Below are positions 1 through 64,000 of a stretch of DNA of 64,000 nucleotides, piece by piece. How positions within the stretch are numbered: position 1 is the first letter of the stretch; every line of letters starts with the position of its first letter. The DNA is from Caldilineales bacterium (lineage in GTDB: Bacteria; Chloroflexota; Anaerolineae; JAAEKA01). Below the pieces are notes generated by a model. The model did not search any database and was not told the origin of the DNA. It was given only the letters and a program-made list of their open reading frames with translations. The stretch is from NCBI GenBank assembly GCA_041391245.1, contig JAWKOJ010000007.1, positions 141,883-205,882 of the forward strand, written 5' to 3'. The translations under genes were made by a program, and so were the position numbers.

Positions 1-2713
1 CTCGGTCGCGATGCAGGCCGGCCAGGGCAATCCGGAAGGGGTGCGCCGCACCGTTACCGAGGAAGTCCTGCCCCGCCTGCAGCGGCTGGAGGGCGTGGCC
101 GATGCCACCGTCACCGGCGGCCGCGAGCGGGAGGTGCAGGTGCTGCTGGACGCGCAGGCGCTCAAGTCGCGCCGCGTTGCGCCGCAGCAGGTGATCGGCA
201 CCATCGTCGCCGAAAGCTGGAGCATTCCCGGCGGCAGCGTGCAGCAGGGCGGCCAGAATCTGCTCCTGCGCACCCCCGGCAACTTCAACACCGTCGACGA
301 CGTAGCCAACCTGCAGATCGCCTCGCCGCTAGGCGCGGTGCGGGTCGGCGACATCGCCACCGTGCAGGACGGCTGGAAGGAGCTGGACACCTACAGCCGG
401 CTGGACGGCCAGGATGCGGTCGTCATCTCGGTGCGCAAACAGTCGGGCACCAACACTGTGCAGGTCGCCTCGCGCGTCCACGATGAACTGGGCGCGCTGG
501 CCAGGGAGCGGCCGGACCTCAATCTGAACATCGTTCAGGACCAGTCGAAGTTCGTCGAGGAAAGCTTCAACGACGCCATGCGCGAGCTTCTTATCGGAGC
601 GCTGATGGCGTCGCTGGTGGTGTTCATCTTCTTCCGCAACCTGCGCAACACCCTGGTCACGGTGGCCGGCCTGCCGATCATCCTGCTGGGCACCTTCGGC
701 GTCATGTCGGCGCTGCACATGACCCTCAACATCGTCTCGCTGCTGGCCCTGACCCTGTCCGTCGGGTTGATCATCGACGACGCCATTGTTGTGCGCGAGA
801 ACGTTTTCCGGCACATGGAGATGGGCAAGTCGCCCAAGCAAGCCTCCAGCGATGGTACCGGCGAGGTGGCAATGCCGGTGGTAGCCATGTCGCTGACCAT
901 TGTCGCGGTCTTCCTGCCGATTGCCTTCGTCGGCGGCCTGATCGGCAAGTTCCTGAACTCCTTCGGAGTCGTCGTCAGCGTCGCGGTGCTGATCTCGCTG
1001 TTCGAGGCGCTTACCTTCGCACCCATGCTGTCGGCCCACCTCTTCAAGCGGCAGAAAGCCAAGTATACCGAAGAGGAAGCGGAGGCGCTGGAGACATCCC
1101 ACGCCGGCCTGGGTTGGATCGATCGCCAGTACAAGCATGTGCTGGGCTGGACATTGCGCCATCGCCTCGTCACCATCGCGGTTGTTACTGCCTTCGTGGT
1201 GGGCAGCCTGTGGTTTGCCAGGGATCTCAACCAGGCGTTCATGCCGGCGGTCGACCAGGGATCGGTCGATATCGGCCTCGTTCTGCCGCCCGGCACGGCC
1301 CTGTCGGAAACCGACAACGTGGCGAAGCAGATCGAGGCGCGCCTGCTGGCCCGCGACGACGTTGCCGCGGTGCTGGCCTCGGTCGGCGGCGCCGGCACGC
1401 CCGAGAATGCCTCTTTCACCGTGAGCCTCGCGCCCGGCGCGGCCGCCGATGACTTCGTCGCGACGGCCAGACGCGAGTTCAGCGATGTGCCCGGCCTCTC
1501 CATCAGCAGCGGCAGCTTCACGTCGATGGGCGGTGGCGGCGCCTCGGTACTGGGCATGCCCGTTCAGATCACCTTGCAGACCATCGGCGATACCGACGCA
1601 CTGAACACCTTTGCCGTCAGCCTGGCGGATCGGCTCAAGTCGATCCCCGGTCTGGTAGACGTCGATGTCTCGTATCGCCCCGGCAAGCCTGAGGTGCTGC
1701 TGGTGGTGGACCGGCGACGTGCGGCGGACATGGGCATCAACATCGCGACGGTCGGCAGCACCATCCGCACGCTGGTGGAAGGCGACGATGTCGCCACCTT
1801 CCGCGGCCAGGGTCCGGAGGCCGACATCCGCGTCCAGTTGCAGGAACAAGACCGCCAGAAGCTGGACCAGATCCTCGACCTGCAGGTGCCGACCGAGCGG
1901 GGCTTCGTGCCGCTGCGCCAGATCGCCTATCTTGAGCAAGCCAGCGGACCGACCGAGATCAACCGGGTGGACCGCCAGTCGGCGGTCATCATCGGCGCCA
2001 ACACCTTTGGCCGCGTCCAGGATGACGTGGTCGCCGACATCAGCGCGATGCTGGATCAGACCGAGTTCCCGGCCGGCGTCTCGTGGGAGTACACCGGGGA
2101 GCTGGCCCTGCAGAGCGAGTCGTTCAGCGCTATCGGGTTGGCGATGCTGCTGTCGGTGCTGTTTGTCTACATGGTGCTGGCGTCGCAGTTCGGATCGTTC
2201 ACCCAGCCGTTGGTCATCATGCTGGCTCTGCCGCTGGCTGTGATCGGCGGCCTGCTGGGGCTGGCGATCTTCAGGATGGAGCTGGATATGACAGCCATGA
2301 TCGGCATGATCCTGCTCATGGGGCTCGTGACCAAGAACTCGATTTTGCTGGTGGACAAGACCAACAAACTGCGCCGCGAGCACGGTATGGCGCGCGACCA
2401 GGCACTGATGGTGGCCGGCCCGATCCGGCTGCGTCCCATCCTGATGACGACGCTGGCGCTGATCCTGGGCATGCTGCCGGTGGCCGTCGGCCTGGGCGCG
2501 GGCAGCGACTTCCGCCAGCCCATGGCTATCGTGGTCATCTGCGGCCTGATCACCTCGACCCTGCTGACGATCCTGCTGGTCCCGACCGCCTACAGCCTGG
2601 TGGAAGGGGCCGTCTCCCGGTTCAACCGGGGACGGGCAAACCGGGCCGCGCGCCGGGAAGAAAAGGAAGCAGCCAGGCGGCGGGCCAAGGAAGCATCCGG
2701 CGCAGCGTCCTGA
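1..2713 (+). CDS. RND-family (AcrB-like) efflux transporter permease; N-terminus lies outside the window
   Basis: ORF 11..2713 stays open to the window edge. It has large periplasmic loops alternating with hydrophobic blocks, and RND-typical segments (LTLSVGLIIDDAIVVREN, ILLMGLVTKNSILLVD). Confidence 0.9.
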   Translation, partial: SVAMQAGQGNPEGVRRTVTEEVLPRLQRLEGVADATVTGGREREVQVLLDAQALKSRRVAPQQVIGTIVAESWSIPGGSVQQGGQNLLLRTPGNFNTVDDVANLQIASPLGAVRVGDIATVQDGWKELDTYSRLDGQDAVVISVRKQSGTNTVQVASRVHDELGALARERPDLNLNIVQDQSKFVEESFNDAMRELLIGALMASLVVFIFFRNLRNTLVTVAGLPIILLGTFGVMSALHMTLNIVSLLALTLSVGLIIDDAIVVRENVFRHMEMGKSPKQASSDGTGEVAMPVVAMSLTIVAVFLPIAFVGGLIGKFLNSFGVVVSVAVLISLFEALTFAPMLSAHLFKRQKAKYTEEEAEALETSHAGLGWIDRQYKHVLGWTLRHRLVTIAVVTAFVVGSLWFARDLNQAFMPAVDQGSVDIGLVLPPGTALSETDNVAKQIEARLLARDDVAAVLASVGGAGTPENASFTVSLAPGAAADDFVATARREFSDVPGLSISSGSFTSMGGGGASVLGMPVQITLQTIGDTDALNTFAVSLADRLKSIPGLVDVDVSYRPGKPEVLLVVDRRRAADMGINIATVGSTIRTLVEGDDVATFRGQGPEADIRVQLQEQDRQKLDQILDLQVPTERGFVPLRQIAYLEQASGPTEINRVDRQSAVIIGANTFGRVQDDVVADISAMLDQTEFPAGVSWEYTGELALQSESFSAIGLAMLLSVLFVYMVLASQFGSFTQPLVIMLALPLAVIGGLLGLAIFRMELDMTAMIGMILLMGLVTKNSILLVDKTNKLRREHGMARDQALMVAGPIRLRPILMTTLALILGMLPVAVGLGAGSDFRQPMAIVVICGLITSTLLTILLVPTAYSLVEGAVSRFNRGRANRAARREEKEAARRRAKEASGAAS

Positions 2714-2731
2714 CCGCCGGCAAGGGAAACA

Positions 2732-2770
2732 CGCAGCGCCGGCCTGGTGTTCCATCAGGCCGGCGCTGCG
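2732..2770 (+). terminator. GC-rich hairpin just after the RND gene stop
   Basis: Perfect 15-bp inverted repeat cgcagcgccggcctg / caggccggcgctgcg with a 9-nt loop. The following T tract is weak (attcc). Confidence 0.45.
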
Positions 2771-2811
2771 ATTCCGGGCATGCCGTCAGAACACCGCAGC
2801 CCAATCCGACT

Positions 2812-3012
2812 TCGTAGGATAGCCCCTTGTGGGCGCCCGCAGGAGAAGCGGGACGGGCACAAGGCCCTATCCTGCGCCCTGACCCGACGCAAAACCGAGA
2901 TCGTAGGATAGCCCCTTGTGGGCGCCGCAGGAAAGCGGACGGGCACAAGGCCTATCCTGCACGCCCTGACCCGACGCAAAACCGAGATCGTAGGATAGCC
3001 CCTTGTGGGCGT
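2812..3012. repeat. Tandem repeat, about 88-bp unit x 2.3 copies, each unit with an internal imperfect palindrome
   Basis: Units start at 2812, 2901 and 2988 (tcgtaggatagccccttgtgggcg...). Each holds ggatagcccc ttgtg ggc ... gggcacaagg ccctatcc. Confidence 0.85.
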
Positions 3013-3051
3013 TCGGGACGACTGTTGCAGGGGGCAAGAATCGCCGCGTAT

Positions 3052-3080
3052 TTGACAGTGCTATTCGCGGCGTATACAAT
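3052..3080 (+). promoter_or_regulatory. Sigma70-like promoter for the corrinoid operon
   Basis: TTGACA (3052-3057), a 17-nt spacer, then TACAAT (3075-3080), about 90 nt upstream of the ATG at 3168. Confidence 0.5.
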
Positions 3081-3167
3081 CCCTTGGTTACGCCGCCGGG
3101 CGACCCCGCCCGCGCCGCGCCGCGGCATATCGCAGGCGCAACCGACCTTCCCGACGAGCCATACACC

Positions 3168-5420
3168 ATGCCTTCAACCTCTCCCGCCGCCACGGCTGAC
3201 CAGCGCAACGGAAACGCTCGATCTGAGCGTCGGCTGCACCGCGTGGTCTTTCAGCCGGCAGGCCGGCAGGGCGACGTGCCCGAAGGAACCAGTCTGCTGG
3301 ATGCCGCGCGGCTGCTGGGCGTGGAGATCGAGTCGATCTGCGGAGGCAAACAGACCTGCGGCAAGTGCCAGGTCCGCATCGAAACAGGCCAGTTCAGCCG
3401 CCTGGGGATCGAGTCGTCCCCCGATCACGTCACCCCGGAAGCGGCACGCGAGGCGCGCTACCGGGAGGAAAAGGGCCTGCTGCCCGGCTGCCGGCAAAGC
3501 TGCGCCGCCCAGGTGCTGGGCGACGTGCTGGTCACCGTGCCCGAGGAGAGCCGGACCCATAAGCAGGTGGTGCGCAAGGCCGCCAGCCAGCGGGCGTTCG
3601 AGGTCAACCCGGCCATGCGGCTGTGTTATGTCGAATTACCGGCGGCCACCATGGACGACGAACGCAGCGACTGGGCGCGGCTGGCCGACGAACTGGCGGC
3701 GCGCTTCGACCTCGACCGCGCGCAGCTGGCCATCGACCCGGTGATCCTGCCCGCCTTGCAGCCCGCGCTCAGCCAGGGCCGCATGCGCACGCCGGAGGGC
3801 GAGGCGGTCCACGCCGTGACGGCCACCGTCTGGCACGACCGGCAGGTGGTGCGGCTGCAACCGGGCTACCGCGAGGAACTGTTCGGCGTTGCGGTGGACA
3901 TCGGCACCACCACCATCGCCGCGCATCTGGCCGAGCTGCGCACGGGACGCATCCTGGCGACCGCCAGCCGCATGAACCCGCAGATCACCTACGGCGAAGA
4001 CCTGATGTCGCGGGTCTCCTACGTCATGGAGCACCGGGACGGGCTGGCGACCCTCCGCGGCGCGGTGATCGACGCCCTCAACGGCCTGGTGGCCGATGCG
4101 ACCGACGAGGCAGACCTGACCCCCGGCGATGTCGTGGAGATGACCGCGGTGGGCAACACCATCATGCACCACATCTTCCTCGGGATCGACCCGACGGCCC
4201 TGGGCGGCGCGCCGTTTGCCACCGCCATCAAGGAGTCGCTGGACGTAAAGGCCAGGGATCTGGGCCTGCGCATCGCTCCCGGCGCCAACGTTCACATCCC
4301 GCCCGTCGAGGCCGGCTACGTCGGCGCGGACAACGTGGCCGTCATCATCGCCGAGGAGCCGCACCGCCGCGATCCGGTCACGCTGCTGATCGACGTCGGC
4401 ACCAACGGCGAGATCGTCCTGGGCAACCGCCGGCGGCTGCTCTCCGCCTCCTCCCCCACCGGCCCTGCCTTCGAGGGCGCGCAGGTGCTGCACGGCATGC
4501 GGGCTGCGCCGGGCGCGATCGAGCGGGTGCGCATCGACCCGGCGACGCTGGAAGTGCAGTACAAGGTTATCGGACGGGACGAATGGGTGAGGTCGGAGAA
4601 GGAAAAGAAGGAAAGAAGGGCAGACGGGCAGATAGCAGATAGCAGATGGCAGATGGCGGATGGCGGAGATTCGACGCTGAGCGCCAGGGAGGCGCGCGAG
4701 TTGCGGCAGCGGCTGCGGGCTGAGGAGCAGGCGACGGTGAAGGCGGCCGGCATTTGCGGGTCCGGCATCATCGAGGCGATTGCCGAGCTGTTTCTGGCCG
4801 GGCTGATGGACGGCAGCGGGCGCCTGGTCCCGGCGGCGCCTACCGACCGGCTGCAGTTCGAGGGCGCCAAGGGTTATTTTGTGCTGGCCTGGCCCCACGA
4901 AACCTCCACCGGCCGCGCGATCGTGGTCCACAGCGACGACATCCGCGCCATCCAGCTTGCCAAGGCCGCGCTGTACGCCGGCGCCAAGCTGCTGATGCGC
5001 CACTACAACCTGGAGAGCGTCGACCGGATCGTGCTGGCCGGCGCGTTCGGCTCCTACATCGACCCGCAGCACGCGATGGTGCTGGGGCTGATCCCCGACT
5101 GCGACCTGGATCACGTCAGCGCCGTCGGCAACGCGGCCGGCGACGGCGCGCTGATCCTGTTGCTCAACCAGGAAAAGCGGCGCGAGGCCGACCAGGTCGC
5201 GCGCGAGGTGCACCACGTGCAGACCGCAACCGACCCGCATTTCGAGAACGAGTTCGTGGCGGCGATTCACATCCCGCACAAGACCGATGCGTTTCCGCAT
5301 CTCCAGCCGCTGCTGGACGCCGCCGAGGCGCAACGTATCGTGCCGCCGCCGCCGACAGAGAACGGTAGCCGCGCGGGCAGATCGCGCGCCGAACGCCGTG
5401 AGCGGCAGCGCGTGGCCTGA
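3168..5420 (+). CDS. Corrinoid activation/regeneration protein (RACo-like: N-terminal [2Fe-2S] ferredoxin domain plus ASKHA/DUF4445 ATPase)
   Basis: The ATG at 3168 lies within ORF 3003..5420. The cysteine motif CGGKQTCGKCQV is present, followed by the long ASKHA-type domain (VAVDIGTTTIAAHL, LIDVGTNGEIVLG, GICGSGIIEAI). Confidence 0.85.
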   Translation: MPSTSPAATADQRNGNARSERRLHRVVFQPAGRQGDVPEGTSLLDAARLLGVEIESICGGKQTCGKCQVRIETGQFSRLGIESSPDHVTPEAAREARYREEKGLLPGCRQSCAAQVLGDVLVTVPEESRTHKQVVRKAASQRAFEVNPAMRLCYVELPAATMDDERSDWARLADELAARFDLDRAQLAIDPVILPALQPALSQGRMRTPEGEAVHAVTATVWHDRQVVRLQPGYREELFGVAVDIGTTTIAAHLAELRTGRILATASRMNPQITYGEDLMSRVSYVMEHRDGLATLRGAVIDALNGLVADATDEADLTPGDVVEMTAVGNTIMHHIFLGIDPTALGGAPFATAIKESLDVKARDLGLRIAPGANVHIPPVEAGYVGADNVAVIIAEEPHRRDPVTLLIDVGTNGEIVLGNRRRLLSASSPTGPAFEGAQVLHGMRAAPGAIERVRIDPATLEVQYKVIGRDEWVRSEKEKKERRADGQIADSRWQMADGGDSTLSAREARELRQRLRAEEQATVKAAGICGSGIIEAIAELFLAGLMDGSGRLVPAAPTDRLQFEGAKGYFVLAWPHETSTGRAIVVHSDDIRAIQLAKAALYAGAKLLMRHYNLESVDRIVLAGAFGSYIDPQHAMVLGLIPDCDLDHVSAVGNAAGDGALILLLNQEKRREADQVAREVHHVQTATDPHFENEFVAAIHIPHKTDAFPHLQPLLDAAEAQRIVPPPPTENGSRAGRSRAERRERQRVA

Positions 5421-5483
5421 GGTGACAGTCACTTTCGGCTCCATCCGCTCCACTACAGGAGTCTGCGAAAAGTGACTGTCGCC
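5420..5483 (+). repeat. Inverted repeat downstream of the RACo gene (word GGTGACAGTCAC)
   Basis: aggtgacagtcacttt (5420-5435) pairs with aaagtgactgtcgcct (5468-5483), 15 of 16 bp, about 32-nt loop. There is no U tract. Confidence 0.6.
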
Positions 5484-5536
5484 TGGTAAGCGACTGCCAC
5501 CTGGACCGAAGACGTCAACAAAGAGAAAGAGACAGC

Positions 5537-6229
5537 ATGAGCGACAACGGCTTAGACGCCTTACCCACCGAATTGCAAGATCTTTATCTCACCATGCAGG
5601 ACGACCTGTACGACGGGCTGAAGGACGAGGTCGTCGCAGCCACGGTCGCCGCGCTGGAGGAGTGGCAGCAGACGCCGGGTGAGATCCTGGCGCGCGGGCT
5701 GGTGGCCGGCATGGACATTGTCGGCGAGGACTTCCGCGATGGCATTCTGTTCGTGCCCGAGGTGCTGATGGCCGCCAAGGCCATGAAGGGCGCGATGGAG
5801 ATCCTGCGCCCCCTGCTGACCGACGCCAAGGACGTACAGCGGCAAGGCACCGTCGTCATCGGCACCGTCAAGGGCGACATCCACGATATCGGCAAGAACC
5901 TGGTGGGCATGATGCTGGAAGGCGCGGGTTTCGAGGTGATCAACCTGGGCATCAACGTGGACGCCGACCAGTTCATCGCCGCGCTGCGCGAGCACAACGC
6001 CGAGCTGCTGGGCATGTCGGCGCTGCTAACCACCACCATGCCCTACATGCGGGTGGTCATCAACCGCCTGGTCGAGGAAGGCATGCGCAAGGACGTCAAC
6101 GTCATCGTCGGCGGCGCGCCGCTGACCGAGGCGTTCGCCGAGGACATCGGCGCCGACCGGTACTGCGAGGACGCAGCCGTGGCCGTGGAGACCGCCAAGG
6201 CGTTGATGCGAATCAGGCGGGGCGAGTGA
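5537..6229 (+). CDS. Methyltransferase-cognate corrinoid (B12-binding) protein
   Basis: An N-terminal helical cap precedes a Rossmann B12 domain carrying the DxHxxG motif (GDIHDIGKN) and SALLTTTM. Confidence 0.85.
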   Translation: MSDNGLDALPTELQDLYLTMQDDLYDGLKDEVVAATVAALEEWQQTPGEILARGLVAGMDIVGEDFRDGILFVPEVLMAAKAMKGAMEILRPLLTDAKDVQRQGTVVIGTVKGDIHDIGKNLVGMMLEGAGFEVINLGINVDADQFIAALREHNAELLGMSALLTTTMPYMRVVINRLVEEGMRKDVNVIVGGAPLTEAFAEDIGADRYCEDAAVAVETAKALMRIRRGE

Positions 6230-6292
6230 TCAGTGATCGGTAACCAGTAATCAGTTGTCAGAGGTTACTGTTCACCAGACCGAAGGAGTATC

Positions 6293-7267
6293 ATGAGCGA
6301 TCGACTACTGGAGATGTTGCAAGACAAATCGCTGGTGCTGGGCGACGGCGCGATGGGCACGATGCTGCAGCAGGCCGGGCTGACCGACGGCGGCGCGCCG
6401 GAGCTGTGGAACGTCAAGCGACCCGATGTGGTGCGCGCCATCTACCAGGGCTACGCCGACGCCGGCAGCGACATCATCACCACCAACAGCTTCGGCGGCA
6501 CCAGCTACCGGCTCAAACTGCACAAGCTGCAAGACCAGGTCTTCGAACTAAACCAGGCCGCGGCGGCGCTGGCACGCGAGGTGGCCGGGACGGACCATCT
6601 GGTAGCCGGGTCTGTCGGCCCGACGGGAGAGCTGATGGTGCCGCTGGGTCCGGTGACGATTCCCGAGGCGCGGGCAGCCTTTGCCGAGCAGGTCGCGGGG
6701 CTGGCAGCAGGCGGCGTGGATTTCATCCTGATCGAGACCATGAGTTCGCTGGACGAGGTGCAGGCCGCGGTCGAGGGAGCGCGCGAGGCGTGCGACCTGC
6801 CGGTCGTGGTCACCATGACCTTCGACACCAACTACCGCACCATGATGGGCGTGACGCCGGCGCAGGCCGTGCAGACGCTCCATTCCTGGGGCGTGACCGT
6901 CATCGGCGCCAACTGCGGCAACGGCCCGGCCGAGATCGAGCGCATCATGTGGGAGATGGCGCAGGCGCGGCCCGAAGGCGTGGTGCTGATGGCGCAGTCC
7001 AACGCCGGCCTGCCCCGCTGGCAGGGCGGCGAGATCGCCTACGACGGCACGCCTGAGGTGATGGCGGACTACGCGCAGCGGATGCGGGCGCTGGGCGTCG
7101 AGGTCATCGGCGCCTGCTGCGGCAGCACACCGGCGCACCTGGCCGCGATGCGGGCCGCGCTGGATGGCCCGCCGCTGGCGGGCTATGAGCCGCATTTCGA
7201 GCAGAAAGAGCCGGTCGATACCGGCAACCGACGAGCGGCACGGCGCGCGCAACGTGAGCACGCGTGA
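6293..7267 (+). CDS. Homocysteine S-methyltransferase-domain protein (MetH N-terminal-like, stand-alone)
   Basis: LVLGDGAMGTMLQ, DIITTNSFG, GANCGNGP and GACCGSTP (zinc-thiolate Cys pair) are typical of the Hcy-binding domain. Confidence 0.8.
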   Translation: MSDRLLEMLQDKSLVLGDGAMGTMLQQAGLTDGGAPELWNVKRPDVVRAIYQGYADAGSDIITTNSFGGTSYRLKLHKLQDQVFELNQAAAALAREVAGTDHLVAGSVGPTGELMVPLGPVTIPEARAAFAEQVAGLAAGGVDFILIETMSSLDEVQAAVEGAREACDLPVVVTMTFDTNYRTMMGVTPAQAVQTLHSWGVTVIGANCGNGPAEIERIMWEMAQARPEGVVLMAQSNAGLPRWQGGEIAYDGTPEVMADYAQRMRALGVEVIGACCGSTPAHLAAMRAALDGPPLAGYEPHFEQKEPVDTGNRRAARRAQREHA

Positions 7268-7284
7268 TAATTGTGGAGCCAATG

Positions 7285-7352
7285 CTATGGCCGGTCTCCG
7301 ACCGAGTCCACAGGTGTAACCTACAGGTGGCTCGGTCGGAGACCGGCCATAG
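7285..7352. repeat. Perfect 22-bp inverted repeat with a 24-nt spacer
   Basis: ctatggccggtctccgaccgag (7285-7306) is the exact reverse complement of ctcggtcggagaccggccatag (7331-7352). Confidence 0.85.
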
Positions 7353-7399
7353 CGACCCCAGACTAATGAGAGAAACCCTTGACGAGCCAAGAGTCGGCA

Positions 7400-7705
7400 A
7401 TGCAACTACGCGATAGAAGTATCATTTGGCGCACGCTGCTGCTGGTGGTCTGCCTGCTGGCCGGGCTGGTGCTGGTCAACGCGGCCATGTCGCTGTTCGA
7501 TGTGTGGCAGTTGGACACCGGCGCGCCGGTACCCACACCATGGAGCAACCTGTTCGACGCAGGGCGCGCCTCGCAGCGGTCAGACACATTGGCGCTGCTG
7601 GGAACTGCCCTGCTGGGCGGCGCCGGGCTGGCCTGCCTGATCTTTTTCCTGGAACGGTCGATCAAGGGTGTGGTCGGCTGGACCCAGGACAAACTGCGCA
7701 AGTAG
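7400..7705 (+). CDS. Hypothetical small membrane protein (two predicted TM segments)
   Basis: ATG at 7400 inside ORF 7379..7705. There are two hydrophobic stretches and no recognisable family. Confidence 0.35.
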   Translation: MQLRDRSIIWRTLLLVVCLLAGLVLVNAAMSLFDVWQLDTGAPVPTPWSNLFDAGRASQRSDTLALLGTALLGGAGLACLIFFLERSIKGVVGWTQDKLRK

Positions 7706-7712
7706 CACGGGA

Positions 7713-8510
7713 ATGCCGGGCAGCAAAGGAGCTTTCGACTGGCGTTACGTGCGCTGGGAGCGCGGCGTCCCGACCCCCGTGGACGGTGTTGTCATCCACG
7801 AGGAGCAGATACGCATCCATGTCAACGGCCTGGAGCTGGTGTCGTTCATGTGCACGCCCAAGGATCTGGACCAGTTGGCGCTGGGCTTTCTGCGCTCGGA
7901 AGGGATCATCCAGGACATCGCCGACGTGCGGCTGATCCACACCTGTCCCAGCGAGACCTGCGTCGAGGTGTGGCTGCGCGACGCTGAGCCGGTGCTGCCC
8001 GGGCGGGCCATCGTTACGTCGGGCTGCGGCGGCGGCGTGACCTTCGACGACCTGAGCCAGCGCGTGCCGCCGGTCGAGTCGACGGTGACAATGACCGCCC
8101 GCCAGGTCAGCGAGGGTATGCGCCAGTTGATGGATGTGGCGACGCTCTATCGCCTGACGAGGGGCGTTCACACGTCGGCGCTGAGCGATGGCCAGCGCAT
8201 CATTGCCCAGGCTGAAGACGTGGGCCGCCACAACACCATCGACAAGCTGTGGGGCTACTGCCTGCAGCAAGGCATCGCCACCGCCGGCCGGACCTTGCTG
8301 GCTACCGGCCGCATCAGCTCGGAGATGCTCAACAAGGCCGCCAAGATGCGCATTCCCGTGGTTGCCAGCCGCACCTCGCCCACCAGCCTGAGCGTGCAAC
8401 TGGCCCGCGAGTGGAACATCACCCTGATCGGATATGCCCGCGGCGAGAACTTCAACGTCTACGCGGCAGCAGAACGTATCCGCCCGACCAGTCAACCGGA
8501 ACAACCATGA
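7713..8510 (+). CDS. fdhD: Formate dehydrogenase accessory sulfurtransferase FdhD
   Basis: ATG at 7713. Motifs TSGCGGG, EDVGRHNTIDK, SGRISSEM and ASRTSPTSL are present. Confidence 0.85.
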   Translation: MPGSKGAFDWRYVRWERGVPTPVDGVVIHEEQIRIHVNGLELVSFMCTPKDLDQLALGFLRSEGIIQDIADVRLIHTCPSETCVEVWLRDAEPVLPGRAIVTSGCGGGVTFDDLSQRVPPVESTVTMTARQVSEGMRQLMDVATLYRLTRGVHTSALSDGQRIIAQAEDVGRHNTIDKLWGYCLQQGIATAGRTLLATGRISSEMLNKAAKMRIPVVASRTSPTSLSVQLAREWNITLIGYARGENFNVYAAAERIRPTSQPEQP

Positions 8511-9487
8511 GCGACTTCCCCAATCGACACCAACTCTACGAAGATCTGATCAGCGCCCGCCAGGAGCTTAAACGTTCCCTGTTGTTTCTGACCAGCGACG
8601 AGACCCGCCAGCCGGGCGTCGACGCCGAGTGGTGCGTCCTCGATGTCCTGAGCCACGTGACCGGGCGCGAGGCAACCCTGTTCGCCGCTGTGCGCAACCT
8701 GGTCAACGAGGGCGATCCATGTTTCCCCGACCCGCTGGACGAGCGCGAGTTCAACCTGGCAGCCATCCGCCGACGCAGCGGCTTCACCATGGCCGAGGTC
8801 ATGGACGAGCTGGACAGTCTGCGCCACCAGATCATGAAATATCTGCGCAAGCTGCCCAACCAGGCGCTCTTTGGCGCGCACGAGGTACGCGCCACGGGCG
8901 AAATGCAAAGCATCGCCGACGTACTCAACGCCACGATTGCCCACGACCAGGTGCATGCCGATGGCATCTGGCAGTGGCGTGCTGAGGCCGGCTTGCTGCA
9001 TCTGGAGGACTTTCGCCGCCACATCGTGCGCGAGCGGAACGAGTTTCTCAACGCGATCGGTGGGATGCACGAAAGCGAGATGGTCTCGGTGGAGACGTGC
9101 GGCTACTGGACGGTGCGCGACCTGATGGCGCACCTGTTGAGCTGGGACGAGGAGATCTACCGGACCGTCAAGCACTGGACGGGCAAGCGGGACTGGCAGG
9201 ACGGTGCGCTGTACGACGACGAGTGGAACGAAAGCCAGGTCAACGCGCGCGCCAAGCTCGACGTCATCGAACTGGCCGATGGGTTGGCCACCTGGCACCG
9301 GCGCACCATCCAGTATTGCGACAAAGCAGCGCCGGCCGATCTGGTAGCCGTCGCGCGCGCCCCCTGGGGCGAGCCCATGGCGTTGTTAAGCTTGCTGTAC
9401 GAGATGGCCGCCCACGATGCCGTTCACCGCTTACAGATCGAAACCATGCGCGGCGGCAAGCCAAGAGGGAGAAGACGCAGACCCTGA
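8507..9487 (+). CDS. DinB-family protein (tandem DinB-like four-helix domains)
   Basis: The ATG at 8507 overlaps the fdhD stop (ATGA). Two repeats of the DinB pattern occur (W.V.DVLSH / W.VRDLMAH ... H...H). Confidence 0.7.
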   Translation: MSDFPNRHQLYEDLISARQELKRSLLFLTSDETRQPGVDAEWCVLDVLSHVTGREATLFAAVRNLVNEGDPCFPDPLDEREFNLAAIRRRSGFTMAEVMDELDSLRHQIMKYLRKLPNQALFGAHEVRATGEMQSIADVLNATIAHDQVHADGIWQWRAEAGLLHLEDFRRHIVRERNEFLNAIGGMHESEMVSVETCGYWTVRDLMAHLLSWDEEIYRTVKHWTGKRDWQDGALYDDEWNESQVNARAKLDVIELADGLATWHRRTIQYCDKAAPADLVAVARAPWGEPMALLSLLYEMAAHDAVHRLQIETMRGGKPRGRRRRP

Positions 9488-9506
9488 GTGGGAGGAAATC
9501 CGCGCT

Positions 9507-10380
9507 TCAACCGGCCAGCGCCGTCCTGGCCGCCGACATCATCACGTCCAGGGGCGCCTCGTGGCCGGTCCATATCTCGAACGCCGCCGCGCCCTGAGCG
9601 ACCAGCATCTCAAGGCCGCCCTGCGTAGCACAGCCGGCCGCGGCAGCCTGGCGCAGCAGGCGAGTCTGTTCCGGCCGGTAGACCAGATCGTAGACCAGCG
9701 CGCCCGGCGGCAGAGGCAGCTCGTCCGGCCAGGGCGATGCGTCGACGGTGGGCCACATGCCTACAGGGGTGGTGTTGATGATGAGGTCGGGAGGAGGACC
9801 GGAAACGGTGAACGGTGAATTGGTGAATTGGTGAATGGTTAATGCGGGGGAGAGGGACGCGGCATGTTGGGCGAGATCGGCGGCGCGGTCTGGGCTGCGG
9901 TTCCAGATCGACAGGCTGGCAATGCCGCGCACTGCCAGCGCATAGACCACGGCGCGCGCCGACCCGCCCGCGCCCAGCAGCAGCGCTGACTTGCCCGCCA
10001 GGTCGAAGCCGCGCTCGTCCAGCGGATGCAGGAACCCCAACCAGTCGGTGTTGTCACCGCGCAGTACCGCAGGACTGGCAGTCCTCGGAAGGACTGCCAG
10101 TCCTTGGTCCACAGTGATCGTGTTCACCGCGCCGATGACGCGCGCCGCTTCGCTTAGTTCGTCCATCAGCGGCATGACGGCCTGCTTGTGGGGATTGTCA
10201 CGTTGACGCCGCGGTAGCCCCTCGCCGGCAGCCCGCGCACCACCTGCGCCACATCGGCCGGCGCGGTCGGCAGCGCGTCATAGCGCCCTCCAACCCCAGC
10301 GCTGCAAACGCCGCGTTGTGCATCGCCGGACTGATGCTGTGCCCCAGAGGCCAGCCGATGAGGCCGGTGAGAAAGGTCAT
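9507..10380 (-). CDS. aroE: Shikimate dehydrogenase AroE, with two apparent frameshifts
   Basis: Three frame pieces join in order (10380..10282, about 10280..10195, 10175..9507): GLIGWPLGHSISPAMHN, NVTIP(H)K, GDNTDWLGF, GAGGSARA, NTTPVGM. One shift is a G4 run at 10190-10193; G5 would restore NVTIPHKQAVMP. Confidence 0.8.
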
Positions 10381-10382
10381 GG

Positions 10383-10794
10383 TTAGCCGAACAGCGGCTT
10401 TGCCACTCCAGCGCCTGCTGCGCCATGGGGAGCAGCTTCTGCGCGGCTACCGCGACGCCGCCGGCTGCCGCCAGCACCTTGGCGATCCCCTCCAGCTTGC
10501 TGGTGATGACCGCGGCGCTGGGCTGCGGCTTGGCGGCCTGCGCTTCGACCACCTGCACGTCGGCGTCGATGATCTCGGCCGTGTCGGGGTCCAGGCCGGC
10601 AGCGGGCAGCGGCGCGCAGCTCGGCCAGCAGTGCGGTGAACTCGGCCAGCGAGACGCCCTGCGGCGTTGACCTGGGTAATGGTCTGATCGCGGCCGACGA
10701 AGGCCCCGCCGCCGGTGTCCACGTTGCCGCCAATGTATGCCCTGCCGCCGGTGGTCACGCTGGCGGGCGGGGTGGGTGGTTGTTTGTCAGTCAT
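10383..10794 (-). CDS. Hypothetical small protein with a Gly-rich N-terminal motif shared with the DGR targets; frame-disrupted
   Basis: ATG at 10794 follows GGAGG. The N-terminus is MTDKQ...TTGGRAYIGGNVDTGGGAFVGRDQTITQV. Plausible helical sequence continues in the two other frames, with a TAA at 10383-10385. Confidence 0.4.
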
Positions 10795-10932
10795 GGGTAC
10801 CTCCAGAATGTAGTGTAGATGCGCAGCGATGTTTGGATCACGAAGTTGCGAATGTCCGCGAAGGCACGAAGGACGCAATTGGACAGACTTACCCGTCGCG
10901 CTGCTGGGGGACTGGCTCGAAAAAAATCGGCG

Positions 10933-10958
10933 ATTCGATGGGGCACGCCCCATCGAAT
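10933..10958 (-). other. GC-rich hairpin about 60 nt downstream of VR1, followed by a T-run
   Basis: attcgatgggg / ccccatcgaat with a 4-nt loop. The homologous hairpin after VR2 differs by compensatory changes. On the minus strand tttttt follows after a short spacer. Confidence 0.6.
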
Positions 10959-10998
10959 TCCGGACAGGATTCAGGAACCGGAACTCAGAAGCCAGCAC

Positions 10999-13914
10999 TC
11001 AGAACTCAGAATTCGCTAGGGACACCACCACTCGAAACCCGAGGTAGTCGCCGAAGTCGTCAGGAAAGCTCCTGAAGCGGTACGCGCAACGAGCATATGT
11101 TCTATCTACATAAAATGCACCGCCGAAGTGTGAAAAGCGGTTCTCTCCCCGACCAGCGCACGCGGTCCACTCCCAGACGTTGCCGCTCATGTCCCACGCA
11201 CCGACAGGCTGGCGCCGCCAGGATAGGTACAGATAGCGGTTGTTCCCATGCCCTGGCCCGTCTTCTCGGCCACGTTGGCGTTGGCGGCATTGAACTCGCC
11301 GAGCCAGGGATACTCGCGGCCATCGACGCCTCTGGCGGCACGCTCCCATTCCTGTTCGGACGGCAAGCGCACCCGGTAGCCGGGCGGGATGGGTTCGCTG
11401 CCGCCGCCGGCCAAGACACGGCCTGCGGGCCACTATGCAGCCAGTTGCCGTAGGCCTGGGCTTCGTACCAGGAAACGCCGACCACAGGAAAAATGGGGTT
11501 GCACAGGTCAGGATCGTCCCAGAAGAAAGGCCGGTTGCGCTTGTCCAGCGGACGCAATTCTAGAATCGTTGCGTATAAATCCCTCAGGCTTTTGGCCTCG
11601 ATCAACTCCAGATCGGTGTCCGCGCCCTGACGCCACGCCCAGCCTTCCTTGCTCCACCAGCGTTCGTTGTCGTAGCCACCATCGGCCATGAAGCGGGCAT
11701 ACTGGGCGTTGGTGACTGGATATCTGGCGATCCAGTAGCGATGGGAGATAATGCGTTCTTCTCGGGTATCGCCGTAGAGGAACCTGCCTGGCTCCACCGG
11801 GACGAACGTGTCCAGGTCATCCGGCTGCCAACCAAGCCTGCCCAGTGCCAGTCCCGCTCGACGGCGCAAGGTCGGCGGCACGGCCATGTCCTGCATCGTC
11901 TCCACCAGCGCTGCGACCACCGTCTCCTTGCAGGTCGCGGTCACGCCGTCGGGCCAGGCGTCCAGCACGGCCTCGCCGGCCAGTGTCACGGCTTCGCCGG
12001 GCGGGCCGGGGCGTTCGCTGGCCAGCGCCGCCGCCACTTCGCCGGCCGCCAGGGGGCGGCGCTGCACGATGCCCAGGTAGCCCACCGTCAACAGGCTGGC
12101 CTCGCGCCACACCGGGTCGCCCACGTGCTGGCCCAGGAAGGCCGTCACCGGCTGCAGGTCCACCTGCCCCAGGGCGGCGATGCCCACCGCGGCCAGATAC
12201 TCCTCGAAGGTCAGGTGGATGAAGCCGTACTGACCCTCGCCCCTTGCCAGCAGCAGGCCGGTCTCGGCCGGGATGTCGCGCAGGAACTGCGCGGCCGCCG
12301 CCGGCGGGACGGCCGCGCCCTGCCCGCGGTAGATCTCCTCCAACTGCTGGCGCAGCGCCCACTCCGACACCAGCCCCACTCCCGGGCTTTCCCCGTGGAT
12401 CCACAGCGCCAGCGGGGCCGGACGGCCACGGTGGCCACCGTCCAGCTCGCGCCGGGCGCCTGCCGGCCCATGCTCCTCGCCCGGTTCCAACTGGAGATCA
12501 GCGTCTCTACGGCCTGGTGGTAGAGCTGCACCCGGCGCTCCGGCAGGGCGACCCCCTGGCGCTTCATCATGGCCAGCATGGTCAGCAGCAGCGGATTGGC
12601 GGCCAGCCGGCGCGCGGCCGGGTTGCGCTGCACGGTGTCCAGTAGCTCCTGGCGCTCGCGGCGCGCGTCGGCCGCGCTGATGGCCGTGTCGCCCCCCGCC
12701 TGGCGTTCCAGGGTCGCCGTCCAACGGCCCACGAAGGCCTCGATCTCATCGTCGTCGAAGTCCACCAGCGTACACTCGGCCAGGCCGTCCTGGCGTGGGC
12801 CGCACCGCCCGGTAGCCGACGATGCGGCTGGTCAGCACGAACTTGTTGCCGCGTCGCTGCTGGCCGGTGCAGAAGTCCATCACCCGCTCCACCACCCGAT
12901 GGCGCAAGGCGGCCTGCCGCACCTCGTCCAGGCCATCCAGCAGCAGCAGCGCCCGGCCGTGGGCCAGCGCATCGCCCACCATCTCCTCCATGGGCAGGTC
13001 GAGGCCGCTCGCTTTGTACGCGCCGGCGATGAACCGGTCCAGGCGCAGGTCGGGATCGTTGCTCAGCGCGCCGGCGTAGTCGGCCAGCGAGGCCAGCAGC
13101 GGCAGCCGCTCGCCGATGCCCAGCCGCTCGCCGCGCCCAGCGCCAGTTGCAGCGCCAGAACCTTGAGGAAGGTGGTCTTGCCCGCCCCCGGGTCGCCCAG
13201 GATGATCAGGCCGTCGTGCCGTCCCAGGAGGTCCAGGACGGGCACAGGCTCGCCCAGCCGGCCGGCCAGCGCCAGCGCGTCCGCCTCCGCTTCAGCCGGC
13301 TCCAGCGGCCGGCCGGCCAGGCGCAAGTGGCGCTGCCAGGTCTCGCCCTCCGGCATCTCCAGCCGCGCCTTGAGCGGCACGTAGAGATCGAGGAGCGGCA
13401 GTTGCAGGGGTATCCGGTCGTGGACGCCCATGCCCTTCAGTTGCAGATAGCGGTGGCGGTCCAGCAGATAGGTCAGGTAGGCCTCGGTCGCCCGGCGCAG
13501 CGCGGCGGGATCGCCGGCGGCCGGGCTGGCGCGTTTGCTCAGTTCGCCGGCGGTTTGGATCACCAGGTCGCGCTCGACGCGGATGCTGGTGATGTTGCCA
13601 CCGCCGGTGACGATGCTGTCGCGGCCGGTCCAATCGCCGCCATTGGTGCTGACGCTGCCGCCGACATAGGCGCCGCCGCCCGTATCAACGGTAGTGGTGG
13701 CCGCGGGCGACGGCTGGCGGCTGCGCCGGTAGCCCAGCACGGCCAGCAGCGCGCCGCCGGCCAGCAACAGGAGCTGCACCAGCGCCTCCAGGCCCTGGAT
13801 CAGCTCGCTGTTGGCCTCCGTGAAGCTCAGCAGGGCCGGCAGCCACAGCCGCGCGGTCAGGCCGAGCACGATAAGCAGCAGAGCCAGCAGGAGGAGCGGG
13901 AGGTAGCGTTTCAT
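10999..13914 (-). CDS. DGR target 1: N-terminal TM segments, STAND/NACHT-type P-loop NTPase and C-terminal FGE-sulfatase (C-type-lectin-fold) domain; at least 5 frame disruptions
   Basis: ORF pieces 13914..13063, 12991..12746, 12765..12211, 12724..11102, 11414..11187 and 11433..10999 join in order. Walker A is GDPGAGKTTF and Walker B LLLLDGLDEV. The FGE-type segments are RYPVTNAQYARF, VVGVSWYEAQAY, GNVWEWT and ARCAYR...GFRVV. Confidence 0.8.
11020..11094 (-). repeat. DGR variable repeat VR1 (3' end of target 1)
   Basis: Aligns without gaps to TR 14246..14320. There are 12 differences, all at TR coding-strand adenines. Confidence 0.9.
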
Positions 13915-13934
13915 GGGCGTCTCGTGTGCTGAGG

Positions 13935-14021
13935 CAGGACTGGCAGTCCTTGAGTCGAGCGGCAGACCTGGCCGTCGCGTCGAGACTTGCTACAGGGTAG
14001 GGCCAAGGACTGCCAGTCCTG
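13935..14021. repeat. Perfect 18-bp inverted repeat between the TR and the target-1 start
   Basis: caggactggcagtccttg (13935-13952) pairs with caaggactgccagtcctg (14004-14021). The same 15-mer word pair recurs inside aroE at 10071-10104. Confidence 0.8.
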
Positions 14022-14191
14022 ATGCGCCCCCGCGCCGCGCCGCCGTATGCGGTCAGGGCGCGGGGACCGGACGATATTTGGCCGGCCGCTGTGCGCAAGG
14101 CGAACAACGGACGCGACCCGGGCCGGACCGGGCTAGCTTTTGGGGCGCCGTCCCGCATCGCTGTGATGGCGGGATCTACCGGCCGGGACTT

Positions 14192-14225
14192 AAGTGCCGG
14201 GCACTTCGGAAAGTGCCCGGCACTT
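14192..14225. repeat. Palindromic hairpin 20 nt 3' of the TR (minus-strand sense)
   Basis: aagtgccgggcactt (14192-14206), cgga, aagtgcccggcactt (14211-14225): a 15-bp stem with a 4-nt loop. Confidence 0.8.
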
Positions 14226-14245
14226 GCCGCTTGGGGAAAAGCCAT

Positions 14246-14320
14246 GGACACCACCACTCGAAACCCGTTGTTGTTGTTGAAGTTGTCAGGTATGTTCCTG
14301 TTGCGGTACGCGCAACGAGC
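14246..14320 (-). repeat. DGR template repeat (TR)
   Basis: Minus-strand core AAC AGG AAC ATA CCT GAC AAC TTC AAC AAC AAC AAC, flanked by invariant anchors gctcgttgcgcgtaccgc and gggtttcgagtggtggtgtcc. It lies 40 nt after the avd stop. Confidence 0.9.
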
Positions 14321-14360
14321 GGCGGTGGTCCGGCCCGAGAGAACGCAGGCCGCAAAACTC

Positions 14361-14708
14361 TCACGGCCGCGGTTTCTCCTTCAACGATTCCATCCAGCCG
14401 CCCAGCAGTCGACCCAACTCGTCCACCATACGGGAGACGTGAGCGTATTGGCCGGGCGTCAGCAGTTCCAGGTCGCTGCACAGGCGCAGGTAGGTGCGCA
14501 GTTTTGTCAATGTGACGTCGGCCTCGCGCAGCTTCTGCTGCGGCGCTGGACTGTAGGCGGCCTCGATCAGTTGCTCCTGCCAGGTAAGCGCGGTGCGCTG
14601 TACGGCTTCAGCCAGCACAAAGCGCTGCTGGCGAGGGAACTTGATTGTAGCCGGAATCAACCAGCGGAGCAAGTCATAGGTGCGGGTGAAGATGGGAGAT
14701 TGCTGCAT
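14361..14708 (-). CDS. avd: DGR accessory variability determinant (Avd-like four-helix-bundle protein)
   Basis: ATG at 14708 (MQQSPIFTRTYDLLRWLIPATIKFPRQQRF...). It is about 115 aa, basic and helical, matches the Avd/23S-IVS-protein pattern, and overlaps the RT 3' end by 35 nt. Confidence 0.8.
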   Translation of the reverse strand: MQQSPIFTRTYDLLRWLIPATIKFPRQQRFVLAEAVQRTALTWQEQLIEAAYSPAPQQKLREADVTLTKLRTYLRLCSDLELLTPGQYAHVSRMVDELGRLLGGWMESLKEKPRP

Positions 14709-15774
14709 GCTGATACCTTGGCACGGGCGCGGCCAACAACGAGCGTCGCAGACCGCGCGTGTCACCGTGGCGCGCGTGGGCAATCCATCCCTGCACGCGG
14801 CGCTGCAACTCCTCGTAGGTCAGATCGCCGGCGGCTACGGCGCGGTAAGCAATGCGCAGCCGGCGGGCAAATGCCACGCCGTTGCGCCGCTTCAGCCGCC
14901 GGTGGTCGGGAAAGACACGGAAGCCCAGAAACGGAATGCCGCCGGCCACCGGGTAGACGGTGCTCTCGCGCTCGTGTAGCGTCAGTCGCAGGCCGGCCAG
15001 CAGGCTGCGGATCGCGGCTTTCCAGGCCCAGAGCTGGCGCTTGTCGTCGGCGAAGAGCAGGAAATCATCGACGTAGCGCAGGTAGCCCTGGCAGCGCAGG
15101 CGGCGCTTGACAAACTGGTCGAGCTCGTTGAGATAGACGTTGGCCCAGAACTGGCTGGTCAGGTTGCCGATGGGCAGGCCGCGCGGCCGCTGCATGGCGA
15201 ACAGGTCGTCGCCGGGAAACATCACCGGCTGGTAGATCTCGTCCAGCACGCCCTGCCCGCCGGCCAGGATGCGGTCCGCCAGCCACAACGCCTTCGGATC
15301 GACGATCTTGCGGGCGATGACGGCGCGCAGTATTTGGTGGTCCACCGAAGGAAAGAACTGCTCGACATCGCACTGCAGCACGTAGGGATAGCGCCGCGCG
15401 AAGGCCTGGGCGCGGTCCAGCGCGGCGTGCGTGCCCTTGCCCACCTGGTTGGCGTAGGAGTCGCCGATGAAGGTGCGCTGGAAGATCGGCTCGATGACGT
15501 TGCACAGCGCGTGATGCACCACCCGGTCGCGGAAAGGCGCGGCCGATACCAGCCGCCGCTTGGGATCGCGGATGGTGAACGAGCGGTACGGGCCGGGCCG
15601 GTAGGTCAGAGCGAGCAGCTCCTCTTCCAATCGCAAGAGGTTGCTTTCCAGGTCGAACTCGAAAGCGGCGACAGAGCGCTGGCCGCGTTTTCCTCTGGCG
15701 GCCTTGCGAAAGGCCTGGTGCAGGTTCTCGAAGGAAGCGATGGTCGGATAGAGGTCGGCGTAGGATTCCGTCAT
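14674..15774 (-). CDS. DGR reverse transcriptase
   Basis: ATG at 15774 (MTESYADLYP...). RT motifs include the DGR-diagnostic LPIGNLTSQFWANVYLNELD (IGxxxSQ) and the catalytic RYVDDFLLF. Confidence 0.92.
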   Translation of the reverse strand: MTESYADLYPTIASFENLHQAFRKAARGKRGQRSVAAFEFDLESNLLRLEEELLALTYRPGPYRSFTIRDPKRRLVSAAPFRDRVVHHALCNVIEPIFQRTFIGDSYANQVGKGTHAALDRAQAFARRYPYVLQCDVEQFFPSVDHQILRAVIARKIVDPKALWLADRILAGGQGVLDEIYQPVMFPGDDLFAMQRPRGLPIGNLTSQFWANVYLNELDQFVKRRLRCQGYLRYVDDFLLFADDKRQLWAWKAAIRSLLAGLRLTLHERESTVYPVAGGIPFLGFRVFPDHRRLKRRNGVAFARRLRIAYRAVAAGDLTYEELQRRVQGWIAHARHGDTRGLRRSLLAAPVPRYQHAAISHLHPHL

Positions 15775-15854
15775 CTTCCAGACCTGCACGGTCAGTTCTT
15801 CCGATCCGCGCGTCCGGCAATCGGCGGTACTCCGCTCGTGGAAAAATCCGGCGA

Positions 15855-15878
15855 TTCGCCGGGGCGTGCCCCGGCGAA
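15855..15878 (-). other. GC-rich hairpin about 60 nt downstream of VR2, followed by a T-run
   Basis: ttcgccgggg / ccccggcgaa with a 4-nt loop. It is the covarying counterpart of 10933-10958. Confidence 0.6.
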
Positions 15879-15918
15879 CCCGGACAGGATTCAGGAACCG
15901 GAACTCAGAAGCCAGCAC

Positions 15919-18900
15919 TCAGAACTCAGAATTCGCTAGGGACACCACCACTCGAAACCCGACGTCGTAGCCGAAGCCGTCAGGAACGCCCCCGTAGCGG
16001 TACGCGCAACGAGCGAACCTTTGTTCTAAATACCAGGATCCGCCGCGCACGATGCGCAGGTCGGGGCCGGCCAGCGTCTCGCGGCCGTCGGCGGGGTCGT
16101 AGGGGTAGCCGTAGTCCGGCCTGGCCGTTTTGCCGCCCCACTTGCTGCGGGTCCACTCATAGACGTTGCCTGCCATGTCCAGCAGGCCATGCGCGCTGCG
16201 GCCGTCGGGGAAGAGGCCCACCGGGCTGGTCTGCTCCAGGCCGGCCTCCTCCGTGGCCCGTCACTCCTGCCAGCCGCCTTACCACGGCCACGCCGGCCGT
16301 CGCCGCTAACGCTCCGCCTTCTCCCACTCGGCCTCGCTGGGCAGATGCGCACCGGTAGCCGGGCGGGATGGCGACGGACTGGTCCGCGACCCGCAGCACG
16401 CCGCCGGACGCCCGCAGCCGGCCGTCCAGCCACCTGCACCAGGCCAGCGCCTCGTACCACGAAACGCCCACCACCGGCCGGTTGGCCGCGCCCCACCTGG
16501 GGTCGTCCCACCACCAGGGCTTCTTGCGCTTGTCAACGGTTCGATCTGCCAGCCAATCGGCGATGTCCTTGCGCAGATCCTCTGGCAGGTCGTCGTAGGG
16601 CGACAGGTCGGGATCCGCTCCGTTGCGCCAGGCCCAGCCTTCGTCTGTCCAGTAGTCCGGGTTGTCGTAGCCGTCCCCCTCGACGAAGGGGCGGAACTGG
16701 GCGTTGGTCACCGGAGTAGCGCGCCACGAAGTACAGCGGCAGGTCCACCCGGTGGGCGTCCCGCTCATCGTCCCAGGCCATATCCGTCGCTCTCGTCGCT
16801 TCCCATGGTGAAGGCCCGGCCGGATGGCCTGCCCAGTCGATGTCAGGCAGCGGCGACAGCCCATCCACCAGGCCGACGCCGGGCCAGGTCGCCCAGCTTG
16901 CCCAGGGCATCGCCGGCCCGCGAACTCGCCGGCCGTCAGGCGGCCGCCTTCGACCAGACGGACCAGCCAGTAACGGATGGCGCCCAGCAGGTCGCCGTAG
17001 TCCTGTCCCTCGCGAACCCGGTCCGCCAGCCGCAGCTCGGCGGCTGCCTCGCCACCAGCCCCACCATGCGCCAGCCAGCTCGTTGCGGCTCCCTGGCCGG
17101 ATTGAGGGGCGCTTAGCTCCTTCGGGAGCGTACCGCCGCTGCCGATGCCGCCGCACCCGTGGGCAGCAACAAGATCTCGCGCCACCAGTCCATGTCCTCG
17201 TCTTCAGCTCCTGAGGCGCTGGTAGAAGTCGGTCTGGTCGAACAGGTAGCTGGCGGCCAGGTATTCCTGGAAGGAGCGGTGCGGAAAGGCGTAAACCTCC
17301 TCCCGGCGTGGGATCAGCAGCCCCGCCCGATGGTGGAGATATTCCAGCAGCGTGTCCGGCGCCACCTTGCCCAGCAGCGGTTTGAAGGCCCACAAGACCC
17401 GTTCCACGGGGATGTCGGCCGGCGCGTCGCGTCCCTCGGCGTCCTGGCGTTGGCGTTCCTGGGCGTCGGCCAGCTTGTTGAGCGCCGTGCGCAGCGGGCC
17501 TTCGCCTGTCTCCAGCACCTGTAGAATCCCCGGCTCGACCACCGGCTGGCCGCCAGGGCCGACCGCCTCGCGCGCCCGCTGCCAGCGGGAGAGCAACAGG
17601 CTGACCGACTGCTCGTACAGATCGGCCCGATCCTCGGGCAGCTGACCGCGACTGGAGTGCAAGGTCGCCATCAGCGTCAGCAGCAAAGGCGAAGGTGGCC
17701 AGGTCGGCCAGATAGGGCGCTCCACCAGAGCCTCCTGCAGATCTGGCCCTTCTTGCGCGCCGTCTCCTCGCTCCACCCCATGGCCGGACGCACCGCCTGC
17801 TGCCAGCGCCCGATGAAGCGCCTGCTGTTCTTCATTGAAAGGCGCCAGGGCAGGGTCGTGAAGGCCTCCAGCCGCCACTGCGGATCGGCGTAGGCGTAGG
17901 GGCGGGCGGTGACCGAAATCGTCCGGTGTCTGCGAGGCAGCGTGGCCGCCATTCCGGCCACTGCTTCCAGCGAAGGGTATGGCGGCAGCGGCCGGCCTCC
18001 GGCGCTTCGTCCAGGCCGTCCAGCAGCACCAGTCCGCCTTCCTGGCACAGCCGCCGCTGGACCTCCGGCAGCAGCAGCGCCGCGGCCAGTTGGCCAGAGC
18101 GCGTGCCAATATCCGCTTCAGCGCCTGCCACAGCATGCCGGCATCGCCGCGGCGGGCGTCAGCCGGGATGTGCTCGGCCGCCACACTCGCGCGGGATCGG
18201 GCGCGACAGCCGGCCCTGCAGGATGTCGGGCAGAAGGCCGGTCTGCCGGAGCGGTCGGGGTCGGCCAGCAGGTAGCTCAGATGGTTGACGAAGGTGGTCT
18301 TGCCGCTGCCGGCGTCGCCCACCAGGACCGAGCGCGGCTCGCTGGCCAACGCTGCCAACGCAGGCACGCGGCCGCCTGCTTCACCCAGGCCGCGCACCAG
18401 CCGCAGCGCCCAGCCGCGCTCGGTCTCCGCCTCTCTGGGCGCCGAGGGGATCACATCCAGGTCCACGTAGACATCGGGCAGCGGAATGGTCTGTTGTTCG
18501 CCGGTTCCCAGCCACTTGGCGTCGATGACGCCCAGCGGCGAACGGCGACAGTCGGCCGCCAGCCACTGGTAGTAAGCGTGCAACAGCGTATCCACCGGCG
18601 CCAGCTCGGGCGCAAGTCGTTGGCGCTCGCCAGAAACGTTGATCACGATAAGACCGTTTGCGTCGCCGCCGACGATGAACGAGCCATCGGCCAGCGTTGC
18701 CATCACCTTGTCGCGCCCGACGAACTCGCGCGCTGAAACATTGCCGGCCACCAGAGACCCGCCGCCGGTATTGATCTGAAGTGCTGCAGTTGAGCCTCAC
18801 TGCGGCGCAGCGACTCGCACCTCGCCGGCGCCGGCTGCCGCCAGGAGGCTGGCAATGAGGTCACCGCACCCGCTGCAAATTGCTGCGCAGCGTGTCGAGA

Positions 18901-18920
18901 TCGATGGGCAAGTTTGTCAT
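15919..18920 (-). CDS. DGR target 2: STAND/NACHT-type NTPase with C-terminal FGE-sulfatase-fold domain; heavily frame-disrupted (at least 10 breaks), possibly a pseudogene
   Basis: ATG at 18920 (MTNLPIDLDTLRSNLQ). Recognisable pieces include VLVGDAGSGKTTF, LVLLDGLDE, SPLLLTLMATLH, FPHRSFQEYLAA, ARYPVTNAQFRPF, VVGVSWYEALAW, PSEAEWEKA and GNVYEWT...ARCAYR...GFRVV, scattered over all three frames. Confidence 0.7.
15940..16014 (-). repeat. DGR variable repeat VR2 (3' end of target 2)
   Basis: Aligns without gaps to TR 14246..14320. There are 14 differences, all at TR coding-strand adenines. Confidence 0.9.
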
Positions 18921-18997
18921 TGTCGCCTACCTTTCTGGCAGTCGGCTTAACCCAAAACTTCGCAACTCGCCGGTTCTGCGTAACACTGGTCACCAGG

Positions 18998-20302
18998 CTA
19001 ACCATTCTCTAGCTCCGCGCCCAGGCTTGCCAGCATGCGCTCGAAGCCGGGGAAGCTGTCGGCGATGCAGCCGGTGTCCTCGACCAGCACCGGACCGTCG
19101 GCCGCCAGCCCGGCTACGACCAGCGCCATGGCCAGGCGGTGGTCCCCGTGGCTGTTGACCGGCGCGCTGCGCAGCCTGGTCGGACCCTCGACCACGAAGC
19201 CATCGGGCCGCTCCTCGATCTGTGCCCCCAGGGTACGCAGCTCGGCCACCACTGTCGCGATGCGGTCGGTCTCCTTGACGCGCAGCTCGGCCGCGTCGCG
19301 CACGACGGTGCGACCAGTTGCCTGGGTGGCCAGCACCGCGATCACCGGCAGCTCGTCGATCAGGCGCGGGATCAGCGCGCCGCCGATCTCTGCGCCGCGC
19401 AGCTGGCCGGGCTGCACGACCAGGTCGGCTACCGGCTCGCCGGCCTCGTCGCGCAGGTTATCGGCGCGCACCGCGCCGCCCATCTGCGCCACGATGTCGA
19501 GAATGCCGGTGCGGGTCGGGTTGACGCCCACAGCCTCCAGGGTGACGTGGCCGCCGGGCGCCAGCAGCGCCGCGGCCAACAAGAACGCGGCCGAGGAGAT
19601 GTCGCCCGGCACGGTGATGTCCAGCGGCAGGAGCGGGCGCTTGGGTCGTTCGCTCGCGATGACCTGGCCGACCCGGCCCGCCTGCGCGCCCATCGCAGTC
19701 AGCATCCGTTCGGTGTGGTCGCGGGTCGGCGCCGGCTCGCGCACGACAGCCAGCCCGTTGCTGTAGAGGCCGGCCAGCAGGATGGCCGACTTGACCTGCG
19801 CGCTGGCTACCGGCATGGCGTAGTCGACGCCGCTCAGCGGGTGTCCTTGAATGGCCAGCGGCGCCTGCCTGCCGCCCTGCCGTCCGTGAATGGTCGCGCC
19901 CATCAGTCGCAGCGGTTCTACGATGCGGCCCATGGGACGACGGGTCAGTTGCGCACTGCCGTCGAGGATGCTGAAGAACGCCTGGCCGGCCAGCAGGCCG
20001 GCCAGCAGGCGCATGGTCGTGCCGGAGTTGACGCAGTCCAGCGGGCGCGCCGGCTCCTGCCAGCCGTGCAGTCCGGCGCCGTCGATGCGCAGTTCGGTCG
20101 TGGCTGGCTGGTCGATGGTCACGCCCAGCGATCGCAGCACACCGACGGTTGCCAGGCAGTCGCCGCCGGGCAGGAAGTTGCGGATGCGGCTCTCGCCCTC
20201 GGCCAGCGACGCAAACATGGCGGCGCGGTGCGAGATCGACTTGTCGCCGGGGACGCGGGCGGTACCGAGAAGTTCCTGGGCAGGATGGATGATGAGGTTC
20301 AT
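18998..20302 (-). CDS. aroA: 3-phosphoshikimate 1-carboxyvinyltransferase (EPSP synthase)
   Basis: 434 aa. Contains VPGDKSISHRAAMFASLAEG, NSGTTMRLL and DHRLAMA. Confidence 0.92.
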   Translation of the reverse strand: MNLIIHPAQELLGTARVPGDKSISHRAAMFASLAEGESRIRNFLPGGDCLATVGVLRSLGVTIDQPATTELRIDGAGLHGWQEPARPLDCVNSGTTMRLLAGLLAGQAFFSILDGSAQLTRRPMGRIVEPLRLMGATIHGRQGGRQAPLAIQGHPLSGVDYAMPVASAQVKSAILLAGLYSNGLAVVREPAPTRDHTERMLTAMGAQAGRVGQVIASERPKRPLLPLDITVPGDISSAAFLLAAALLAPGGHVTLEAVGVNPTRTGILDIVAQMGGAVRADNLRDEAGEPVADLVVQPGQLRGAEIGGALIPRLIDELPVIAVLATQATGRTVVRDAAELRVKETDRIATVVAELRTLGAQIEERPDGFVVEGPTRLRSAPVNSHGDHRLAMALVVAGLAADGPVLVEDTGCIADSFPGFERMLASLGAELENG

Positions 20303-20373
20303 GGGACTCGTGATGCGTGAAGGATGAAACGTGATGCTTATTGCGTCGAGGTGACTGTCACCTGGATGGCGGG

Positions 20374-21276
20374 CTATGCCCCGTGTTGATCGATGAAAGC
20401 CTGCCGGCGCGCCTGGATCGATTGCAGCGCTTGGCGCAGGGCCTGGTCGTCGTCACCGGCAACCAGGCTGGCAAGCTGGTCGAGCTGGCTGCGCAGCCGG
20501 TCGATGTGTTCCAAAACGGCCGCCCGGTTGCTGTGCAGGATGTCGGCCATCATCAGTGGATCGCTGCCGGCCAGCCGGGTTGTGGAACGAAAGCCGCCCG
20601 CGGCCAGTTGCCAGATTGTTTCGTCGCCATCCGCCTGCTCAGCAGCAGCCGCGAAAAGAGCCGCTGATGCGAGATAGGGAACGTGGCTGATGGCGGCCGC
20701 CAGCCGGTCGTGGCGCAGCGGGTCCAGCTCCAGCGGGCACGCGCCGATTGCCTGCGCCAGTGCGGCCGCCAGCGCGGTTGCCTGCGGCTGCGTGCCCGGC
20801 AACGGACAGAGGATGAACGGGGCATCGCGGTAGAGACTGCTTTCGGCGACGTCCAGCCCGGAGGTTTCCTTGCCGCACATGGGATGGCCGCCGACCGGCT
20901 GCACACTGGCTGGCAGCCGCGCCATGGCGTCGCAAATGGCGGCCTTGGTGCTGCCCATGTCGGTGAGCACGACGCCGTCGCGCAATCTGCCCTGCCTGGC
21001 CAGCGCGCCGACTTCCCCGATCTGGCGCAGGATGATGCTCACCGGTGTCGCCAGGACGATCAGGTCCGCGTTGCCGGCCGCGCTGAGATCGCTCGCGCCG
21101 TCATCGATTGCGCCGATGGCCAGCGCCTGCTCAACCGTTTCGGCGCGGCGGGCGATGCCAAGCACACTTTGCACACGGCCGCGCAGCGCCAGCCCCAGCG
21201 ATCCGCCCATCAGTCCCAAACCGGCTATTGCCACCGTGCAGCCGGCCAGGGGTTTGTCGTATGCGAAGCTACTCAA
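20374..21276 (-). CDS. tyrA: Prephenate/arogenate dehydrogenase
   Basis: An N-terminal GxGxxG (IAGLGLMGGSLGLAL) precedes the prephenate dehydrogenase core (GGHPMCGKE). Confidence 0.8.
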   Translation of the reverse strand: MSSFAYDKPLAGCTVAIAGLGLMGGSLGLALRGRVQSVLGIARRAETVEQALAIGAIDDGASDLSAAGNADLIVLATPVSIILRQIGEVGALARQGRLRDGVVLTDMGSTKAAICDAMARLPASVQPVGGHPMCGKETSGLDVAESSLYRDAPFILCPLPGTQPQATALAAALAQAIGACPLELDPLRHDRLAAAISHVPYLASAALFAAAAEQADGDETIWQLAAGGFRSTTRLAGSDPLMMADILHSNRAAVLEHIDRLRSQLDQLASLVAGDDDQALRQALQSIQARRQAFIDQHGA

Positions 21277-21312
21277 GGTTGTCCTTTGTTGGGAGCAAAC
21301 GGCAAACGATCA

Positions 21313-22326
21313 CTAAAGCGTCCGCCCCACCGCCTCGGCGACCAGGCGCGTCTCACGCACCAGTTGGGCAAAGCGCTCCGGTTTTAGGCTCTGCGCGCCA
21401 TCCGACAGGGCGTGTTCCGGGTCGTGATGAACTTCGATGATCAGGCCGTCAGCGCCGGCTGCCACCAGCGCCCTGGCGACCGGCGCCACCAGCGCCCATT
21501 TGCCGGTGCCGTGGCTGGGGTCGCCGATGACCGGCAGATGCGTCAGTTGCTTCAGCGCCGGAATGGCGTTGATGTCGGTGGTGTTGCGGGTGTAGGTCTC
21601 GAAGGTGCGGATGCCGCGCTCGCACAGCATGACGTTGTAGTTGCCGGCCGACATGATGTACTCGGCCGACATCAGCAGCTCCTCGATGGTGCTCATCATG
21701 CCGCGCTTCAGCAACACCGGCCGGCTGGACGCGCCAACTGCCAGCAGCAGGGCGTAGTTCTGCATATTGCGGGCACCGATCTGCAGAATGTCGGCGTATT
21801 CGGCCACCAGGTCCACCTTGTCGGGCGCCATCACCTCGGTGACGATGGCCAGCCCGGTCTGCTCGCGCGCTTCGGCCAATATCTCCAGGCCTTCGACGCC
21901 CAGCCCCTGGAACGAGTAGGGCGACGAGCGCGGCTTGTAGGCGCCGCCGCGCAGGATGGTCGCGCCGGCTTCCTTGACCGCGTGGGCCGCCTCCAGCAAC
22001 TGGCCGCGGCTCTCGACGCTGCACGGCCCGGCCATCATCGCCAGCTGACGGCTGCCGATCCTGGTGGTTCCCACATCGACGACGGTGTTTTCCCGCCGCC
22101 ACTCGCGGCTGGCCAACTTGTACTGCGGCAGAATCGAGATCGTCTTCTCGACTCCGTCCATCAACTCGAACGTGGCCGGCTCCAGCGTGCGCTCGTCGCC
22201 GATGACGCCGATGATGGTGCGCTCGGTTCCCTGGCTCAGATGCGCCTTGAATCCCAACTCGTCGATGCGGTTGGTGACGTGCTCAACCTCGGCAAGCGCT
22301 GCACCGGCTTTCATGACTATGATCAT
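21313..22326 (-). CDS. aroF: 3-deoxy-7-phosphoheptulonate (DAHP) synthase, type I-beta with an N-terminal regulatory domain, paralogue 1
   Basis: 337 aa. Contains [42 protein letters not shown] and DPSHGTG. Confidence 0.9.
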
Positions 22327-22535
22327 AGCATAACCTCGTGGTAGAGTCTGTGAAATTCTACATCAAGTGGTGGCATTTGGCGGAAAGCTGGGAGACGTAG
22401 TGCGTACTGCGTAATGCGTAGCTGGTGACCGGCTCGTAAAGTGCCGTGGGTGTGTAAAGAAAACAGCGGTCCACTGATAGCGCGGACACCGCAGAGGCAC
22501 CCAGACCCACCAACACACAATACGCACTACGCTGC

Positions 22536-23549
22536 TCATAGCTCCCGCCCCAACGCCCCTGCCAACGCCTTCAACTCGCGCATCATCTGGGCGAAGCGCT
22601 CCGGCTTCAGGCTTTGCGGACCGTCCGACGTCGCTTCCTCGGGTCGGGGATGCACCTCGATGATCAGGCCGTCCGCGCCGCAGGCGACCGCAGCCTTGGC
22701 CATCGGCGCCACCAGATCCCAGCGGCCGGTGCCGTGGCTGGGGTCGCCGATGACAGGCAGGTGGCTGAGCTGCTTGAGCAGCGGCACGGCGTTCAGGTCG
22801 AAGGTGTTGCGGGTCATCGGCTCAAAGGTGCGGATGCCGCGCTCGCACAACATCACCCGGTAGTTGCCGTTGGACATGATGTACTCAGCCGACATCAACA
22901 GCTCCTGGATGGTGCTCATCATGCCGCGCTTGAGCAGCACCGGCCGCTGGGTCCGTCCCACCGCGTTCAGCAGGCCGTAGTTCTGCATGTTGCGCGCCCC
23001 GATCTGCAGGATGTCCGCGTACTGGCTGACCATCGGGACCGCGTCGGGCGTCATCACCTCGGTGATGATCTTGAGACCGGTGGCCTCGCGCGCTTCGGCC
23101 AGCAGCTCCAGTCCCTTCAGCCCCATGCCCTGGAAGGAATAGGGGGAAGTGCGCGGCTTGAAGGCGCCGCCGCGCAGGATGCGCGCGCCGGCCTCCTTGA
23201 CCGCCTGGGCTGTCTCGATCAGTTGGCTGCGGCTCTCGACGCTGCACGGACCGGCCATCACCACCAGCTTGTTCCCGCCGATGGTGGTGCCGTTGAGGGC
23301 GATCACCGTGTCCTCGGGCATGGTCTGGCGGCTGGCCAGCTTGAACTGGTGCCCGATGCGGGTGACGGTTTCGACGCCGGGCATCTGCAGGAACACCTCC
23401 GGCTCGACCTTGACCGCTTCGCCCACCACCGCGATCACCGTGTGCATCTCCCCGTAGATCGGGTGCGGCGTCAGGTCAAGCTCCTCGACCCGGGCAATGA
23501 GCGAGCCGATCTCGGCGGCCGTGGCCCCTTTTTTCATGACGACGATCAT
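22536..23549 (-). CDS. aroF: DAHP synthase, type I-beta with an N-terminal regulatory domain, paralogue 2
   Basis: 337 aa with the same catalytic motifs as paralogue 1. The N-terminal 90 aa or so are much more diverged than the barrel. Confidence 0.9.
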
Positions 23550-23660
23550 GGGATTACCTGCCTTTTGTTGGTTTGCTGATGGCAGATAGCAGATGGCTGA
23601 TTGCCGATGCCAGGGAGTAAGCGTGCTATCGGCTATCGGCCATACGCCATACGCAGTCTG

Positions 23661-24977
23661 CTAGATCTGCAGCATCTCGCGCTGCCCCGCATCGCCGTTC
23701 TCCGCCGGCATCTCGGCCGCGGGATAGGAGCCGAGGTGCTTGACAAAGGCCGCACGCGTCAGCAGGCCAACCATCGCCTGCTGGCAGCCGGGATCCTGCC
23801 AGTGGCCGTCGAAGTCGAGGTAGAAGACGTAGTGCCACGGGCGGTTGCGCCGCGGCCGGCTTTCGATCTTGGTCAGGTTGATGCCGCGGCTGGAGAATTC
23901 GTTGAGGCACGCCACCAGCGACCCCGGTTCGTGGGTCACCGCGAACACCAGCGATGTCTTGGCGTTGCCGCTGACCGGCGGATCGCCGCGGCCGACAACG
24001 AAGAAGCGGGTGTAGTTCCAGGTCAGGTCCTCGATGCCGCTGGCGAGAATCTCCAGCCCGTATGTTGTCGCGGCCAGGCTGCTGGCGATGACGGCCACAC
24101 CCGACTCCGGCGACGCTGCCAGCTCCTTGGCGCTGCCGGCGGTGTCGTACCAGGTGACCGCCTTGAGGCCGCGCTGGTTGATCCAGCGTTCACACTGCGC
24201 CAGCGCCTGCGGATGCGAGCGCACCGTGGTGATGTCCTGCAAGGCGGTGCCGGGCGGCGCCATCAGATTATGGCGCACCCGCAGCAACACCTCGCCCCAG
24301 ACACGCAGGTCGCGCTCCAGCAGCAGGTCGAAGGCACGGTTGATGGAGCCGGCCACCGAGTTCTCCACCGGCAGCACGCCGAAGTCCGCCTCCCGGGACT
24401 CGACGGCCGCGAAGATGCCCTCGAAGGCGTAACACGGCAGGGACGCCACCTCCTGGCCGAAATGCTGGAACACAGCTTGCTCCGAGTAGGCTCCGTGCTC
24501 GCCCTGAAACGCTACGACGCTCATTCTTTTCTCCTTCTTGGCGGACTTCTGATTCCGCCATGTGGTAACCTGGCGCTCGATCCAGCCTTCCAGCTCGTTG
24601 TCGTTGACCGGAGGCAGCTCCGCCTTGTCCGGCCGCAGATTGCGCGCGCCCCGCAGGTAGACGTGTACCACGTCGTGCCCGGGCGTGTCGGTGTTCCAGT
24701 TGACCAGCACCCGGATGCAGCGCGGCAGCCCGCCCGGCACATCCATCTCGTGGCCGCACAGCAGCGCCGTGTCCAGCCAGCCCAGCTGGCGGGCGGCCAG
24801 CGCAGGGTACTCGGCGGTCAGGTCGCGCGTCGTCGAGAAGATGATGCTGGCCACATCGTCTGGGCGAATGCCGTTGAGGTGGATCATCAACGCCAGCAGG
24901 CGGCGCGTCTCGCGCAGGATCGCTTCAGGTGTGTTCTCGTCGGCGGTAGTGGCGCCGCGGACGCCTCGACTGGGCAT
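23661..24977 (-). CDS. pheA: Bifunctional AroH-type chorismate mutase / prephenate dehydratase (with C-terminal ACT domain)
   Basis: ATG at 24977 follows GGAGG. The N-terminal 120 aa or so match AroH-class CM ([11 protein letters not shown]..., [22 protein letters not shown]). PDT follows ([18 protein letters not shown]), then ACT (ESRP...PWHYVFYLD). Confidence 0.85.
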
Positions 24978-25059
24978 AGGGCCTCCGGATGATGCTGTAC
25001 CTGTTCGCGCTGCGGCTCGGTCGGACACCGGCCGCAGCGCGCAGGGCGTCTGGTTGCAC

Positions 25060-25087
25060 AAAAAAACGTGGAGCCTTGCGCTCCACG
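25060..25087 (-). terminator. Intrinsic terminator inside the aroH-pheA 5' leader (attenuator)
   Basis: Minus strand: cgtggagc-gcaag-gctccacg followed by ttttttt. It lies 83 nt upstream of the pheA ATG and 30 nt after the leader-ORF stop. Confidence 0.7.
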
Positions 25088-25117
25088 CTCTTGTCGGTCG
25101 GATCGGAAGTTTCCTGG

Positions 25118-25288
25118 TCAGGACACCGGTGCAGACTGGGCGTGAAGCGCGCGTGTTGATCCCGCAAAGTAGTAGGAAAAATAAAAACCGCACCAGGACA
25201 GGTCCAGGCGCGGGCGCGGAATCGAAGTGACGCTCTCCACAAGAGAGTGGCTATGTTGGTGTCGATGGGCGATCAAACGGGTGTGCAT
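25118..25288 (-). CDS. Candidate aromatic-rich leader peptide (56 codons; W32-C-G-F-Y-F-S-Y-Y-F41)
   Basis: ATG at 25288 with GAGGA 11 nt upstream. Codons at 25195..25166 are TGG TGC GGT TTT TAT TTT TCC TAC TAC TTT. The TGA at 25120-25118 sits between the predicted promoter and the terminator. Confidence 0.45.
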
Positions 25289-25314
25289 GTGACAGGAGTT
25301 CCTCAAGCAGCGAG

Positions 25315-25344
25315 ATGGTAACACAACCGGTCGAGGCTGTCAAA
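25315..25344 (-). promoter_or_regulatory. Sigma70-like promoter of the aromatic operon leader
   Basis: Minus strand: TTGACA (25344-25339), a 17-nt spacer, then TACCAT (25320-25315), with TGT immediately upstream of the -10. Confidence 0.45.
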
Positions 25345-25411
25345 TGAAATGGGTGTGCTCAAGATGAGGTGGCATCCGAGACTTCGGAAGCCACCGGCTG
25401 AATTCGTCAAT

Positions 25412-25441
25412 TTGGCTACCAGGCAGTGTCTCTGTTAAAAT
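25412..25441 (+). promoter_or_regulatory. Possible divergent promoter for the MCM small-subunit gene
   Basis: TTGGCT (25412-25417), an 18-nt spacer, then TAAAAT (25436-25441), preceded by TGT. Confidence 0.35.
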
Positions 25442-25484
25442 GCCGCTATCGTGCATAGACGCGCTAGCCAACGGAGATACCCCC

Positions 25485-25895
25485 ATGCCAGAACGAAAAA
25501 TTCGCATTCTCGTCGCCAAGCCCGGACTGGACGGCCACGACCGCGGCGCCAAAGTAGTGGCCCGTTCGCTACGCGACGCTGGCTTCGAGGTGATCTACAC
25601 CGGCATCCGCCAGACGCCAGAGATGATCGCCGAAGCGGCCCTGCAGGAGGACGTGGACGTCGTCGGCCTTAGCATCCTCTCCGGCGCCCACATGGCCCTT
25701 TGCCCGCGGGTCGTCGAATTGCTGCGCGCCGAGGGCATGGAGGACGTGATTGTCCTGGTAGGCGGCATCATCCCTGACGAGGACATCGAGCCGCTGCGGG
25801 CGGCCGGCGTGGAGGGAATCTTCGGTCCCGGGACCAACACCCAGGACATCGTCGCCTTCATCAACCAACGAACAGGGCAGCCGGTTCCGGCATGA
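25485..25895 (+). CDS. Methylmalonyl-CoA-mutase-family B12-binding small subunit
   Basis: ATG at 25485 follows GGAG. Contains [34 protein letters not shown] (DxHxxG-type) and [10 protein letters not shown]. Confidence 0.85.
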
Positions 25896-26116
25896 TCCTG
25901 CCATCCGGCGTGCGACCACCGGCACGCCGGCACGCCCCGCCACATCCAGCTTCGAAAATACAGCCTCGCTCGGGCCGGTCTCCGACCGAGTCCCGCTCGT
26001 TTTCATTGATCGGAGTGCCCGGTCCGCCTGGCCGGGCGGCTGACAAGCTGTACGTTGCCTGCTAGATCACACAGACACTCCGCGGTTCGAAAGAAACGGG
26101 CGAACTCCCTCGGGCA

Positions 26117-27028
26117 TTACGATCCCACGTATGTCCGCAGCCACGCCAACGTGCGTTCCCACGCCAACGCCGCCGCCTCCGGGTTGTAGCTGGCGCGCGT
26201 GTCGTTGAAAAAGGAGTGCTGCGCGCCGTCGTAGATGTAGAACTCGTTAGGGATGCCGGCGGCGGTCATCGCCTCGCCCATGGCCTCGACGCGTGACGCC
26301 GGGATGCCGCCGTCCAGGCTGCCATAGTTGCCCAGCACCGGCGCAGTGACCGTAGCTGCCTGCTGCGAGCTCAGCGGCGAGCCGTACCAGGGCACCGCCG
26401 CGCCCAGGCGGTCCTCCACCAGCGCGATCTGCAAGGTCAGCCCGCCGCCCATGCAGAAGCCGGTAATGCCGACCGTCGGTCCTGCCACATACTCCTGCGC
26501 CAGCAGGTAGTCGATGCCGCTGCGAATCTCAGCGACCGCCGTGTCCTGGTCCATCTCCATCACCAGCTTGCGCGCCTCGTTGGGTTCGCTGGTCACCGCG
26601 CCGTGGTACAGGTCGGGCGCCAGGGCGACAAACCCCTCGGCAGCAAAGCGGTTGGTCACATCCTTGATGTGGTCGTTGAGACCCCACCACTCCTGGATGA
26701 CAACCACGGCCGGATAGGGTCCGTCGCCGGTCGGACGCGCCACGTAGGCCATCAGCGTGTCGCCCTTACCGTCCGGGTATTCGACCATCTGCGTCAGGAT
26801 GCTGGAGCCGTCAGGCGTCGCGGTCAGGGTTGGTTCGCTGGCAGCCGGCTCCAGGGTCGCGACGACCACCGGCTCTGTCGGACCGGTGACCGGCGTACAG
26901 GCGGCCAGCACCGTCGACGCGGCTGCGAAGCTGCCCAGCGCCGCGCCTGCCTTGATCAGGAAGTCGCGCCGGCTCATCTCGCCGACCTGAAACGACCGCA
27001 CCAGTTCCATTGTGTAGACTCGATCCAT
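26117..27028 (-). CDS. Dienelactone hydrolase family protein with a Tat/lipoprotein-type signal
   Basis: ATG at 27028 follows GGAGG. Contains SRRDFLIKAG...LAAC, then the DLH core (VVVIQEWWGLNDHIKD, GFCMGGG, HSFFND). Confidence 0.8.
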   Translation of the reverse strand: MDRVYTMELVRSFQVGEMSRRDFLIKAGAALGSFAAASTVLAACTPVTGPTEPVVVATLEPAASEPTLTATPDGSSILTQMVEYPDGKGDTLMAYVARPTGDGPYPAVVVIQEWWGLNDHIKDVTNRFAAEGFVALAPDLYHGAVTSEPNEARKLVMEMDQDTAVAEIRSGIDYLLAQEYVAGPTVGITGFCMGGGLTLQIALVEDRLGAAVPWYGSPLSSQQAATVTAPVLGNYGSLDGGIPASRVEAMGEAMTAAGIPNEFYIYDGAQHSFFNDTRASYNPEAAALAWERTLAWLRTYVGS

Positions 27029-27154
27029 TGTTTGCCTCCGTTGTCGGTTTGTGAGTTATGTTAGCGGCGTACTGCGTAGCTCATATTGCGTAGCCAGAGA
27101 TGGTGGCCGCGGCAGCGTCGCCCTGATTCGACGACTGCTGGCGTGCGGGACACT

Positions 27155-27649
27155 TCAGTCGCGCTGGACAATGTGTTGTGGCGTGCTGGGCAGGTTGTCA
27201 AGCGCACTGCGCAGAAATTGTGGATGCAAGGGAATGGAGCCGATCTCGCGGCGGTCAAACCAGCGAAAAAGGATCGGAACATCTCCTTCCATGCCGTTGA
27301 TCGGGCCGCTGCGATGGGCTGCCAGCCACTCCTCCGGCAAGTGCATCAGCCAGTAAAGGCCCACCTCGTGGAAGACGTATCCGTCGAAGCGGAAGAAGTT
27401 CTCGACCACCCACAACAGTCGGTCCGCTCTGACAGCGATGCCGAGTTCTTCCATCATCTCGCGCTGCAAGGACTCCGTCATCGCCTCGCCCAGTTCACAG
27501 CGTCCGCCGGGCAGGAACCAAAAGTCGCCGGCCGGATCTTGTTGCAGCAGCACGCGGTCGCCGTCCAGCACCACGCCGGCGACCCGCAGGTTAAATCGCC
27601 CGTCGTCGTGGTCGAAGGTGATCATGGTCATCGCGACATCGACATCCAA
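27155..27649 (-). CDS. NUDIX hydrolase
   Basis: Nudix box GGRCELGEAMTESLQREMMEELG. Confidence 0.8.
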   Translation of the reverse strand: MDVDVAMTMITFDHDDGRFNLRVAGVVLDGDRVLLQQDPAGDFWFLPGGRCELGEAMTESLQREMMEELGIAVRADRLLWVVENFFRFDGYVFHEVGLYWLMHLPEEWLAAHRSGPINGMEGDVPILFRWFDRREIGSIPLHPQFLRSALDNLPSTPQHIVQRD

Positions 27650-27722
27650 AGGTTTGTAGCAGGCGCTTCAGCCCCCGTCCGGAAGGGCGCTGAAGCGCCT
27701 GCTACGAGCGCACCGCCAAAAC

Positions 27723-27755
27723 AAACGGCGGCCCAGGCGTGCTGGACCGCCGTTT
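27723..27755 (-). terminator. Hairpin terminator downstream of sodA (T-rich on both sides)
   Basis: aaacggcgg (27723-27731) pairs with ccgccgttt (27747-27755), flanked by tttg/ttttg runs. A second 17-bp perfect inverted repeat lies at about 27658-27707. Confidence 0.45.
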
Positions 27756-27788
27756 TGTGTCAGCGGATATGGCTAGGCCGCTGTCGGT

Positions 27789-28469
27789 CTAGCCGAAGAT
27801 CTTGTCCCAGGCCGACTTGACGCGTCCGACCACGTCGGCGACGCCCATGGCCACTTGGACTGCGCTGTAGTTGCTGCCAACCGCGTCCCAGTTCACCACT
27901 TCCCACCAGGCCGAGATGTAGTTGCCGCGCATGTTCTGGTACTTCAGATAATACGCGTGCTCCCAGACGTCGAGGCCGAGGATCGGGATGAGGCCGGCCG
28001 AAATCGGGGTGTCCTGATTGGGGGTCGAGGAGACCACCAACCCGCCTTCGCCGTTCACCGACAGCCACGCCCAGCCGGAGCCGAACTGCGTCAGGCCCGC
28101 CTTGGAGAACTGGTCCTTGAACGAGTCGAAGGAGCCAAACGTTGAGTTGATCGCGTCCGCCAGCTTGCCGCCGGGTGCGCCGCTGCCGCCCGCCTTCATG
28201 ACCTTCCAGAAGAGCGAGTGGTTGGCGTGGCCGCCGCCGTTGTTGCGCACCGCGGTGCGGATCTCGGCCGGCACGCTGTCCAGGTCAGCCAGCAACTCGT
28301 AGAGGTCCTTCTTCTGCAAGTCCTCGTGACCCTCCAGGGCCTTGTTCAGGTTGTTGACGTAGCCGGCATGGTGCTTGTCGTGGTGAATGCCCATGGTCGT
28401 CGCATCGATGTACGGCTCAAGAGCGTCCTGCGCGTATGGCAGGTCAGGCAGTTTGTAAGGGTATCCCAT
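27789..28469 (-). CDS. sodA: Fe/Mn superoxide dismutase
   Basis: ATG at 28469 ([22 protein letters not shown]). Contains HHDKHH and [11 protein letters not shown]. There is a C-terminal tail of about 25 aa beyond the usual end. Confidence 0.92.
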
Positions 28470-28606
28470 TGGTGTGTCCTTTCTTTGACGTAAATCGTTG
28501 TTTTGGTGTTCTCGGCGCATGTGCGGGGAGAAAGGTAGCGAAAACCCGGACAATACTATAACACAGATTCGCCGCTCGTGCCAGCGAGATTCCTTCCAGT
28601 TCAGGG

Positions 28607-31600
28607 TCAGTGATCGGCCAGCCAGCGCAGCGCGAGCGACGTCACCTGCCCGGAACGGCGCAGTTTGACCACATCCAGCGCGTCGGCAGTGTCCTTGGTT
28701 GTGTTGGCATCGTCGTCCGCGTCGGCCCAGATGACCAGCGTGGCAGGCAGGCCGGCGCGCTGGAACGACGTCTGGTCGCCGGTGTCCTCTGCCTGCCTCA
28801 CATCGGCCCGGACGCCGAGCGCCAGCGCCGCGAACGCCAGCGACTGGTTGGTCAACGCCTCGCGGTTGCGGTCGCCCTCGTAGGTCAGGAAGAAGCCGCG
28901 GCCCGCGCCCACGTCGTCCAGGTTCAGCATGCCCAGCGTCGCCGTCAGCGGCACGGACGGGTTGGCGAGATAGGCGCGCGAGCCGGCTTGTGCCACCTCG
29001 TCGCCGTCCCAGGCCGCGAAGAGCACCGGGCGGGCCGGCTGCACGCCGGCGGCGCGCCAACTGCGCGCGATCTCCAGCAATGTTGCGACGCCGGCCGCGT
29101 TGTCGTTGGCGCCGGGGTAGATCGTGCCTGCGCCGTCCACGCCTGGCCCGTCCAGGTGGGCGCTGACAATCACTACTTCGTCGGCCAGCGCCGGATCGCT
29201 GCCCGGCAGCAAGCCCAACACGTTGGCGCCCTGGCGCGTCCCGATCTCGCTCAGTGGCACTGCAACCTCGGCCGTCAAGTCGAGCCGCAGCGCGGCCGGC
29301 GCCGTGTTCAGCTCCACCAGCGTGTGACCGGAGAAGGTCAGCAGTTGCTCGAAGGCATCCTGGGTCAACTCCAGCACCGGGATCGTCGGCGTTACGATCT
29401 GGCTGCCGTCGATGGGCGTGCGCGAGCTCATTCGGTTGGGACCGGGCGCGGTCAGCAGGATCAGCGCTCCTGCGCCCGCCTCGGCCGCGTTGCGTATCTC
29501 CGTGTCCAGCAGCTCGGTCGGATCGCGTAACACGATTTTGCCGTCCAGCGCCATGCCGTCGTAGCTCGGATCGCGCACCCAGACCACCGGCCCGCTGGCC
29601 TGCCCGCCCAGCGCGTGGCCGCCTGTCCGCTCCAGGAAGTCGGTGCGGTAGGCAAGTTCCAGTGTCTGGTCGCCCTGCCGGAGCGTCAGCGCCGGCGGCG
29701 CGCTCGGAACGGTATGGCTGATAGCAAAGGTCTGCAAGAACGTGTTGGCGTCGCCAACAGGCTCTAGATTCAACTCGGCAAAGGCATTGACGATCTCGTC
29801 GGCCGCGTTGCGCCCGCCGTCCGTCCCCGTCTCGCGGCCCGCGAACTCGTCGCCGGACAGCCGGGTCGCTTCGGCCAGCGCGCGCTCAGCGTCGAAGCTC
29901 TCGGCCAGCGCCAGCCACTCGGGCGGCGCGTGGAGCACGCCCGCGGTCGCCAGCCAATCCTGCTCGAAGTCGTCCAGCGAAACGCCCAGCGCGGACTGCA
30001 TGGCAGCGTCCGTTGTCGCTCCATCCGCCAGCGCTGCCAGGAGGTTGCTCAACCCCTCGCTGCCAAAACGCTGGATGAGATAGCTGGCGGAGTCCCACGC
30101 TTCGGCCTGCGCCAGTGTTTTGGCGGTCGAAGCCAGGGCGGCTGGATCGGGAAGCTGGCTCAGCGGCCAGAAGCGGCCCTGCTGGGCCGCCAGCGGTATC
30201 TTGTCGGCCAGCCGGTTGGCCTGCTGCCAGCCGATGTTGGGATCGACCCATTGCAACGCGATGCGGCCCAGGCCGGCCCGCAGCCACAGGGTGTCGGTCG
30301 TCGGTTGCACGCCGATCTGGGCCAGCAACTGTGCGACGATGGGATCCAGCAGCTCGTTGCGGACGTCCGTCACGGCGGCCGCGCCCTGCTGAGACTTGAC
30401 CACAACGTGCAGCGACCCGCCGGGGACCGGTACCGCAGCCGCGCCCGCCGGCAGATCGTGCCCGGCCGCCAGACTGAGCGCCAGGTCGTTGGTGTACAGC
30501 TTGACCGTCAAGGGCGCCGGTTCAACGCCCAGCGCGGCGGCCACCGTCCGGTAGGCGTGGTCCAGCAGCGGTGTGAGCGCCTCGGCCAGCGCCTGGCTGG
30601 CGGCCGGGGACAGCACGGTCACCGGCCCCGACTGCGTCGCCATCCACGAAGGTCCGCCGTAGGTGAGTTGGCCGTCGCGCAGCGGCAGCCAGACGGTCTG
30701 CCTGACCTGGCGCTGCCGGTCATCTCCGGCCTGCCAGCTTGCCATCAGGTCGGCCAGCATGCCATCGGCAGTCAGTCCCTTGAGTTGCCCGGTCAGTTCG
30801 AAGTTGGTCAGCGGCGAGGCCAGGGTCTGGCTGCGGTCGAACCAGGCCGCGTCGTCGGCCAGTTGGAGCGGGTTGGTTGGGTCGCCCGTTGCCAGGAACG
30901 CGGCCCGGTCGCCGGTTTCCACAGCAGCCTGCCGCCGCGCCAACAACTCGTCGATCTGCGCCTGCGCACCGTCGATGCGGTCGCGCCAGCTTGCCTGCCA
31001 GCCTGCATCGAACTCAGCCGCCGACTGGCCCAGCGCTTGCTGGAACGCCCGCGCCGCTCCGTCCGTATCCGTTGTCTGCGCCAGCGCCGCTGCCAGGTCG
31101 CCGGCCCCTGGCAGGCCGTGCCCCTCCAACAGGTAGCCGGTCATGGCCCAGGCCTGCGCGTTCCAGAAGGGCGTGCCGGCCTCGCTGCGCAGCGCCGACG
31201 GGAAGTCGGTCGCGCTGAAGGGCGCGGGATCGACCAGCATCTGGCGCAGCACCGACAGGTATCTCTCGGCCAGCGCTTCCCGGTCGCCCGACGCGGCGAG
31301 ATAGTCCGGCAGCGCCCGCCAGAGCCAGGGCGCCTGGGCTTCGCTGAGGCCGGTCTGCGCCAGCGCGAGGAGCGTCAACGTGTCGGTCAGCGCCCTCGTG
31401 CGGGTGATGCCAGCGCTGGCCACGACGTGCGCCTGGTTCCCGGCTGCCCACGAGGTGACGGTCTCGGGCAAGGTCAGCCCTGCGGCTGCCTGCATGGCTT
31501 GATGCGATGGGTGCAGGGTCAACGTGGCGGCCGGGCGGCGCTGCGACAGACCCAACTGGCGCGCGATGGCTGCCCGCTGCGCGGTTGCCCTGTCCAGCAC

Positions 31601-33635
31601 CTGGGGCGCGATCTCGGCCAGGCTGGGCGGGTAGGCCAGCGTCAGCCCGTCGCCGGTCAGGCGCTGCATGGCGGGGCCGGCCAGCCGCCAGCCGTCCGCG
31701 CCGCGCGTCGCCAGGACCGTGCCGTCGACGCGCTCCCGTTGCCCGCCGGCCGGTGTAATCTCGTAGCGGATCGTGGCGGTCGCCACGTCGCCCGCCACGA
31801 CCGCGTCGACCAGGCTGGCCGACAGGCTCTCCGGCCGGTTGCTGGCCGTCGAGTCCCACCAGGCGGCGTCGGCGGCGCGCTCGGCTGCCGTGCTGGTTGC
31901 CAGGAATGCGCTCCGGTCGCCGGCGTTGAACGCCTGCGCGCGCTGGTCCAGCATCGCGGTCAGCTCCGGCTCGGCCGCGGCCAGGCTGATCAGCGTCATG
32001 CCGGCCAGTTCGCCGACAGCCTGCAGCTTGCCCGGCTCGATCACCGCGGGCGTGTCCAGGGGCCGGTGGTAGTGCGCCAGCTTGGGGTTGCCTTCCTGGT
32101 CTTCGCCGAACCAGATCACCATCGAGGCGTCGACGCCAGCCAGCCGGAAGGGCACATGGTCGCTGCGGCCGATGTCGCCCAGAGTGGTGGTGATGCCAAA
32201 GGTTGGCGCGAGGCCGATCAGACGGTCGGCCACCGGCCCCGGCCCGTCTACGGCCAGTTCGTCCGCGCCCGCGCCCACCATATCCAGGTTCAGCACGCCG
32301 GCGATGTCCTCCAGCGGCACGGTCGGCGCTTCGGCGAAATGAAACGATCCCCACAGCCCCTGCTCCTCGGCGTCCCAGCCGGCGAAGAGAACGCTGCGGC
32401 GCGGCCGGAAGCCGGCTTCCTGCCACGTTCTTGCGATCTCCAGCATCGTAGCGATGCCGGACGCGTTGTCGTTGGCGCCAGGGTAGACCGCGCCCTGGCT
32501 GGTGGCGCAGGTCTCGGGGTCGTCGATGGCGTCGCGCGTGCACAGTTCGCCGGCCGGGTCGCTGCCCAGGTGATCGTAGTGGCCGCCGACCACCACGACC
32601 TCGCCGGCGAAGGCCGGATCGCTGCCGGGCAGGATGCCCAGCACGTTGCGGCCCTCGACACCCTCCTGCTGTTCCAGGGCGACGCTCAGATGTGCGTTGG
32701 TTTGCAGCGGCAGCCCGGCGAACTGGATCGACAGGTCGTCGAAGGTGTAGCCGCTGCCGGCCAGCAGATCGTCCACGACCGAGGGGTCGATGAGGAACGC
32801 CGGCAGTGGCACGGGCACCAGCGGCACGTTGTAGCGGCCGATGCGGTCGATGGGCGCGTCCGGATCGCCGACCAGCAGCAGGCCGGCCGCGCCGTGTTCG
32901 ATGGCGTTGCGGGTCGGATCCTCGCCGCCACCCTGGCGGCAGAGCGCCACTGCGCCGACGGCGTCGATGACGTCGAAGTCCTCGTGACGGCAGTAGTTGG
33001 CCCAGACCACCGGGCCCTCGGCGTCGCCCTGCCCCGCGTAGTTGCGCACGTAGGAGCTATAGTCTTGGCGAAACTCATACGGTCCGGCTGCCTGGCCGTC
33101 GGGTCCGAACACCTCCAGCACCGGCGGCGCGGTGTAGGTCACAAAGAAGTCGAGGGGAAACTGCTGGAAGTAGCTGCGGCTGCCGTCAGGCTGGAGGTCG
33201 CCGGCCGGCTGAAGTCCGTAGCCGGCGAAGGCGGCCGCGATGGCGTCCCCGGCCGCCCGGCCGCCTTCGGTGCCGGCGCGCCGGCCGGCGAAGGGCGCGG
33301 CGGCCAGCTCAGCGATGCGCGCCTCAGCGGCCGCGCCGTCGAAGCTGCGCGCCAGTGCCAGGTAGTCCACGCTGCCGGACGCCTGGCCGGCCGCGTCGGT
33401 GATCCACCACCCCTGCGCCCCGTCCTCGACCTCGACCGCGGCGGGCGCTGGCTGCGCGGCCGCATCGACCGCGTCAGGCGCGTTGCCGGCCGGTGCGTCT
33501 TCCGGCGCGAGTACGACGGGCTGCACGGCCGGCTGGTTCTGCTGGGTCCACCAATAGCCCAGACCGGCGGCCCAGACAAGCAGCGATCCAGACGATGATC
33601 AGCAGGCGGCGGTGTTTGGCGGTTGTTTCGGACAT
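28607..33635 (-). CDS. Very large N-terminally anchored protein with two PA+M28 aminopeptidase modules flanking an internally duplicated middle region (one frameshift near 33570)
   Basis: ATG at 33635 ([20 protein letters not shown]...) joins ORF 33526..28607 after a 1-nt shift. Module 1 has [22 protein letters not shown] and SDHVPF. Module 2 has [22 protein letters not shown] and GDQTSF. Confidence 0.8.
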
Positions 33636-33761
33636 ACGGTTTCAGTCGTAACACAATTTTCCAGACTGCCCGGCCAGCGGAGCGAGGAAGAACGCGACGA
33701 TTGGCGATTCGGAGACAATTTGGAAAATTGTCTTACGATGCGCGCTGACGCGGCGTCGGGT

Positions 33762-35036
33762 TCAGCGAAATACGGGCTGCCAGGCCGGATCGAAGTTGTT
33801 GCCCTGATCGGCAGTCACCTGTGCCGGGTCGCTGCCCAGATCGTCCACCAGCCAGAGATTGGAGTCGCCGGCCGGCTCGAAGCCCTGGCCGGAGGCCCGG
33901 TATGGCTGGGCGGCGAAGACCACCTGGGTTCCGTCGGGCGACATGACGGGGGTGAAAGCCGGGTCGGCCACCCGCTGCGACACCGCGTCCAGCTCGTCAC
34001 GCGCCACATCCAGGATGACGATGTTGGGCGCGGAGCCGCCGGTGAAGCCGGAGAAAATCAACCGGCTGCCGTCGCGGCTCCACGACAGGTCGCTGATGGC
34101 CTGAAAACCCAGCCCACCCATCTGGAAGGCGCTCTCCTGGCCGCTCGCAAGGTCGTGCAGGAACAGCCGGCGGCGTCGTCGCCCCGTGTCCTCGAACTCG
34201 CGCCACATCGCCATCTGTGCGCCGTCGGGCGAGAGGGCCGCCAGCTCTACCTGTCCGGCGCTGACCAGCGCGGGCGGACCGCCGGCCACCGGCAGCGCGT
34301 ACAGACCGTCCTCGCCGTTGACGTCCAGCAGCAGGTAGAGCGTGGCTCCGTCGGCCGACCACTGGAGGATGCCGTTGCCGAAGCGCGGGCTGGGCGCGAC
34401 CCCTTCCAGCCCCGCCAGCAGGTCCAGCGGATCGGCGTCAGGGCTGGCCAGGTCGATCAACAGCAGGCGATGCCGGTCAGCCAGTCCTGGCTCGCCGTCG
34501 TCGTTGCCGTCCTCGACGACGTACAGCGCGGCCTGGTCGGCGACCGGGTTCTCGGCGCCGGCGATGGGCCAGCCGTCGCCGGCGATGATCGCGCGCTGGT
34601 CGGTACCATCGGGAGCCGCGGACATGGCCGACCACGAGGGCGCGCCATCCGCGTCTTGCTCGCTGCGCAGCCACACCAGCCGGTTGCCGTCCAGCGTCCA
34701 GGAGGGCGAGAGGTCTTCGGCCGGGTGGTTGGTGATGCGCTGCTGGTCCGACCCGTCGGGCCGCACCGTGTAGATCTCGGCGTTGCCGTCGCGGTCAGAG
34801 ACGAAGGCGATCAGGCCGTTGGTCGCGGGGACGCCCAGCGTGGCGGCGCGGGCAGCGGCGCTCGTCTCCTCGGGGTCCACCTGTTCTCCGGAAGCTGGCG
34901 CTGCTGCGGTCAATCCGGCCGCGGCTGGCTGCGGCAGCGAACGGGCGCGCATCGCCAGAAAGACGGTGGCGGCCAGCAGGCTCAGCGCGGCGATCGCGGT
35001 GATTGTCCAGGCAGCGCGGATTGCGTTTCGGGTCAT
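33762..35036 (-). CDS. TolB-like PD40/WD40 beta-propeller repeat protein with an N-terminal TM anchor
   Basis: Repeated (F/W)SPDG...(I/L)xFxS-type blades (SPDGTQVVFAA, WSRDGSRLIFSG, LSPDGAQMAM, WSADGATLYLL, VRPDGSDQQRI). Confidence 0.7.
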   Translation of the reverse strand: MTRNAIRAAWTITAIAALSLLAATVFLAMRARSLPQPAAAGLTAAAPASGEQVDPEETSAAARAATLGVPATNGLIAFVSDRDGNAEIYTVRPDGSDQQRITNHPAEDLSPSWTLDGNRLVWLRSEQDADGAPSWSAMSAAPDGTDQRAIIAGDGWPIAGAENPVADQAALYVVEDGNDDGEPGLADRHRLLLIDLASPDADPLDLLAGLEGVAPSPRFGNGILQWSADGATLYLLLDVNGEDGLYALPVAGGPPALVSAGQVELAALSPDGAQMAMWREFEDTGRRRRRLFLHDLASGQESAFQMGGLGFQAISDLSWSRDGSRLIFSGFTGGSAPNIVILDVARDELDAVSQRVADPAFTPVMSPDGTQVVFAAQPYRASGQGFEPAGDSNLWLVDDLGSDPAQVTADQGNNFDPAWQPVFR

Positions 35037-35040
35037 GGTC

Positions 35041-37557
35041 TCACCAGCTTGCGTCGCGGCTGGCGGTGATCAGGGTCAGGTTGATGGCTTCGCCGGCCTC
35101 GCGCAGCAATTCCGCATCCAGCCGCTCCAGGGTGTCGTCGGCCCGCGGCACGGCGGAGTCGGTCCGCTGTACCACGATCACCGGCAGGTTCTGGCGCAGC
35201 ACCTCCTGATAGCGGTGCGAAAGCGGCTCACCGCGCTGGACGGCGACATCCAGTGTCGCCGCGTTGTTCTCGAACAGGTCGGCGACGCGCTGCGGCCCGT
35301 CGCTGATCTCCAGCCTGTCGCCGCCCGCCGCCAGGCGCGCCAGGCTGAACCCGGCCACGTCAACCAGCGTTGCGGCCGGCCCGGCATAGTTGGTGGCGAA
35401 GGCCTCGGCGCCCGAATAGTCCAACTCGGAGCCTGTCAGCGCCACGAAGAGCACGCTGCGTCGCGGCGTGTAGTCCTGCTCGTGCCACAGCCGGCCGATC
35501 TCGAGCATGGCGGCCACCGCGGCCGCGCTGTCGTCCGCGCTCTGGTAGACAACGCCGTCGGCCGAGGCATCGCCCGGCGAGTCGTAGTGCGCCAGCACCA
35601 CCAGCAGCTCGCGGTCGAGCGCAACGTCCTGGCCGGGGAACAGGCCCATCACGTTGCGCAGCGCGACCTTGCGCGGCTCGCTAAGCTCGACGCTGACCTG
35701 CGCCTGGCTGGTCAGGGGCGTCAGTTGCCAGGGTGTCTGATCTTTCTGCGCCTCGATGCTGCCGTCAACGGCCGCGAGGCTGGACCCGCTGGCAGCCAGC
35801 AGCCGCTCGGCCGCTTCAGGCGTGATGGCCAGCACCGGCAGCGTGGGCCGGCGCACGTAGTCCGCGCCCAGCTCGGCCAACTGCACCTGATCGCGCAGGC
35901 CGTATGCGTCCTCCTCGACCGTCAACACGGCGCGCGCGCCGCGGATCAGCGCCTCGGTGGAGAATCCCTCCGGCGCGTTGTCGCCGCGCACCAGCACGAT
36001 CTGGTCGCGCAGGTCCATCCCCGCGAAGACCTCGACCGGCCATTGTCGTTGCTGCGGGTCGAAGGTCACGACCGTGACCGGCGCGGTGGCCGTGCCGCTG
36101 CCGCCGTGCCCGTCGATGCGAAACGCAAAGTCATCCAGGTGCGTGAACCGGGCCAGCGGCTGGCCGTCGGCATCAAGCAGCGCCAGCGCGGGCGGCGACA
36201 GTGCCTCGACCAACCGGGTGTCGACTGTTTGGAAATAGGAACGGCCGCCGCCGCCCGGCTGCATGCCGTATTCCTCGAAGCGGGCGGCGATGTAGTCGGC
36301 GGTCTGGTCGTTGCCGGGCGTGCCGGGGCGCCGGTCGCCGAGCTCGACGATGGCGGCGGCGTGCGCAAGAGCCGCGTCGCCGTCGAAGGTGCGGGCGAGC
36401 TGCGCATAGGAGGGCGCCGGGCCGACGTGGCCGACGATGTACCAGGTGGCCGCGACGACGACGGCGACGATGAGCAGCATCTTCTTGCTGAGGATGAAGT
36501 TGGTGTTGAAGCTGCCGCGCTCCATGAGCCGCCGCAATCCCTCGCCCAGCGCGTTGAAGCCCAGCACCGCCAGGAAGAAGGCCAGCCCCGGATAGAAGAC
36601 CATCCACGGGCGGCCGCGCGCCCAGACCCGGCTGTCGGCCATCATCGCGCCCCATTCGGGGATGTCGGGGATGGTGGCCGAGGTGATGAAGTTGCTCTCC
36701 TGGGCCGTTCCGCCGCCCATGAAGACGCCGACGAAGCCCAGCTCGCCCAGCAGCAGCAGGGTGGCGCCCATCTCCAACAGGGTGATGACCACCAGCGCGG
36801 GCAGGATGTTGGGCAGGACGTGGCGGATGGCGGTCTGCGCGCCGGTGAGACCCATGGCGCGCGCGCCCTCGATGAAAGGCCTCTGGCGCAGCGTGATGAA
36901 CTCGCCGCGGATGTACTGTGCGATCTCGCCCCAGCCCACGACACAGAGTGCGATAAGGAAGACGACGATGCCGCGGCGGATGTCCAGCGCAAAGATCACC
37001 AGCATGCCGGTGAGCAGCAACGGGATCGAACTGGTGATGCCGACGGTGCCCATGATGGCCTGGTCGCTGGCCTTGCCCTCGTTCCAGCCGGAGATGATGC
37101 CCAGCACGGTGCCCAGGATGACCCGCGCCAGGGTGATGAAGACCGCCGCCACCAGGGTGTTGCGGGCGCCGTAGAGCAACAGGCTGAGGATGTCGCGGCC
37201 CCACTGGTCGCTGCCCAGCGGGTTGGCGCCGGAGGGCGGGAAGGGAGGCGACTGCAGCGTGCCATCGACCATCGTCAGGGTGGTGGTCCCCACCAGGTAC
37301 GGGTTCTCCGGCGCCCAGAGCGGGCCGAAGAGGACGAGGAAGAACAACACGGCCACGATCAGGAGCCCGACCATCAGCGGAACGTTCTGCAGGATTTTGC
37401 GCGGCGTGATGCGTCGCCGGGCGGTCTGCTTTTGCGGCGGCTCCGGCTCCTGCTCATCCGGACGCGGCGGCTTCAGCAGCTCGCTGTAGTCGAGCCGGCC
37501 GTTGAGGATGCGCTTGAGGAGCGGGTCGTATTGCTCATGGCGGATAGCTGATGGCAA
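35041..37557 (-). CDS. OppC/DppC-type ABC permease fused to a C-terminal extracytoplasmic PA/M28-like domain
   Basis: The N-terminal 370 aa or so are a BPD-type permease (PLGSDQWGRDILS, EGARAMGLTGAQTAIRHVLPN). An extra TM follows, then about 440 aa with AHYDSPG, ADDSAAAVAAMLEIGR and TGSELDYSGA. The start (TTG at 37557) is uncertain. Confidence 0.8.
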   Translation of the reverse strand: MPSAIRHEQYDPLLKRILNGRLDYSELLKPPRPDEQEPEPPQKQTARRRITPRKILQNVPLMVGLLIVAVLFFLVLFGPLWAPENPYLVGTTTLTMVDGTLQSPPFPPSGANPLGSDQWGRDILSLLLYGARNTLVAAVFITLARVILGTVLGIISGWNEGKASDQAIMGTVGITSSIPLLLTGMLVIFALDIRRGIVVFLIALCVVGWGEIAQYIRGEFITLRQRPFIEGARAMGLTGAQTAIRHVLPNILPALVVITLLEMGATLLLLGELGFVGVFMGGGTAQESNFITSATIPDIPEWGAMMADSRVWARGRPWMVFYPGLAFFLAVLGFNALGEGLRRLMERGSFNTNFILSKKMLLIVAVVVAATWYIVGHVGPAPSYAQLARTFDGDAALAHAAAIVELGDRRPGTPGNDQTADYIAARFEEYGMQPGGGGRSYFQTVDTRLVEALSPPALALLDADGQPLARFTHLDDFAFRIDGHGGSGTATAPVTVVTFDPQQRQWPVEVFAGMDLRDQIVLVRGDNAPEGFSTEALIRGARAVLTVEEDAYGLRDQVQLAELGADYVRRPTLPVLAITPEAAERLLAASGSSLAAVDGSIEAQKDQTPWQLTPLTSQAQVSVELSEPRKVALRNVMGLFPGQDVALDRELLVVLAHYDSPGDASADGVVYQSADDSAAAVAAMLEIGRLWHEQDYTPRRSVLFVALTGSELDYSGAEAFATNYAGPAATLVDVAGFSLARLAAGGDRLEISDGPQRVADLFENNAATLDVAVQRGEPLSHRYQEVLRQNLPVIVVQRTDSAVPRADDTLERLDAELLREAGEAINLTLITASRDASW

Positions 37558-37670
37558 ATAGCAAATAGCAGATGGTAAGTGATCAGTCGTCAGTGGTCAG
37601 TGATCGGAGGTCGGATGTGGCCAGAATGTCGTCGCGTTCCAGCCATCGGCCATCGGCTATCTGCCATCCG

Positions 37671-38588
37671 CTACGCCACCGTCTCCCGAATACGCGGGTC
37701 GATGTAACGATAGAGCAAGTCAAGAACCAGATTGACCACCAGGAAGGTCGTGCCCAGCGCCAGGGCCAGAGTCGCAACCACCTCGACCTCGCCGTTGCGG
37801 ATGCCGGTCAGCATCCGGTCGCCCAGTCCCGGCCAGCCAAAGAAGAACTCGACCACCGGCAGCGCGCCCAGTGCGAAACGCAACGAGATCGCGCCGGCGG
37901 TCAGGATCGGCACGGCAGCGTTGCGCAGCGCGTGGCCGTTGACGACCTGGCGGCGGCTTAGCCCCTTGGCGTTGGCGGTGCGGATGTAGTCCTCGAAGAA
38001 GATGGAACCCAGCGTGACAAAGGTGACGCGGGTGATGTAGGCCACCGGCCGGGCCGACAGCACGATCACCGGGAAGATCATGTGCCGCCAGTCCCAACCG
38101 AAGCCGCCGGCAAAGGCGATGCGCAGACCGTAGCGCTGGATCACGTTGATGGCCAGCACCTGCAAGAGCATGGCGACGAAGAAGGATGGAATCGAGATGC
38201 CGACGATGGTGGCCGACAGCAGCATGAAGGACGCGGTGGATGACTGCCGCAGGGAAGCCAGCATGCCAAACATCAGCCCCAGCGCCAGCGACACGACCAG
38301 CGACGTGATCAGCAGCCCCATGCTCTTGAAATAGGTGTCCAGCAGCACCTGGGTGACAGGCACGGTGCGGTCACGGCTGATCTGCACGGTTCCGAAGTCG
38401 CCTTTGACGGCGTTGGCGATGAAATGTTCCGTGTCCTCCACGGCAGCCTGGGCATAGCGGGCGATGCGAAAATCGGCGCGCGGCGCGGTGGAGTTGCGCG
38501 TCATGCGCATGCCAAGGAAGACAAAGAAGACGATGGCAATGGCAACGATCAGGATGAACGCCAGGCGGCGGAAGACGAAGGATAGCAT
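37671..38588 (-). CDS. OppB/DppB-type ABC transporter permease
   Basis: ATG at 38588 (MLSFVFRRLAFILIV). Contains the permease EAA-loop region (EDYIRTANAKGLSRRQVVNGHALRNA). Confidence 0.85.
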   Translation of the reverse strand: MLSFVFRRLAFILIVAIAIVFFVFLGMRMTRNSTAPRADFRIARYAQAAVEDTEHFIANAVKGDFGTVQISRDRTVPVTQVLLDTYFKSMGLLITSLVVSLALGLMFGMLASLRQSSTASFMLLSATIVGISIPSFFVAMLLQVLAINVIQRYGLRIAFAGGFGWDWRHMIFPVIVLSARPVAYITRVTFVTLGSIFFEDYIRTANAKGLSRRQVVNGHALRNAAVPILTAGAISLRFALGALPVVEFFFGWPGLGDRMLTGIRNGEVEVVATLALALGTTFLVVNLVLDLLYRYIDPRIRETVA

Positions 38589-38771
38589 TACGAGAAACCC
38601 TGTGGTTGAAACCGCAGTCTTGTACCGCAACCCTTGCTGGAGCAAGTTGGTGAAACGGCGACGCGTTCACATGGGCGAGCCTGTGGGTTCAGCCACAGAT
38701 GGCGGGTGTGGTAAAGACTGCGCCAGCCCTTTCCATTCACTCCCGACCAGGCCGACAGGTTCAATGCGCCG

Positions 38772-40322
38772 TCACGCCAGTTGTGGCAGAATGAACCAGA
38801 CCAGCGCGGCCCCATCCAGCAGCGCGAGCAGGGCAAAGGGCAGCACAAAGGCGGCTACAGTCAGGCGACGCCGCCAGGCTGTCGAGAACCGTGCGGCAGC
38901 CAGCGACCAGGCAAGGAAAGCTGCACCCGCGCCGCCCAACAGCGCCACGCTCCACGTGTTGACACCCGCGCGCAGCCATCCGATCACACCGGCCAGCGCT
39001 GCCGACGCGATCAGCACCAGCCCGGCCCAGCGCGCCGCGGCCGGTCGTAGCGCCTCATGCCAGCCGAGCGCCACGGCCAGTCCGATAGCGGGCAGCGCCG
39101 GGAAGAGGTAGCGTCCCTGCGGCTGGACGAAGATCAGGTTGTAGGAAACGTAGATGCCAAGAGTCAACAAGGCGGAGAGGGCTAGCAGGGCCAATGACCA
39201 CGTTTGGAAACGTGATCCGTGATGCGTGATGTGTGCATTGTTGCGCGGCTGGCGCGCTTTACGTGCAGCCAGTGCAACGCATCCGGCCAGCACGGCGAGG
39301 CTGAACGCCAGCAGCAGCGTGTAGATGCGCCCGTCCATCCAGACGCCCATCCAGCCGAAGACGCCCCAGAAGCTGTCGTGGCTCCAGACGACGAAGCGCT
39401 CCAGCACCCCGCCGGGGCCTGCCTGCGCCAGCAGTTCGCTGGTGCGCAACTGGCCCACGACCACCGTGTCGTGCCAGCGGCGCGCCAGGATGTCCATGTG
39501 GCCGTACACCGACGCGTTGCGCACGTACCAGGGCAGGGCGATCAGCAGAGCCGGCAGGAAAACGAGGATCAGATGAACCGTGAACCGTGACGCGTAGCCT
39601 GCAGCGAGGTTCTGGCGGCGCGCTTCGTACCAGGCGACCAGCAGGGCGGCAAGCGCAATCGGCGCCGCGACGTACGCGCTCACCTTGGTGATCAACGCCA
39701 GCCCCAGCAGCAGGCCCAGGATCAGCGCATCCCATCCGCCCGGCGAGCGCGGCCCAAGCACGGCAAGCCTGACGTAACGGATCGACAGCAGCAGAACCGC
39801 CGCCAGCAACACCTCGGCCAGCGCGTCGTTGTTGACCGAGGCCGCCATCGCCAGATGCATGGGCAGGAAGGCAACGAAAGCTGCCGCCCCCAGCGCCAGA
39901 TAGACCCGTCCCGGAAAGATAGTCGCCGCGATAGCATAGGTCAGCACCACCAGCAGCGCACCGAGAACCGCCGAAAACAGCCTCAGCGCGGTCAGTTCAC
40001 CTCCCGTCACCCGGAAAACCGGTCCGGCCAGCAAGTAGTAGAGCGGCGGCTGGTGGGCCTCGTAGCGCACACCTGCGATGGATAGCTCCGGCGGGAATCG
40101 GGCGGCCTTGAGCTGGTCCAGGTATGCCTGGTCGTAGTCCCCCATGCGCAGCACCGGGAACTGGCCGGTGGTGGCAAGCTCGTGGACGTAGTTGTAGTGG
40201 GCCGGTTCGTCGGGAGCCTGCCAGGCTGGCACCTGCACGGCGTAGAGCGTGACCAGCAGCAGATAGATCGCAACAATCAGTGCGAGCCACACCTTGGGGT
40301 AACGGGGAGACATTGCCGCCAT
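38772..40322 (-). CDS. Polytopic membrane protein, GT39/ArnT-like glycosyltransferase family (tentative)
   Basis: At least 10 hydrophobic segments, with a first-loop motif APDEPAHYNYV. The start is at 40322 or 40313. Confidence 0.6.
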   Translation of the reverse strand: MAAMSPRYPKVWLALIVAIYLLLVTLYAVQVPAWQAPDEPAHYNYVHELATTGQFPVLRMGDYDQAYLDQLKAARFPPELSIAGVRYEAHQPPLYYLLAGPVFRVTGGELTALRLFSAVLGALLVVLTYAIAATIFPGRVYLALGAAAFVAFLPMHLAMAASVNNDALAEVLLAAVLLLSIRYVRLAVLGPRSPGGWDALILGLLLGLALITKVSAYVAAPIALAALLVAWYEARRQNLAAGYASRFTVHLILVFLPALLIALPWYVRNASVYGHMDILARRWHDTVVVGQLRTSELLAQAGPGGVLERFVVWSHDSFWGVFGWMGVWMDGRIYTLLLAFSLAVLAGCVALAARKARQPRNNAHITHHGSRFQTWSLALLALSALLTLGIYVSYNLIFVQPQGRYLFPALPAIGLAVALGWHEALRPAAARWAGLVLIASAALAGVIGWLRAGVNTWSVALLGGAGAAFLAWSLAAARFSTAWRRRLTVAAFVLPFALLALLDGAALVWFILPQLA

Positions 40323-40345
40323 TTTACCGCAGGCGCGACAGCGGG

Positions 40346-40580
40346 GCAAAGAAGGAGGGGAAGGGAGTGGGAGAGAAGGAGAGGGAGAGAGGGATAGAGG
40401 GGGAAGGGGGGAAAGGAGGGAAAGGGAGAGGACGGAGCGTCCGTGATTGGAGGACGAGGATGGGTCTTGTGTCTTTTCACGCCTCACGTTTTACGTTTCA
40501 CGCGCCGAGACGCGCCGCGTCACGTCTCTCTTTTTCCCTCCTTTCCTTTTTTTCCTTCCTCTTACGTTTCCCTCCCCCGG
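40346..40580. repeat. About 90 nt polypurine tract and about 55 nt polypyrimidine tract flanking a cacg-word core, in a divergent promoter region
   Basis: 40346-40435 is almost exclusively G/A (ggggaagggagtgggagagaaggagaggg...). 40525-40580 is almost exclusively C/T (tctctctttttccctcctttcc...). Confidence 0.7.
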
Positions 40581-40581
40581 A

Positions 40582-40610
40582 TTGACAGCCCGCCAGCGGT
40601 CGTTTAGAAT
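40582..40610 (+). promoter_or_regulatory. Sigma70-like promoter for the C39-TPR gene
   Basis: TTGACA (40582-40587), a 17-nt spacer, then TAGAAT (40605-40610). Confidence 0.5.
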
Positions 40611-40657
40611 GGCTGAACCACTGGAACGTATGAGACGTGTAGTGACTGGTGAACGAG

Positions 40658-42061
40658 ATGACCGAGACGAGATTACCTGGACGCATTGAACAGCACCCCG
40701 GACGCTGGCTGGCCTTGCTGGGCGCGGCGCTGCTGCTTGGCCTGGCGGCGGTGCTGATCTGGGGCAGCCTGCGCTATGGCGGGTTGGACGGCCTTGCACA
40801 GCGGGTGCGCGTGCAGTTTGCCCAGCCCGTGGAACATCCGGCGCTGGTGCCGACGCCGCTGGCAGCCGTCGAAGGTGGCAACGCGCAGGCAATGGCCTTG
40901 CTGGCCAACACCGCCACGCCGTCCGTCACGACCGCACCGCCGACGGCGACGGCCACGCCTGCCGCCACGCCGATCCTCGAAGCTGCCGCAGCCGATGAAC
41001 TGCGGACAGAGCACGCCGCCACGCGGCCGACCGGCACGCCGACCGCCACTCCCCTGCCCACCGACACCCCGTTGCCGACCGACACACCGGTCCCCACGCC
41101 GCAGGTCGCGCCGGGCGCGGGCGTCGTCCTGTCCGGCATCGCTCACTACTGGCAGACCTGGAACAACTGCGGCCCGGCCACGCTGTCCATGAACCTCAGC
41201 TACTATGGCAGCCAGGTCAAGCAAGCCGAGGCGGCCCGCTCTCTCAAGCCCGACAGCGACGACAAAAACGTCAGCCCGCACGAGATGGTCGCCTTTGCGC
41301 AGTCGCAGGGCCTGCACGCCCTGGCGCGCGTCGACGGCAGCAGCGAGCAACTGCGCCAGTTGGTGGACGCCGGCATCCCGGTGTTGATCGAGACCTGGCT
41401 GGACCACGACGGCGGCATGGGCCACTATCGTCTCGTGACCGGCTACGACGACAGCACGCAGGAGTGGATCGTCTACGACAGCTACATCAGCGAGGGCATC
41501 GATCCCAAGGGGCCGTATCCCGGCATCCGCATGAGCTACGCCGACCTGGACCGGCTGTGGCGCGTCTTCAACAACACCTACGTGCTGGTCTACGATGATG
41601 CCCGCGCCGCGGCGGCCGAGGCTATCGTCGGCGACGAGATGGACGACCAGACCATGTGGGAGCGGGCGCTGGCGCGCGCCCAGGCCGACGCCCAGGCCAA
41701 TCCGCAGGACGCCTTCGCCTGGTTCAACCTGGGCAGCAGCCTGGAGGCGCTGGGCCGGCCGGCCGACGCGGCGGTGGCCTTCGACCAGGCGCGGGTCATC
41801 GGCCTGCCCTGGCGCATGCTGTGGTACCAGTTTGCCCCCTTCCGCGCCTACTACGACGCCGGCCGCTACGACGAACTGGTGGCCGTGGCCGACGCCACCA
41901 TCGCCACTGCCGGCAACATCGAGGAGACCTTCTACTGGAAAGGCAAGGGGTTGCAGGCGCTGGGCGACATCGACGGCGCGCGTGACAACTTTCGCCGCGC
42001 GGCCGAGCTCAACAGCAACTACGCCGAAGCGGCTGCCGCGCTGGCCGAACTGGGCGGCTGA
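40658..42061 (+). CDS. Membrane-anchored C39-like cysteine peptidase domain protein with C-terminal TPR repeats
   Basis: A TM anchor and PT-rich linker precede YWQTWNNCGPATLSMNLSYYG (C39_2-type catalytic Cys context) and TPR-like helices at the C-terminus. The start is ATG 40658 or GTG 40649. Confidence 0.7.
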   Translation: MTETRLPGRIEQHPGRWLALLGAALLLGLAAVLIWGSLRYGGLDGLAQRVRVQFAQPVEHPALVPTPLAAVEGGNAQAMALLANTATPSVTTAPPTATATPAATPILEAAAADELRTEHAATRPTGTPTATPLPTDTPLPTDTPVPTPQVAPGAGVVLSGIAHYWQTWNNCGPATLSMNLSYYGSQVKQAEAARSLKPDSDDKNVSPHEMVAFAQSQGLHALARVDGSSEQLRQLVDAGIPVLIETWLDHDGGMGHYRLVTGYDDSTQEWIVYDSYISEGIDPKGPYPGIRMSYADLDRLWRVFNNTYVLVYDDARAAAAEAIVGDEMDDQTMWERALARAQADAQANPQDAFAWFNLGSSLEALGRPADAAVAFDQARVIGLPWRMLWYQFAPFRAYYDAGRYDELVAVADATIATAGNIEETFYWKGKGLQALGDIDGARDNFRRAAELNSNYAEAAAALAELGG

Positions 42062-42066
42062 ACCAG

Positions 42067-43635
42067 ATGGCTGAAGGCGTGACGCCAACGACCGGGCCGT
42101 CGCTGGGCGCGCGCCTGACCCACATCACCCGCAACACGCTGCTGGTCACGTTCCTATTCGGGCTGGCAGCGGCGGCCGGGCTGTTCCGCAACATCATCGT
42201 CGCCCAGGAGTTCGGCATCGGCGCCGACCTGGACGCCTACTACGCGGCCTTCAAGCTGCCCGACCTGCTATTTGCGGTGGTGGCCGGCGGCGCGCTGGCC
42301 ACCGCCTTCATCCCCGTCTTCGCCGATTTCCTCAGCGCAGGCGACCGCCGCGGCGCCTGGCGGCTCAACGCCGCCATCACCAACCTGGTGGTCATCGTGA
42401 CCGGCGTGCTGGCCAGCATCGCCTGGATCTTTGCGCCCTGGCTGGTCAGCACGGTCATCGCCCCCGGGTTCCCGCCGTCAGGTCAGGCCGAGACGGTGCA
42501 GGTGATGCGCATCGTGCTGATCTCGACCGTCATCTTTGGCATCAGCGCGGTGCAGGGGAGCGCGCTCAACGGGTTCAAGCACTTCTTATTACCCGCGCTG
42601 GCGCCGGTTGTCTATCCGCTGGGCGTGGCGGCCGGCGCACTCTTCCTGGCGCCGACCATGGGCGTGACCGGGCTGGCCATCGGCGCGGTCTTCGGGTCGT
42701 TGCTGCACCTGCTGATCAAGGTGCCGGGACTGATCAAGTTCGGCTTTCGCTGGTGGCCGGTGCTGGACCTGAAGACCGAAGCGGTGCGCCACGTGCTGGT
42801 GTTGCTGGGGCCGCGGGTCCTGGACCTGTTTGTCTTTCAGTTCACCCTGATCGCCACCACCAACCTGGCGTCGCGATTGCCCGCCGGGGGTGTCAGCTCG
42901 GTGGAGTGGGGCTGGGACGCCATGCAACTGCCTGAGACGCTGATCGGGACGGCGTTCGGGCTGGTGGCCTTCCCGACCATGGCCGAGCTGGCGGCGCGCG
43001 GCGATATCGGCGGGCTGCGCAGCACGCTGGGCGAGACGCTGCGCTGGGTCATCGCGCTGGCGCTGCCGGCCACGGTCGGGCTGATCCTGCTGGGCCAGCC
43101 GCTGCTGACCTTCCTCTACCAGCGCGCCAGTTCGACGCGGCGGCCGTGGACGCCGTCTATGCCACGCTGCGCTTCTTCGCGCTGGGCCTGATCGCTCACA
43201 CCCGTCTGGAGCTGACGGCGCGCCTTCTTCGCCCAGAAGGACACGCTTACCCCGCTGATCGTCGCCGTCGGCTCGGCGGCGACCAACATCCTGCTGGCGA
43301 TTTTGCTGATGGGTGTGCTGGGCGCGGGTGGGCTGGCGCTGGCCAACTCGCTGGCCGTAACGGCCGAGGTGCTGGTGTTGATGGCGATCTTACGCAAACG
43401 CTGGGGCGGCGTCGAAGGACGGCTGATCGGGCGCACCTTGGTGCGCTGGCTGGCCAGCGCCGTGATGGGCGTGATGCTGGTGCTGTTCCTGGACCGCGTC
43501 GAGACCATCGCCCTCAGTCCGGTGCTGGTGGTGCTGGCCGGTGGGTTGCTGGGCGCGGCCGTCTACATCGTGGCGGGCCTGCTGCTGGGCGTTCGCGAGC
43601 TGCGGGAGATGCCGCGGGCATTGCTGGGACGATGA
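42067..43635 (+). CDS. murJ: Lipid II flippase MurJ, with two compensating frameshifts near 43130 and 43220
   Basis: N-terminus RNTLLVTFLFGLAAAAGLFRNIIVAQEFG...LDAYYAAFKLPDLLF. The frame of 42067..43191 resumes at 43303..43635, and the middle piece reads correctly in the frame of 43146. Confidence 0.85.
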
Positions 43636-43858
43636 TCTGTCAGTCATACTTTAGCCGAACTTTGTGCTGCGGCGTCCCGATAATACGTGGTCGATGGACG
43701 CGATTTATCCTACAGGGACGCGATCCGAAGCCTTGACTGCATCGTGCGCTGTGAATACAATTGGCTCATCGACAGTTTGATAGTCTTTATTCGTCCCCGC
43801 AAAAAGATAGCGACTTGCTCCGTTCGTTTTTTCCTTGGACGGCGAGTATAGGAGACGC

Positions 43859-44179
43859 ATGACAGCCACGCTATATGCTCAACCAGTAGACCGAGCGCAA
43901 CAACTGCTGCCACTGGTGCGCGCTGCCGTCGATGGCGAGATCATTCGACTGGAGCTCGCGCTGAGGCTGGCGCGTGAACGGCTCCTGCCCTTCGAGAAGC
44001 GGAACGGCGTCAGCTCCGAGTACTTCATCGCGAATATGGCTGCTGAAGACCTGGAAGGAAAGGACGACGAATACGTTCAGTGGGCAGGTGAATACCGGTT
44101 GATGAAACGCCTCGAAGAAAAGCTCACTCGTCTGCAGGAGGTCGAGTACAGTGATTCAGGCGTACTTCGACCAACTTAA
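43859..44179 (+). CDS. Hypothetical small helical protein (antitoxin-like partner of the downstream gene)
   Basis: ATG at 43859 follows GGAG. It overlaps the next ORF by 29 nt and lies in a locally lower-GC segment. Confidence 0.4.
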   Translation: MTATLYAQPVDRAQQLLPLVRAAVDGEIIRLELALRLARERLLPFEKRNGVSSEYFIANMAAEDLEGKDDEYVQWAGEYRLMKRLEEKLTRLQEVEYSDSGVLRPT

Positions 44180-44555
44180 GCATATTGTCGACAGTTATGC
44201 GGCAGCTTCTTTTGTGCTGGATGCCCGGGTAAGCTTTGAACTGCGTCCGGGTGATCAGGGCTACTTGCTCGGTTCGATGCTGTTCCTTGATCAGTCGCTT
44301 TTACACTTCCGCGAGTATCTTGATGTTGCTGAAGGTCGTGTGAATAGGTTAAGCTACTCGTACCACTACCAAGACTCCGAAGATCGATTGGTTTTCCGAT
44401 ACGACAATGCTCTCCATCGACCTGCTTTGCTGGCACTTGAGCACAAGCATAGCGGAGACACGATAGTGGCAAGTCCGGCGCCAAGCCTCGAAGTCGTGCT
44501 CAGCGAAATCGCTGGAGACAAGGGGTGGATTGAAGAGATGGCTGAAAGGAAGTAG
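44151..44555 (+). CDS. DUF6516/TumE-like putative toxin (tentative)
   Basis: The pattern YSYHYQD...LVFRYDNALHRP...EHKH resembles the family as I recall it. There is no tool confirmation. Confidence 0.45.
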   Translation: MIQAYFDQLKHIVDSYAAASFVLDARVSFELRPGDQGYLLGSMLFLDQSLLHFREYLDVAEGRVNRLSYSYHYQDSEDRLVFRYDNALHRPALLALEHKHSGDTIVASPAPSLEVVLSEIAGDKGWIEEMAERK

Positions 44556-44603
44556 TTTCTCGGTGCTGCAAGTCCCGAGATAGCAATTCGTGGGAACGAA
44601 AAG

Positions 44604-44639
44604 CCCCCGGCGGTCCAGATCCGCCGGGGGTTTCTGTTT
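44604..44639 (+). terminator. Rho-independent terminator after the TA-like pair
   Basis: cccccggcgg (44604-44613), a 7-nt loop, ccgccggggg (44621-44630), then tttctgttt. Confidence 0.75.
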
Positions 44640-44997
44640 CATACAGTGTGTGGGGCTACGCGGGGGATGGGACGCTGCTTGGGCGTGAGTGTGCTTGTGC
44701 CCTTGTCCATTCCCCACCCCCAAATCCTTATGACGCGGTGTGTCAACGGGCTTGCTGAACTTGCCAAAACCGCGAGATTATGACACAATGCGTCATAGAT
44801 TGTAACACCTGCGTTCCTCACTTGCAGACCGTCAGGTCATTGCAGAGCGGCGTTTGAGCCATGAAGGCTGATAGCGATTTCCCCTCCCATGACGGCGTGG
44901 CCAAGGCTGGCGATCCCCTTCAAGCCTGGCCCCGGAGCGCGGCGTGCCACTTGCATGTTCCCGGTTACGCAAAATCAGCGACAAGGAGGTCGGACCA

Positions 44998-47268
44998 ATG
45001 ACTGTTCAAGCTGATATCCTCGACGAGCGCAAGGTACTGTACGAGGTGGGCGAGCAGCCACCGCTGGGCTACGTGCCACCGCAGATGTACGCCTGGACGG
45101 TTCGCGCCGATCGCTTCGGCGAGCCTACCAAGGCGTGGCAGGTCGAGGTGATCGACGTCCCCGAGCCGGCCGACGACGAGGTGCTCGTCTACGTCATGGC
45201 GGCGGGGGTGAACTACAACAACGTCTGGGCGGGGCTGGGCGTGCCGGTCAACGTCATCGCGGCCCGCAACAAGGCAGGTGAGCCGGAGGACTTCCACATC
45301 GGCGGCAGCGACGGCAGCGGCATCGTCTACAAGGTCGGCAAGGATGTGACCGACCTCAAGGTTGGCGACGAGGTTGTGATCCACTGCGGCATTTGGGACC
45401 GCAACGACCCGGTGCTCGCGGCCGGCGACGACCCGATGTACGGCAACAGCTTCCGCATCTGGGGCTACGAGACCAACTGGGGCAGCTTCGCCCAGTTTAC
45501 CAAGGTGCAGGCGCACCAGTGCGTACCGCGACCGCAGCACCTGTCCTGGGAGCAGTCGGCCGCCTACATGCTGGTGGGCGCGACCGCCTATCGCATGTTG
45601 TACAACTGGGGCGCGCACTCTCTGCGCAGCGACGATGTGGTCCTGGTCTGGGGCGGCGCCGGCGGGCTGGGCTCCATGGCGATCCAGATCGTCAAGGCGG
45701 CCGGCGGACGCGCGGTGGCCGTTGTCAGCGAGGACGACAAGTTCGAATACTGCCAGAACCTCGGCGCGGCCGGCTGCATCAACCGCAGGAACTTCGACCA
45801 CTGGGGGATGCTGCCGCACTGGAAGGACACCGTCGGCTACAACCAGTGGTTGAAGGGGGTGCGCCAGTTCGGCAAGGCGATCTGGGACGTGCTGGGCGAG
45901 CGGGTCAACCCGCGCCTCGTCTTCGAGCACCCGGGCGAAACCACGATTCCCACCTCGATCTTCGTCTGTGAGACGGGCGGCATGGTCGTGATCTGCGCCG
46001 GCACCACGGGCTACAACGCGACCGTCGACCTGCGCTACCTGTGGATGCGCCAGAAACGGCTGCAAGGCTCCCATTTCGCCAACGATGATCAAGCCAGGGG
46101 GATCAACGACCTGGTGATTGCCGGCAAGGTGGACCCGTGCATGTCGCAGGCATTCACATGGAACGAGTTGCCACTCTCGCACCAGCTGATGTACGAGAAC
46201 AAGCATCCTTACGGCAACATGGCGATTCTGATCGGTGCGCCCGACTTCGGGCTGGGCGTCAAGGTGGCCGCACCGGTGCAGCAGCCGGCCACCACGCTGC
46301 CTGCCAGCCTGCCCTCCGACGACACCTACAAGGCGCCGCACGCGCCGCTGCCGGCCCCCAGCAACGGCCATGCCACGGAACTCGACACACGAACCGTGCG
46401 CGAGATCATGCATTTCGGGGTGATCGCAACAGGCGAGGATACGCCGGTAGACGATGCCGCGCAACGCATGGTGCAGTTCCACGTCCACGCGCTGGTGGTC
46501 GTGGACCCGCAAGGCTATCTGTCAGGCGTCCTGTCGCAGACCGACGTGGTGCTGGCGCGCAAGGGTCGCTCGCTGGCTGAGCTGGCCGGGCTGCGCGCCC
46601 GCGACATCATGACGCGCGATGTAGTGACCTGCACACCCGACACGACCGTATCAGAGGCGATTGCAACGATGACCCGGCGCCAGATTCACCGGCTGGTGGT
46701 GGTTGATCCAAGCCGGGGTAAATCCTGGCCGATAGGAGTTGTGAGTATGACCGACATAATCACGTACGGAATGGGCAGGGCCGACGTAGGCATGTCGCTG
46801 CCGCCGTCGTCCGTGGCTGACATCTACGAGCCGCTGGAGCCCGAGCATCAGCTGGCTGAACTGGTCGAGGATGAGACGCTGGTGCGCGACGTCATGCACC
46901 AGGGCGTCATCACATGCAGCCGCAAGACGCCGCTGGAGGAAGTAGCGCGCACCATGTTGGCCAACCAGATCCACGCGGTGGTCGTAACTGAAGGCGAACG
47001 GGCAGCAGGCGTCGTCTCCCAGACCGACATCGTCCTGGCGCAGCAGGGCCGACCCATTGAGAAGGCGGCCGCACTGACCGCCGGCGACGTCATGACCCCA
47101 GGGCTGGTCAGTTGCACCTCCGACCGCAAGCTGTCCGACGCCGTCACGCTGATGACGCGCAACCGCATCCACCGGCTGGTGGTGGTGGAGGACCGCGCAG
47201 GCAAGCTGGCGCCGGTAGGCATCCTCAGCATGACCGACGTCGTACGCCGGCTGATCAGCGAGAACTAG
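44998..47268 (+). CDS. ccr: Crotonyl-CoA carboxylase/reductase fused to four C-terminal CBS domains (two Bateman modules)
   Basis: ATG at 44998 follows AAGGAGG. The first 425 aa or so match Ccr closely ([55 protein letters not shown]). Four CBS motifs follow, from about 46390. Confidence 0.88.
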
Positions 47269-47274
47269 TGGAAA

Positions 47275-47428
47275 GAGCAGCAGAGTGACAGAATGACAGA
47301 GTGGCAGAGTGACAGAATGACAGAGTGGCAGAGTGACAGAGCGACAGGACAGAGCAGCCAGCGCTGACCCTCTGACTCTCTGACTCTCTGTTCTTCTGAC
47401 CTTCTGTTCTTCTGACCTTCTGACCTTC
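47275..47428. repeat. Intercistronic low-complexity element: gacaga/gtggcaga words (24-nt unit x 2) followed by ctctgac/ttctgac words
   Basis: cagagtgacagaatgacagagtgg occurs at 47281-47304 and again at 47305-47328. The complementary-composition CT-rich half is at 47368-47428. Confidence 0.75.
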
Positions 47429-47461
47429 CCATCGCAACACATTACACGAAAGGACCGGCCA

Positions 47462-48634
47462 ATGACCGTACTAACCGGTGAATACGAAACCATCCGGCGC
47501 GAGACGCGCAAGTTTGCCGAGAAAGAGGTCGCGCCGGTTGCCCACGACCTGTACAACGAAGGCGCCGAGATACCGATGCCCATCATCCGCAAGATGGCCG
47601 ATCTCGGCTACTTCGCAATGGCGATCCCCGAACGGTATGGCGGCCTCGGCATGGACACACTGACAATCACCCTTGTCACCGAGGAATTGAGTCGGGTCTG
47701 GCTGTCGGTAGGATCCGTGATGACAAGGATGCTTATCGCCGGCGGGTTGCTTCTGACAGGCGGCACCGAGGAGCAGAAGGATCGCTGGCTGCCAGGCATT
47801 GCGGCCGGGGACGTTTTGCCCGCGGCCGCGTTCACAGAGCCGAATGCTGGCTCCGACACTGCCGGCATGCAGCTCCGAGCCGTCAGGCAGGACAATGGAG
47901 CGTATCTGCTCAACGGCGCCAAGACCTGGATCACCTTCGCCAACCGCGCTCACATCATGACCGTGCTGGCGCGCACCGATCCCGACGCCAGCAAGCGCCA
48001 CAAAGGGCTGTCGATGTTCGTGGTCGAAAAGGAGCCGGGCAACGGTTTCGTGCCGCCGCATCTGACAGGCGCGCCCATTCCCACCATCGGCTACTACGGC
48101 ATGAAATCCTTCAGCCTCAACTTCGAGGACTTCGCGGTGCCGCCCGAGAACCTTATCGGGGGCGTGGAGGGGCGCGGCTTCTACCAGCTCATGGGCGTCT
48201 ACGAGACGGCGCGCATCCAGACCGCGGCGCGCGCAGTCGGCGTCGCACAGGCGGCCTTCGATGCAGCGCTGCAGTACGCCCAGGAGCGCGAGCAGTTTGG
48301 CAAGCCCATCGCCGAGTTTCAGGTCATCCAGCACAAGCTGGCCCACATGGCTACCGATATCGAGGCCGCGCGCCAACTGACCTACTACGCAGCGCAGAAA
48401 AAGGACGCGGGGGAGCGCAGCGACCTGGAGGCCGGCATGGCCAAGCTGTTCGCAGCCGACATGGTGGAGAAAGTGACCAGCGACGCCCTGCAGATCTTCG
48501 GCGGCTACGGCTACGCCATGGAATACCCCGCGCACCGCTTCTGGCGCGACGGCCGCATCTTCAAGATCTTCGAGGGCACCAGCGAGATCCAGGCCGAGGT
48601 GATTGCGCGACGGCTGATACCGGAGAGGAAGTAA
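47462..48634 (+). CDS. Acyl-CoA dehydrogenase
   Basis: 390 aa. ACAD motifs are present (TEPNAGSD, GAKTWITFA, FGKPIAEFQ, IFEGTSEIQ). Confidence 0.9.
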   Translation: MTVLTGEYETIRRETRKFAEKEVAPVAHDLYNEGAEIPMPIIRKMADLGYFAMAIPERYGGLGMDTLTITLVTEELSRVWLSVGSVMTRMLIAGGLLLTGGTEEQKDRWLPGIAAGDVLPAAAFTEPNAGSDTAGMQLRAVRQDNGAYLLNGAKTWITFANRAHIMTVLARTDPDASKRHKGLSMFVVEKEPGNGFVPPHLTGAPIPTIGYYGMKSFSLNFEDFAVPPENLIGGVEGRGFYQLMGVYETARIQTAARAVGVAQAAFDAALQYAQEREQFGKPIAEFQVIQHKLAHMATDIEAARQLTYYAAQKKDAGERSDLEAGMAKLFAADMVEKVTSDALQIFGGYGYAMEYPAHRFWRDGRIFKIFEGTSEIQAEVIARRLIPERK

Positions 48635-48685
48635 TCAGTTATCAGTTACCAGTGATCAGAACTGATTACTGACCTCTGATAACTG

Positions 48686-50161
48686 ATGACTGCGACAGAG
48701 AGTGCATCCATGAAAACAACCTTCACACCCGAGAAAATCGCCGGCATCACGCAGCGCATCGAGGCGGCCAACGAACAGTTTCGCCGCGACTATCCGGGCG
48801 ACGTGACCAGGCGCCAGCCGGTACACACCGTCTACGGCGGCGCGCACCTGTTCAAGGCCGACACGGCGGCTAAGCTGGGAGGCATCGCGCTGCGCAACCT
48901 GGACGCCTACGGTCCCAACTTCGTCGTTTTTGCCAGGGCGCTGGGCCTGCCGGGCGCCGAGACGCTGCCGACCGCTGAGGCCGAGATTGCCCACCTGGGC
49001 CAGGTCATCGAGCACGACCCCGACGCCATTTGCCGCGCCAACGAGCCGGCCTGGATGGCCTACACGGTCTACCGGCGGGTGCGCGACAAGCTGAAGCACG
49101 AGCCGGTGGAGGACTACCGCGTCGACTTCGAGGACGGCTACGGCAACCGGCCCGAGGAAGAAGAGGACTTCCACGCCATCACCGTCGGCGAGCAGCTGGC
49201 CGAGGGGATGACCGCCGGCACGCTGCCGCCCTTCATCGGCATCCGCATCAAACCGTTCACGCTGGAAAGCTACGGGCGCGCCGTGCGCACACTGGATCTT
49301 GCCATCACCGCGCTGGCCGACGCCAGCGGCGGCAAGGTTCCGGCGAACTTCGTGGTCACGCTACCCAAGGTGACCATGCCCGAGCAGGTCGCGGCGCTGG
49401 CAGAGCTGGTCGGGCAACTGGAGCAGCAGAACGGCATCAAGGCGGGCGCCATCGGGCTGGACCTGATGATCGAGACGCCGCAGTCGATCATCGACCACCT
49501 GGGCGAGAACACGGTCAACCTGCTGGTGCGGGCCGGCAATGGCCGCGTGCGCTACTGCGCCTTCGGCACCTACGACTACACCGCGCTGGTCAACATCACC
49601 GCCCACTTCCAGACCCACACCCATCCGGCGGCCGACTTCGCGCGCCACGTCTTGCAGGTCAGCCTGGCCGGCACCGGCGTTACCGTCTGCGACGGCGCGA
49701 CCACCACCATGCCCATCGGTCCGCACCGGGCTGCCAGAGGCAGCGCCCTGACCCCGCAGCAGGAGGCCGAGAATCTGGCCGTGGTCCATGCCGCCTGGAG
49801 GCTGCACTACGACAACATCCGCCACTCGCTGCGCCACGCCTACTACCAGGGCTGGGACCTGAACCCGGCCCAGTTGCCGGTGCGCTATGCCGCAATCTAC
49901 GCCTTTTTCCTGGAGAGCCTGGATGACGCATCCATGCGCTTGAACCGCTTCGTGGACGCGGCGGCGCAGGCCACGCTGAGTGGCAACATGTTCGACGACG
50001 CGGCGACGGGACAGGGGTTGCTCAACTTCTTCCTGCGCGGCATCGCCTGTGGCGCCATCACCGAGGAGGAGGCCATGGCCACCGGCATCACGCTGGATGA
50101 GCTACACGGCCGCTCGTTCGTCAAGATCGTGCAGAACCGGGCGTACAAGAGGACGCTGTAG
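48686..50161 (+). CDS. CitE/HpcH-like aldolase-lyase family protein (tentative; possible acyl-CoA lyase)
   Basis: VDFEDGYG and LMIETPQSI resemble the D-x-E-D and I-E-T metal/substrate motifs of the CitE/malyl-CoA lyase fold. It sits in a Ccr/mutase/hydratase context. Confidence 0.45.
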   Translation: MTATESASMKTTFTPEKIAGITQRIEAANEQFRRDYPGDVTRRQPVHTVYGGAHLFKADTAAKLGGIALRNLDAYGPNFVVFARALGLPGAETLPTAEAEIAHLGQVIEHDPDAICRANEPAWMAYTVYRRVRDKLKHEPVEDYRVDFEDGYGNRPEEEEDFHAITVGEQLAEGMTAGTLPPFIGIRIKPFTLESYGRAVRTLDLAITALADASGGKVPANFVVTLPKVTMPEQVAALAELVGQLEQQNGIKAGAIGLDLMIETPQSIIDHLGENTVNLLVRAGNGRVRYCAFGTYDYTALVNITAHFQTHTHPAADFARHVLQVSLAGTGVTVCDGATTTMPIGPHRAARGSALTPQQEAENLAVVHAAWRLHYDNIRHSLRHAYYQGWDLNPAQLPVRYAAIYAFFLESLDDASMRLNRFVDAAAQATLSGNMFDDAATGQGLLNFFLRGIACGAITEEEAMATGITLDELHGRSFVKIVQNRAYKRTL

Positions 50162-50200
50162 CGGAAACGTCGTGCGTGATGCAGGCGGCAGGAGCAAGGC

Positions 50201-51888
50201 ATGGATGACTCTGAGCGGAACAGCCTGACTGAAGCGGTGCGGACGTGGGAGGAACGTGACGTGGTCCAGTCGGTCCGGCGTGCCGGAGCGCGCCGAAGCT
50301 GCACATGTTCAGCGGCTACACACGCCGCTGAACGCCGGGCCGCAGCCACCGCCGGAGGCCGACCAGCAATGGTACCTGGAAACCCTGGGCTTTCCCGGCC
50401 AGTACCCGTTTACCCGCGGCGTGCAGCCGACCATGTACCGCAGCCGCTTCTGGACCATGCGCCAGTACGCCGGCTACGGCACGGCCGCGGAGGCCAACGA
50501 GCGCTTCAAGTACCTGCTCAGCCAGGGCCAGACCGGACTGAGCGTCGCGTTCGACCTGGCGACGCAGATCGGCTACGACAGCGACGACCCGCTGGCTGCC
50601 GGCGAGGTGGGGCAGGCCGGCGTAGCCATCGACTCGCTGGCGGATATGGAAGCGCTGCTGGATGGCATCCCTCTGGAAAAGGTCAGCGTCAGCATGACCA
50701 TCAACGCGCCGGCGGCTGTGTTGTTAGCCATGGTGGTCGCCACCGGCGAGAAGGCGGCGTGCCGGCCGGCAAGCTGACCGGCACCATCCAGAACGACATC
50801 CTCAAGGAATACGTCGCCCGCGGCACCTATATCTTCCCGCCCGGCCCCAGCGTGCGGCTGGCTGCAGACACCATCGCCTGGTGCGCGCAGAATGCGCCGC
50901 GTTGGAACGCGATCAGCGTCAGCGGCTACCACATCCGCGACGCCGGCAGCACGGCAGCCCAGGAGATGGGCTTCGCAATCGCCAACGCTGGCCTACATCG
51001 ACGCAGTGCTGGCCGCGGCGTCGCCATCGACGATTTCGCGGGGCGCATCTCGTGGATCTTCAACACCCAGAACAACTTCTTCGAGGAGGCCGCCAAATAC
51101 CGCGCTGCGCCGCTTGTGGGCGCCTCTACTGCGCGATAAGTACGGCGCCAGCGACCCGCGTTCCATGGCGTTGCGCACCCACGTCCAGACCGGCAGCGAC
51201 GCTGACCGCCCAGCAGCCGTTGAACAACATCGCCCGCGCCGGTTTCCAGGCATTGTCAAGCGTCCTTGGCGGCATCCAGAGCATGGCGCTGAGCTGCTAC
51301 GACGAGGCGCTGGCGCTGCCCACCGAGGAGGCTCAGGCCACTGCCCTGCGAACCCAGCAGATCATCGCCCACGAGATCGGCGTCACCGAGGTCATCGACC
51401 CGCTGGCCGGCTCCTACTACGTGGAAAGCCTCACCGACCGGCTGGAGGCCGAGGCGCGGGCGCTGATCGACAAGGTGCAGGAACTGGGCGGGGCGGTCAA
51501 GGCCATCGAGAGCGGCTGGATGCAGCAGCAGATCGCCGACAGCGCCTGGAACGCACAACAGGCCGTAGAAAGCGGCCGGCAGATCATCGTCGGTGTCAAC
51601 GCCTATCAGACGCCGGGCAAGGAGCGGCCGGTCGGCATCTTCCGCCCCGACCCCGAGACCTACCGCGTCCAGATCGAGCGCAAGCAAAAGCTGCTGGCGG
51701 AGCGGGATGAGGGCGCGGCGTCGGCTTCCCTCGCTGCATTGCGATCCGCTGCACAGTCACCAGCCAGCCCCGCCAACAACCTGATGCCGCCGATAATCGA
51801 CGCCGTGCGCGCCTACGCCACCATGGGCGAGATCTGCGGCGTGCTCCGGCAGGTCTGGGGCGAATACGAGCCGCCGGTGGTGATCTGA
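50201..51888 (+). CDS. Methylmalonyl-CoA-mutase-family large (catalytic) subunit, with at least 5 frame disruptions
   Basis: The pieces read [82 protein letters not shown] and [12 protein letters not shown], spread over three frames (50201.., 50256.., 50881.., 50892..). Confidence 0.8.
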
Positions 51889-52021
51889 CAGAAGGGACGT
51901 TGAGGGAAAAAAGGAAACGAGGGAAAGGTAGGAAAGCTGTGAGTTCCGATTTCCCTGCTTTCCCTGGTTTCCTTCTTTTCCCTCTCCCCTCCCCCTCCGC
52001 TTTCTGACGAAAGGACGACCC

Positions 52022-52483
52022 ATGCTCGACCACAGCTACATCGGTAAGAAACTGCCGCTGATTCGCTACGAAGTGGACGCCAGCAAGATCCGCGAGCTGG
52101 CCATGGCCTTGGGCGACGACAACCCGCTGTTTCGTGACGAGGAAACCGCCCGGGCGGCCGGCTTTCCCGACATCGTCGCACCGCTAACCTTCCCCACGCT
52201 GTTCCGCTTCTGGGGCGGCACGCCGGCCGGCGCCGAGACGCGCGCCCTGCTGGGCGAGATGGGCGCCGATCTGTTGCGGGTGCTGCACGGCGAGGAGGAG
52301 TACGAGTACTTCGGCACGCTCAGCCCCGACGACGACATCACCGGCGAGCTGGAGATCGTCAGCATCGACCGCAAGGAGGGCAGCGCCGGCCCCATGGACA
52401 TGGTCAAAACCCGCGCCACCTACCGCGACCAGCACGGCACCGTCAAGGTCATCGCCCGGGCGACCATGGTCGTGCGCTGGTAG
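52022..52483 (+). CDS. MaoC_dehydratase-N-type hotdog protein
   Basis: 153 aa. The N-terminal-type FAS1/MaoC hydratase pattern is present (YEVDASKIRELAMALGDDNPLF...APLTFPT). Confidence 0.7.
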   Translation: MLDHSYIGKKLPLIRYEVDASKIRELAMALGDDNPLFRDEETARAAGFPDIVAPLTFPTLFRFWGGTPAGAETRALLGEMGADLLRVLHGEEEYEYFGTLSPDDDITGELEIVSIDRKEGSAGPMDMVKTRATYRDQHGTVKVIARATMVVRW

Positions 52484-52600
52484 ATTGGGGACTGGTAAAT
52501 TGGTAAGTTAGTAAATTGGTTAAGTGGGTAGGGCGGCTCGCGGCGGCGACTCTCCACCAATCTACCAATCTACCAATCTACCAATCTACCGATGGCAAAC
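52484..52600. repeat. Intercistronic word hairpin: ggtagattgg/ggtaaattgg words versus ccaatcta x 4
   Basis: ggtagattgg at 52479-52488. The 8-nt unit ccaatcta is repeated 4 times at 52557-52590; it is the reverse complement of the left-hand word. Confidence 0.7.
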
Positions 52601-52610
52601 GAGGAACAAC

Positions 52611-53024
52611 ATGAGTCCTAAATTCGAAGATATCCATGTCGGCGACGCGCTGCCCAGTCTGACCAAGCCGGCGATCACAGAGGTGCAGTTGGTGCGCTAC
52701 AGCGGGGCATCGGGCGATTTCAACCCCATCCACACGGTGCACCAGGCCGGTGTGGACAGCGGCAACGGCGGCGTAATCACCCACGGCATGGTGATCATGG
52801 GCTTCGTGGGCCAGATGATCACGGACTGGGTGCGGCCCGACCAGGTGCGCAGGTTCGGCGTACGCTTCACCGGCATCAGCCGGCCCGGCGACGAGATAAC
52901 CGTCCGCGGCCAGGTGGTGGAGAAGTTCGAGGCGGACGGGGAGCAGCGGGTTCGCTGCCAGGTCGAGGCCGTGGACCAGACCGGCCATCGCAAGGTCAAA
53001 GGGGAGTTCATCGCGGCGTTGTAG
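52611..53024 (+). CDS. MaoC-like (R)-specific enoyl-CoA hydratase hotdog protein
   Basis: ATG at 52611. Contains YSGASGDFNPIHT and a hotdog-fold C-terminal half. Confidence 0.8.
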   Translation: MSPKFEDIHVGDALPSLTKPAITEVQLVRYSGASGDFNPIHTVHQAGVDSGNGGVITHGMVIMGFVGQMITDWVRPDQVRRFGVRFTGISRPGDEITVRGQVVEKFEADGEQRVRCQVEAVDQTGHRKVKGEFIAAL

Positions 53025-53146
53025 GATAGCCGAGGCGCGACAAATCGGCTCCGGGTTGAGACTGAGTCAGTGGATGGATTTGTCCAAAAGGGCCGTGCTC
53101 GGTAGTATAGCCGGACAACCTGAAAGACTGGAAGGCTTTTCCGACC

Positions 53147-53680
53147 ATGACCCATCGTACGAGACCCAACCGACTTGCCTGGCTGCTGTTGGCCACGCTA
53201 GTTGCGCTGCCGGCGCTGGCCTGTGGACGCACGACCGAGGTACCCACACCGACCGCCACTCCCGTTATTCCGACGCCGGCCAACGCGCCTGCCGAGCCGA
53301 CGTCTGCCATCGTTCCGCCGTCACAGATCGAGGTGGTGATTACCGAGAAAGACATCGAAGATGGCGCTCGATCCACCAGGCTGGAGGGGGTGACTATCGA
53401 AGGCCTGGATGTCACATTTCAGCAGGACCAGATGACGTTGACCGCCGCGCACCTTAGCTATGGCGTTCTCAACCTGCGCGACGTGCTGGTCGAGGGCACG
53501 CTGCGGGCACAGGATGGCGTGCCGGTGTTCGATGCGACGCGCATCGAGCCGTCGAACTTCGCCACCAACCTCATTCCCCCTCTGATCAACCAGTTTCTGA
53601 GTGCGCTTGCCAACAGTTGGTACGTAGAAGACGTCCGCGTCGAGCCGGGCCAGTTGGTACTGCTGACCCGCCAGAAATGA
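53147..53680 (+). CDS. Hypothetical lipoprotein
   Basis: A signal peptide with lipobox LPALAC-G and a PT-rich linker. No family recognised. Confidence 0.5.
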   Translation: MTHRTRPNRLAWLLLATLVALPALACGRTTEVPTPTATPVIPTPANAPAEPTSAIVPPSQIEVVITEKDIEDGARSTRLEGVTIEGLDVTFQQDQMTLTAAHLSYGVLNLRDVLVEGTLRAQDGVPVFDATRIEPSNFATNLIPPLINQFLSALANSWYVEDVRVEPGQLVLLTRQK

Positions 53681-53898
53681 TCCCGACCGTTTCCGCTTAG
53701 AATCCAGCGAAGTCCGGCTTTGCGGAAAAAGCCGGACTTCTTGTCGTCAAATGTATGTGCCAGTGCAGGCCGGTTCAGAAGCCGGGAGACGTACCTGCGC
53801 CGCCCCTGTCTGAACTGGCGTCCAGGCGCGGTCTCGCCCTGAGCTTGTCGAAAGGCGCGCCTCGGCAGGCTCGGCGCTCGTAGTAGCTGGAACGACGC

Positions 53899-55415
53899 CT
53901 ATCGGCCGCTCAGCGGCGCGTTGGTGTCTGTCAGCACCTGCTGATAAACCTCGTAGTCGCCGAAGTACTGCCTGTCAAAGGTTTGGCCGTTCACTGTTCC
54001 TGAGAACAGCCACCGCTTGACGTACTGCATCAGCGCCAGAACGCCTGCTTCCGTGTCGTAACACGCCTGTCCTTCGTAGAGCACCGTCCAACCATCCTGC
54101 TGCGGAACCTCCTGGGTCCGGGTGTCGGTACACCAGACGGATAGCTGCTCGCCCAACAGGTCAATGGATCGGACGGATTGTCCCGGGTTCGCGCCTTCCC
54201 AAATGTTGAAGAGGGTAGCGCTGGCTGAGCTTTGTCGCTCCTTGCCAGTGTAGCGATCTACCTGCGTCAACCAGTCTTCCGGCTCACCGCAGCCATCCGG
54301 CCACGACGATGTTCGCGTGACCTCCAGCCAGCGATCGTTGACGACTCGCAGCGCGTTAGCCTCGCTCTGCCCGAGACACTCCTCCTGATTGCAACCGCTG
54401 CCGTGGCATTCCCAGCGCAGCTCCCACGACGCGTTCAGGTCGTCAGGGATCAGCGGTCCGACCACCGGCACGGCTCCCCGGTCGCCCTCGAAACGCACGA
54501 CGGACTGGCTGGCCCAGCCGGGCGTGCCGTTCACACAGCATACCTGCCACCAGGACTGACCCTCGTTGCTGCCGGTAACCTGCAGGGTCGTTCCCTGGCG
54601 GGTGGTGGCAACAACCGGGAACGAGGTCCCGGGACCACCGCGCACGTTGGCCTGCTGTGACGTGACAACCGCTGTGCCGAAACTGACAGGTGTCGGCGAG
54701 GGTTGGCGTTGCCGCGGATACCTGTCCACCGGAGCCGGCGGCAGGCAAGGCCCGGCGACCCACCCCGTTCCCGTCGCAGTGGGCAGAGACGTGGAAGTCG
54801 GGGTCGCCGCGGGTGTCGCGGTCTGGGTCACGACCTCTGTTGCCGTGGGCGTCGCAGTTGGAGTGACGATCTCCGTCGCCGTGGGCGTCGAAGTAACCGT
54901 GACCGCAACCGTTTCCGTCGGCGTTGCCGTGCGTGTGATCGCAGGTGTCGCAGTCAGCGTCGCCGTAGCGGTGATATCCGTCCTGGCGGTTGTAGTCGGC
55001 GTCGCGGGTACGGTCGCCGAAAGAGCCGGCGTCGCGGTCAGCTCGACGGTGGCTGTCACCGTTGGCGATGTCATAAGATCGGTCAACGTCAACGACACCT
55101 TGACGGTCGGCGATATGACGACGGTGTTGGTGGCAGGAATCGTCTCGGAAATGAGGACCGTCGGAGACACAGTGGCCGTGGTGGTGATGACGGCGGGCGC
55201 TGCCGCTTCAGCGGTAAGCTGGGCGATTTGCTGCGCCGCCGCGACTTCCGTGGCCATTGCGGCTGCCAGTTTCTCAGCCGCCGCAGCCTCTGTGGGCGCG
55301 ACTCGGCAACCATGGCAATCGCGGTTGCTTGTTCAGGGCTGGGTGGCGGCGCGACACAGGCGGTCGCCAGAACGAGCAGAGTTCCTAGCGCAAGAATCTT
55401 TTGCAAGTGCGTGCA
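53899..55415 (-). CDS. Lipoprotein with a long T/P/A-rich low-complexity region and a bacterial SH3-like domain (two frame disruptions near the 5' end)
   Basis: ATG at 55415 follows GGGAGAGG. MHALAK(I)LALGTLLVLATAC is restored if the T4 run at 55399-55402 is T3. The SH3b-like segment is ANVRGGPGTSFPVVATTRQGTTLQVTG...WWQV. Confidence 0.6.
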
Positions 55416-55551
55416 TGTCCTCTCCCGTCGGCGGATAAGGGCGGGTGTCGGGTATGTGAGGATGACCTGCAAGGCATTATAGTGCGCCGCGGGACACGTG
55501 TCAATCCGTCGAAACCGCGCCACTTCGCTTAGCCAATTATGACACAAATCA

Positions 55552-55580
55552 TTGACGGGCACGCCCTTTGCGTGTAAACT
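55552..55580 (+). promoter_or_regulatory. Sigma70-like promoter for the VWA lipoprotein gene
   Basis: TTGACG (55552-55557), a 17-nt spacer, then TAAACT (55575-55580). Confidence 0.4.
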
Positions 55581-55651
55581 CGTAACGGTCGGAGTTGTTG
55601 CTGTCCGGCCAAACGTTTCACTTGGCTATCGCTGAAGCCATGGGAGGAACC

Positions 55652-56735
55652 ATGCATCGACGCTCACTTCATCACTTGTTTCGTTGGCCATACTGGTAGT
55701 GCTGGCAGGTTGTCAGGGCATGTCCGGACGTCCTACGGACACGCTGCAACTGGTCGGCGAGTACAGTTATGTGGACGGCGTGCCTGCCTTTCACGTTCTT
55801 CCAGGAGAATCCAGCCCCTACCTCGTCTATCGCAAGCAGCCGGTGCGGGTCGAGCAACAGAAACAGCTCGTGACCATTGCACTCAACGACGTTTCCATCG
55901 ATGTGACGCCGTTCGATCCAGCGGCGGCATTGGGCATCAGAGCGGCCGGGGATGGTTCAGGGACGACCCAACTGCCAGACTACTATCGGATCAAACCGAC
56001 CGTGACTGCCGAGGAGTTCATCGACGGCGAGTGGGTACACTTCTCCGAGTTCGAGGCAAAGCCCAGGCAAATCGCCAACATCGGCATCGCGGTGATCGTG
56101 GACAGCAGCAAGTCCATCGACAGGCAGCTTGGCCCTGCCAAGGCTGCAGCGAATTATCTTGCAGCCTTGCTTGAGAGCCGCTGGGGAGATCACCTCTGGG
56201 TCAGCGTGGCGCCAATGGATCCGGGTGCGCAGTATCTGGGGTTCACGAACGACGCAGCCGCGATCAAGACGTACATCGCCGGGCTGGAATCGGTGCCGTA
56301 CACGCCGCTGTACGATGTCATCGCCAGCGTGTGCGACGCGTTCGACGCTTTCGAGTTCCAGCATGCAGGCGTGGATCCCCGCTTCAGCTTCAACCAGCGC
56401 TGGATTCTGTTGCTCACCGATGGCCGGGACAACTACTCAAACCTGGACCTGGGCGACGTGCAGCAGCGGCTGGCGCAATCCAATGTGGCAGTGTATGCCC
56501 TTGGCATCGAGGCGCTGAACGATCTCGACCAGAAGCACCTGGGCAGGTTGTCTCAGCAGCGGCTGGTTGCTTTGACCGGTCTGGAGCAGGAGCGACTGCG
56601 CGAAGCGCGAGATGGAGATCGTGAACACGATCGTGGCGCAGTCACCTGCATACTACGACATTGTCTATCTGCGCAACGACCAGCAGATTCGCGAGCCGCG
56701 CGAAGATCCGTCTGACCTTCGAGATCGACCGTTAG
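55652..56735 (+). CDS. von Willebrand factor A domain lipoprotein (at least 3 frame disruptions)
   Basis: ATG at 55652 follows GGGAGG. Lipobox VVLAGC. VWA/MIDAS-like IAVIVDSSKSI, LLLTDGRDNYS and VAVYALGI. The C-terminus continues in the frame of 56612.. and ends at TAG 56733-56735. Confidence 0.7.
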
Positions 56736-56748
56736 AGGGCGCCAGCAA

Positions 56749-58174
56749 CTACTGGCCGGCGAACTGGGGACCCAGCACCTGGTTGATCAAATCGACGAAG
56801 TCCGCTTCGTCGGTCACCGCCAGCGCCAGCAAGCCACCCTTGCGCCAGAAATGGGGCGCGGCCGGCCACGACAGCGGCAGGCCATGGATGCTGGACGCAG
56901 TGGCATCCAGATCGACCACATCGGCCAGCAGGCTGGCTTCATCGGGGTACTGGAACACCTGCAACGGCTCCCCATCCACCTGTACAATCAACCCGTAGGT
57001 CGTCAGGTAGGGCTTGACGACGCGTCCAGGAGCGACCGCGACCTGTGCGTCCAAGTTAGCCAGGTCCGCCAGCAGGTCCAGCGTCGAGTATTGAGCCGCA
57101 GCCTCGGTTACCTTGGTCGGTATAGCCAGGGGCGTGGCCGACGCATCCGGCTGCGCGGCTGACGCTGCCCGTTGTGGTCGCCGTGGATGTCGCTGATGGT
57201 TGCGGCGAGGGGGTGTCGGTAGGGGCGACAGCCGCCAGAAGTTGCCCGGTAGCGGTTGGCGACGCGGCAACCACAGGCAGATCAGGCAGGAACTGGGCGG
57301 TAAGCGCGTCCAGCACAGGCGCGGCCCAGTCAGGTACCTGGTCGTCGGCGGTACGCACGGCGTGTTCGCCGAACAGGTTGCGATACACCAGTTCGTAGGT
57401 GGCGCAGTCGCTGCACACGTCTTCCGTGACGTAATCGCCGGCCTGCTCGCGCAGATTGGCGTCTTCCAGCACCTTGAGCAGTGCGCCCATCTCTTCCTCG
57501 GACAACATGCCCTCGGTCACCTCGCCGGCGCGCGCGACGCTGTAGGTCCGGTCAAGATTAAGCAGCACACGCTCGTCTGCGTCTGCGCGGCTGCGTGTGA
57601 ACTCCACCAACACCAGGGCCGGCGCAACCTGCGGCGCAGGTGCAACGGTTGGCGTGGGTTGATCGGGACGATAGACGGTTACTGACGCGGGGTCAGGGGT
57701 CAGCAACAGGTTGTTCAGCAGGGGAATCAACGGCCGCGCCCAGTCAGGGGCGGTCTCTTCGCTGGTCATCAGCGTGCCTTGCAGCATCAGTCCGCGGCGG
57801 CCGATCTCGTAGGTCGTCGCGCCTTCCGGAACCGGAGTCGGCGTCAGGGCAGTCCGCGTGTTTTCGAAAAAGTTGGCAGACTCGAAGGCCGCGTCGATCT
57901 GGTCCTGGGCCGCGGCGGAAAGCTGGAAGGTCACCGGTTCGGCGCCGATCTGCTCGAGCAACACGTGGCCGTCGAGATACATCACCGCGTGTTCGTCCAG
58001 CCCGTCAGGCCCGCCGGCGCGCCGGAAATCAACGACCGGAAAGGTCGCCTCCTCAATGCCCAGCGGTGCGGTGCTCCCGCCGGGGTTCTGGCTTACTCCA
58101 ACGCAACCGGCAGCCAGCAGGCTGGCCAGGGTGAGTGCGACGAGGACGACGACAAGTGTGGTTTTGGTGCGCAT
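56749..58174 (-). CDS. Hypothetical lipoprotein (one frameshift near 57180)
   Basis: ATG at 58174 follows AAGGAG. Signal/lipobox LASLLAAGC. ORFs 58201..57056 and 57270..56749 join. Confidence 0.55.
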
Positions 58175-58197
58175 AGAGAGAACTCCTTCGGGTGGCG

Positions 58198-58896
58198 TCA
58201 CAATGGCTCGCCGACCAGCACGACGTGCACGTAGCGCGGGCCGTGGATGCCCGCAGCACGGATCAACTCCAGATCAAGCGACTGGCTGGGGCCGGACAGA
58301 AAGGTCACAACGGCGTCATCGCACGGCTGACCTGAGCGCGCCAGCCAGCGCGCCGCCGACGGATACAGCCTGCCAACCGGCAGCAGGACGATGACCCGGC
58401 GCGGCAGGAAGGCGGACAGCAGCGGACGACCCGCGCCGCCGCACACGGCCAGCGTGCCGGTGTCGGCAAAGCCAGCCGAGGCAGCAACGACTCCAACCTC
58501 GACGGCGCCCGCCGCTTGCAACAGATCGCCGCGGCTGTCAACATCCTGAGGACGCAGCCGCGGCGCTGCGGCCCGCAGATCGGGGATCAGCGTCTCGATG
58601 CCCAGCAGGTTCAGTGTGTCAAGGGTACCGGGCGACGGCAGATGCTGTGCCTGCCACGTCAGCACGCGAGTCACGTTGCCGGCCTGAAGTGCGGTCACGA
58701 GATGCAGCCGGGCGCTTACCGGGCTGTCGGCCAACTCCCATGTGCCGCCGACCCTTTCCAGCGCGGCCGTAAAGCGGTCGATCAGCGGCGCGTCGCCGTC
58801 TGCCAGGCGTGCCAGCCCGGGCAGCAGCCCAGGCAGGGGCGGCTGTGAACCGATCTGCCTCAGCCGGCCAAGAATGGCGTCTCGTGCGTCGGTCAT
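58198..58896 (-). CDS. lutC: LUD-domain protein, LutC-like
   Basis: 232 aa with a YkgG/LutC-type pattern. Its start overlaps the lutB stop. Confidence 0.7.
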   Translation of the reverse strand: MTDARDAILGRLRQIGSQPPLPGLLPGLARLADGDAPLIDRFTAALERVGGTWELADSPVSARLHLVTALQAGNVTRVLTWQAQHLPSPGTLDTLNLLGIETLIPDLRAAAPRLRPQDVDSRGDLLQAAGAVEVGVVAASAGFADTGTLAVCGGAGRPLLSAFLPRRVIVLLPVGRLYPSAARWLARSGQPCDDAVVTFLSGPSQSLDLELIRAAGIHGPRYVHVVLVGEPL

Positions 58897-60323
58897 GGTT
58901 TGGAACGCTCCGCCCAGCGGTCGCGGAAGGGCTTGCCGGCCGGCTTCGGCAGGTCCCGCTCGGCGCGCCAGGCGCGCAGGGGCGGCGCGACGCTGCCGCT
59001 CAAGCTGCGTGCCAGCCAGCCGTGCGCCCGCCGAAAGTTGGTCGGCGTGTCGGTGGCCCAGCGAAAGGCTGAGCGCACCGCGTTGTCAACCAGGCTCGCC
59101 TGGCCTGCCGCCAGCCGGGCTTCCCGCAGCGAACGCAGCATCTCCGGCAGGTCGATGCCTACCGGACAGACGTCGGCGCAGGCGCCGCACAAGGTGCTGG
59201 CCAGGGGCAGGTCGGTGAAGGCAGGGTCCAGCAGCGGGATTTCTGACGCGACAACCTGTTGGTCCGACGACTTTCCCGGCGTGCCCGCGACCAGCGGCGC
59301 CATCACTGCGCCGATCGGTCCGGCGTAGCCGTTTCCATAGGCCTGGCCGCCGATCTCGCGCGTTACCGGGCAGACGTTGTGGCAGGCGCCGCAGCCGATG
59401 CACGCCAGCGCGTCGCGATATGGCGTTGCCAGCAGCGCGCTGCGGCCGTTGTCCACGATCACCAGGTGCAGTTCGCCCGGCCCGTCAGGATCGCCAACCT
59501 GCGCCGGCCCATTGAGCAGCGTCAACGAGCCGGGCATGTCGTGGCCGGCCGCGCTGCGGCTGGCCATCTGCGCCAGGAACAGCGCCTCGTCGAGTGAGGC
59601 AGCTATTTGGTCGATGCTCATCAGCACCACCTGCACGCGCGCCAGGCTGGCGGCCAGGCGATCCTCCCCGGCGTCGCTGACCAGCACCAGCGTGCCGGTG
59701 TCCGCGGCCGCCAGCGCAAGCTGGCCGATCGTCATCTCGTTGCGCAACAGCTCGCGGCGGAGTCGGAAGCGCGCCATGCTGCCCATAGCTTGCGGGTCCA
59801 GCGTCTTTGGCATGTCGAGCTTGTTCTCGAACAGGTTGGCTACATCGACGGCAAGCTCGTGCAGGGCGGGAAAGTGAGGATGGGACGCAGCATCGCCGGC
59901 AAGCTGCAGGATGTAGTCGCCGAAATGGGTGTTGATGACCCGGATCCCGGCGTTCGTCAGTGCGCCGTCCAGGCCGATCTCCTCGGCCAGCGGCGAGCGA
60001 CTGCGCAGCGTCGTGTCGACGCCCCGGGCGATAGCCAGCGCCGCGATGTAGCGAACGACAGCCGCGCCATCCTCAGCCCAGATGACCTCGGTGCCGCGCT
60101 GACGCAGCCTGACTTCCAACTGTTCCAGAAGGTCCGGCAGGTTGTCGAGCGCAGCGCGGCGGCTGGTCGCTGCCGCGGCCTGCAGCTCAGGCCACGGAGT
60201 CTCCAGGTCGTCGAAAGCTGCGTTGCGCCAGCGCTGCAGGCGGCCAGATGCGCGCGCCTGGGCCGTCCGCAAATCGGAGTCGGCAAGGGCTTCGGCAACA
60301 CGCGTCTCGAAAGGTGAAGGCAT
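58893..60323 (-). CDS. lutB: LutB-like iron-sulfur protein (LUD domain plus two 4Fe-4S motifs)
   Basis: CIGCGACHNVCPV and CGACADVCPVGIDLP, with an N-terminal LUD domain. Confidence 0.8.
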   Translation of the reverse strand: MPSPFETRVAEALADSDLRTAQARASGRLQRWRNAAFDDLETPWPELQAAAATSRRAALDNLPDLLEQLEVRLRQRGTEVIWAEDGAAVVRYIAALAIARGVDTTLRSRSPLAEEIGLDGALTNAGIRVINTHFGDYILQLAGDAASHPHFPALHELAVDVANLFENKLDMPKTLDPQAMGSMARFRLRRELLRNEMTIGQLALAAADTGTLVLVSDAGEDRLAASLARVQVVLMSIDQIAASLDEALFLAQMASRSAAGHDMPGSLTLLNGPAQVGDPDGPGELHLVIVDNGRSALLATPYRDALACIGCGACHNVCPVTREIGGQAYGNGYAGPIGAVMAPLVAGTPGKSSDQQVVASEIPLLDPAFTDLPLASTLCGACADVCPVGIDLPEMLRSLREARLAAGQASLVDNAVRSAFRWATDTPTNFRRAHGWLARSLSGSVAPPLRAWRAERDLPKPAGKPFRDRWAERSKP

Positions 60324-60404
60324 AGCTGGTTACATAGATTTGGTTTTCTGGCCACCGCAGAGTGCGCACACTCGCCATCCAAAGCCCAACGCTCAACGCC
60401 CAAC

Positions 60405-60656
60405 GCGGAGTGCGCATCCTCAGATGCGCACGGGGGCGACGTCAATGCGAGCATGCCGCCGGCTGCCACCATGCGTGATGGAGCCGTTCGCATTTGAGAA
60501 TACGAACTCCGCAACGCGATGCGGTCGGCGCCGCGGAGTGCGCATCCTCAGGTGCGCACCTGGGCGGCGTCAACGCGGACATGCCGCCGGCTGCCACCAT
60601 GCGTGATGGAGCCGTTCGCATTTGAGAATGCGAACTCCGCGACGCGATGCGCAGGC
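60405..60656. repeat. Tandem repeat, 128-bp unit x 2 (plus a partial copy upstream), each unit with two strong hairpins
   Basis: Units start at 60405 and 60533 (gcggagtgcgcatcctcag...). The hairpins are gtgcgcatc-ctca-gatgcgcac and cgttcgcatt-tgag-aatgcgaac. Confidence 0.85.
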
Positions 60657-60678
60657 TTGTGGGTCCAAGGAAGACTTA

Positions 60679-61941
60679 TCAGTCGCGCTTGAATTTTGAG
60701 TAATCCGGCATGCGGTATTTGCTGGCACCCAGGCCAGCGATGTCCAGCATCGCCTCCACCTTCATCGGCAGCCCGAAGATCTTGATAAAGCCCTCGGCGT
60801 CCTTCTGGTCGTAGACGTCTTCCTCGCCGAAGGTGGCGTAGTCCTCGCGGTAGAGGGAGTACGGCGACCGGCGGCCAACGAGACGAGCGCTGCCTTTGTA
60901 GAGCTTGATCCGCGCGCTGCCGGTCAAGTTTTCCTGGGTGGACTGGACGAAGGCGTCCAGCGCGCGCCGCAGCGGCGTGAACCAGAGTCCATTGTAGACC
61001 AGCTCGGCGTATTTGAGCGCCACCTGCTCCTTGTAGTGCATCGTCTGTTTGTCGAGGCACAGCTCCTCCAGCGCGGCGTGCGCAGTGTAGAGGATCGTAC
61101 CACCTGGCGTCTCGTAGACTCCGTGCGACTTCATGCCGACCAGCCGGTTCTCAACCAGATCGATCCGGCCTACGCCGTGCTTAGCGCCCAGAGCATTGAG
61201 CGCGGTCAGCAGGCCAATCGGGCCCATCGCCACGCCGTTGAGCCGCTTCGGAACGCCGCCCTGGAAGTCGATGACCACTTCCTCTGGCTCGTCGGGGGCA
61301 TCCTCCGGGCTTACCGACCACTGGTGCATGACCTCCTCCGGCTCGATCCACGGATCCTCGAGCAGGCCGCCCTCGTGGCTGAGGTGCCAGATGTTGCGAT
61401 CCCGGCTGTAGATCGACTTCTCGGTGGCTGTCACAGGCACGTTGTACTCGGCCGCGTAGTCCAGCGCGTCCTTGCGGCTGCGGATGGTCCACTCGCGCCA
61501 GGGAGCGATGGTGCGCAGCCGCGGGTTGAGCGCCATCACGGTGACCTCGAAGCGCACCTGATCGTTGCCCTTGCCGGTGCAGCCGTGGGCGACCGCATCT
61601 GCGGCCTCCAGTTCGGCGATCTCGACCATGCGCTTGGCGATCAGCGGGCGGGCAACGCTGGTGCCCAACAGGTACTTGCGCTCGTAGATGGCGCCGGCCT
61701 GCATCATGGGATACAGGTAGTCGGTGATGAACTCCTCGCGCAGGTCTTCGACGTAGAGCTTGCTGGCGCCGGAGGCCTTGGCCTTTTCCTCCAGCCCGCC
61801 CAGCTCGTCTCCCTGGCCGAGGTCGGCGGTGAAGCAGACGACCTCGCAGCCGTAGTTGTTGCGCAGCCAGGGCACGATGACCGATGTGTCCAGACCGCCC
61901 GAATAGGCGAGAACGACTTTGTTGACCGATTGTGTAGGCAT
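60679..61941 (-). CDS. argG: Argininosuccinate synthase
   Basis: 420 aa. Contains [18 protein letters not shown] and the conserved ArgG core. Confidence 0.95.
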
Positions 61942-61983
61942 GTGAAGTTTCCTTTGAGTGAGTTTTGGTATTTCGGGCGTGGT

Positions 61984-62060
61984 GCGTGAAACGTGATGCG
62001 TGATGCGATCCCGAGCGAGGCTCTTTTTTCAACGCAGTTCGTCAGCATCACGTTTCACGC
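61984..62060. repeat. Perfect 16-bp inverted repeat (word GCGTGAAACGTGATGC) between the methyltransferase gene and argG
   Basis: gcgtgaaacgtgatgc (61984-61999) pairs with gcatcacgtttcacgc (62045-62060). The right arm overlaps the methyltransferase stop codon. Confidence 0.8.
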
Positions 62061-62834
62061 ATTACGTTTTATTTCCGCACGACAAGTCAGGGCAAAGACG
62101 CGTTGCGGCACGGCCAGCGGTTCGATCGGGAACCGGCGGGCCAGCATGTCGGCCAGATCGGCGTCGAAACGGGAGACATCCTCGGCCGGCAGGCTGCCGC
62201 CGATGGGGGCGCTGGCGCGCACCCGGCCGCGCCAGGCAGCGTGGCCATATATGGCCGGCTCGTCGTAGGTGAAGCTTTCGATATCGGTGAACCCGGCCTC
62301 GGCTACGTCGCCAAACCACTGCGGATAGATGCCTGTGCCGCCGCTTAGACGCCACGACGGGTTGTAGCGCAAAATCAACTCCTCGGTCAACTCGACGACG
62401 TTGCCGGACAGAGGCAGCCAGTCGTAGTGTGCGATCACCAGGACGCCATCTGAGCGGAGCAGCCGGCTGACCTCGGCAGCAACCCGTGGCCGGTCGAACC
62501 AATGCCAGCACTGGCCGGCGGAGACTACGTCGAAGCTGGCGGCCGGGAAGCCAGTATGTTCGGCCGGTGCGACGCGATACATGACCTGCACGCCAGCCTG
62601 CCGGTCCAGCTCGCCGGCCTGGGCCAGTTGCTCCGCCGCTACGTCGACGCCGGTCACCTGGCAGCCGCGGCGGGCAAAGCCGCGCGCCAGCGTGCCCGTG
62701 CCGGTTCCCAGGTCAAGGATCTGCTGGCCGGGCAGGCCGATGCCGCGCTGCGCCAGTCGCTCGAAAAGCGACTCGGGAAAGCCCGCCCGATAGCGCGCAT
62801 AATCCTCTGAGGTCCTGCCGAAATCGACCTGCAT
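62055..62834 (-). CDS. Class I SAM-dependent methyltransferase
   Basis: Motif I is ILDLGTGTGTLARGFARRG, followed by VTGVD and a post-I acidic residue pattern. Confidence 0.8.
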   Translation of the reverse strand: MQVDFGRTSEDYARYRAGFPESLFERLAQRGIGLPGQQILDLGTGTGTLARGFARRGCQVTGVDVAAEQLAQAGELDRQAGVQVMYRVAPAEHTGFPAASFDVVSAGQCWHWFDRPRVAAEVSRLLRSDGVLVIAHYDWLPLSGNVVELTEELILRYNPSWRLSGGTGIYPQWFGDVAEAGFTDIESFTYDEPAIYGHAAWRGRVRASAPIGGSLPAEDVSRFDADLADMLARRFPIEPLAVPQRVFALTCRAEIKRNA

Positions 62835-62838
62835 GGGG

Positions 62839-63882
62839 CTACCGGCTCCGGTAGAGGTTGACCACGTCGCGCAGCATCGCGGCGGCGGTGCCGGTCGGGC
62901 CGCGCTCGTCGATGGCGATGAAAACCTCTTCGAACAGGTCGCTCTCGAACATCACGCCCATCTGCCAGCCGCTGACCTGCGCTAACTTGTGGTCGGCGCC
63001 CAGCGCCACCGGCTGCACGCTGAGGTCGTACCCGCCATCCGAGCGTCGCTCCGCCGTGCCCACAAGCTTCACAACCTCAGCGCCTTCGTTGCTGCCTTTC
63101 CCTCTCGCCCCCTCCACCGCGCCGATTCCCACCACCGGCTGCACATCGCGCACGGTGCAATCGAAGCCCAGCACCGCGTTGGCAACGATGGTCAGCTTGT
63201 TGGCGGTGTCCCAGCCCTCCACGTCGAGGCGCGGGTTGGTCTCGGCGATGCCTCGTCGCTGGGCCTCGGCCAGCGCGTCGCTGTAGGTCTGGCCGGCCGC
63301 CATCTGCGTGAGAATGTAGTTGCTTGTGCTGTTGAAGATGCCCTGCACCCGCTGGATCTCAGCGGCCACGTGGTCGCGCATACCGACATTGACCACCGGC
63401 AGCCCACCGCAGACCGTCGCCGAAAACGCCAGGCGTGCGCCAGTGGCGTCGGCGGCGCGGCGCACATCGCGGTAGCGCAGCGCCAGCGGCGCCTTGTTGG
63501 CCAGGACAACATCCACGCCCTGTCCCAGCGCCGCCAGCACGAAGCTGAGGGCGGGTTCGGCATCTGCCAGGTTGACCGGCGACGCCTCCAGCAACACGTC
63601 GGCGCGTACCTGGGCCAACAGGTCACGGGCTGTCGCGCCGGCCAGGCCGCCGGGGGCAGTGCCTGCGCTGCCGCCAGCCCGCTTGTGGGCCAGCAGCGCC
63701 GCCGGGTCGATGCCGGCCGGATCGGCCAGCGCGCCACGGCTGTCGCTCGCCCCAACGACGCGCAGCCGCAATCCGTAGCGCGCCGCCAGCTTTTCCCGGC
63801 GGCTGTCCAGCAGGTGCAGGAAGCGCTGGTTGACATTCCCCAGGCCGACCAGGATCAGGTCAATGGTTTGGAGATCGTTCAT
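62839..63882 (-). CDS. hom: Homoserine dehydrogenase family protein (no ACT domain)
   Basis: N-terminal LVGLGNVN Rossmann fold. The catalytic region is GIFNSTSNYILTQM...AEAQRRGIAETNPRLDVEGWDTANKL. Confidence 0.8.
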   Translation of the reverse strand: MNDLQTIDLILVGLGNVNQRFLHLLDSRREKLAARYGLRLRVVGASDSRGALADPAGIDPAALLAHKRAGGSAGTAPGGLAGATARDLLAQVRADVLLEASPVNLADAEPALSFVLAALGQGVDVVLANKAPLALRYRDVRRAADATGARLAFSATVCGGLPVVNVGMRDHVAAEIQRVQGIFNSTSNYILTQMAAGQTYSDALAEAQRRGIAETNPRLDVEGWDTANKLTIVANAVLGFDCTVRDVQPVVGIGAVEGARGKGSNEGAEVVKLVGTAERRSDGGYDLSVQPVALGADHKLAQVSGWQMGVMFESDLFEEVFIAIDERGPTGTAAAMLRDVVNLYRSR

Positions 63883-64000
63883 GCTGGCTTGCCGGACTGC
63901 GGCGTGATCGCATCGGACGGGCCAACTGGGGGCGCATTGAGGTCAAGCGGCGGCGATGCCTCGCCGGCGAGGGCATCGGCAGTGGCTTGCTCCGGGATGA
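63879..64000 (-). CDS. 3' end of an unidentified upstream ORF (partial)
   Basis: An open frame from the window edge ends at a TGA overlapping the hom ATG (ATGA). Function unknown. Confidence 0.25.
   Translation of the reverse strand, partial: IPEQATADALAGEASPPLDLNAPPVGPSDAITPQSGKPA

Follow-up and report, generated by a model that had tools for sequence, protein, structure and literature searches.

Sequence analysis confirms that the locus is a genuine diversity-generating retroelement (DGR), which is predicted to diversify the ends of two sensor-like proteins. Taken as a whole, the evidence makes it probable that a bacterium of the Caldilineales (Chloroflexota) carries here, between aroA and aroE on its chromosome, a DGR that operates through a BPP-like retrohoming mechanism and whose frameshifts are consensus errors. 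A preliminary description had claimed a complete DGR, and each hallmark that can be tested at the sequence level was found: a DGR-type reverse transcriptase (RT), Avd, adenine-only mismatches, an IMH/IMH* pair, hairpins and TR-flanking RNA elements. The minus strand reads target 2 with VR2, RT, avd, TR, a structured spacer and target 1 with VR1 (Table 1). This order was borne out as described, along with the coordinates of RT and avd, their overlap and the spacer lengths of 144, 40 and 331 nt. A single TR matches two paralogous NACHT–FGE targets lying 5 kb apart, as also proposed.

Table 1. Positions and main characteristics of the features of the DGR locus
Feature	Position	Strand	Description
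Heptad array after VR1	10962..11012	-	TRF: period 7, 4.4 copies
GC-rich hairpin downstream of VR1	10933..10958	-	ATTCGATGGGG-CGTG-CCCCATCGAAT; then T run
Target 1	10999..13914	-	Two N-terminal hydrophobic segments, NACHT NTPase, FGE/C-type-lectin domain; frame-broken
VR1	11015..11094	-	Encodes ARCAYRFRSFPDDFGDYLGFRVVVSLA; IMH at 3' end
Insertion between structured RNA and target 1 start	13936..14020	-	Flanked by AGGACTGSCAGTCCT palindromes
Conserved structured RNA 3' of TR (putative 'Sp' spacer equivalent)	14027..14186	-	Stem-loop, duplex 3' arm, two further helices
Hairpin-forming insertion between TR and conserved stem-loop	14188..14232	-	45 nt; two 15-nt palindromes AAGTGCCSGGCACTT
TR	14241..14320	-	80 nt; reads ARCAYRNRNIPDNFNNNNGFRVVVSM
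5' arm of long-range duplex bracketing TR	14326..14338	-	TCGGGCCGGACCA; pairs with 14130-14118
Avd accessory protein	14361..14708	-	115 aa, intact; overlaps RT by 35 nt
DGR reverse transcriptase	14674..15774	-	366 aa, intact; Pfam RVT_1 3e-16
GC-rich hairpin downstream of VR2	15855..15878	-	TTCGCCGGGG-CACG-CCCCGGCGAA; T run 8 nt further
Heptad array after VR2	15882..15932	-	About 7 heptads, TGAGTTC-like
Target 2	15919..18920	-	NACHT NTPase with C-terminal FGE/C-type-lectin domain; frame-broken
VR2	15935..16014	-	Encodes ARCAYRYGGVPDGFGYDVGFRVVVSLA

The RT–avd–TR order had been set apart from the textbook layout, but it prevails in this RT clade, being found at 45 of the 57 related loci in which a TR could be detected, and it matches the description given by Doré et al. 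(PMC10907252). Two flanking targets, as seen here, occur at 13 of these loci, and the adenine-specific TR/VR pattern is common to the 57. The synteny with aroA/tyrA and aroE is retained in two relatives, L001 and L083. Neither tRNA genes nor a sigma-70-like promoter was found between 10.7 and 19.1 kb, and the window, that is, the entire 64-kb stretch of DNA analysed, holds no Rfam family at gathering thresholds.

The TR comprises 21 adenines and seven AAC codons and resides in non-coding DNA, without the flank that accompanies the VRs. The preliminary description had placed it correctly but had set its limits at 14320..14246, leaving out the last 5 nt (ATGGC), which make up the IMH* difference: the VRs end in ...GTGTCCCTAGC and the TR in ...GTGTCCATGGC (IMH versus IMH*). 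The final ~25 nt of VR2 (GGGTTTCGAGTGGTGGTGTCC + CTAGC) would act as the IMH. VR1 differs from the TR at 14 positions, 13 of which are TR adenines (hypergeometric P = 8e-9), and VR2 at 16 positions, including 15 TR adenines (P = 1e-10), whereas the 8 differences between VR1 and VR2 all fall at TR adenines. The re-alignment that had been suggested to look for non-adenine mismatches revealed only one, a G to A change at position 78 that is common to both VRs and lies within the last 5 nt, at the 3' end where IMH and IMH* differ. The motif at the TR end occurs exactly three times in the window, against 0 expected. The TR adenines occupy codon positions 1 or 2 in 18 of 20 cases, and mutagenesis could vary 11 codons, yielding about 4e10 peptides; in the C-terminal FGE/C-type-lectin domain, the residues concerned lie on the face that binds ligand. 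Metagenome searches with a pattern carrying N at the TR-adenine positions, for VR variants, and with the VR 3' flank sequence returned no match.

Both targets harbour a NACHT and an FGE-sulfatase domain, as detected with the profile searches suggested beforehand. In target 2, the NACHT and FGE-sulfatase pieces reside in different ORFs, and the VR-bearing ORFs match positions 170-254 of the 255 in the FGE-sulfatase profile, i.e., its last 85 positions. Intact orthologues yield E-values of 5.8e-10 and 9e-10 for NACHT and of ~1e-53 for FGE-sulfatase. The two targets contain the Walker A motifs GDPGAGKTT and GDAGSGKTT and the Walker B-like motifs LLLLDGLDE and LVLLDGLDE, and the FGE domain matches the structures of TvpA (2y3c) and of FGE proteins. 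Target 1 shares 88% amino acid identity, across 4 frames, with the intact 1024-aa L001 protein, and target 2 shares 72% identity with the intact orthologue from L003 in a frameshift-aware alignment. The ATG at which target 2 starts is aligned with the start of the L083 orthologue, and the stop codons of targets 1 and 2 (11001-10999 and 15921-15919) each fall inside a heptad array. Most relatives have intact target ORFs of about 900-1100 aa.

No Pfam domain was found N-terminal to NACHT in the targets, and PADLOC returned no significant system-level match for them. An adjacent gene encodes a 138-aa protein that has a glycine-rich N-terminal motif in common with the targets and weakly matches the PADLOC candidate PDC-M14B (1e-6); no gene for a peptidase, TIR or any other known effector was recognised beside the locus. 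For multicellular bacteria, targets of this type have been put forward as diversified 'antigen sensors', and a sensor function is suggested by this analogy.

Downstream of each VR, an array of heptads is followed by a GC-rich hairpin with a stem of 10-11 bp. The heptad arrays of VR1 and VR2 are identical, the differences between the two hairpin stems are compensating, and no GC-rich hairpin follows the TR. Among relatives, CTG-7/8-CTG arrays are present in 36 of 48 VR flanks, as compared to 0.4% of random windows and 0 of 21 TR flanks, and hairpins in 24 of 48 VR flanks, as compared to 4% of random windows. One could view the hairpins and T runs as plain terminators of the target genes, with the heptads incidental and no role in retrohoming, since a terminator-like site is called at 15862-15848 and a T run comes after both hairpins. 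We consider this unlikely: the T run starts 8-10 nt past the main stem, RT lies on the same strand 144 nt after target 2, the flank is 100% identical between otherwise diverged paralogues, the heptad arrays are limited to VR flanks across the clade, and homing of BPP-1 requires a hairpin downstream of VR (PMC3240598). Two further ideas about the heptads were rejected. They do not serve as stop codons in all frames, as it is YCTG rather than TGA that is conserved at their core, TTCTGG being found in many relatives; the idea of an A/G-rich spacer linker complementary to the heptads fails on the linker of this locus, which has no such complementarity. Within limited literature coverage, we found no mention of the heptad array in publications on DGRs.

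The TR is bracketed by a long-range RNA duplex, the 3' arm of which (14130-14118) belongs to a conserved structured RNA downstream of the TR. Across 19 loci, 95.1% of the duplex cells are paired, compared with at most 54% for shifted positions of the partner; compensatory changes occur at 8 of 13 pairs. The structured RNA includes a 9-bp stem-loop containing one bulged C (14174-14151); RNAalifold predicts 25 pairs for it from 21 loci, 16 of them with compensatory changes, and 91.7% of the cells are paired compared with 33-49% when slid. A covariance model gave one match per locus just 3' of the TR in 39 of 84 sources, with no match elsewhere in 1.04 Mb, and scored 77.9 bits at this locus (14186-14112), the 38 other matching loci likewise having it 3' of the TR. 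The RNA around the TR has no Rfam match and nothing meaningful at E <= 10. Handa et al. (bioRxiv 10.1101/2023.10.23.563531) predicted matching elements in 207 DGRs, and the position and shape of those described here suggest that they are equivalent to the RNA elements of BPP-1.

The two palindromic hairpins that had been noted in the 331-nt spacer are present at 14225-14192 and 14020-14006/13950-13936. Both are insertions of particular lineages, and the structured RNA that they interrupt is conserved apart from them: L083 carries a diverged version of the 45-nt insertion, which L001 and L003 lack, and the AGGACTGSCAGTCCT-flanked one is missing from L001 and L083. The 45-nt insertion separates the TR from the stem-loop resembling an Avd-binding element, a point that sits uneasily with our best explanation; being common to L083, the insertion is probably tolerated.

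Starting from the observed parts, adenine pattern, RNA covariation and conserved layout and cis elements, we infer an order of events, and roles for the flank elements, by homology with the Bordetella phage system. Minus-strand transcription would yield an RNA spanning RT, avd, TR and the downstream spacer. This RNA would then fold such that the 13-bp long-range duplex brackets the TR and the bulged stem-loop just 3' of the TR binds Avd. The RT–Avd particle would self-prime from the spacer and copy the TR to cDNA, with random bases incorporated opposite adenines, and the cDNA would replace VR1 or VR2. The VRs may be marked as recipients by their identical 3' flank (IMH, ~seven 7-nt repeats and GC hairpin), which the TR lacks.

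Both targets are broken in this assembly. Target 1 contains 7 small frame-breaking indels: five deletions of 1-2 nt, specific to this assembly, at 13136, 12798, 12452, 12441 and 12422, and two more frame changes near 11432 and 11205. Target 2 switches frame at least 11 times according to a codon HMM and about 21 times in a protein-guided alignment, and it has an in-frame TAA and TGA, both of the substitution type, near 16280 and 16262 within the conserved WPWQGGWQEE motif. RT and avd show zero indels relative to L001 or L083. The preliminary description had singled out these two genes as the only intact ones in an 8-kb stretch, which holds for the sequence as it stands but does not make them special, since housekeeping genes are split alike and the indels are assembly-specific: aroE, murJ (42.0-43.7 kb) and the methylmalonyl-CoA mutase gene (50.2-51.9 kb) are also split within the window, and in target 1, the 138-aa gene and aroE a direction can be given to 10 indels, every one a deletion specific to this assembly. 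We interpret the frameshifts in the targets and neighbour genes as most likely being patchy, local consensus errors of this assembly, given the like splitting of murJ, the mutase gene and aroE and the restriction of the indels to this assembly. L083, a syntenic long-contig MAG, has only insertions of its own at different sites, aroC and the interior of its RT among them; L028, another long-contig relative, is fragmented as well, and in these two genomes RT or avd is affected.

Three observations run counter to the error reading: the indel density of 10.2-18.9 kb exceeds that of the remaining window about 50-fold, a clean 1.4-kb RT–avd zone in the middle would, by our own estimate from the rate in its flanks, arise with a probability of roughly 1%, and the TAA and TGA in target 2 arose by substitution, which is less typical of simple indel noise.

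The alternative that the frameshifts are real has the targets, the 138-aa gene and aroE decaying as pseudogenes while the cassette and the VR cis elements stay intact, either through retrohoming that overwrites the VRs or through service of the cassette to another target elsewhere in the genome. It would account for the lack of indels in RT and avd, compared with 1 per 100-400 nt in the flanks, for the substitution-type stops and for VR1, VR2 and their 80-nt 3' flanks, which are gap-free, the flanks being 100% identical to each other; moreover, degenerate DGR loci are known (PMC10907252). We nevertheless deem such decay improbable. Essential or housekeeping genes (murJ, methylmalonyl-CoA mutase and aroE) are split too, the indels are one-sided (only deletions from target 1 to aroE here, only insertions in L083), the targets are intact in short-read relatives, the long-contig L083 and L028 are fragmented inclusive of RT or avd, and large deletions were not seen. 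We give slightly less credence still to the notion that, with the frameshifts and stops being real, the intact cassette keeps homing into two dead NACHT–FGE genes; if true, maintenance of the retroelement and of its cis sites would not depend on any benefit from the targets, pointing to selfish persistence or an unseen remote target.

Lineage-specific substitutions, sorted by codon position and spectrum, did not discriminate relaxed selection from noise, since the L001 FGE domain is itself a divergent paralogue. GC content was rejected as the cause of indel placement, as aroA is as GC-rich as the targets yet intact, and a methylation-motif cause was dropped: three deletions abut CGCG, but the context is inconsistent.

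The RT carries the LPIGNLTSQFWANVY and YVDD motifs on which its assignment to the DGR type had been based, and its IGNLTSQ segment fits the [LIV]GxxxSQ signature of DGR-type RTs. Its best relative among solved structures is the Bordetella phage bRT (8ub7_A, E = 9e-54), as compared to 1e-23 for the best group II intron RT, and it shares 100% identity with MEZ4768465.1, encoded in a Caldilineales MAG. Avd scored above the curated cut-off of a DGR-Avd profile (NCBIfam NF033474 DivGenRetAVD, 100.7 bits, cut-off 80), matched Pfam bAvd (6e-20; 72.2 bits, cut-off 40) and gave structural matches to Bbp7 (PDB 4dwl) and Avd (8ub7_B). RT homologues are often labelled 'retron-type reverse transcriptase' in sources, and the RT matches models of group II intron and retron enzymes below their thresholds, but we see practically no chance that it is a group II intron or retron-type enzyme and that the three repeats were left by a third paralogue or by gene conversion between the targets: the matches (130.9 bits to NCBIfam group_II_RT_mat, cut-off 300; 49 bits to retron_St85_RT, cut-off 235) fall well short, bRT stands far ahead of any other structural relative, Avd adjoins the RT, no intron or retron RNA is matched by Rfam in the window, the TR is non-coding, AAC-rich and free of the VR flank, and the adenine-specific mismatch pattern (28 of 30 mismatches here, and recurring in the 57 related loci) refutes this reading.

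The locus resembles the BPP-1 DGR (mtd–avd–TR–brt) in its homologous RT and Avd, in the adenine specificity of TR-to-VR transfer, in the C-terminal location of the VR within a C-type-lectin-fold protein, and in the IMH/IMH* difference at the 3' end and the GC hairpin downstream of VR. It differs in its RT–avd–TR order with one target on each side, in being a cellular rather than a phage-borne element, and in diversifying NACHT NTPases of ~1000 aa with an FGE-type domain instead of a tail fibre. The TR is only 80 nt long here, and the gap between IMH and hairpin is filled by the heptad array. The hairpin lies 55-60 nt past the end of TR homology, compared with 4-34 nt in phages, and its loops are CGTG and CACG, not GRNA. 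The Treponema denticola TvpA DGR shares the FGE-type C-type-lectin variable domain (E = 4e-8 between the L001 orthologue and 2y3c), but TvpA is a lipoprotein without an NTPase, and the Treponema system uses an HRDC accessory gene and remote targets.

The closest parallels are the DGRs with two STAND-NTPase/CLec targets reported by Doré et al. 2024 (PMC10907252), e.g., Thiohalocapsa PB-PSB1 DGR 3 and 6 ('clade 5D'), together with the FGS/DGR conflict systems (Kaur et al. 2020, PMC7159879), which are grouped with them. Two paralogous targets, a central NACHT/STAND NTPase, a single C-terminal VR-bearing FGE/CLec domain, N-terminal extensions without a known domain and a host in a filamentous Chloroflexota lineage are common to these systems and ours. 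Here, however, the targets are frame-broken in the assembly, the likeness to clade 5D is one of layout, and beside the locus only the 138-aa protein with the glycine-rich motif was noted, with no known effector gene recognised. A defence or conflict function of DGR-diversified STAND NTPases is a proposal (PMC10907252).

Since two-target STAND-NTPase/CLec DGRs of filamentous and other multicellular bacteria have been published and the RT–avd–TR layout is the rule among relatives, the locus is a typical member of a published Chloroflexota-type DGR group and nothing new in kind as a DGR; with 80 comparable loci, it is useful as a clean worked example. It also calls for caution in surveys of DGR degeneracy, as local consensus errors in long-contig MAGs can by themselves mimic an 'intact RT with dead targets'. 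The TR elements known from BPP-1 cryo-EM, the 3' stem-loop and the bracketing duplex, have putative counterparts, supported by covariation, in a remote cellular clade, irrespective of gene order. In this clade, recipient sites would carry a composite 3' signal in which the IMH is followed by about seven YCTG repeats of 7 nt and then by a GC hairpin; the heptad array is a candidate means of telling VR from TR.

The locus is a bona fide, well-formed diversity-generating retroelement (DGR) of known cellular type. The three-copy repeat of the preliminary description was located at three sites, and the 64 kb contain exactly three copies of its 21-nt 3' core versus zero expected. Re-alignment placed 13 of the 14 TR/VR1 mismatches (hypergeometric P = 8e-9) and 15 of the 16 TR/VR2 mismatches (hypergeometric P = 1e-10) on TR adenines, as are all eight differences between VR1 and VR2. 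The sole exception, a G to A change at position 78, is common to both VRs and lies within the last 5 nt, where the VRs end in CTAGC and TR in ATGGC, a difference of the IMH/IMH* type. TR comprises seven AAC codons, 18 of its 20 adenines fall at codon positions 1 or 2, and a computed ~4e10 peptide variants are permitted. Directly upstream of VR1 (11095-11135, tatgtagatagaacatat) and VR2 (16015-16050, tatttagaacaaaggttc), the minus strand is unusually AT-rich over 20-40 nt in a genome of 66% GC, and TR is 80 nt long versus 115-130 nt in most relatives; these features may be the remnant of a once longer diversified region.

Coordinates of repeats and cis elements in the window, and of one hairpin in the related locus L083
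Feature	Position	Strand	Description
VR1	11015-11094	minus	repeat copy matching TR
TR	14241-14320	minus	middle repeat copy; reads ARCAYRNRNIPDNFNNNNGFRVVVSM
VR2	15935-16014	minus	repeat copy matching TR
Heptad array after VR1	10962-11012	minus	~7 units, TGAGTTC-like, core YCTG
Heptad array after VR2	15882-15932	minus	~7 units, TGAGTTC-like, core YCTG
Predicted stem-loop	14174-14151	minus	9-bp stem, one bulged base; short CCG/CGG closing helix
Predicted long-range duplex	14338-14326 with 14130-14118	minus	13 bp, covariation; first strand just upstream of TR
Palindromic hairpins	10071-10104, 14192-14225, 13936-13950, 14006-14020		window
Palindromic hairpin	12313-12346		L083

RT (366 aa) matches MEZ4768465.1, encoded on a 209-kb contig of a Caldilineales MAG, with 100% identity. 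Its top solved-structure relative is the Bordetella phage bRT (8ub7_A, E = 9e-54, near full-length alignment including GLPIGNLTSQ and YVDD); group II intron RT structures gave no better than 1e-23, and curated group II and retron RT models scored far under their cut-offs. Avd (115 aa) reaches 100.7 bits with the NCBI equivalog DGR Avd model (cut-off 80), passes Pfam bAvd and matches BPP-1 Avd structures. Both targets are NACHT NTPases with a terminal FGE-sulfatase/C-type-lectin domain; their Pfam domains are scattered across several ORFs in the window, and intact orthologues score ~1e-9 for NACHT and ~1e-53 for FGE-sulfatase. Structure matches to the variable domain include FGE and TvpA, a DGR variable protein. 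These profile and structure matches support the proposed DGR-type RT, Avd and NACHT-FGE targets and, with the adenine-specific mismatches, the reading of the locus as a complete DGR; the stated ORF coordinates, RT/avd overlap (35 nt) and spacer lengths (144, 40 and 331 nt) were reproduced exactly.

The DGR sits between aroA/tyrA and aroE, a synteny kept in the related loci L001 (RT 89% identical) and L083 (78-83% nucleotide identity throughout). Adenine-specific repeat pairs were sought in 80 loci of GTDB genomes, almost all of them MAGs of Chloroflexota. Among the 57 relatives with a detectable TR, the RT-avd-TR order occurs in 45, and the exact arrangement of the window, in which one VR-bearing gene stops shortly upstream of RT and another lies ~3 kb downstream of TR, in at least 13, a lower bound because many contigs end early. 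Two-target STAND-NTPase/CLec DGRs (Doré et al. 2024, PMC10907252) and the FGS/DGR link in conflict systems (Kaur et al. 2020, PMC7159879) are also on record, and Wu et al. 2018 (PMC5758913) distinguished 48 cassette architectures, with 13% of DGRs having two targets. The layout is therefore not novel, and the unusualness initially ascribed to this order with two targets is not supported.

In L001, the sole downstream target (1964-5038) has a mosaic make-up. Over the N-terminal two-thirds it matches window target 1 (10999-13914) at 86-89% identity; in the FGE domain, identity is 73% to window target 2 (15919-16860) and only 42% to target 1, which suggests domain exchange between paralogous targets. 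Between target 1 and aroE lies a 138-aa gene (10350-10764, minus strand; L001 5430-5846), frame-broken in the window. The glycine-rich motif AY[IV]GGxVxTxGGxxxGRD is common to its protein and to the N-terminal parts of the two NACHT targets. The protein also gives a weak match (E = 1e-6) to the C-terminal portion of PDC-M14B, a defence candidate in PADLOC, and may partner the targets as adaptor or effector.

The 331-nt spacer is conserved across the clade from 14186 to ~14027. RNAalifold on 21 loci predicted 25 pairs, 16 with compensatory changes; 91.7% of cells are paired in this structure versus 33-49% with partners slid, and double-change cells number 66 versus 12-20. In relatives, the loop of the stem-loop is usually YACG. 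The long-range duplex is 95.1% paired across 19 loci versus at most 54% when slid, with compensatory changes in 8 of 13 pairs. A covariance model built on the first 79 positions, searched against 84 sources (1.04 Mb), gave one match per locus in 39 sources, on the RT strand just 3' of TR, and none elsewhere; matches include the avd-TR-RT-order loci L027, L065 and L078. No Rfam family corresponds to this RNA. In position and shape, stem-loop and duplex agree with two elements of the BPP-1 RNP, the Avd-binding stem-loop and the 'cPRT Stop' duplex, for which counterparts have been predicted in a further 207 DGRs (bioRxiv 10.1101/2023.10.23.563531).

The two palindromic hairpins first noted in the spacer exist, and alignment shows them to be insertions into this conserved RNA region: 45 nt at 14232-14188 (present but diverged in L083, absent in L001 and the related locus L003) and 14020-13936, flanked by AGGACTGSCAGTCCT (absent in L001 and L083). 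The 34-nt perfect hairpins are built as X-G-X' + CGGA + X-C-X', and two versions of the arm sequence occur; one hairpin lies within the aroE frame and another between TR and the spacer stem-loop. At the site of the aroE hairpin, L001 ceases to match the window and continues to its contig end in another palindromic sequence, this one AT-rich. The hairpins could be a small family of palindromic mobile or REP-like elements.

Past the TR homology, the 3' flanks of VR1 and VR2 are 100% identical over ~60 nt, whereas the upstream gene bodies have diverged. Each flank carries a heptad array (TRF period 7) that holds the target stop codon and lies between the IMH and a GC hairpin whose stem shows compensating changes between copies (ATTCGATGGGG/CCCCATCGAAT versus TTCGCCGGGG/CCCCGGCGAA). 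Perfect hairpins of at least 8 bp occur in 24 of the 48 VR flanks compared from relatives, usually 55-68 nt past the VR end (4% of random windows), and at least two consecutive CTG-7/8-CTG steps in 36 of 48 (0.4% of random windows) versus 0 of 21 TR flanks. In BPP-1, a VR-proximal hairpin is needed for efficient homing (PMC3240598); the accessible DGR literature yielded no mention of the heptad array. We infer that array and hairpin would jointly mark the recipient VR.

Aligned to the intact 1024-aa L001 protein, target 1 occupies four frames, with five 1-2-nt deletions (13136, 12798, 12452, 12441, 12422) and two further frame changes near 11432 and 11205; five more small deletions affect the 138-aa gene and aroE. 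Identity of target 2 to its L003 orthologue rises from 55% to 72% in a frameshift-aware alignment, which needs ~21 frame events; a codon HMM gives 11 switches independently. We consider assembly error the probable cause, because genes beyond the targets are likewise split: murJ (42067-43635; Pfam positions 1-313 and 371-437 on different frames), the methylmalonyl-CoA mutase gene (50256-51888, three frames) and aroE, the first two indicating patchy indel errors of assembly beyond the DGR region. In three-way alignments, moreover, each indel is confined to a single assembly, and the direction is uniform within each: all ten in the window's target 1-aroE stretch are deletions, and L083 (GCA_037045275.1, 7405-19707, on a contig of 232 kb) carries different frameshifts, in chorismate synthase (aroC), RT and both targets, those locatable all being 1-2-nt insertions at other sites. 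Relatives' VR-bearing ORFs are almost all open over 900-1100 codons; targets are intact in short-read relatives and fragmented in the long-contig L083 and L028, and no large deletions accompany the small indels. Three findings nevertheless weigh against assembly error: the ~50-fold concentration of indels in 10.2-18.9 kb, the clean RT-avd amid this zone (zero indels versus L001 and L083) and two target 2 stops that originated by substitution (TAA where relatives have CAG/TTG, TGA where they have GAA/GAG). The main value of the locus lies in the comparative cis-element results and in a caution about apparent target decay in DGRs of long-contig MAGs.

Follow-up and report, generated by a model that had tools for sequence, protein, structure and literature searches.

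The question raised by this locus is how a diversity-generating retroelement (DGR) recognizes the sequences into which it writes. The window analyzed here, a 64,000-nt stretch of a Caldilineales contig (Chloroflexota), contains two target genes whose variable repeats (VRs) are each followed by the same 60 nt and by a GC hairpin, which the first-pass annotation had put forward as a candidate target-recognition element. To our knowledge, the large chromosomal DGR lineage that diversifies putative immune sensors of the STAND type in filamentous and multicellular bacteria has no defined cis requirements. Target-site rules were established by experiment mainly for the DGR of phage BPP-1, Legionella being cited as well (PMC5758913). 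In BPP-1, the IMH (short for initiation of mutagenic homing) and a downstream GC hairpin or cruciform are necessary and sufficient for targeting; the structure of the stem matters but not its sequence, and the loop sequence matters (Guo et al. 2011, PMC3240598). Target hairpins of phage DGRs combine a GC-rich stem of 7–10 bp with a 4-nt loop of consensus 5'-GRNA, 4–34 bp from the VR (PMC3240598), and of the 372 DGRs surveyed by Wu et al. (2018, PMC5758913), 34% have GC-rich inverted repeats downstream of the IMH.

A two-target cassette and its repeat boundaries

The window carries a bona fide DGR with two targets, arranged on the minus strand in the order target, RT, Avd, template repeat (TR), target.

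about 18778 to 15919, minus strand: target gene 2, NACHT/STAND plus FGE-sulfatase (Pfam match)
15940 to 16014, minus strand: VR2, 3' end of target gene 2 (80-nt three-copy repeat family, TR alignment)
14674 to 15774, minus strand: reverse transcriptase of the DGR, RVT_1, 366 aa with the ATG at 15774 as start
14364 to 14708, minus strand: Avd accessory protein, bAvd fold (PF22296, E 1e-19)
14246 to 14320, minus strand: TR, downstream of Avd, ending in GTGGTGGTGTCC and then ATGGCT (IMH*-like)
14199 to 14232, no strand assigned: TR hairpin, 15 bp, perfect, AAGTGCCGGGCACTT-TCCG-AAGTGCCCGGCACTT, 14 nt after the common GTGGTGGTGTCC end
about 13914 to 10999, minus strand: target gene 1, STAND NTPase plus FGE-sulfatase/C-type lectin fold (FGE-sulfatase Pfam match)
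11020 to 11094, minus strand: VR1, 3' end of target gene 1 (80-nt three-copy repeat family, TR alignment)

The RT is 100% identical to a protein of a Caldilineales MAG, and the Avd is 93% identical to that of L001, the closest relative (RT identity 89%). Clade 5 DGRs of multicellular bacteria diversify STAND NTPase/C-type-lectin sensors of conflict systems (Dore et al. 2024, PMC10907252). The window shares with them the NACHT/STAND plus FGE-sulfatase-type lectin architecture of the targets, a chromosomal cassette with two targets, and a filamentous Chloroflexota host; the putative assignment of its RT to the same lineage is the most likely one. The word "hairpin" is absent from that study and VR 3' flanks are unanalyzed in it.

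Nearly all mismatches between VRs and TR fall at TR adenines, namely 13 of the 14 in VR1 and 15 of the 16 in VR2. The three repeats share the end GGGTTTCGAGTGGTGGTGTCC, which is followed by CTAGCG in both VRs and by ATGGCT in the TR; the TR flank thus departs from the VR flanks straight after the common segment, as first proposed. This fixed difference, TCC-A-T(A/G)GC in the TR versus TCC-C-T(A/G)GC in the VR, recurs in many of the closer relatives. The TR is followed by a hairpin of its own, with a DNA folding energy of −21.5 kcal/mol (z −6.8). It is an insertion present in the window and in L003, and absent from L001 and L006. Since the TR carries its own, stronger hairpin, a hairpin alone cannot mark the recipient.

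The heptad array and the hairpins

Six features lie between the VRs and the following genes.

15880 to 15939, minus strand: flank copy 2, 60-mer directly 3' of VR2, identical to copy 1
15855 to 15878, no strand assigned: hairpin 2, TTCGCCGGGG/CCCCGGCGAA, 10-bp perfect inverted repeat, 4-nt loop CACG (coding sense)
15842 to 15854, minus strand: conserved tail of hairpin 2, TCGCCGG, A and T5, T-run at 15842–15846
10960 to 11019, minus strand: flank copy 1, 60-mer directly 3' of VR1, exact duplicate
10933 to 10958, no strand assigned: hairpin 1, ATTCGATGGGG/CCCCATCGAAT, 11-bp perfect inverted repeat, 4-nt loop CGTG (coding sense)
10920 to 10932, minus strand: conserved tail of hairpin 1, TCGCCGA and T7, T-run at 10920–10926, starting 6 nt after the stem

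The identity of the 60 nt following both VRs is confirmed, at coordinates one base away from those first given (10960–11019 and 15880–15939). According to the alignment, the 60-mer begins at the last base common to VR and TR. It occurs exactly twice in the window, against 0 copies expected from 100 shuffles. Its first 21 nt are coding (L-A-N-S-E-F-stop, the proteins ending in SLANSEF), with the TGA stop at 10999–11001 in target 1 and at 15919–15921 in target 2, and the other 39 nt are untranslated. The whole segment, from CCGGACAGG to GAATTCGCTAG, is a degenerate tandem array of the heptads GAATTCT, GAGTTCT, GAGTGCT, GGCTTCT, GAGTTCC, GGTTCCT, and GAATCCT. TRF reports a period of 7 at 10981–11011 in copy 1, and the CTG array is in phase in both copies. 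As candidate recognition elements, the 60-mer and the hairpin are neither a chance match nor a generic repeat of this exact sequence, and they accompany both VRs; however, the 60-mer is a heptad tandem array and not a unique recognition sequence. Such arrays after VRs are T-rich, have about 8 units, and show a GC content about 11 points below that of the locus; they are absent after the TR. The next start codon lies 105 nt beyond the array for the RT and 164 nt beyond it for the ORF at 10795.

Covariance models of Rfam 15 had no hit at either element with E up to 1 in the interval 9000–19000 of the window. When metagenome contigs were scanned with the distal 22-mer TTCCGNTTCCTGARTCCTGTCC, the sole matches were three copies of a single unrelated coding sequence; the scan overlooked L006, a JGI contig known to have the pattern, so that, not being exhaustive, it says little. 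Pairing of the flank with the DGR RNA 3' of the TR was considered and rejected, as RNAduplex comparison of 47 flanks (both strands) with the 258 nt 3' of cognate and noncognate TRs placed the cognate partner at mean ranks of 22.8 and 22.4, where 23 is expected, and thus revealed no cognate-specific complementarity.

Both predicted GC hairpins are present and fold as anticipated, whether as RNA or as DNA. All stem pairs are of the Watson–Crick type, with 6 GC pairs among the 11 of hairpin 1 and 8 among the 10 of hairpin 2, the latter gaining one extra G-U and one extra G-C pair as RNA. RNA folding energies of the 48- and 47-nt segments are −21.8 kcal/mol for hairpin 1 and −27.5 kcal/mol for hairpin 2 (z about −3). 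As DNA, the values are −13.9 and −15.7 kcal/mol and either strand folds. The T-run reported after each hairpin exists in both copies, but only past a spacer of 6–7 nt. In copy 2, a weak alternative hairpin (CCGGCG-AAT-CGCCGG) lies directly against the T-run; it is the sole terminator-like match at either element. Tails of (T)CGCG/CGA followed by a T-run, similar to those of the window, are found in some relatives. The two stems differ at two adjacent base pairs by double substitutions (A-T to C-G and T-A to C-G), and their loops are reverse complements of each other, as expected if the palindrome had been inverted once. The compensatory substitutions first taken as a sign of selection are thus real, but as template-switch correction of a palindrome may give the same result, two such pairs in two copies do not by themselves prove selection.

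The identity of the two flanks stands out against the divergence of the genes that carry them. In the 450 nt lying upstream of the VRs, the two targets of the window are only 64% identical, in line with the strong divergence of gene bodies initially noted, versus 82–88% with their orthologues. The flanks, in contrast, are 100% identical within this cassette and 97% identical within that of L003, versus 80–93% between genomes. The divergence of the paralogues is older than the split of the genomes, and a recent segmental duplication is therefore rejected as the cause of the identity of the 60-mers. Their complete identity reflects concerted evolution by gene conversion within the cassette, and not only selection. 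Recombination between paralogous targets is visible in L001, whose target combines the N-terminus of window target 1 with the C-terminus of target 2. A flank that is homogenized while the coding DNA beside it diverges points to a concentration of recombination events at this site, which bears on how the DGR cDNA integrates.

The composite in related DGRs

We compared 66 distinct VR 3' flanks and 50 TR flanks from about 50 related DGRs of several phyla, scoring an array from at least three in-phase heptads and a GC hairpin from at least 9 bp. Arrays follow 43 of the 66 VRs and none of the 50 TRs; they occur in 37 of 5,000 random windows (0.7%), which corresponds to an enrichment of about 90-fold at VR ends. 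The other 23 VR flanks have fewer than three in-phase heptads. Across 1.06 Mb of loci, 44 arrays contain at least four in-phase CTG units, and 30 of these abut a VR end. From 264 heptads, we derived the consensus RNTTCTG. In different phyla, and down to RT identities of about 50%, the array keeps this unit, its orientation, and its start at the VR end.

GC hairpins were detected in 29 of 66 VR flanks and 4 of 50 TR flanks, compared with 74 of 3,993 random windows (1.9%), and 26 VR flanks, for instance those of L011, L022, and L026, lack any hairpin of 7 bp or longer within 140 nt. On the sense strand, 27 of the 29 hairpins have their G-rich arm on the 5' side, and 28 of 40 related hairpins have a conserved G-rich mirror repeat 5' of the stem. 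With the 9-bp threshold, 27 distinct stem sequences occupy the equivalent position: the sequence varies and the pairing is kept. Considered as a clue to whether the hairpin acts at the RNA or the DNA level, wobble pairs at stem ends (9 sense G-T, 2 antisense, 27 other) provide almost no extension. Relatives with RT identities of 89, 81, 80, and 72–75% have the same cassette with the same array after each VR, and then a GC hairpin of another sequence. The inverted repeat that closes the array is perfect and GC-rich, with 3–4 nt in its loop. The comparison with flanks of related DGRs therefore recovers the same composite after the VRs of dozens of them. Array and hairpin accompany this DGR type in MAGs of Gammaproteobacteria, Desulfatiglandales, Actinomycetota, Planctomycetota, and Chloroflexota. 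Ends of C-type-lectin genes without a VR were sought as a control; as all 34 extra matches proved to be TRs or VRs overlooked by TR/VR detection, they yielded no VR-less control set.

Candidate functions of the composite

We tentatively favor, at close to even chances, the reading that the 60-mer and the hairpin would form a clade-specific target-site signal of the DGR, a cis-acting 3' boundary module made of the IMH boundary, a spacer, and the hairpin. We infer this role in homing from the association of array and hairpin with VRs. As in phage DGRs (PMC3240598), the candidate signal lies immediately 3' of the VR, where the likeness of TR and VR stops; the hairpin is a GC-rich perfect inverted repeat, here of 10–11 bp with a 4-nt loop, able to form on either strand; its stem differs in sequence from one element to another but remains paired; and it is located past the stop codon that ends a C-terminal C-type-lectin VR. 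There are also clear departures from the phage model. The loops are CGTG and CACG, in opposite orientation between the copies, instead of GRNA, which fits only 1 of 40 related hairpins. The hairpins start 56 nt past the end of TR/VR homology in both copies (median 64 and range 32–136 in the clade) versus 4–34 bp in phage DGRs, although, depending on the extent of the IMH, the true gap may be shorter. The interval between VR and hairpin is a heptad array, none being reported for phage DGRs. Guo et al. (2011) described no comparable inverted repeat after the TR, whereas a 15-bp hairpin is found there in the window, and TR flanks of the clade have one rarely (4 of 50). The analogy with IMH-plus-hairpin homing drawn at the outset thus holds in that the composite follows VRs and never TRs and that stem pairing is kept; it fails for the GRNA loop, the 4–34 bp distance, and the hairpin-free TR.

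Other DGRs and retroelements provide partial parallels. As in the survey of Wu et al. (2018, PMC5758913), inverted repeats are present in part of the elements (here 29–40 of 66 flanks) and few have terminator signatures; the text of that survey mentions no heptad arrays, G-rich mirror repeats, or flank homogenization, whereas this clade has all three. Group IIC introns are likewise retroelements that read a DNA stem-loop at the end of a gene by structure over sequence (discussed in PMC3240598); here, there is no intron or ribozyme, and cDNA would home into a repeat in place of an insertion.

If the composite is a target-site signal, the fixed C of the VR, as opposed to the A of the TR, would together with the array distinguish the recipient (VR) from the donor (TR). 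The array, which is strand-asymmetric and melts easily, and the hairpin, extrudable as a cruciform, might make the VR 3' end easier to engage for the complex of RT, Avd, and cDNA, or for a nuclease or recombination factor of the host, which would set the starting point of cDNA integration. Breaks or repair at the flank could then convert the stretch from VR to hairpin between paralogous targets. The T-run after the hairpin is an add-on that occurs mainly in the copy upstream of the RT, where it may reduce read-through into RT-avd-TR. Conserved and easy to recognize, the VR end, the RNTTCTG array, and the GC hairpin make a concrete, transplantable candidate signal, which would help to find remote or orphan DGR targets in genomes and to retarget these DGRs for protein engineering.

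Alternatively, the hairpin, with or without its T-run, might terminate or protect the mRNA of the target gene, the heptads serving as a 3'-UTR protein-binding or all-frame stop region, and the ensemble would be conserved for the target genes and not for the DGR machinery. This we consider unlikely. Both elements lie just past a stop codon, and their association with gene ends fits a function at mRNA 3' ends equally well; their absence from TRs is expected under this hypothesis too, because the TR is not a gene end. Like intrinsic terminators, the window elements are GC-rich stem-loops past a stop codon with a T-run nearby, within 7 nt of both hairpins, and their RNA folding energies reach −22 to −27 kcal/mol. 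In copy 2, the small alternative hairpin abutting ATTTTT passes the terminator scan, a run of T5 or longer occurs within 15 nt of 8 of 27 hairpins upstream of an RT, and terminators follow some DGR targets (Wu et al., PMC5758913). However, an intrinsic terminator has its U-tract 0–2 nt after the stem, whereas the window spacers are 6 and 7 nt and none of 40 hairpins of the clade has a T-run at 0–2 nt. The main window hairpins fail the scan, whose total is not above that of shuffles (4 vs. 4.8). After the second target, the one that is not upstream of the RT, only 1 of 13 hairpins has a T-run though the hairpins are the same as those of the first target; in L001, L003, L010, L016, L019, and L073, the second-target hairpin is identical to the first-target one and without T-run. 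The 5' mirror repeat and the strand polarity are left unexplained by a function at the 3' end, as is, within a cassette, a homogenized flank without a homogenized gene. On the T-run spacing, the negative scan, and the lack of abutting T-runs, plain termination is rejected as the primary function of the main hairpins, and the terminator alternative raised in the first-pass annotation has become weak; array and hairpin are more likely a "write here" signal. A role as all-frame stop is rejected as well, since only 16 of 66 VR flanks have stops in all three frames within 45 nt; with 3 of 50 TR flanks and 80 of 5,000 random windows, this feature is enriched but not general.

A bolder version of the target-site reading, which we regard as rather improbable, takes the heptad array as a previously undescribed clade-specific recognition code, or "extended IMH", that RT-Avd or a host OB-fold protein would read in the form of single-stranded, T-rich DNA. 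In most relatives, it would act with a purine mirror repeat and hairpin (G6AG-TCT-GAG6C / GC6TCAGA) able to form a triplex or G-quadruplex in addition to a cruciform, and homing breaks there would drive the conversion that keeps the cassette flanks identical. In a weaker step, the abundant intergenic heptamer arrays of these multicellular bacteria might be mechanistically linked to the same machinery.

Cyanobacterial heptamers of the STRR type are tandem, intergenic repeats containing CTGA with stops in all three frames. Similar intergenic TAACTGA repeats are found in Beggiatoaceae and cyanobacteria (MacGregor 2015, PMC4679880), and the window array resembles them as a tandem of intergenic heptamers containing CTGA with stops in three frames. 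The unit RNTTCTG has only CTG(A) in common with TAACTGA. It is fixed at VR 3' ends, where it starts in the last codons, whereas TAACTGA repeats lie just upstream of start codons, over the ribosome-binding region, and unlike them it travels with the DGR cassette across phyla.

The flank could also be a by-product without DGR-specific function, one of the short tandem heptamer arrays and perfect palindromes that slippage and template switching would produce in the intergenic DNA of these genomes; it would have come with the duplicated lectin domain, VR-seeded gene conversion then preserving its identity. Period-7 arrays with other units are indeed frequent between the genes of this genome and of its relatives: more than 12 others lie in the window away from any VR (for example, at 4627–4664, 9807–9844, and 48630–48692), 14 non-VR arrays were counted in related loci, and the TAACTGA repeats are a further case. 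Recombination between paralogous targets is seen in the chimeric target of L001, and loop inversion with adjacent double compensatory changes is an outcome of template switching at palindromes without selection. Nevertheless, the depth to which unit, orientation, and start point are conserved, and the enrichment at VR ends, make such an origin improbable. The untranslated 39 nt are as conserved with L001 (87–93%) as the adjacent coding DNA (88%), and gene conversion accounts for identity within a genome but not for retention over such depth.

That the array is a regulatory leader controlling translation or transcription of the RT-avd-TR operon, in the manner of TAACTGA repeats upstream of start codons, is very improbable. 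In its favor, the array of L022, L026, L067, and L072 stops about 10–30 nt before the RT start with no hairpin, the TAACTGA class has the same orientation upstream of start codons (PMC4679880), and one such array of the window lies 18 nt upstream of the ATG at 48711. Yet the second target is followed by the same array, although the genes downstream of it are unrelated (in the window a small ORF and aroE, in L010 a peptidase, in L011 an IS element), and arrays after second targets are already largely as conserved. In addition, the window array is separated from the RT start by 105 nt and a stable hairpin, itself 81 nt upstream of the RT. A true TAACTGA-like array is also present in the window, at 48660–48692.

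Flank and hairpins of the two variable repeats

The window contains a bona fide two-target diversity-generating retroelement (DGR), whose features all lie on the minus strand at 10.9-18.8 kb. The assignments are backed by Pfam matches (RVT_1, bAvd, NACHT/nSTAND3, and FGE-sulfatase). According to the three-copy repeat family and its alignment, 13 of the 14 mismatches between variable repeat (VR) 1 and the template repeat (TR) fall at TR adenines, as do 15 of 16 for VR2. A Caldilineales MAG (Chloroflexota) encodes a protein 100% identical to the reverse transcriptase (RT).

Features of the DGR cassette in the window
18778-15919, minus: target gene 2, NACHT/STAND NTPase with FGE-sulfatase-type lectin domain, ending in VR2
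15940-16014, minus: VR2, 3' end of target 2
15880-15939, minus: 60-mer, copy 2, directly 3' of VR2
15855-15878: hairpin 2, after 60-mer copy 2
15774-14674, minus: reverse transcriptase (RVT_1 match)
about 14708-14364, minus: Avd (bAvd match)
14246-14320, minus: TR (three-copy repeat family and alignment)
13914-10999, minus: target gene 1, architecture as target 2, ending in VR1
11020-11094, minus: VR1, 3' end of target 1
10960-11019, minus: 60-mer, copy 1, directly 3' of VR1
10933-10958: hairpin 1, after 60-mer copy 1

The RT and Avd reading frames are intact, unlike both target genes. Compared with intact orthologues, at least five frame switches are needed in target 1, at least one to three in target 2, and at least one in the small ORF; aroE (about 10795-9510 region, with the small ORF after VR1) likewise matches its orthologues only with frame switches. 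Assembly indel errors are more likely than pseudogenes.

The 60-mer and the hairpins are real and non-random. The first-pass annotation had reported an identical 60-nt flank 3' of both VRs; this exact match occurs twice in the window, with none expected by chance, although one base away from the positions first assigned. The TR flank diverges from it as described, the common stretch ending ...GGGTTTCGAGTGGTGGTGTCC. Nucleotides 1-21 of the 60-mer are still coding in both targets and supply their C-terminal residues and stop codon (..VVVSLANSEF*; TGA at 10999-11001 and 15919-15921), and the remaining 39 are untranslated. On the coding strand the 60-mer forms a degenerate tandem array of period 7 (GAATTCT GAGTTCT GAGTGCT GGCTTCT GAGTTCC GGTTCCT GAATCCT), detected at both sites by Tandem Repeats Finder and by an in-phase CTG scan. 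Its composition is skewed towards T (33% T, 13% A), with a GC content of 53% versus 66% for the window.

Folding recovered both hairpins as first described, ATTCGATGGGG-cgtg-CCCCATCGAAT (hairpin 1) and TTCGCCGGGG-cacg-CCCCGGCGAA (hairpin 2). Folding energies of the two segments are −21.8 and −27.5 kcal/mol, respectively, as RNA (z about −3) and −13.9 to −15.7 kcal/mol as DNA of either strand. Two neighbouring base pairs are altered on both sides of the stem, and the loops are mutual reverse complements, the outcome of one palindrome inversion. These paired changes had been taken to imply selection on the structure. The changes are genuine, but the comparison involves two copies only, the changed pairs are adjacent, and the loops differ by inversion. 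Adjacent paired changes and loop inversion are known products of template switching inside palindromes, so that they do not separate selection from mechanism. The paired changes show that an inverted repeat is maintained, and it probably folds in DNA.

VR and TR flanks of related DGRs

RT homologues were located on contigs at identities of 89, 81, 80, 74, 73, and 70-72%, and 80 additional loci were taken from one genome per species. TR/VR pairs were called by blastn across all loci and kept if their mismatches were adenine-specific, and the comparison set comprised 66 distinct VR and 50 distinct TR 3' flanks. The three closest loci (L001, L003, and L006) share the window order target, RT, Avd, TR, target, small ORF, aroE, and their target genes are intact (978-1024 aa). 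Nearly the same array lies 3' of each of their VRs (e.g., CTAGCGAATTCTGGCTTCTGAATTCTGAGTTCTGAATTCCGGTTCCTGAATCCTGTCCG), followed by a GC hairpin unrelated in sequence (CTGGGGAAGGGGC-TTG-GCCCCTTCCCCAG).

At least three in-phase heptads were found in 43 of the 66 VR flanks, in none of the 50 TR flanks, and in 37 of 5000 random windows; the heptad consensus is R-N-T-T-C-T-G (264 units). The suggested search for hairpins at related VRs was also positive: a perfect GC-rich hairpin of at least 9 bp lies within 130 nt in 29/66 VR flanks, versus 4/50 TR flanks and 74/3993 random windows. On the sense strand, 27 of these 29 have the G-rich arm on the 5' side. About 40% of related VR flanks have no clear hairpin and about a third no clean array. 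Array and hairpin accompany this DGR type in MAGs of Gammaproteobacteria (L010, L026), Desulfatiglandales (L038), Actinomycetota (L056), and Planctomycetota (L083), and in many Chloroflexota. They are specifically associated with VRs throughout a large DGR lineage. At the equivalent position 27 distinct stem sequences occur, and such varied stems clade-wide are stronger evidence for structural constraint than the two-copy compensation.

The 60-mer and hairpin may well form a DGR homing-signal module, a candidate target-site boundary, although we hold this reading tentatively. To the known kind of boundary it adds a heptad-array spacer, flanks that evolve in concert between targets, and, in most relatives, a purine mirror repeat 5' of the hairpin. 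A literature search of partial coverage, which is no proof of novelty, found heptad arrays, mirror repeats, and flank homogenisation at DGR targets undescribed. In many closer relatives VR and TR show a fixed difference at their first diverging base, VR TCC-C-T(A/G)GC versus TR TCC-A-T(A/G)GC, which behaves like the distinction between the initiation-of-mutagenic-homing boundary of the VR (IMH) and its TR counterpart (IMH*).

The analogy first drawn with the phage homing signal is partly supported, by location and by the specific association with VRs across the lineage, but several defining features of that signal are missing. Phage DGR hairpins lie 4-34 bp from the end of TR/VR homology (PMC3240598), whereas those of the window lie at 56 nt. 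The window loops do not match the phage consensus 5'-GRNA, which fits 1 of 40 in the clade. Rfam families gave no match at the 60-mer or hairpins, and a search for cognate-specific complementarity between the flank and RNA 3' of the TR found none. The TR is itself followed, 14 nt on, by a perfect 15-bp hairpin (14199-14232; AAGTGCCGGGCACTT-TCCG-AAGTGCCCGGCACTT; −21.5 kcal/mol as DNA), and a hairpin by itself therefore cannot mark the recipient here; the mark, if anything, is the C/A boundary plus the array. In the window and L003 the TR hairpin is an insertion that separates the TR end from a conserved GGCCGGTAGATCC motif of the DGR RNA; it is missing from L001 and L006 and may be a small mobile palindrome.

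A separate set of motifs is conserved in TR flanks, GGCCGGTAGATCC...GGGACGGCGCC...CCGGTCGCG...GGCCAAATA. The series GGCCGGTAGATCC-hairpin-GGGACGGCGCC ... AGCCAGCCCGGTCCGG(C)CCCGGTCGCG ... GGCCGGCCAAATA follows the TR at ~50 loci (e.g., window 14040-14190, minus; L003 5370-5470) and is presumably a structured DGR RNA spacer used by the RT-Avd complex; the window series has no Rfam match.

A G-run 5' of the hairpin mirrors the hairpin's 5' arm in 28 of 40 related VR flanks, as in GGGGGGAG-TCT-GAGGGGGGC..GCCCCCCTCAGA and in GGGGATGGGGTCTGGGGAAGGGG with four G4 runs (L001 5057-5107; L003 3482-3529 and 8527-8573; L006, L010, L016, L019, L029-L032, L044, L051, L052, and others). The window hairpins do not have it. 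By composition, this would be a recipe for an intramolecular purine triplex or G-quadruplex beside a cruciform.

Hairpins and T-runs

That the flank is an RNA 3'-end element of the target genes, terminators included, we regard as unlikely: it is most plausible in the window, where both copies have T-runs, but it leaves the pattern as a whole unexplained. The T-run said to follow each hairpin is present, but 6-7 nt off the stem (TCGCCGA/T7; TCGCCGGA/T5) and not abutting it as in a plain terminator. A simple terminator scan of the window called neither main hairpin; it called one weak alternative in copy 2 (CCGGCG-AAT-CGCCGG + ATTTTT), and terminator-like sites were no more numerous than in shuffled sequence. 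VR-flank hairpins of 7 bp or more number 40, and in none does a T-run begin 0-2 nt past the stem. A run of five or more Ts within 15 nt follows 8 of the 27 copies upstream of RT and one of the 13 after the second target (the copy not upstream of RT), namely the window's. In L001, L003, L010, L016, L019, and L073 the second-target hairpin has the stem as at the first target and no T-run at all. The hairpin is thus kept independently of the T-run, which looks like an addition mainly specific to the copy preceding RT-avd-TR. The plain-terminator alternative is weak.

Downstream of the array, VR flanks of many relatives carry a second small hairpin built on GCGAAGC (e.g., CCGCGCGAAGCGCGG), after which come TCGCG and, often, an A/T run (L008 14760-14840; L009 5410-5450; L024, L031, L037, L055, L058, and L084). 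d(GCGAAGC) is an unusually stable DNA mini-hairpin. The window tail, TCGCCG(A/G) plus T-run, may be its remnant.

Concerted evolution and other repeats

In the coding DNA just upstream of the VR, window target 2 shares 82% identity with L003 target A and 88% with the L001 target, versus only 64% with window target 1, in keeping with the strong divergence of gene bodies seen at first pass. This shows targets 1 and 2 to be old paralogues. The flank behaves in the opposite way: identity is 100% within the window pair and 97% within the L003 pair, versus 80-93% across genomes, and it therefore evolves in concert within a cassette. Many other two-target cassettes behave likewise, with flanks 90-98% identical in seven of them versus 60-78% upstream. 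The window identity block runs from the VR to the hairpin foot, and the following 60 nt are 70% identical. The single L001 target (1964-5038) is a chimera of parts of the two window paralogues, its N-terminal 500 aa being 86-89% identical to target 1 and its lectin domain 73% identical to target 2 versus 42% to target 1. L001 thereby shows directly that paralogous DGR targets have recombined.

The 100% identity of the 60-mer thus shows gene conversion. A non-functional repeat preserved by conversion is nevertheless improbable; the array has been kept over deep divergence, which implies constraint, a signal separate from that of conversion. It is very improbable that the flank is instead a leader for the downstream gene.

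Intergenic DNA of this and related genomes frequently carries period-7 arrays built on other units. Away from any VR, the window has them at 4627-4664, 6225-6255, 9807-9844, 22396-22420, 23578-23654, 37554-37602, 37642-37668, 39211-39235, 40475-40502, 48630-48692, 60379-60406, and 61977-62007, and period-8 arrays at 47281-47428 and 52493-52590. These short arrays are mostly intergenic, with varying units, and such arrays also occur in the Chloroflexota loci L019, L031, L036, and L055. At 48630-48692, in the gap from a stop codon to the following ATG, a TCAGTTA-type array precedes one of TAACTGA type, the two forming an inverted pair. The genome's period-7 arrays, this pair included, are similar to the TAACTGA repeats reported from Beggiatoaceae and cyanobacteria (PMC4679880). 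A palindrome, AGGACTGGCAGTCCT, is repeated at 10070-10104, 13936-13970, and 14005-14020, as an inverted pair in aroE-proximal DNA and as copies in the stretch that separates the TR from the target 1 start. Longer tandem repeats lie at 2812-3011 (87-nt unit, 2.3 copies, 94% matches) and 60404-60651 (128-nt unit, 1.9 copies, 92% matches).

Follow-up and report, generated by a model that had tools for sequence, protein, structure and literature searches.

A diversity-generating retroelement with two NACHT-FGE target genes and a motif-sharing small neighbour in a Caldilineales genome

Organisation of the cassette

The window analysed, a 64,000 nt stretch of contig JAWKOJ010000007.1 (positions 141,883 to 205,882; GenBank assembly GCA_041391245.1), derives from a metagenome-assembled genome (MAG) of the Caldilineales (Chloroflexota), an order of filamentous bacteria, and was found to carry a chromosomal diversity-generating retroelement (DGR) cassette. 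The order on the minus strand, where all the cassette genes, repeats, motifs and hairpins described below are located, is target 2 (T2), reverse transcriptase (RT), accessory protein Avd, template repeat (TR), target 1 (T1) and a small partner gene, and the cassette is bracketed by aroA and aroE. No MoxR or vWA gene was seen beside it.

The retroelement is complete, consisting of RT, Avd, a 75 nt TR and two variable repeats (VRs). The RT gene (14674..15774) is intact and its product belongs to the Pfam family RVT_1 (E 3.3e-16). The hallmark of DGR-type RTs, an [I/L/V]GxxxSQ motif, is present as IGNLTSQ (15171-15151), together with a YVDD motif (15075-15064). The avd gene (14361..14708) is likewise intact, and Avd scored 71.3 bits against Pfam PF22296 (bAvd; cut-off 40 bits) and 99.8 bits against NCBIfam NF033474 (DivGenRetAVD; cut-off 80 bits). 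When compared with the corresponding cassette of a sister-species contig (L092), the RT shares 80% identity in a frameshift-aware alignment and Avd shares 88%, with no frameshift in either. Loci with a related RT number 206 in GTDB genomes, with Chloroflexota predominating. Two open reading frames between the TR and T1 (14176-14481 and 13915-14257) had no family match in a Pfam profile search.

Template and variable repeats

The 75 nt TR core (14246..14320) contains 20 adenines and includes four AAC codons in succession. VR1 (11020..11094) is at the end of T1 and VR2 (15940..16014) at the end of T2, each forming the last 25 codons of its gene and the C-terminal end of the encoded FGE domain. 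VR1 differs from the TR at 12 positions and VR2 at 14, and all 26 mismatches fall on the 20 TR adenines, the non-adenine positions of both VRs being identical to the TR. With its adenines masked, the TR core matched exactly at three places in the window and at none in 100 shuffles, and the relation between TR and VRs is far beyond chance. In the sister species, near-identical strains differ at 9-12 positions within each 40-nt VR. The additional cassette divergence between those strains was considered as a possible product of off-target adenine mutagenesis by the RT, and this was rejected because the substitution spectrum is not adenine-specific and most changes are at third codon positions.

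T1 and T2 remain 100% identical for 60 nt beyond the TR-homologous core, though their proteins share only 32% amino acid identity, and an identical run of 81 nt spans the VR 3'-end and the sequence beyond it in both genes. A GC-rich hairpin with a 10 bp stem and a CGTG loop (10934..10957; fold z-score -3.5) lies about 45 nt past the T1 stop codon and is followed by a T-run. Its counterpart after T2 (15855..15878) has the loop CACG, and the stem is retained there by compensatory changes. These hairpins are candidates for a DGR target-recognition element, for a simple terminator, or for both.

Architecture of the target proteins

T1 (10999..13914) comprises about 970 codons, and T2 (15919..18920) spans 3002 nt, which is not a multiple of 3. 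An initial annotation, made from the sequence, described both products as NACHT/STAND NTPases with a C-terminal FGE-type C-type-lectin (CLec) domain carrying the VR, and profile searches and structural modelling bear this out. Frame-stitched translations of both targets were scored with Pfam models, using cut-offs of 26.7 bits for NACHT (PF05729) and 23.3 bits for FGE-sulfatase (PF03781). T1 and T2 scored 41.7 and 29.0 bits for NACHT, and 128.2 and 142.2 bits for FGE-sulfatase, with matches covering positions 3-254 and 20-254 of the 255 in the FGE profile, so that both domains were detected in both proteins. At least 1,433 intact homologues were found, of which the best 120 all include PF05729 and PF03781; the best matches are 77-81% identical. 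Aligned with its intact orthologues in a frameshift-aware manner, T1 shares 80% amino acid identity with the T1 protein of L092.

The Walker A and Walker B motifs of T1 (GDPGAGKTTF, 13168..13197; LLLLDGLDEV, 12920..12949) and of T2 (GDAGSGKTTF, 18319-18290; LVLLDGLDEA, 18032-18003) fit the patterns GxxGxGK[ST] and hhhhD[GAS]hDE and are invariant or nearly so among 90 homologues. In the 90-sequence alignment this holds for G240-T248 of T1, while L324, L325, D326, G327, D329 and E330 are strictly invariant. The AlphaFold model (pLDDT 81, pTM 0.77) was matched by Foldseek to NLRC4 (3.3e-11), NOD2 (2.1e-10) and NLRP3 (8e-9), which suggests the three-dimensional arrangement of nucleotide-binding, helical and winged-helix domains seen in NLRs. 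The same search also returned EgtB, ToxD and FGE, in agreement with the C-terminal fold that had been proposed. In both target proteins the NACHT P-loop NTPase is central, a helical domain follows it, and an FGE-type CLec fold that ends in the VR makes up the C-terminus.

The FGE-sulfatase/CLec domain of T1 (11002..11800, the start being approximate; PF03781 at residues 703-961, E 5.6e-37) runs across three reading frames and ends in ARCAYR-x12-GFRVVVS (11094-11020). In the residue blocks covering 921-940, which lead up to the VR and into its first part, model confidence falls to a pLDDT of about 62-66. In public annotations homologues are labelled 'SUMF1/EgtB/PvdO family nonheme iron enzyme', and in sequence searches of the PDB the FGE domain matched EgtB, SUMF2 and FGE, with EgtB and OvsA the best, which could indicate a formylglycine-generating enzyme or an EgtB- or PvdO-like oxidase. 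Equivalog-level matches were absent from NCBIfam, where the scores were far under the cut-offs (EgtB, 79.7 against 360; SenA, 71.6 against 420; PvdO, 24.7 against 500). In the interval from GGSW to ARCA, where human FGE has its catalytic cysteine pair, the 90-sequence alignment shows no conserved cysteine. The best PDB match of the last 88 aa is SUMF2, the non-catalytic paralogue of FGE. Differences at TR adenines fall in the last 25 codons, in the manner of ligand-binding DGR variable proteins. Taken together, these points make an enzymatic function highly improbable, and the domain is regarded here as a ligand-binding one.

The two targets differ at their N-termini. T1 begins with a helical hairpin (13729..13902). 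Its two hydrophobic segments, which had been noted from the sequence, lie at 13902-13828 and 13782-13729; their Kyte-Doolittle hydropathy, averaged over 19 aa, peaks at 2.51 and 2.21, and the AF2 model places helices at residues 5-34 and 36-65. The hairpin is predicted to be a membrane anchor with the remainder of the protein cytoplasmic, a topology that would fit the positive-inside rule since basic residues flank both ends (MKR... and ...RRSR). T2 has no hydrophobic N-terminal segment, its maximum Kyte-Doolittle hydropathy being 1.21. For this reason the proposal that T2 has the same architecture as T1 holds for the NACHT-FGE core, and for the Gly-rich motif described next, and fails for the membrane anchor.

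That motif, TTVDTGGGAYVGGSVSTNGGDWTGRD in T1 (13618..13695), has the family consensus TxGGAxVxGxVxxxGGDFxGRD and a pLDDT of <50 in the AF2 model; in T2 it is found at 18775-18710. All the motifs quoted in the initial annotation, namely Walker A and B, the Gly-rich motif and the C-terminal ARCAYR-x12-GFRVVVS, are present.

Reading frames of the cassette genes

The ATG at 13914 and the stop codon at 10999 share a frame, and T1 had been read as one open reading frame between them. This was incorrect: frameshifts interrupt the gene at five places, near 13142, 12793, 12419-12425, 11418 and 11209, with no in-frame stop, and the earlier reading passed across frames. As a consequence the Walker A and Walker B motifs of T1 are in different frames (offset 0 versus 2). 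Aligned with an intact orthologue, T2 shows about 23 frame switches and 3 in-frame stops, so that neither target is an uninterrupted coding sequence as deposited. The small partner gene has 3 frameshifts, while RT, Avd and aroA have none.

The frame breaks are most probably 1-2-nt deletion errors in a long-read metagenome consensus of a strain-variable region, from which it follows that T1, T2 and the small gene are probably intact in the organism. In a DNA-level alignment the events are all of 1-2 nt and lie in short G/C runs, with no larger deletion among them, and aroE, murJ and the methylmalonyl-CoA mutase gene are also broken. The alternative, that T1 and T2 are real pseudogenes in a decaying cassette, with an intact RT, Avd and TR perhaps still writing into the VRs of dead genes, would agree with the heavy damage to T2 when RT and Avd, between the two targets, are undamaged, and with the broken cassette genes in two related assemblies (L090 and L091). 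The identity of VRs and TR at non-adenine positions fits ongoing homing whether or not the genes function. Decay is nevertheless unlikely given the sequence conservation: T1 and T2 share 75-80% identity with intact orthologues, as high as the value for the intact RT (80%), the small gene is 90% identical at the amino acid level to an intact 138-aa protein (P0121) despite its 3 shifts, and substitutions are still concentrated at third codon positions. In the sister species, moreover, the breaks vary with the assembly. Two assemblies have 12 and 61 small indels, which cluster in the cassette and fall at differing places, whereas L092, which is taken to be a short-read assembly from its SPAdes-type name (NODE_..._cov), carries intact genes for T1 (978 aa), T2 (1007 aa), RT and Avd.

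Some features of the breaks are less easily accommodated by consensus error. The density of indels tracks gene borders oddly, and single deletions leave the 3 in-frame stops of T2 unexplained. An apparent excess of single-base T insertions in T2 (7 of 10) was dismissed as an artefact, because the aligner changes frame as soon as it meets a stop codon, the initial base of which is always T; at the DNA level these events are plain 1-2-nt deletions in G/C runs. Exact look-ups with the RT (using two starts), aroA, the first T1 fragment, a 1663-aa open reading frame and P0187 retrieved no second copy of the source sequence, and a metagenome scan with stitched T2 returned only relatives of at most 52% identity.

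Because consensus errors accumulate in the cassette, loci of this type in long-read MAGs will be overlooked or wrongly labelled by automated annotation. An example is the 130-aa 'hypothetical protein' annotated here, a chimera that runs across the small gene and aroE.

The small partner gene

The small partner gene (10385..10794, about 137 codons) is predicted by AF2 to encode a C-terminal four-helix domain preceded by an N-terminal Gly-rich motif, VTTGGRAYIGGNVDTGGGAFVGRD (10758-10687). The motif is therefore common to the N-termini of T1, T2 and the adjacent small four-helix protein; an alignment of 52 small proteins shows it almost unchanged throughout, and the T1 family conserves it as well. 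In four related loci (L081, L084, L090 and L092) the small gene follows the second target.

The small protein had no match in Pfam or NCBIfam, and Foldseek comparison of its model with the PDB gave only generic four-helix bundles (E 0.14 or worse). Its C-terminus weakly matches the candidate phage-defence protein PDC-M14B in PADLOC (E 6.9e-7), and in its distant relatives the motif is fused to EAD1 or TCAD2, which are conflict-system domains. From this distribution the Gly-rich motif may act as an adaptor. A more specific proposal, put forward tentatively, is that the motif (consensus TGGGAYVGGNVxTGGGDFVGRD) could be an uncharacterised homotypic signalling adaptor, possibly of a beta-solenoid or amyloid-like kind, which couples both sensors to the four-helix partner and would make the cassette a bacterial analogue of NLR/HET-s-type signalling on a hypermutating receptor. 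The small partner is in any case a concrete candidate for the output step of such sensors.

Proposed mode of action

We consider it fairly likely that the locus is a DGR with two NACHT-FGE targets which work as cytoplasmic or membrane sensor-switches, and whose frame breaks are artefactual. The lectin-fold tip would provide a hypervariable, non-enzymatic ligand pocket, and ligand binding would free the NACHT module for nucleotide binding and oligomerisation, in the manner of NLRs and of the antiviral STAND proteins of bacteria. The N-termini of T1 and T2, once clustered, would then signal. For T1 this would happen on the inner side of the membrane, where the two-helix hairpin would anchor the protein, and for T2 in the cytosol. 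Since the Gly-rich motif is common to both N-termini and to the small protein, homotypic interaction with the latter seems the most likely output step. We infer the ligand, the oligomerisation, the motif-mediated recruitment and the outcome from the architecture only.

The role need not be defence. In a filamentous bacterium the hypervariable NACHT proteins might instead tune signalling, or the recognition of kin and self, as has been suggested for the DGR targets of cyanobacteria, which have been interpreted as regulatory proteins (Vallota-Eastman et al. 2020, PMC7517822). The cassette is surrounded by aromatic amino-acid biosynthesis genes and not by a defence island, Pfam recognised no toxic effector domain fused to T1 or T2, and no PADLOC model recognises the NACHT-FGE protein. 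We regard a role of this kind as rather doubtful, as experiments summarised in PMC10907252 show that NACHT/STAND proteins whose C-terminal sensors vary are antiviral, and as the PDC-M14B match and the EAD1 and TCAD2 relatives of the small partner both point towards conflict.

Comparison with known systems

Among DGR variable proteins the prototypes are a receptor-binding protein of the phage tail fibre, Mtd (Bordetella phage BPP-1), and a surface lipoprotein, TvpA (Treponema denticola). The locus resembles these in having a CLec/FGE-type fold that ends in the VR, AAC codons in the TR, adenine-specific mutagenesis and Avd, but here the fold is fused to a predicted cytoplasmic NACHT switch. With antiviral STAND proteins (Avs, bNACHT) and animal NLRs (NLRC4, NOD2, NLRP3) the targets share a NACHT module with Walker A and B followed by helical domains, and the tripartite order of N-terminal output, NTPase and C-terminal sensor. 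In the targets, however, one hypermutated lectin-fold domain serves as the sensor in place of TPR, LRR or WD repeats, and there is no fused nuclease, TIR or protease effector.

In the cyanobacterial DGR targets (PMC7517822) and the FGS-domain conflict systems (Kaur et al. 2020, PMC7159879), a DGR-diversified FGE/CLec domain is likewise found at the C-terminus of a multidomain intracellular NTPase or signalling protein, and the core protein has adaptor domains in common with the product of a gene nearby. Most of them are vWA-MoxR ternary systems or kinases. Here a plain NACHT is present, and what is shared is a short Gly-rich motif, not a folded EAD. NLR-associated amyloid motifs (fungal HET-s/NWD2; BASS, Dyrka et al., bioRxiv 10.1101/2020.01.06.895854) are similar in that an NLR-like protein carries a short conserved motif at its N-terminus which recurs in a small protein encoded beside it. 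The similarity with BASS extends to filamentous hosts and to a G/N/V-rich motif predicted to be disordered in the monomer. In BASS the motif is C-terminal in a Bell-domain effector; here it is N-terminal in a four-helix protein, in which a profile search found no Bell domain.

The closest counterparts are in DGR clade 5D, for example DGR 3 of Thiohalocapsa PB-PSB1, as it is presented in the part of Doré et al. (2024, PNAS, PMC10907252) considered here. Each RT there serves two targets, both of which combine one CLec with a STAND NTPase in the centre; their N-terminal extensions include no characterised domain, and one target is membrane-associated and one is not. Filamentous Chloroflexi are among the hosts, and the comparison made here covers targets and host. 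The present locus differs in its host, a Caldilineales MAG, in the frame-broken state of the genes in the assembly, and in an N-terminal extension formed by the Gly-rich motif in common with a small neighbour, a motif not mentioned in the same part of that paper. The pairing of two paralogues with one TR, which had been singled out as unusual, is in fact ordinary: DGRs of multicellular bacteria, filamentous Chloroflexi included, commonly have two CLec plus NACHT/nSTAND targets according to Doré et al., and among the relatives' RT loci with enough flanking sequence a target was found on each side of the RT in 11 of 29. A system of this kind has already been described and is not new. Such putative antigen sensors, NLR-like and hypermutated by a retroelement, have recently been described as a class in multicellular bacteria, with a form of adaptive immunity as their proposed role, and to these the locus adds a clear Caldilineales case.

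Organisation of the retroelement

All relevant genes between 9.4 and 19 kb of the window (G+C content about 66%) are on the minus strand, and the parts of the diversity-generating retroelement (DGR) follow the order target 2 (T2), reverse transcriptase (RT), accessory protein (Avd), template repeat (TR) and target 1 (T1). The TR core (14320–14246, minus strand) is 75 nt long, includes 20 adenines and encodes ARCAYRNRNIPDNFNNNNGFRVVVS. It aligned without gaps to the variable repeats ending T1 (VR1, 11094–11020, minus strand) and T2 (VR2, 16014–15940, minus strand), with 12 and 14 mismatches, respectively, all accounted for by TR adenines. With its adenines masked, the core matched exactly the TR, VR1 and VR2 sites in the window, as against no match in 100 shuffles. 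The RT gene (15774–14674, minus strand) gave a match to RVT_1 and includes the IGNLTSQ and YVDD motifs, while the intact Avd gene (14708–14361, minus strand) matched both Pfam bAvd and NCBIfam DivGenRetAVD with scores above their curated cut-offs.

The T1 and T2 proteins share 32% identity, and their DNA is 100% identical over an 81-nt run made up of the final 21 nt of the core and 60 nt beyond it, the latter comprising six codons, a stop codon and 39 nt of 3' UTR. Downstream of each VR is a 10-bp GC hairpin, the stem of which is preserved by compensatory changes.

Domain architecture of the targets

The initial annotation took 10999–13914 (T1) and 15919–18920 (T2) as genes for NACHT NTPases with a C-terminal FGE domain of the C-type-lectin (CLec) fold. 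All of the motifs it quoted are present in the window, as are the domains, but ORF listing revealed that neither interval is a single ORF. In three-frame translation the recognisable protein switches frame repeatedly, such that Walker A (13197–13168) and Walker B (12949–12920) of T1 are in different frames. Both proteins were therefore stitched by frameshift-aware protein-to-DNA alignment against intact homologues, and the domain HMM search detected NACHT (T1, 41.7 bits; T2, 29.0 bits) and FGE-sulfatase (128 and 142 bits) in both, above the Pfam gathering thresholds. At least 1,433 homologues were found at E < 1e-20 among 5.8 billion proteins. The best 120 of these carry PF05729 and PF03781 and are 835–1,216 aa long, mostly 850–980 aa; the closest among them are intact and 77–81% identical. 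Across an alignment of 90 sequences, the Walker A and B residues do not vary.

In the AlphaFold2 model of stitched T1 (pLDDT 81.2, pTM 0.77), a helical hairpin at the N-terminus leads into a Gly-rich stretch that is disordered; an alpha/beta NTPase accompanied by helical domains comes next, and a mixed domain is at the C-terminus. Foldseek related the first part to NLRC4, NOD2 and NLRP3 and the last part to ToxD, EgtB, OvsA and FGE, in agreement with the annotated architecture. PDB sequence matches of the C-terminal domain were EgtB, OvsA, ToxD and SUMF2, the last of these, a non-catalytic FGE paralogue, being nearest for the final 88 residues. NCBIfam enzyme equivalogs scored far under cut-off against the FGE-type domain, and no cysteine pair is conserved in the 90-sequence alignment at what we take, from human FGE, to be the catalytic position. 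T2 was said to have the same architecture as T1, which holds for NACHT and FGE but not for the hydrophobic segments, of which T1 has two and T2 none. As basic residues flank the T1 hairpin on both sides, most of T1 is predicted to lie in the cytoplasm. The original observation is partly confirmed, and its interpretation is right in its core.

Frame breaks and the sister-species cassette

Breaks were counted per gene against the intact cassette of a sister species (locus L092). T1 has 5 frameshifts and no in-frame stops (80% amino acid identity to L092), T2 has 23 and 3 (75%), and the small gene downstream of T1 has 3 and none (90%); RT (80%) and Avd (88%) have neither. DNA comparison with an 83%-identical relative showed that T1 and the small gene are broken by 1–2-nt deletions, which lie in short runs of G/C or in CG repeats. 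The deposited annotation at 10166–10558 (minus strand) is a chimeric 130-aa 'hypothetical protein' of a Caldilineales MAG (MEZ4768459.1, R2844_08530), identical at every residue to the window's ORF and made up of the small gene's tail, a stretch read out of frame and the first part of aroE. Frameshifts also affect aroE (9507–10385, 2–3 shifts), murJ (41986–43635, split into parts matching Pfam profile positions 1–313 and 342–437) and methylmalonyl-CoA mutase (50229–51888, split into parts matching profile positions 24–151 and 298–512), the profile match resuming in a different frame, and the breaks are thus not specific to DGR targets. Most remaining genes are whole, including a 1,663-codon ORF (28607–33598, minus strand) where the surrounding G+C is 70–72%, so that high G+C alone is not the cause.

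In L092 (ENA contig, NODE_..._cov_15.8), taken to be a short-read assembly from its SPAdes-style name, the following genes are all intact: T2 (1007 aa), RT (356 aa), Avd (115 aa), T1 (978 aa), a 196-aa gene, a 138-aa gene and aroE. Two further assemblies of the sister species, 97–98.6% identical to L092, have 12 and 61 small indels, which gather in the cassette and coincide with blocks in which the strains diverge, mostly by synonymous changes. Among the sister-species loci L090, L091 and L092 the flanks are 100% identical while T2, RT, Avd and T1 differ by 1–8% in a blocky, mostly synonymous manner, marking the cassette as a strain-variable hot spot; each 40-nt VR has 9–12 differences among these strains, indicating that the VRs are diversified in the sister species.

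The frameshifts are therefore probably errors in the consensus of a long-read metagenome assembly, in a region that varies between strains. That the targets are real pseudogenes is unlikely, though consensus errors leave unexplained the uneven break density and the three T2 stops (TGA, TAA and TGA, at 16264–16310 and ~17110), which stand opposite sense codons of the orthologues and are not explained by simple 1-nt deletions. Third codon positions still hold most differences from orthologues. Sequence searches found no second sequence of the window's own species.

The RT ORF extends about 10 codons beyond the orthologous RT stop, located at the Avd start, and the RT/Avd overlap is 35 nt (14674–14708). 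In L092 the two genes overlap by 4 nt, and the difference may reflect a further small indel close to the 3' end of RT.

Chromosomal setting and distribution

The cassette is located between aroA with prephenate dehydrogenase (18998–21309) and aroE. The sister species has the same setting, with EPSP synthase upstream and aroE and chorismate synthase downstream, which argues for a chromosomal rather than a phage-borne element. Elsewhere in the window, an ORF at 53899–55332 (minus strand) encodes long Thr/Pro/Ala-rich low-complexity repeats (TPTATP...) followed by a Cys/Trp-containing C-terminal domain.

An RT query against one genome per GTDB species gave 206 related loci, almost all in Chloroflexota, at which the T1/T2 homologues are single-frame ORFs. 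Among the 29 loci with enough flank, a target occurs on each side of RT in 11 and upstream only in 16. The pairing of two paralogues with one TR, initially said to stand out, is typical, and Doré et al. 2024 (PMC10907252) describe exactly this arrangement, with uncharacterised N-terminal extensions in many such targets and hosts including filamentous Chloroflexi. Earlier work also covers NTPase conflict systems whose FGS domains are linked to DGRs (Kaur et al. 2020, PMC7159879) and DGR targets of cyanobacteria that carry signalling domains (Vallota-Eastman et al. 2020, PMC7517822). The locus is therefore a further example of a known system, though the finding was correct in substance, and what it adds of most use is the sequence-quality caveat and a partner gene that shares a motif with the targets.

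A small candidate partner gene with the Gly-rich motif

The Gly-rich motif occurs after the membrane hairpin of T1, near the N-terminus of T2 and, again N-terminally, in the product of the small gene directly downstream of T1 (10385–10794, minus strand). Counterparts of this gene are at 9336–9752 in L092, 7946–8362 in the related locus L081 and ~11178–11654 in the more distant L084 (RT 74% identical); in the sister-species loci and L084 it comes after the second target. In L092, T1 and the small gene are separated by a 196-aa gene (8631–9221) whose product is hydrophobic at its N-terminus; the window lacks this gene, and the gap there (10795–10998) is 205 nt.

The family comprises 76 proteins of ~135–160 aa, for which no Pfam family was found. 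Their best-conserved part is the motif (T15 G16 G17 G18 A19 Y20 G22 G23 V25 ... G34 R35 D36), disordered in the AlphaFold model, while the remainder is a four-helix bundle with no specific PDB match. The C-terminus has a weak match (E 6.9e-7) to PDC-M14B, a candidate defence protein in PADLOC, and in distant relatives the motif is fused to EAD1 or TCAD2. Its presence on both targets and the small partner may be likened to the conflict systems of Kaur et al., in which the same adaptor is placed on core and partner, and the sharing recalls, by analogy, NLR-associated amyloid motifs (Dyrka et al., bioRxiv 10.1101/2020.01.06.895854).

Follow-up and report, generated by a model that had tools for sequence, protein, structure and literature searches.

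The window analysed here, a stretch of 64,000 nucleotides, carries on its minus strand an operon for aromatic amino acid biosynthesis and, 5' of it, a leader region; all leader and operon coordinates refer to that strand (Table 1). The enzymes encoded belong to the phenylalanine branch, the tyrosine branch and the common pathway, and with five genes identified, the description given by the first-pass annotation, an operon for Phe, Tyr and their common precursors, is right in substance. A longer form of the first regulated gene, aroH-pheA, beginning at an in-frame GTG at 25193, was considered and rejected because relatives align from residue 1 at the ATG at 24977, because the extension would include a terminator and because a GGAGG ribosome-binding site (24986..24982) sits before that ATG. 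Between the terminator and this ribosome-binding site lies a long GC palindrome that is specific to this genome, being absent in the nearest relatives (L001 and L011), and that is probably not part of the switch described below. The promoter scan returned two promoter-like sites compared with 0.2 expected. The TTGACA-17-TACCAT promoter noted earlier is present, its upstream end lying at 25343 and not, one base further, at 25344. Sequence comparison places a TTGACA-17-TAnnnT promoter likewise 5' of the leader in relatives.

Table 1. Features of the leader and of the aromatic operon in the 64,000-nt window.
Feature	Position	Strand	Description
Sigma-70-type promoter	25315..25343	-	-35 TTGACA 25343..25338; 17-nt spacer; extended -10 TGtTACCAT, hexamer 25320..25315
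Possible Shine-Dalgarno sequence GAGGAA	25299..25304	-	10-11 nt 5' of leader ATG; read from sequence
Leader ORF	25118..25288	-	56 codons + TGA; ATG 25288; TGA 25120..25118
H0, small hairpin	25233..25250	-	CTCTC/GAGAG or CCAC/GUGG; inside ORF; tentative
H1, GC-rich hairpin	25188..25213	-	Inside ORF, codons 26-34; -16 to -20 kcal/mol
U tract UUUUUAUUUUU	25177..25187	-	Directly 3' of H1; in frame (GG)U UUU UAU UUU U
Putative regulatory codon run	25166..25195	-	Codons 32-41; 3 Phe, 3 Tyr and 1 Trp in 10; F-Y-F-S-Y-Y-F at 25186..25166
Region 2, antiterminator 5' strand	25139..25152	-	Core gcgcttcacgc 25150..25140; inside ORF, codons 46-50
Apical hairpin of antiterminator	25112..25123	-	UCCU-GACC-AGGA; stop TGA 25120..25118 at stem/loop junction
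Region 3	25078..25088	-	gcgtggagcgc; common to antiterminator (with region 2) and terminator (with region 4)
T2, intrinsic terminator	25060..25087	-	8-bp stem cgtggagc/gctccacg, 5-nt loop (25087..25067); T7 25066..25060
Long GC palindrome	25006..25044	-	Between T2 and ribosome-binding site; specific to this genome
aroH-pheA, first regulated gene	23661..24977	-	AroH-type chorismate mutase + prephenate dehydratase + ACT domain fusion, 438 aa
DAHP synthase	22536..23549	-	Rest of operon 18998..23549
Second DAHP synthase	21313..22326	-	Aromatic operon
Prephenate dehydrogenase	20374..21276	-	Aromatic operon
EPSP synthase	18998..20302	-	Aromatic operon

The leader contains an open reading frame in which codons 32-41 are rich in aromatic residues, exactly where the first-pass annotation had placed them. 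Six-frame translation of the window, which has a GC content of 66%, yields exactly one ten-codon stretch with at least six F/Y/W residues, namely this run. Its Phe codons are all TTT and its Tyr codons TAT, TAC and TAC, set against a usage of TTC 34 : TTT 6 and TAC 26 : TAT 3 in the five operon genes. The earlier remark that TTT and TAT are used atypically is thus correct for Phe, given the preference of the operon genes for TTC, but TAT accounts for just one of the three Tyr codons. The Trp codon (codon 32) falls within the 3' arm of hairpin H1 (cCTGGtgcgg) and, in this genome, may be a by-product of that stem rather than a regulatory codon. The possible Shine-Dalgarno sequence is kept in L001 and L011, in the latter 6 nt 5' of a GTG start; in many relatives the ribosome-binding site of the leader ORF is weak or absent and some appear to be leaderless. 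As a whole, the leader RNA folds more stably than its own shuffled versions (z = -3.6).

The intrinsic terminator T2 begins 30 nt past the leader stop, and both sequence and folding bear out the 8-bp stem and U7 tract proposed for it. Runs of at least six T residues number only seven in the whole window, both strands included, and that of T2 adjoins a perfect hairpin. T2 is missing from the consensus terminator scan and was checked by hand and by folding; the probable cause of the omission is that an extension of the stem enters the T tract (AAGAGC.../...GCUUUUU, 13 pairs). The alternative pairing of 25150..25140 with 25088..25078 that had been predicted comprises 10 Watson-Crick pairs and one G-U pair, and is the minimum free energy (MFE) fold of the window leader when the 3' terminator arm is omitted. 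The earlier designation of this helix as a textbook 2:3 antiterminator is slightly too strong, since region 2 lies within the ORF, some 20 nt 5' of the stop, and leader folds of the window and its relatives revealed no conserved 1:2 (anti-antiterminator) pairing. The full-length MFE fold of the window leader instead pairs region 2 with sequence near H0, and full-length MFE folds computed without a ribosome disagree between close relatives. An outer stem around H1 and the aromatic run, formed by GAUUCCGCG/UGCGGGAUC in the window and by GCGUUGGC/GCCAACGC in L002-L008, was discerned by eye in the nearest clades only and was discarded as a general feature. The stop codon touches the apical loop of the antiterminator in 14 of 29 leaders and is located just 5' of that loop in most of the others.

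Two further hairpins are found inside the ORF. At the position of H0 most relatives possess a hairpin of unrelated sequence, although its z-scores are mostly weak and its energies do not consistently beat those of shuffled sequences, and H0 was therefore rejected as a significant structure. H1 is followed directly by a U tract that constitutes the first Phe/Tyr codons, and the two together form a terminator-like signal, designated T1. The suggestion of the first-pass annotation that this upstream hairpin could act as a pause site or early terminator holds anatomically. H1 is kept in 34 leaders, with a stem-to-U-tract distance of 0 nt in 33 of them, and one stem position varies between AU (9), GC (12) and GU (5). 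These pairs were counted with the U tract as anchor, because the cross-clade MAFFT alignment left the 5' arms of H1 out of register. The stem sequence is more conserved than that of T2 and always encodes P-R...R-G-F, so that constraint on the peptide and constraint on the RNA are inseparable here. A metagenome scan was also performed, using as query the H1+U motif of a second clade, from which the window's own H1 differs slightly. Of its 81 matches, about 70 proved to be ordinary terminators with unrelated surroundings, and the motif is indistinguishable from these; such a scan is useful as a control and poor for finding new regulon members. All six metagenomic leaders with enough downstream sequence precede aroH-pheA, three of them also showing DAHP synthase genes, and there is therefore no evidence for other regulated operons.

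The same layout, comprising a consensus promoter, an ORF of 25-66 codons with 5-9 Phe/Tyr/Trp codons in 10 and an intrinsic terminator, is found upstream of the same operon in ~43 relatives. All of these are metagenome-assembled genomes (MAGs), from Caldilineales and Anaerolineae and including one assigned to Anaerolinea thermophila, together with one Rhodothermales MAG. Within a first set of 29 relatives, whose downstream enzyme is 52-93% identical, an aromatic-rich ORF occurs at the same position and in the same frame in every case, the best F/Y/W window always falling within one open frame upstream of the gene; 12 more leaders were added later, among them one in the MAG assigned to A. thermophila. 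The ORF has 52-66 codons in most leaders: 52-56 are typical of the nearest clade and 59-66 of the second, and distant relatives have 25-48. The stop lies exactly 48 nt (16 codons) past the run in 22 of the 29. The distance from H1 to region 2 is 43/46 or 51/54/57/63 nt, and all within-clade differences are multiples of three. Spacer codons vary (TCC, GCG, GGA, AGC, GGC) and aromatic positions stay aromatic (TAC/TAT/TGG/TTT/TTC). This codon pattern, coupled with the frame-keeping indels, shows signs of selection acting on the codons rather than on the sequence as such.

A covariance model derived from the leader alignment has a single match in the window (72.7 bits) and matched 41 of 78 related genome loci, always just upstream of pheA and on the coding strand; these matches include 12 loci outside model building, which scored 67-83 bits. 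Searches against existing families gave no Rfam match at E<=10 in the leader region or at gathering score in the window, no Rfam match, T-box included, at E<=0.5 in eight relatives, and no Pfam or NCBIfam match at E<=10 for five leader peptides. The leader is therefore neither a T-box nor a homologue of pheL.

Both helices covary. Run on the full alignment, RNAalifold predicts the terminator, and once the 3' arm is removed it predicts the antiterminator. For T2, 96.5% of cells are paired and five pairs have changed on both sides (slid controls 37-77%), whilst for the antiterminator 87.9% are paired and eight of 10 pairs have changed on both sides (slid controls 31-58%). The two structures are found in every leader, those lacking H1 included. 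The elements, their conservation, the keeping of frame, the covariation of the two helices and the mutual exclusivity of these helices are thus apparent from the comparison of relatives. The first-pass annotation had made its attenuator depend on conservation of the mini-ORF and the alternative pairing upstream of orthologous genes, and there both proved to be conserved, with covariation.

Ribosome occupancy was represented by folding the leaders with a footprint masked. If the footprint covers the last aromatic codon, the window leader adopts an MFE fold with 12 antiterminator pairs and no terminator pairs. When the footprint on the stop codon alone is masked, the window leader prefers the antiterminator at equilibrium and 22 of 29 leaders prefer the terminator; in the second clade, the terminator remains the favoured equilibrium fold when the ribosome is modelled as stalled (13 of 29). 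Equilibrium footprint folding therefore reproduces the on-state in the clade of the window, but neither the on-state of the second clade nor the off-state of the window leader. As region 2 ends ~20 nt before the stop, a ribosome parked on the stop codon would leave it uncovered, and the persistence of the antiterminator under this footprint implies that the off-state of the window leader needs sterics, kinetics or trailing ribosomes. By the same reasoning, antitermination in the second clade has to be kinetic.

Four hallmarks of a leader-peptide attenuator are present at this locus. Codons for F/Y/W make up seven of 10 in the window run and 5-9 of 10 in relatives, ahead of an operon that makes Phe and Tyr; the leader ORF is kept in position and frame in all relatives for which sequence is available; an intrinsic terminator separates the ORF from the first structural gene; and the antiterminator is exclusive with this terminator and would be free to form when a ribosome stalls at the run. 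The leader is accordingly very likely to be a ribosome-mediated transcription attenuator of the aromatic operon that senses charged tRNA-Phe and tRNA-Tyr, and it is proposed that the attenuator in relatives also senses tRNA-Trp. It is the conservation of the layout in more than 40 related Chloroflexota genomes that makes a ribosome-sensing switch of the classical trp/pheA type very probable. From this arrangement we infer translation of the leader, stalling of the ribosome and termination, as follows. Transcription would start ~20 nt 5' of the leader ATG, and a ribosome would translate the 56-codon ORF behind RNA polymerase. When Phe- or Tyr-tRNA is scarce, the ribosome would stall in the F-Y-F-S-Y-Y-F run and, because the core of region 2 begins 15 nt past the last Phe codon, leave region 2 uncovered. 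This region could then pair with region 3 as soon as the latter emerges, blocking the T2 hairpin and allowing polymerase to read into aroH-pheA. When both tRNAs are plentiful, the ribosome would cross region 2 and reach the stop at the antiterminator apex, unzipping the 5' half of that structure; region 3 would then pair with region 4 and transcription would end at the U7 tract.

What T1 contributes to this attenuator is less certain. There is close to an even chance that it serves as a pause or termination checkpoint within the ORF, past which polymerase is carried only by a closely following ribosome. Such a checkpoint would bring ribosome and polymerase into step precisely at the regulatory codons, and would shut down the operon in the absence of leader translation, which is the job of the 1:2 hairpin in the trp leader. 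Taken further, and more tentatively, the leader may be a two-stage attenuator in which a coupling checkpoint of the pyrBI type, T1, precedes a codon-reading switch of the trp type. In the first stage, polymerase would pause or terminate at T1 unless a ribosome melts H1, with an in-register handover to the second. T1 would thereby replace the 1:2 anti-antiterminator of textbook attenuators. An ORF of this length (52-66 codons) would allow trailing ribosomes to mask region 2 under an ample supply of aromatic amino acids.

A genuine switch could also be set by something other than a ribosome, such as a small-molecule riboswitch, a tRNA bound in T-box-like fashion or an RNA-binding protein at H0 or H1, the aromatic codons being incidental to a U-rich tract. 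This would account for the conserved H0 and H1 hairpins, which the classical model does not need, for the strong conservation of the H1 stem sequence and for the often weak ribosome-binding sites of the leader ORF. Nevertheless, it is unlikely: neither the window nor the eight relatives match an Rfam family, T-box included, even at permissive thresholds; the aromatic run, at 27-57 nt, exceeds what a U tract needs and also uses TAC, TGG and TTC; the reading frame is kept across indels; and the stop remains at its fixed 16-codon distance in leaders of otherwise unrelated sequence. Furthermore, short variants that lack H1 (L017, L036, L038 and L058) retain the ORF, the run and the switch. In another explanation, the leader peptide would do the sensing or be a functional product, either as a TnaC-like arrest peptide for free aromatic amino acids or as a small hydrophobic protein, rather than a string of codons read passively. 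Two segments that recur across clades would speak for such a peptide, P-R-x(3-6)-(W)-R-G-F ahead of the run and S-P-(F/S)-C-A following it, but this motif is missing in the short variants, and the positions conserved are exactly those encoded by base-paired RNA, namely by the arms of H1 and by region 2. For a leader peptide the ORF is of unusual length and its C-terminal tail is fixed at 15 residues, yet the N-terminal 25-30 residues are without any conservation and the peptide has no Pfam or NCBIfam match, leaving this explanation with a very low probability.

The order of the two terminators bears on a further alternative, in which T1 is the main regulated terminator, set in pyrBI-like fashion solely by the closeness of the ribosome to polymerase, and the T2 switch is secondary. 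By sequence, T1 is indeed a canonical intrinsic terminator within the ORF, and its retention in 34 leaders fits such a role. However, a stall at the aromatic codons is possible only after polymerase has transcribed the T1 U tract, and T1 itself therefore cannot read the supply of Phe and Tyr; T2 and its antiterminator covary, and no leader lacks them, not even where H1 is absent. Primary control by T1 is thus highly improbable, and attenuation by a ribosome reading Phe and Tyr codons remains the preferred explanation.

The probable attenuator has counterparts among characterised systems. Like E. coli pheL-pheA, trpL and hisL, it has a leader ORF in which codons for the products of the pathway form a run and, as in pheL-pheA, an intrinsic terminator precedes the first gene, the antiterminator uses the 5' arm of the terminator and the regulated gene encodes chorismate mutase/prephenate dehydratase. 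Despite these parallels, it belongs to another phylum and shows neither sequence nor covariance-model similarity to pheL-pheA, with no match to the Rfam Phe_leader model or the NCBIfam PheL protein HMM. Its ORF has 56 codons as opposed to 15 in pheL, and its regulatory codons are mixed Phe/Tyr(/Trp) rather than Phe only. The ORF includes region 2 and has its stop at the antiterminator apex, whereas the textbook stop falls just before region 2. Textbook attenuators also differ in their 1:2 pairing, of which no conserved equivalent was found here, and the terminator-like hairpin 5' of the regulatory codons sets the present leader apart. Mixed codons have precedents in the ilvGMEDA (Leu/Val/Ile) and thr (Thr/Ile) leaders, which exert multivalent control of a branched pathway. 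These likewise mix codons for several end products in one peptide, but they concern other amino acids, share no homology and have 21-32 codons in a four-segment textbook layout.

The nearest analogue of T1 is provided by the E. coli pyrBI and pyrE attenuators, in which an intrinsic terminator is situated inside a leader ORF of ~44 codons and readthrough needs a close ribosome; T1 matches this arrangement in placing a terminator hairpin and U tract within the leader ORF. pyrBI senses UTP through pausing of polymerase; it possesses neither a regulatory codon run nor a second terminator/antiterminator switch, whereas T1 is followed by a codon-reading switch. T-boxes control aromatic amino acid genes in Firmicutes and some Chloroflexi, binding uncharged tRNA directly with no need for translation. 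They too regulate aromatic genes through a terminator/antiterminator decision governed by tRNA charging, but the leader was rejected as a T-box, as it has no Rfam T-box match and contains no specifier-loop or T-box sequence. Leader-peptide attenuators of Actinobacteria and Firmicutes were likewise found by comparative genomics, from a conserved small ORF with regulatory codons and from hairpins that can form alternatively. These examples demonstrate recurrence of the mechanism beyond Proteobacteria and control trp, leu, ilv, his and aminoacyl-tRNA synthetase genes, none of them in Chloroflexota (PMC1262725, PMC2965389, PMC9413887, PMC10272879). For Phe/Tyr genes in Actinobacteria no RNA element was found (PMC1262725), and only possible cases of pheL outside Proteobacteria, in Bacteroides and Desulfobacterium, have been noted (PMC3082878).

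Leader-peptide attenuation is a textbook mechanism whose documented cases come mostly from Proteobacteria, and scattered ones are known from Actinobacteria, Firmicutes and Bacteroides (PMC2965389, PMC3082878, PMC1262725). No description of attenuation in Chloroflexota was found in the literature searched, although a survey of 2010 by Lopatovskaya et al. (PubMed 20198868) may contain a mention. On the evidence of the sequences, the leader family is judged to be real, undescribed and of known mechanism. A covarying example across Anaerolineae and Caldilineales would extend leader-peptide attenuation to Chloroflexota, and would imply tight coupling of transcription and translation in this little-studied and mostly uncultured group. 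It would also represent a new cis-regulatory RNA family, absent from Rfam, that could be used to annotate aromatic amino acid regulation in Chloroflexota MAGs from wastewater, soil and sediments. With a terminator made of regulatory codons inside the ORF, a stop near the antiterminator apex and mixed Phe/Tyr/Trp codons, the layout lends itself naturally to testing how far the four-segment textbook design is needed.

The candidate leader lies in a 500-nt divergent intergenic region between a B12-binding-domain gene and the 438-aa aroH-pheA fusion gene. Downstream of the latter, the same strand encodes two DAHP synthases with ferredoxin-like regulatory domains, a prephenate dehydrogenase and an EPSP synthase. 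The DAHP synthases are tandem paralogues of 337 aa each (21313..23549, minus strand), both with the ferredoxin-like domain at the N-terminus; metagenomic relatives (L156) carry the pair too, and the two may be isoenzymes that differ in feedback regulation while sharing one attenuator. The first-pass annotation had proposed a Phe/Tyr/Trp leader-peptide attenuator upstream of aroH-pheA, and the promoter, leader ORF, terminator after the ORF (T2), alternative pairing and upstream hairpin (H1), with a U tract made of the first aromatic codons, are all present. All coordinates of leader, switch and operon features refer to the minus strand.

Features of the proposed attenuator locus in the window
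Feature	Coordinates	Strand	Details
B12-binding-domain gene	25440..25895	plus	ORF
Extended -10 promoter	25343..25315	minus	TTGACA-17-TACCAT
Leader ORF	25288..25118	minus	56 codons; aromatic-rich run at codons 32-41
H1	25213..25188	minus	GC-rich hairpin; UUUUUAUUUUU directly 3'
Antiterminator	25150..25140 with 25088..25078	minus	11-bp pairing; MFE fold once the terminator 3' arm is withheld
Terminator T2	25087..25067, 25066..25060	minus	8-bp hairpin, U7
438-aa gene	start ATG 24977	minus	AroH-type chorismate mutase (CM_1), prephenate dehydratase and ACT domain fusion

The leader stands out in its 66% G+C surroundings. In six-frame translation it is the single stretch of the window with at least six Phe, Tyr or Trp in 10 codons, and its fold is more stable than shuffles (z = -3.6). 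The operon genes prefer TTC (34:6) and TAC (26:3) while the leader uses TTT in 3/3 cases, which bears out the claim of atypical TTT use. Runs of at least six T number only seven on both strands, and that of T2 adjoins a perfect hairpin. A consensus terminator scan of the window did not list T2 (25060..25087) despite its clear hairpin and U7, an absence that does not mean that a terminator is lacking; the folded stem comprises 13 pairs, including A-U and G-U pairs, and was likely missed because this extension runs into the T tract. Codons 2-14 (25247..25285) encode five His in 13 residues, a feature partly kept in the relative L001, absent in L011 and probably due to chance.

Scanning one genome per species with the fused enzyme yielded 78 related loci. 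The closest, with identities of 52-93% (mostly 58-93%), come from Chloroflexota MAGs labelled Anaerolineales, Anaerolineae, Caldilineales, Caldilineaceae and Litorilinea; one Rhodothermales MAG (L056) is also among the loci. The first 29 loci examined all have their best upstream aromatic-rich stretch in one open frame, with 5-9 aromatic codons per 10 in the run and a hairpin plus T tract 49-71 nt past the stop codon. Counted from ATG or GTG, ORFs of the window's clade have 52-56 codons and those of a second clade 59-66; three distant Anaerolineae have 32-48. In 22/29 the end of the stop codon is exactly 48 nt away from the last aromatic codon, a distance kept even in otherwise unrelated leader sequences (L017, L036, L038). 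The -35 box ahead of the relatives' leaders is a perfect TTGACA, or TTGACG in two of them, and the -10 is TG-extended. Further leaders occur at loci whose pheA has no fused mutase (L020, L021, L023-L025, L028, L032-L034, L037) and ahead of unfused aroH genes, one from a Promineifilaceae MAG (L055), the other from a MAG assigned to Anaerolinea thermophila (L058; MCSSRVAYWFYFYSGISPRTAGGSA*). At about 3950..4000 of L058, aroH starts with five tandem copies of ATTCGCGGC, whose Ile-Arg-Gly repeats duplicate the enzyme's conserved N-terminal IRG motif; this may be a true expansion of the repeat or an artefact of assembly.

Both competing helices are conserved in an alignment that was not fitted to any structure (MAFFT, 29 sequences, last aromatic codon to T2 U tract). 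RNAalifold returns the terminator from the full alignment and, once the 3' arm is cut off, the helix between region 2 (antiterminator 5' strand) and region 3 (shared with the terminator 5' arm). The terminator is paired in 96.5% of cells, with changes on both sides in 5/10 pairs (slid controls 37-77%); the antiterminator in 87.9%, with such changes in 8/10 pairs (slid controls 31-58%). No column shuffle matched the observed pairing or covariation score. The pairing partners differ by clade: the window's clade uses GCGCUUCACGC/GCGUGGAGCGC, the second clade CGCCAUUC..CGC/GCG.GGGAUGGCG, L017 GGUUGCUUUGCGU/ACGUGGAGCAACC and L056 CUUCCGCGU/GCGCGGAAG. A covariance model of the alignment has a single match in the window (25058..25168, 72.7 bits) and matches 41/78 related loci, always immediately ahead of pheA and on its coding strand; 12 of these, outside the training set, score 67-83 bits. 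The observations of the first-pass annotation are confirmed and its interpretation is supported. In L029 (3740..3860, 83 bits) the ORF is broken after GFLFPP and the aromatic run goes on in another frame, which may reflect either decay of the leader or a homopolymer error, the MAG being a long-read one. L056 (3776..3933) carries the same fused gene (57% identity) and leader layout (FASFYFGFGFYFGFFSF) but only 31 bits; either operon and attenuator were transferred together, or there is a link to the Bacteroides-type pheL (PMC3082878).

Several features support the ORF being read as codons. Among close relatives, non-aromatic codons inside the run vary freely (TCC, GCG, GGA, AGC, GGC), and aromatic positions switch only among TTT, TTC, TAT, TAC and TGG, L001 holding the one exception. 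H1 and region 2 lie 43/46 nt apart in leaders of the window's clade and 51/54/57/63 nt apart in those of the second, so that length changes within each clade are all multiples of three. The N-terminal 25-30 residues show no conservation, which argues against a functional protein, and five leader peptides had no Pfam or NCBIfam match at E<=10. For H1 an RNA constraint and a peptide constraint are inseparable, since its arms encode P-R...R-G-F in every case. In 34 leaders H1 is a 7-12-bp GC-rich stem inside the ORF (-12 to -21 kcal/mol), with one position alternating between A-U (9), G-C (12) and G-U (5). In 33/34 it ends exactly at the start of a UUUU(U)AUUUU or UUUUCUUUU tract, which reads G-F-Y-F or G-F-S-F in frame, so the tract is itself the first regulatory codons. 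In sequence terms, H1 and its tract (T1) are an intrinsic terminator; when the motif was scanned against metagenomes, about 70/81 matches were ordinary terminators in unrelated contexts.

The leader anatomy fits ribosome-mediated attenuation, a mechanism suggested by its geometry. Under starvation, the last Phe codon (25168..25166) would occupy the A site and place the ribosome's leading edge at about 25156, so that region 2, from 25150, would be free; with this footprint masked, the window leader folds with 12 antiterminator and 0 terminator pairs. The stop codon lies at or beside the apical loop of the long antiterminator hairpin, touching it in 14/29 and lying just 5' of it in most others. 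In replete cells, an undelayed ribosome would have to cross region 2 to reach this codon near the apex, and full translation would therefore unzip the antiterminator 5' half, leaving region 3 for region 4, the terminator 3' arm. One weakness of this model is that the stop codon lies about 20 nt beyond the end of region 2, which a ribosome waiting at the stop would leave uncovered. With only the stop-codon footprint masked, the terminator is favoured in 22/29 leaders and the window leader still favours 2:3 at equilibrium; on this modelling, the off-state must rest on steric exclusion, timing or trailing ribosomes. Another weakness concerns the second clade, where the equilibrium fold favours the terminator even when a ribosome is stalled; antitermination there would have to be kinetic, as happens in many attenuators.

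Folds of the window leader and its relatives revealed no 1:2 anti-antiterminator pairing that is conserved. On the best reading, given slightly less than even weight, H1/T1 would fill the role of the trp 1:2 hairpin. It would act as a hairpin-dependent pause or termination site relieved only by an arriving ribosome, synchronising ribosome and polymerase exactly at the regulatory codons and shutting off untranslated transcripts. H1 is absent from the short leaders L017, L036, L038 and L058, so that, judging from these sequences, the switch should also work without it.

The spacer between T2 and the gene is variable. In the window it holds a GC-rich palindrome ahead of the aroH-pheA ribosome-binding site (CTGCGCGCTGCGGC...GCCGCAGCGCG, stem about 14 bp; 25006..25050, minus strand) that occurs once in the window and may represent an insertion or a hairpin that stabilises the mRNA; it is missing from L001 and L011, the nearest relatives, where the spacer measures only about 25 nt. 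In L002-L008 the spacer is expanded to 150-500 nt (e.g. L005 3563..3981) and holds heptamer arrays (CGTAATG, GTTACGA, ACGCATC) and 56- and 62-nt tandem units, partly palindromic, which look like a repeat or miniature mobile element family inserting after the attenuator. The window itself contains many short arrays of 7- or 8-nt units (4627..4664, 9807..9844, 10981..11011, 15901..15931, 47281..47428, 52556..52590, 61977..62007), namely GGCAGAT x5, GGTGAAT x5, GAACTCA x4 twice, CAGAGTGA x8, CTGACCTT x8, ACCAATCT x4 and GCGTGAT x4. These recall cyanobacterial short tandemly repeated heptamers, and the GCGTGAT array resembles heptamers in the relatives' spacers. Longer tandem repeats lie at 2812..3011 and 60404..60651 (units of 87 nt x2.3, 94% matches, and 128 nt x1.9, 92% matches).

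The closest analogue of H1/T1 is the pyrBI leader, where a terminator inside the 44-codon leader ORF is read through only with a ribosome close behind. In its predicted mode of action the Chloroflexota leader resembles pheL-pheA, trpL and the multivalent ilv/thr leaders, but it belongs to none of those families. Neither the window nor eight relatives matched any Rfam model, and a T-box identity was rejected on this basis. The pheL leader is in essence confined to Gammaproteobacteria, apart from possible cases in Bacteroides and Desulfobacterium (PMC3082878). As of 2010, leader peptides were thought to be known only from Proteobacteria and Actinobacteria, to which Firmicutes were then added (PMC2965389); in Actinobacteria no RNA element was found on Phe/Tyr genes (PMC1262725). 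Later additions are his leaders from Firmicutes and, in Corynebacterium, an ilvB uORF (PMC9413887, PMC10272879). Nothing on attenuation in Chloroflexota was found in the full-text literature searched, an earlier mention being possible, for example in the survey PubMed 20198868. The leader is a real, conserved cis-regulatory family that very probably extends a known mechanism to a new lineage, with a distinct architecture. Its core mechanism is textbook; for specialists in transcription-translation coupling and RNA regulation, the interest lies in its phylogenetic reach and embedded terminator.
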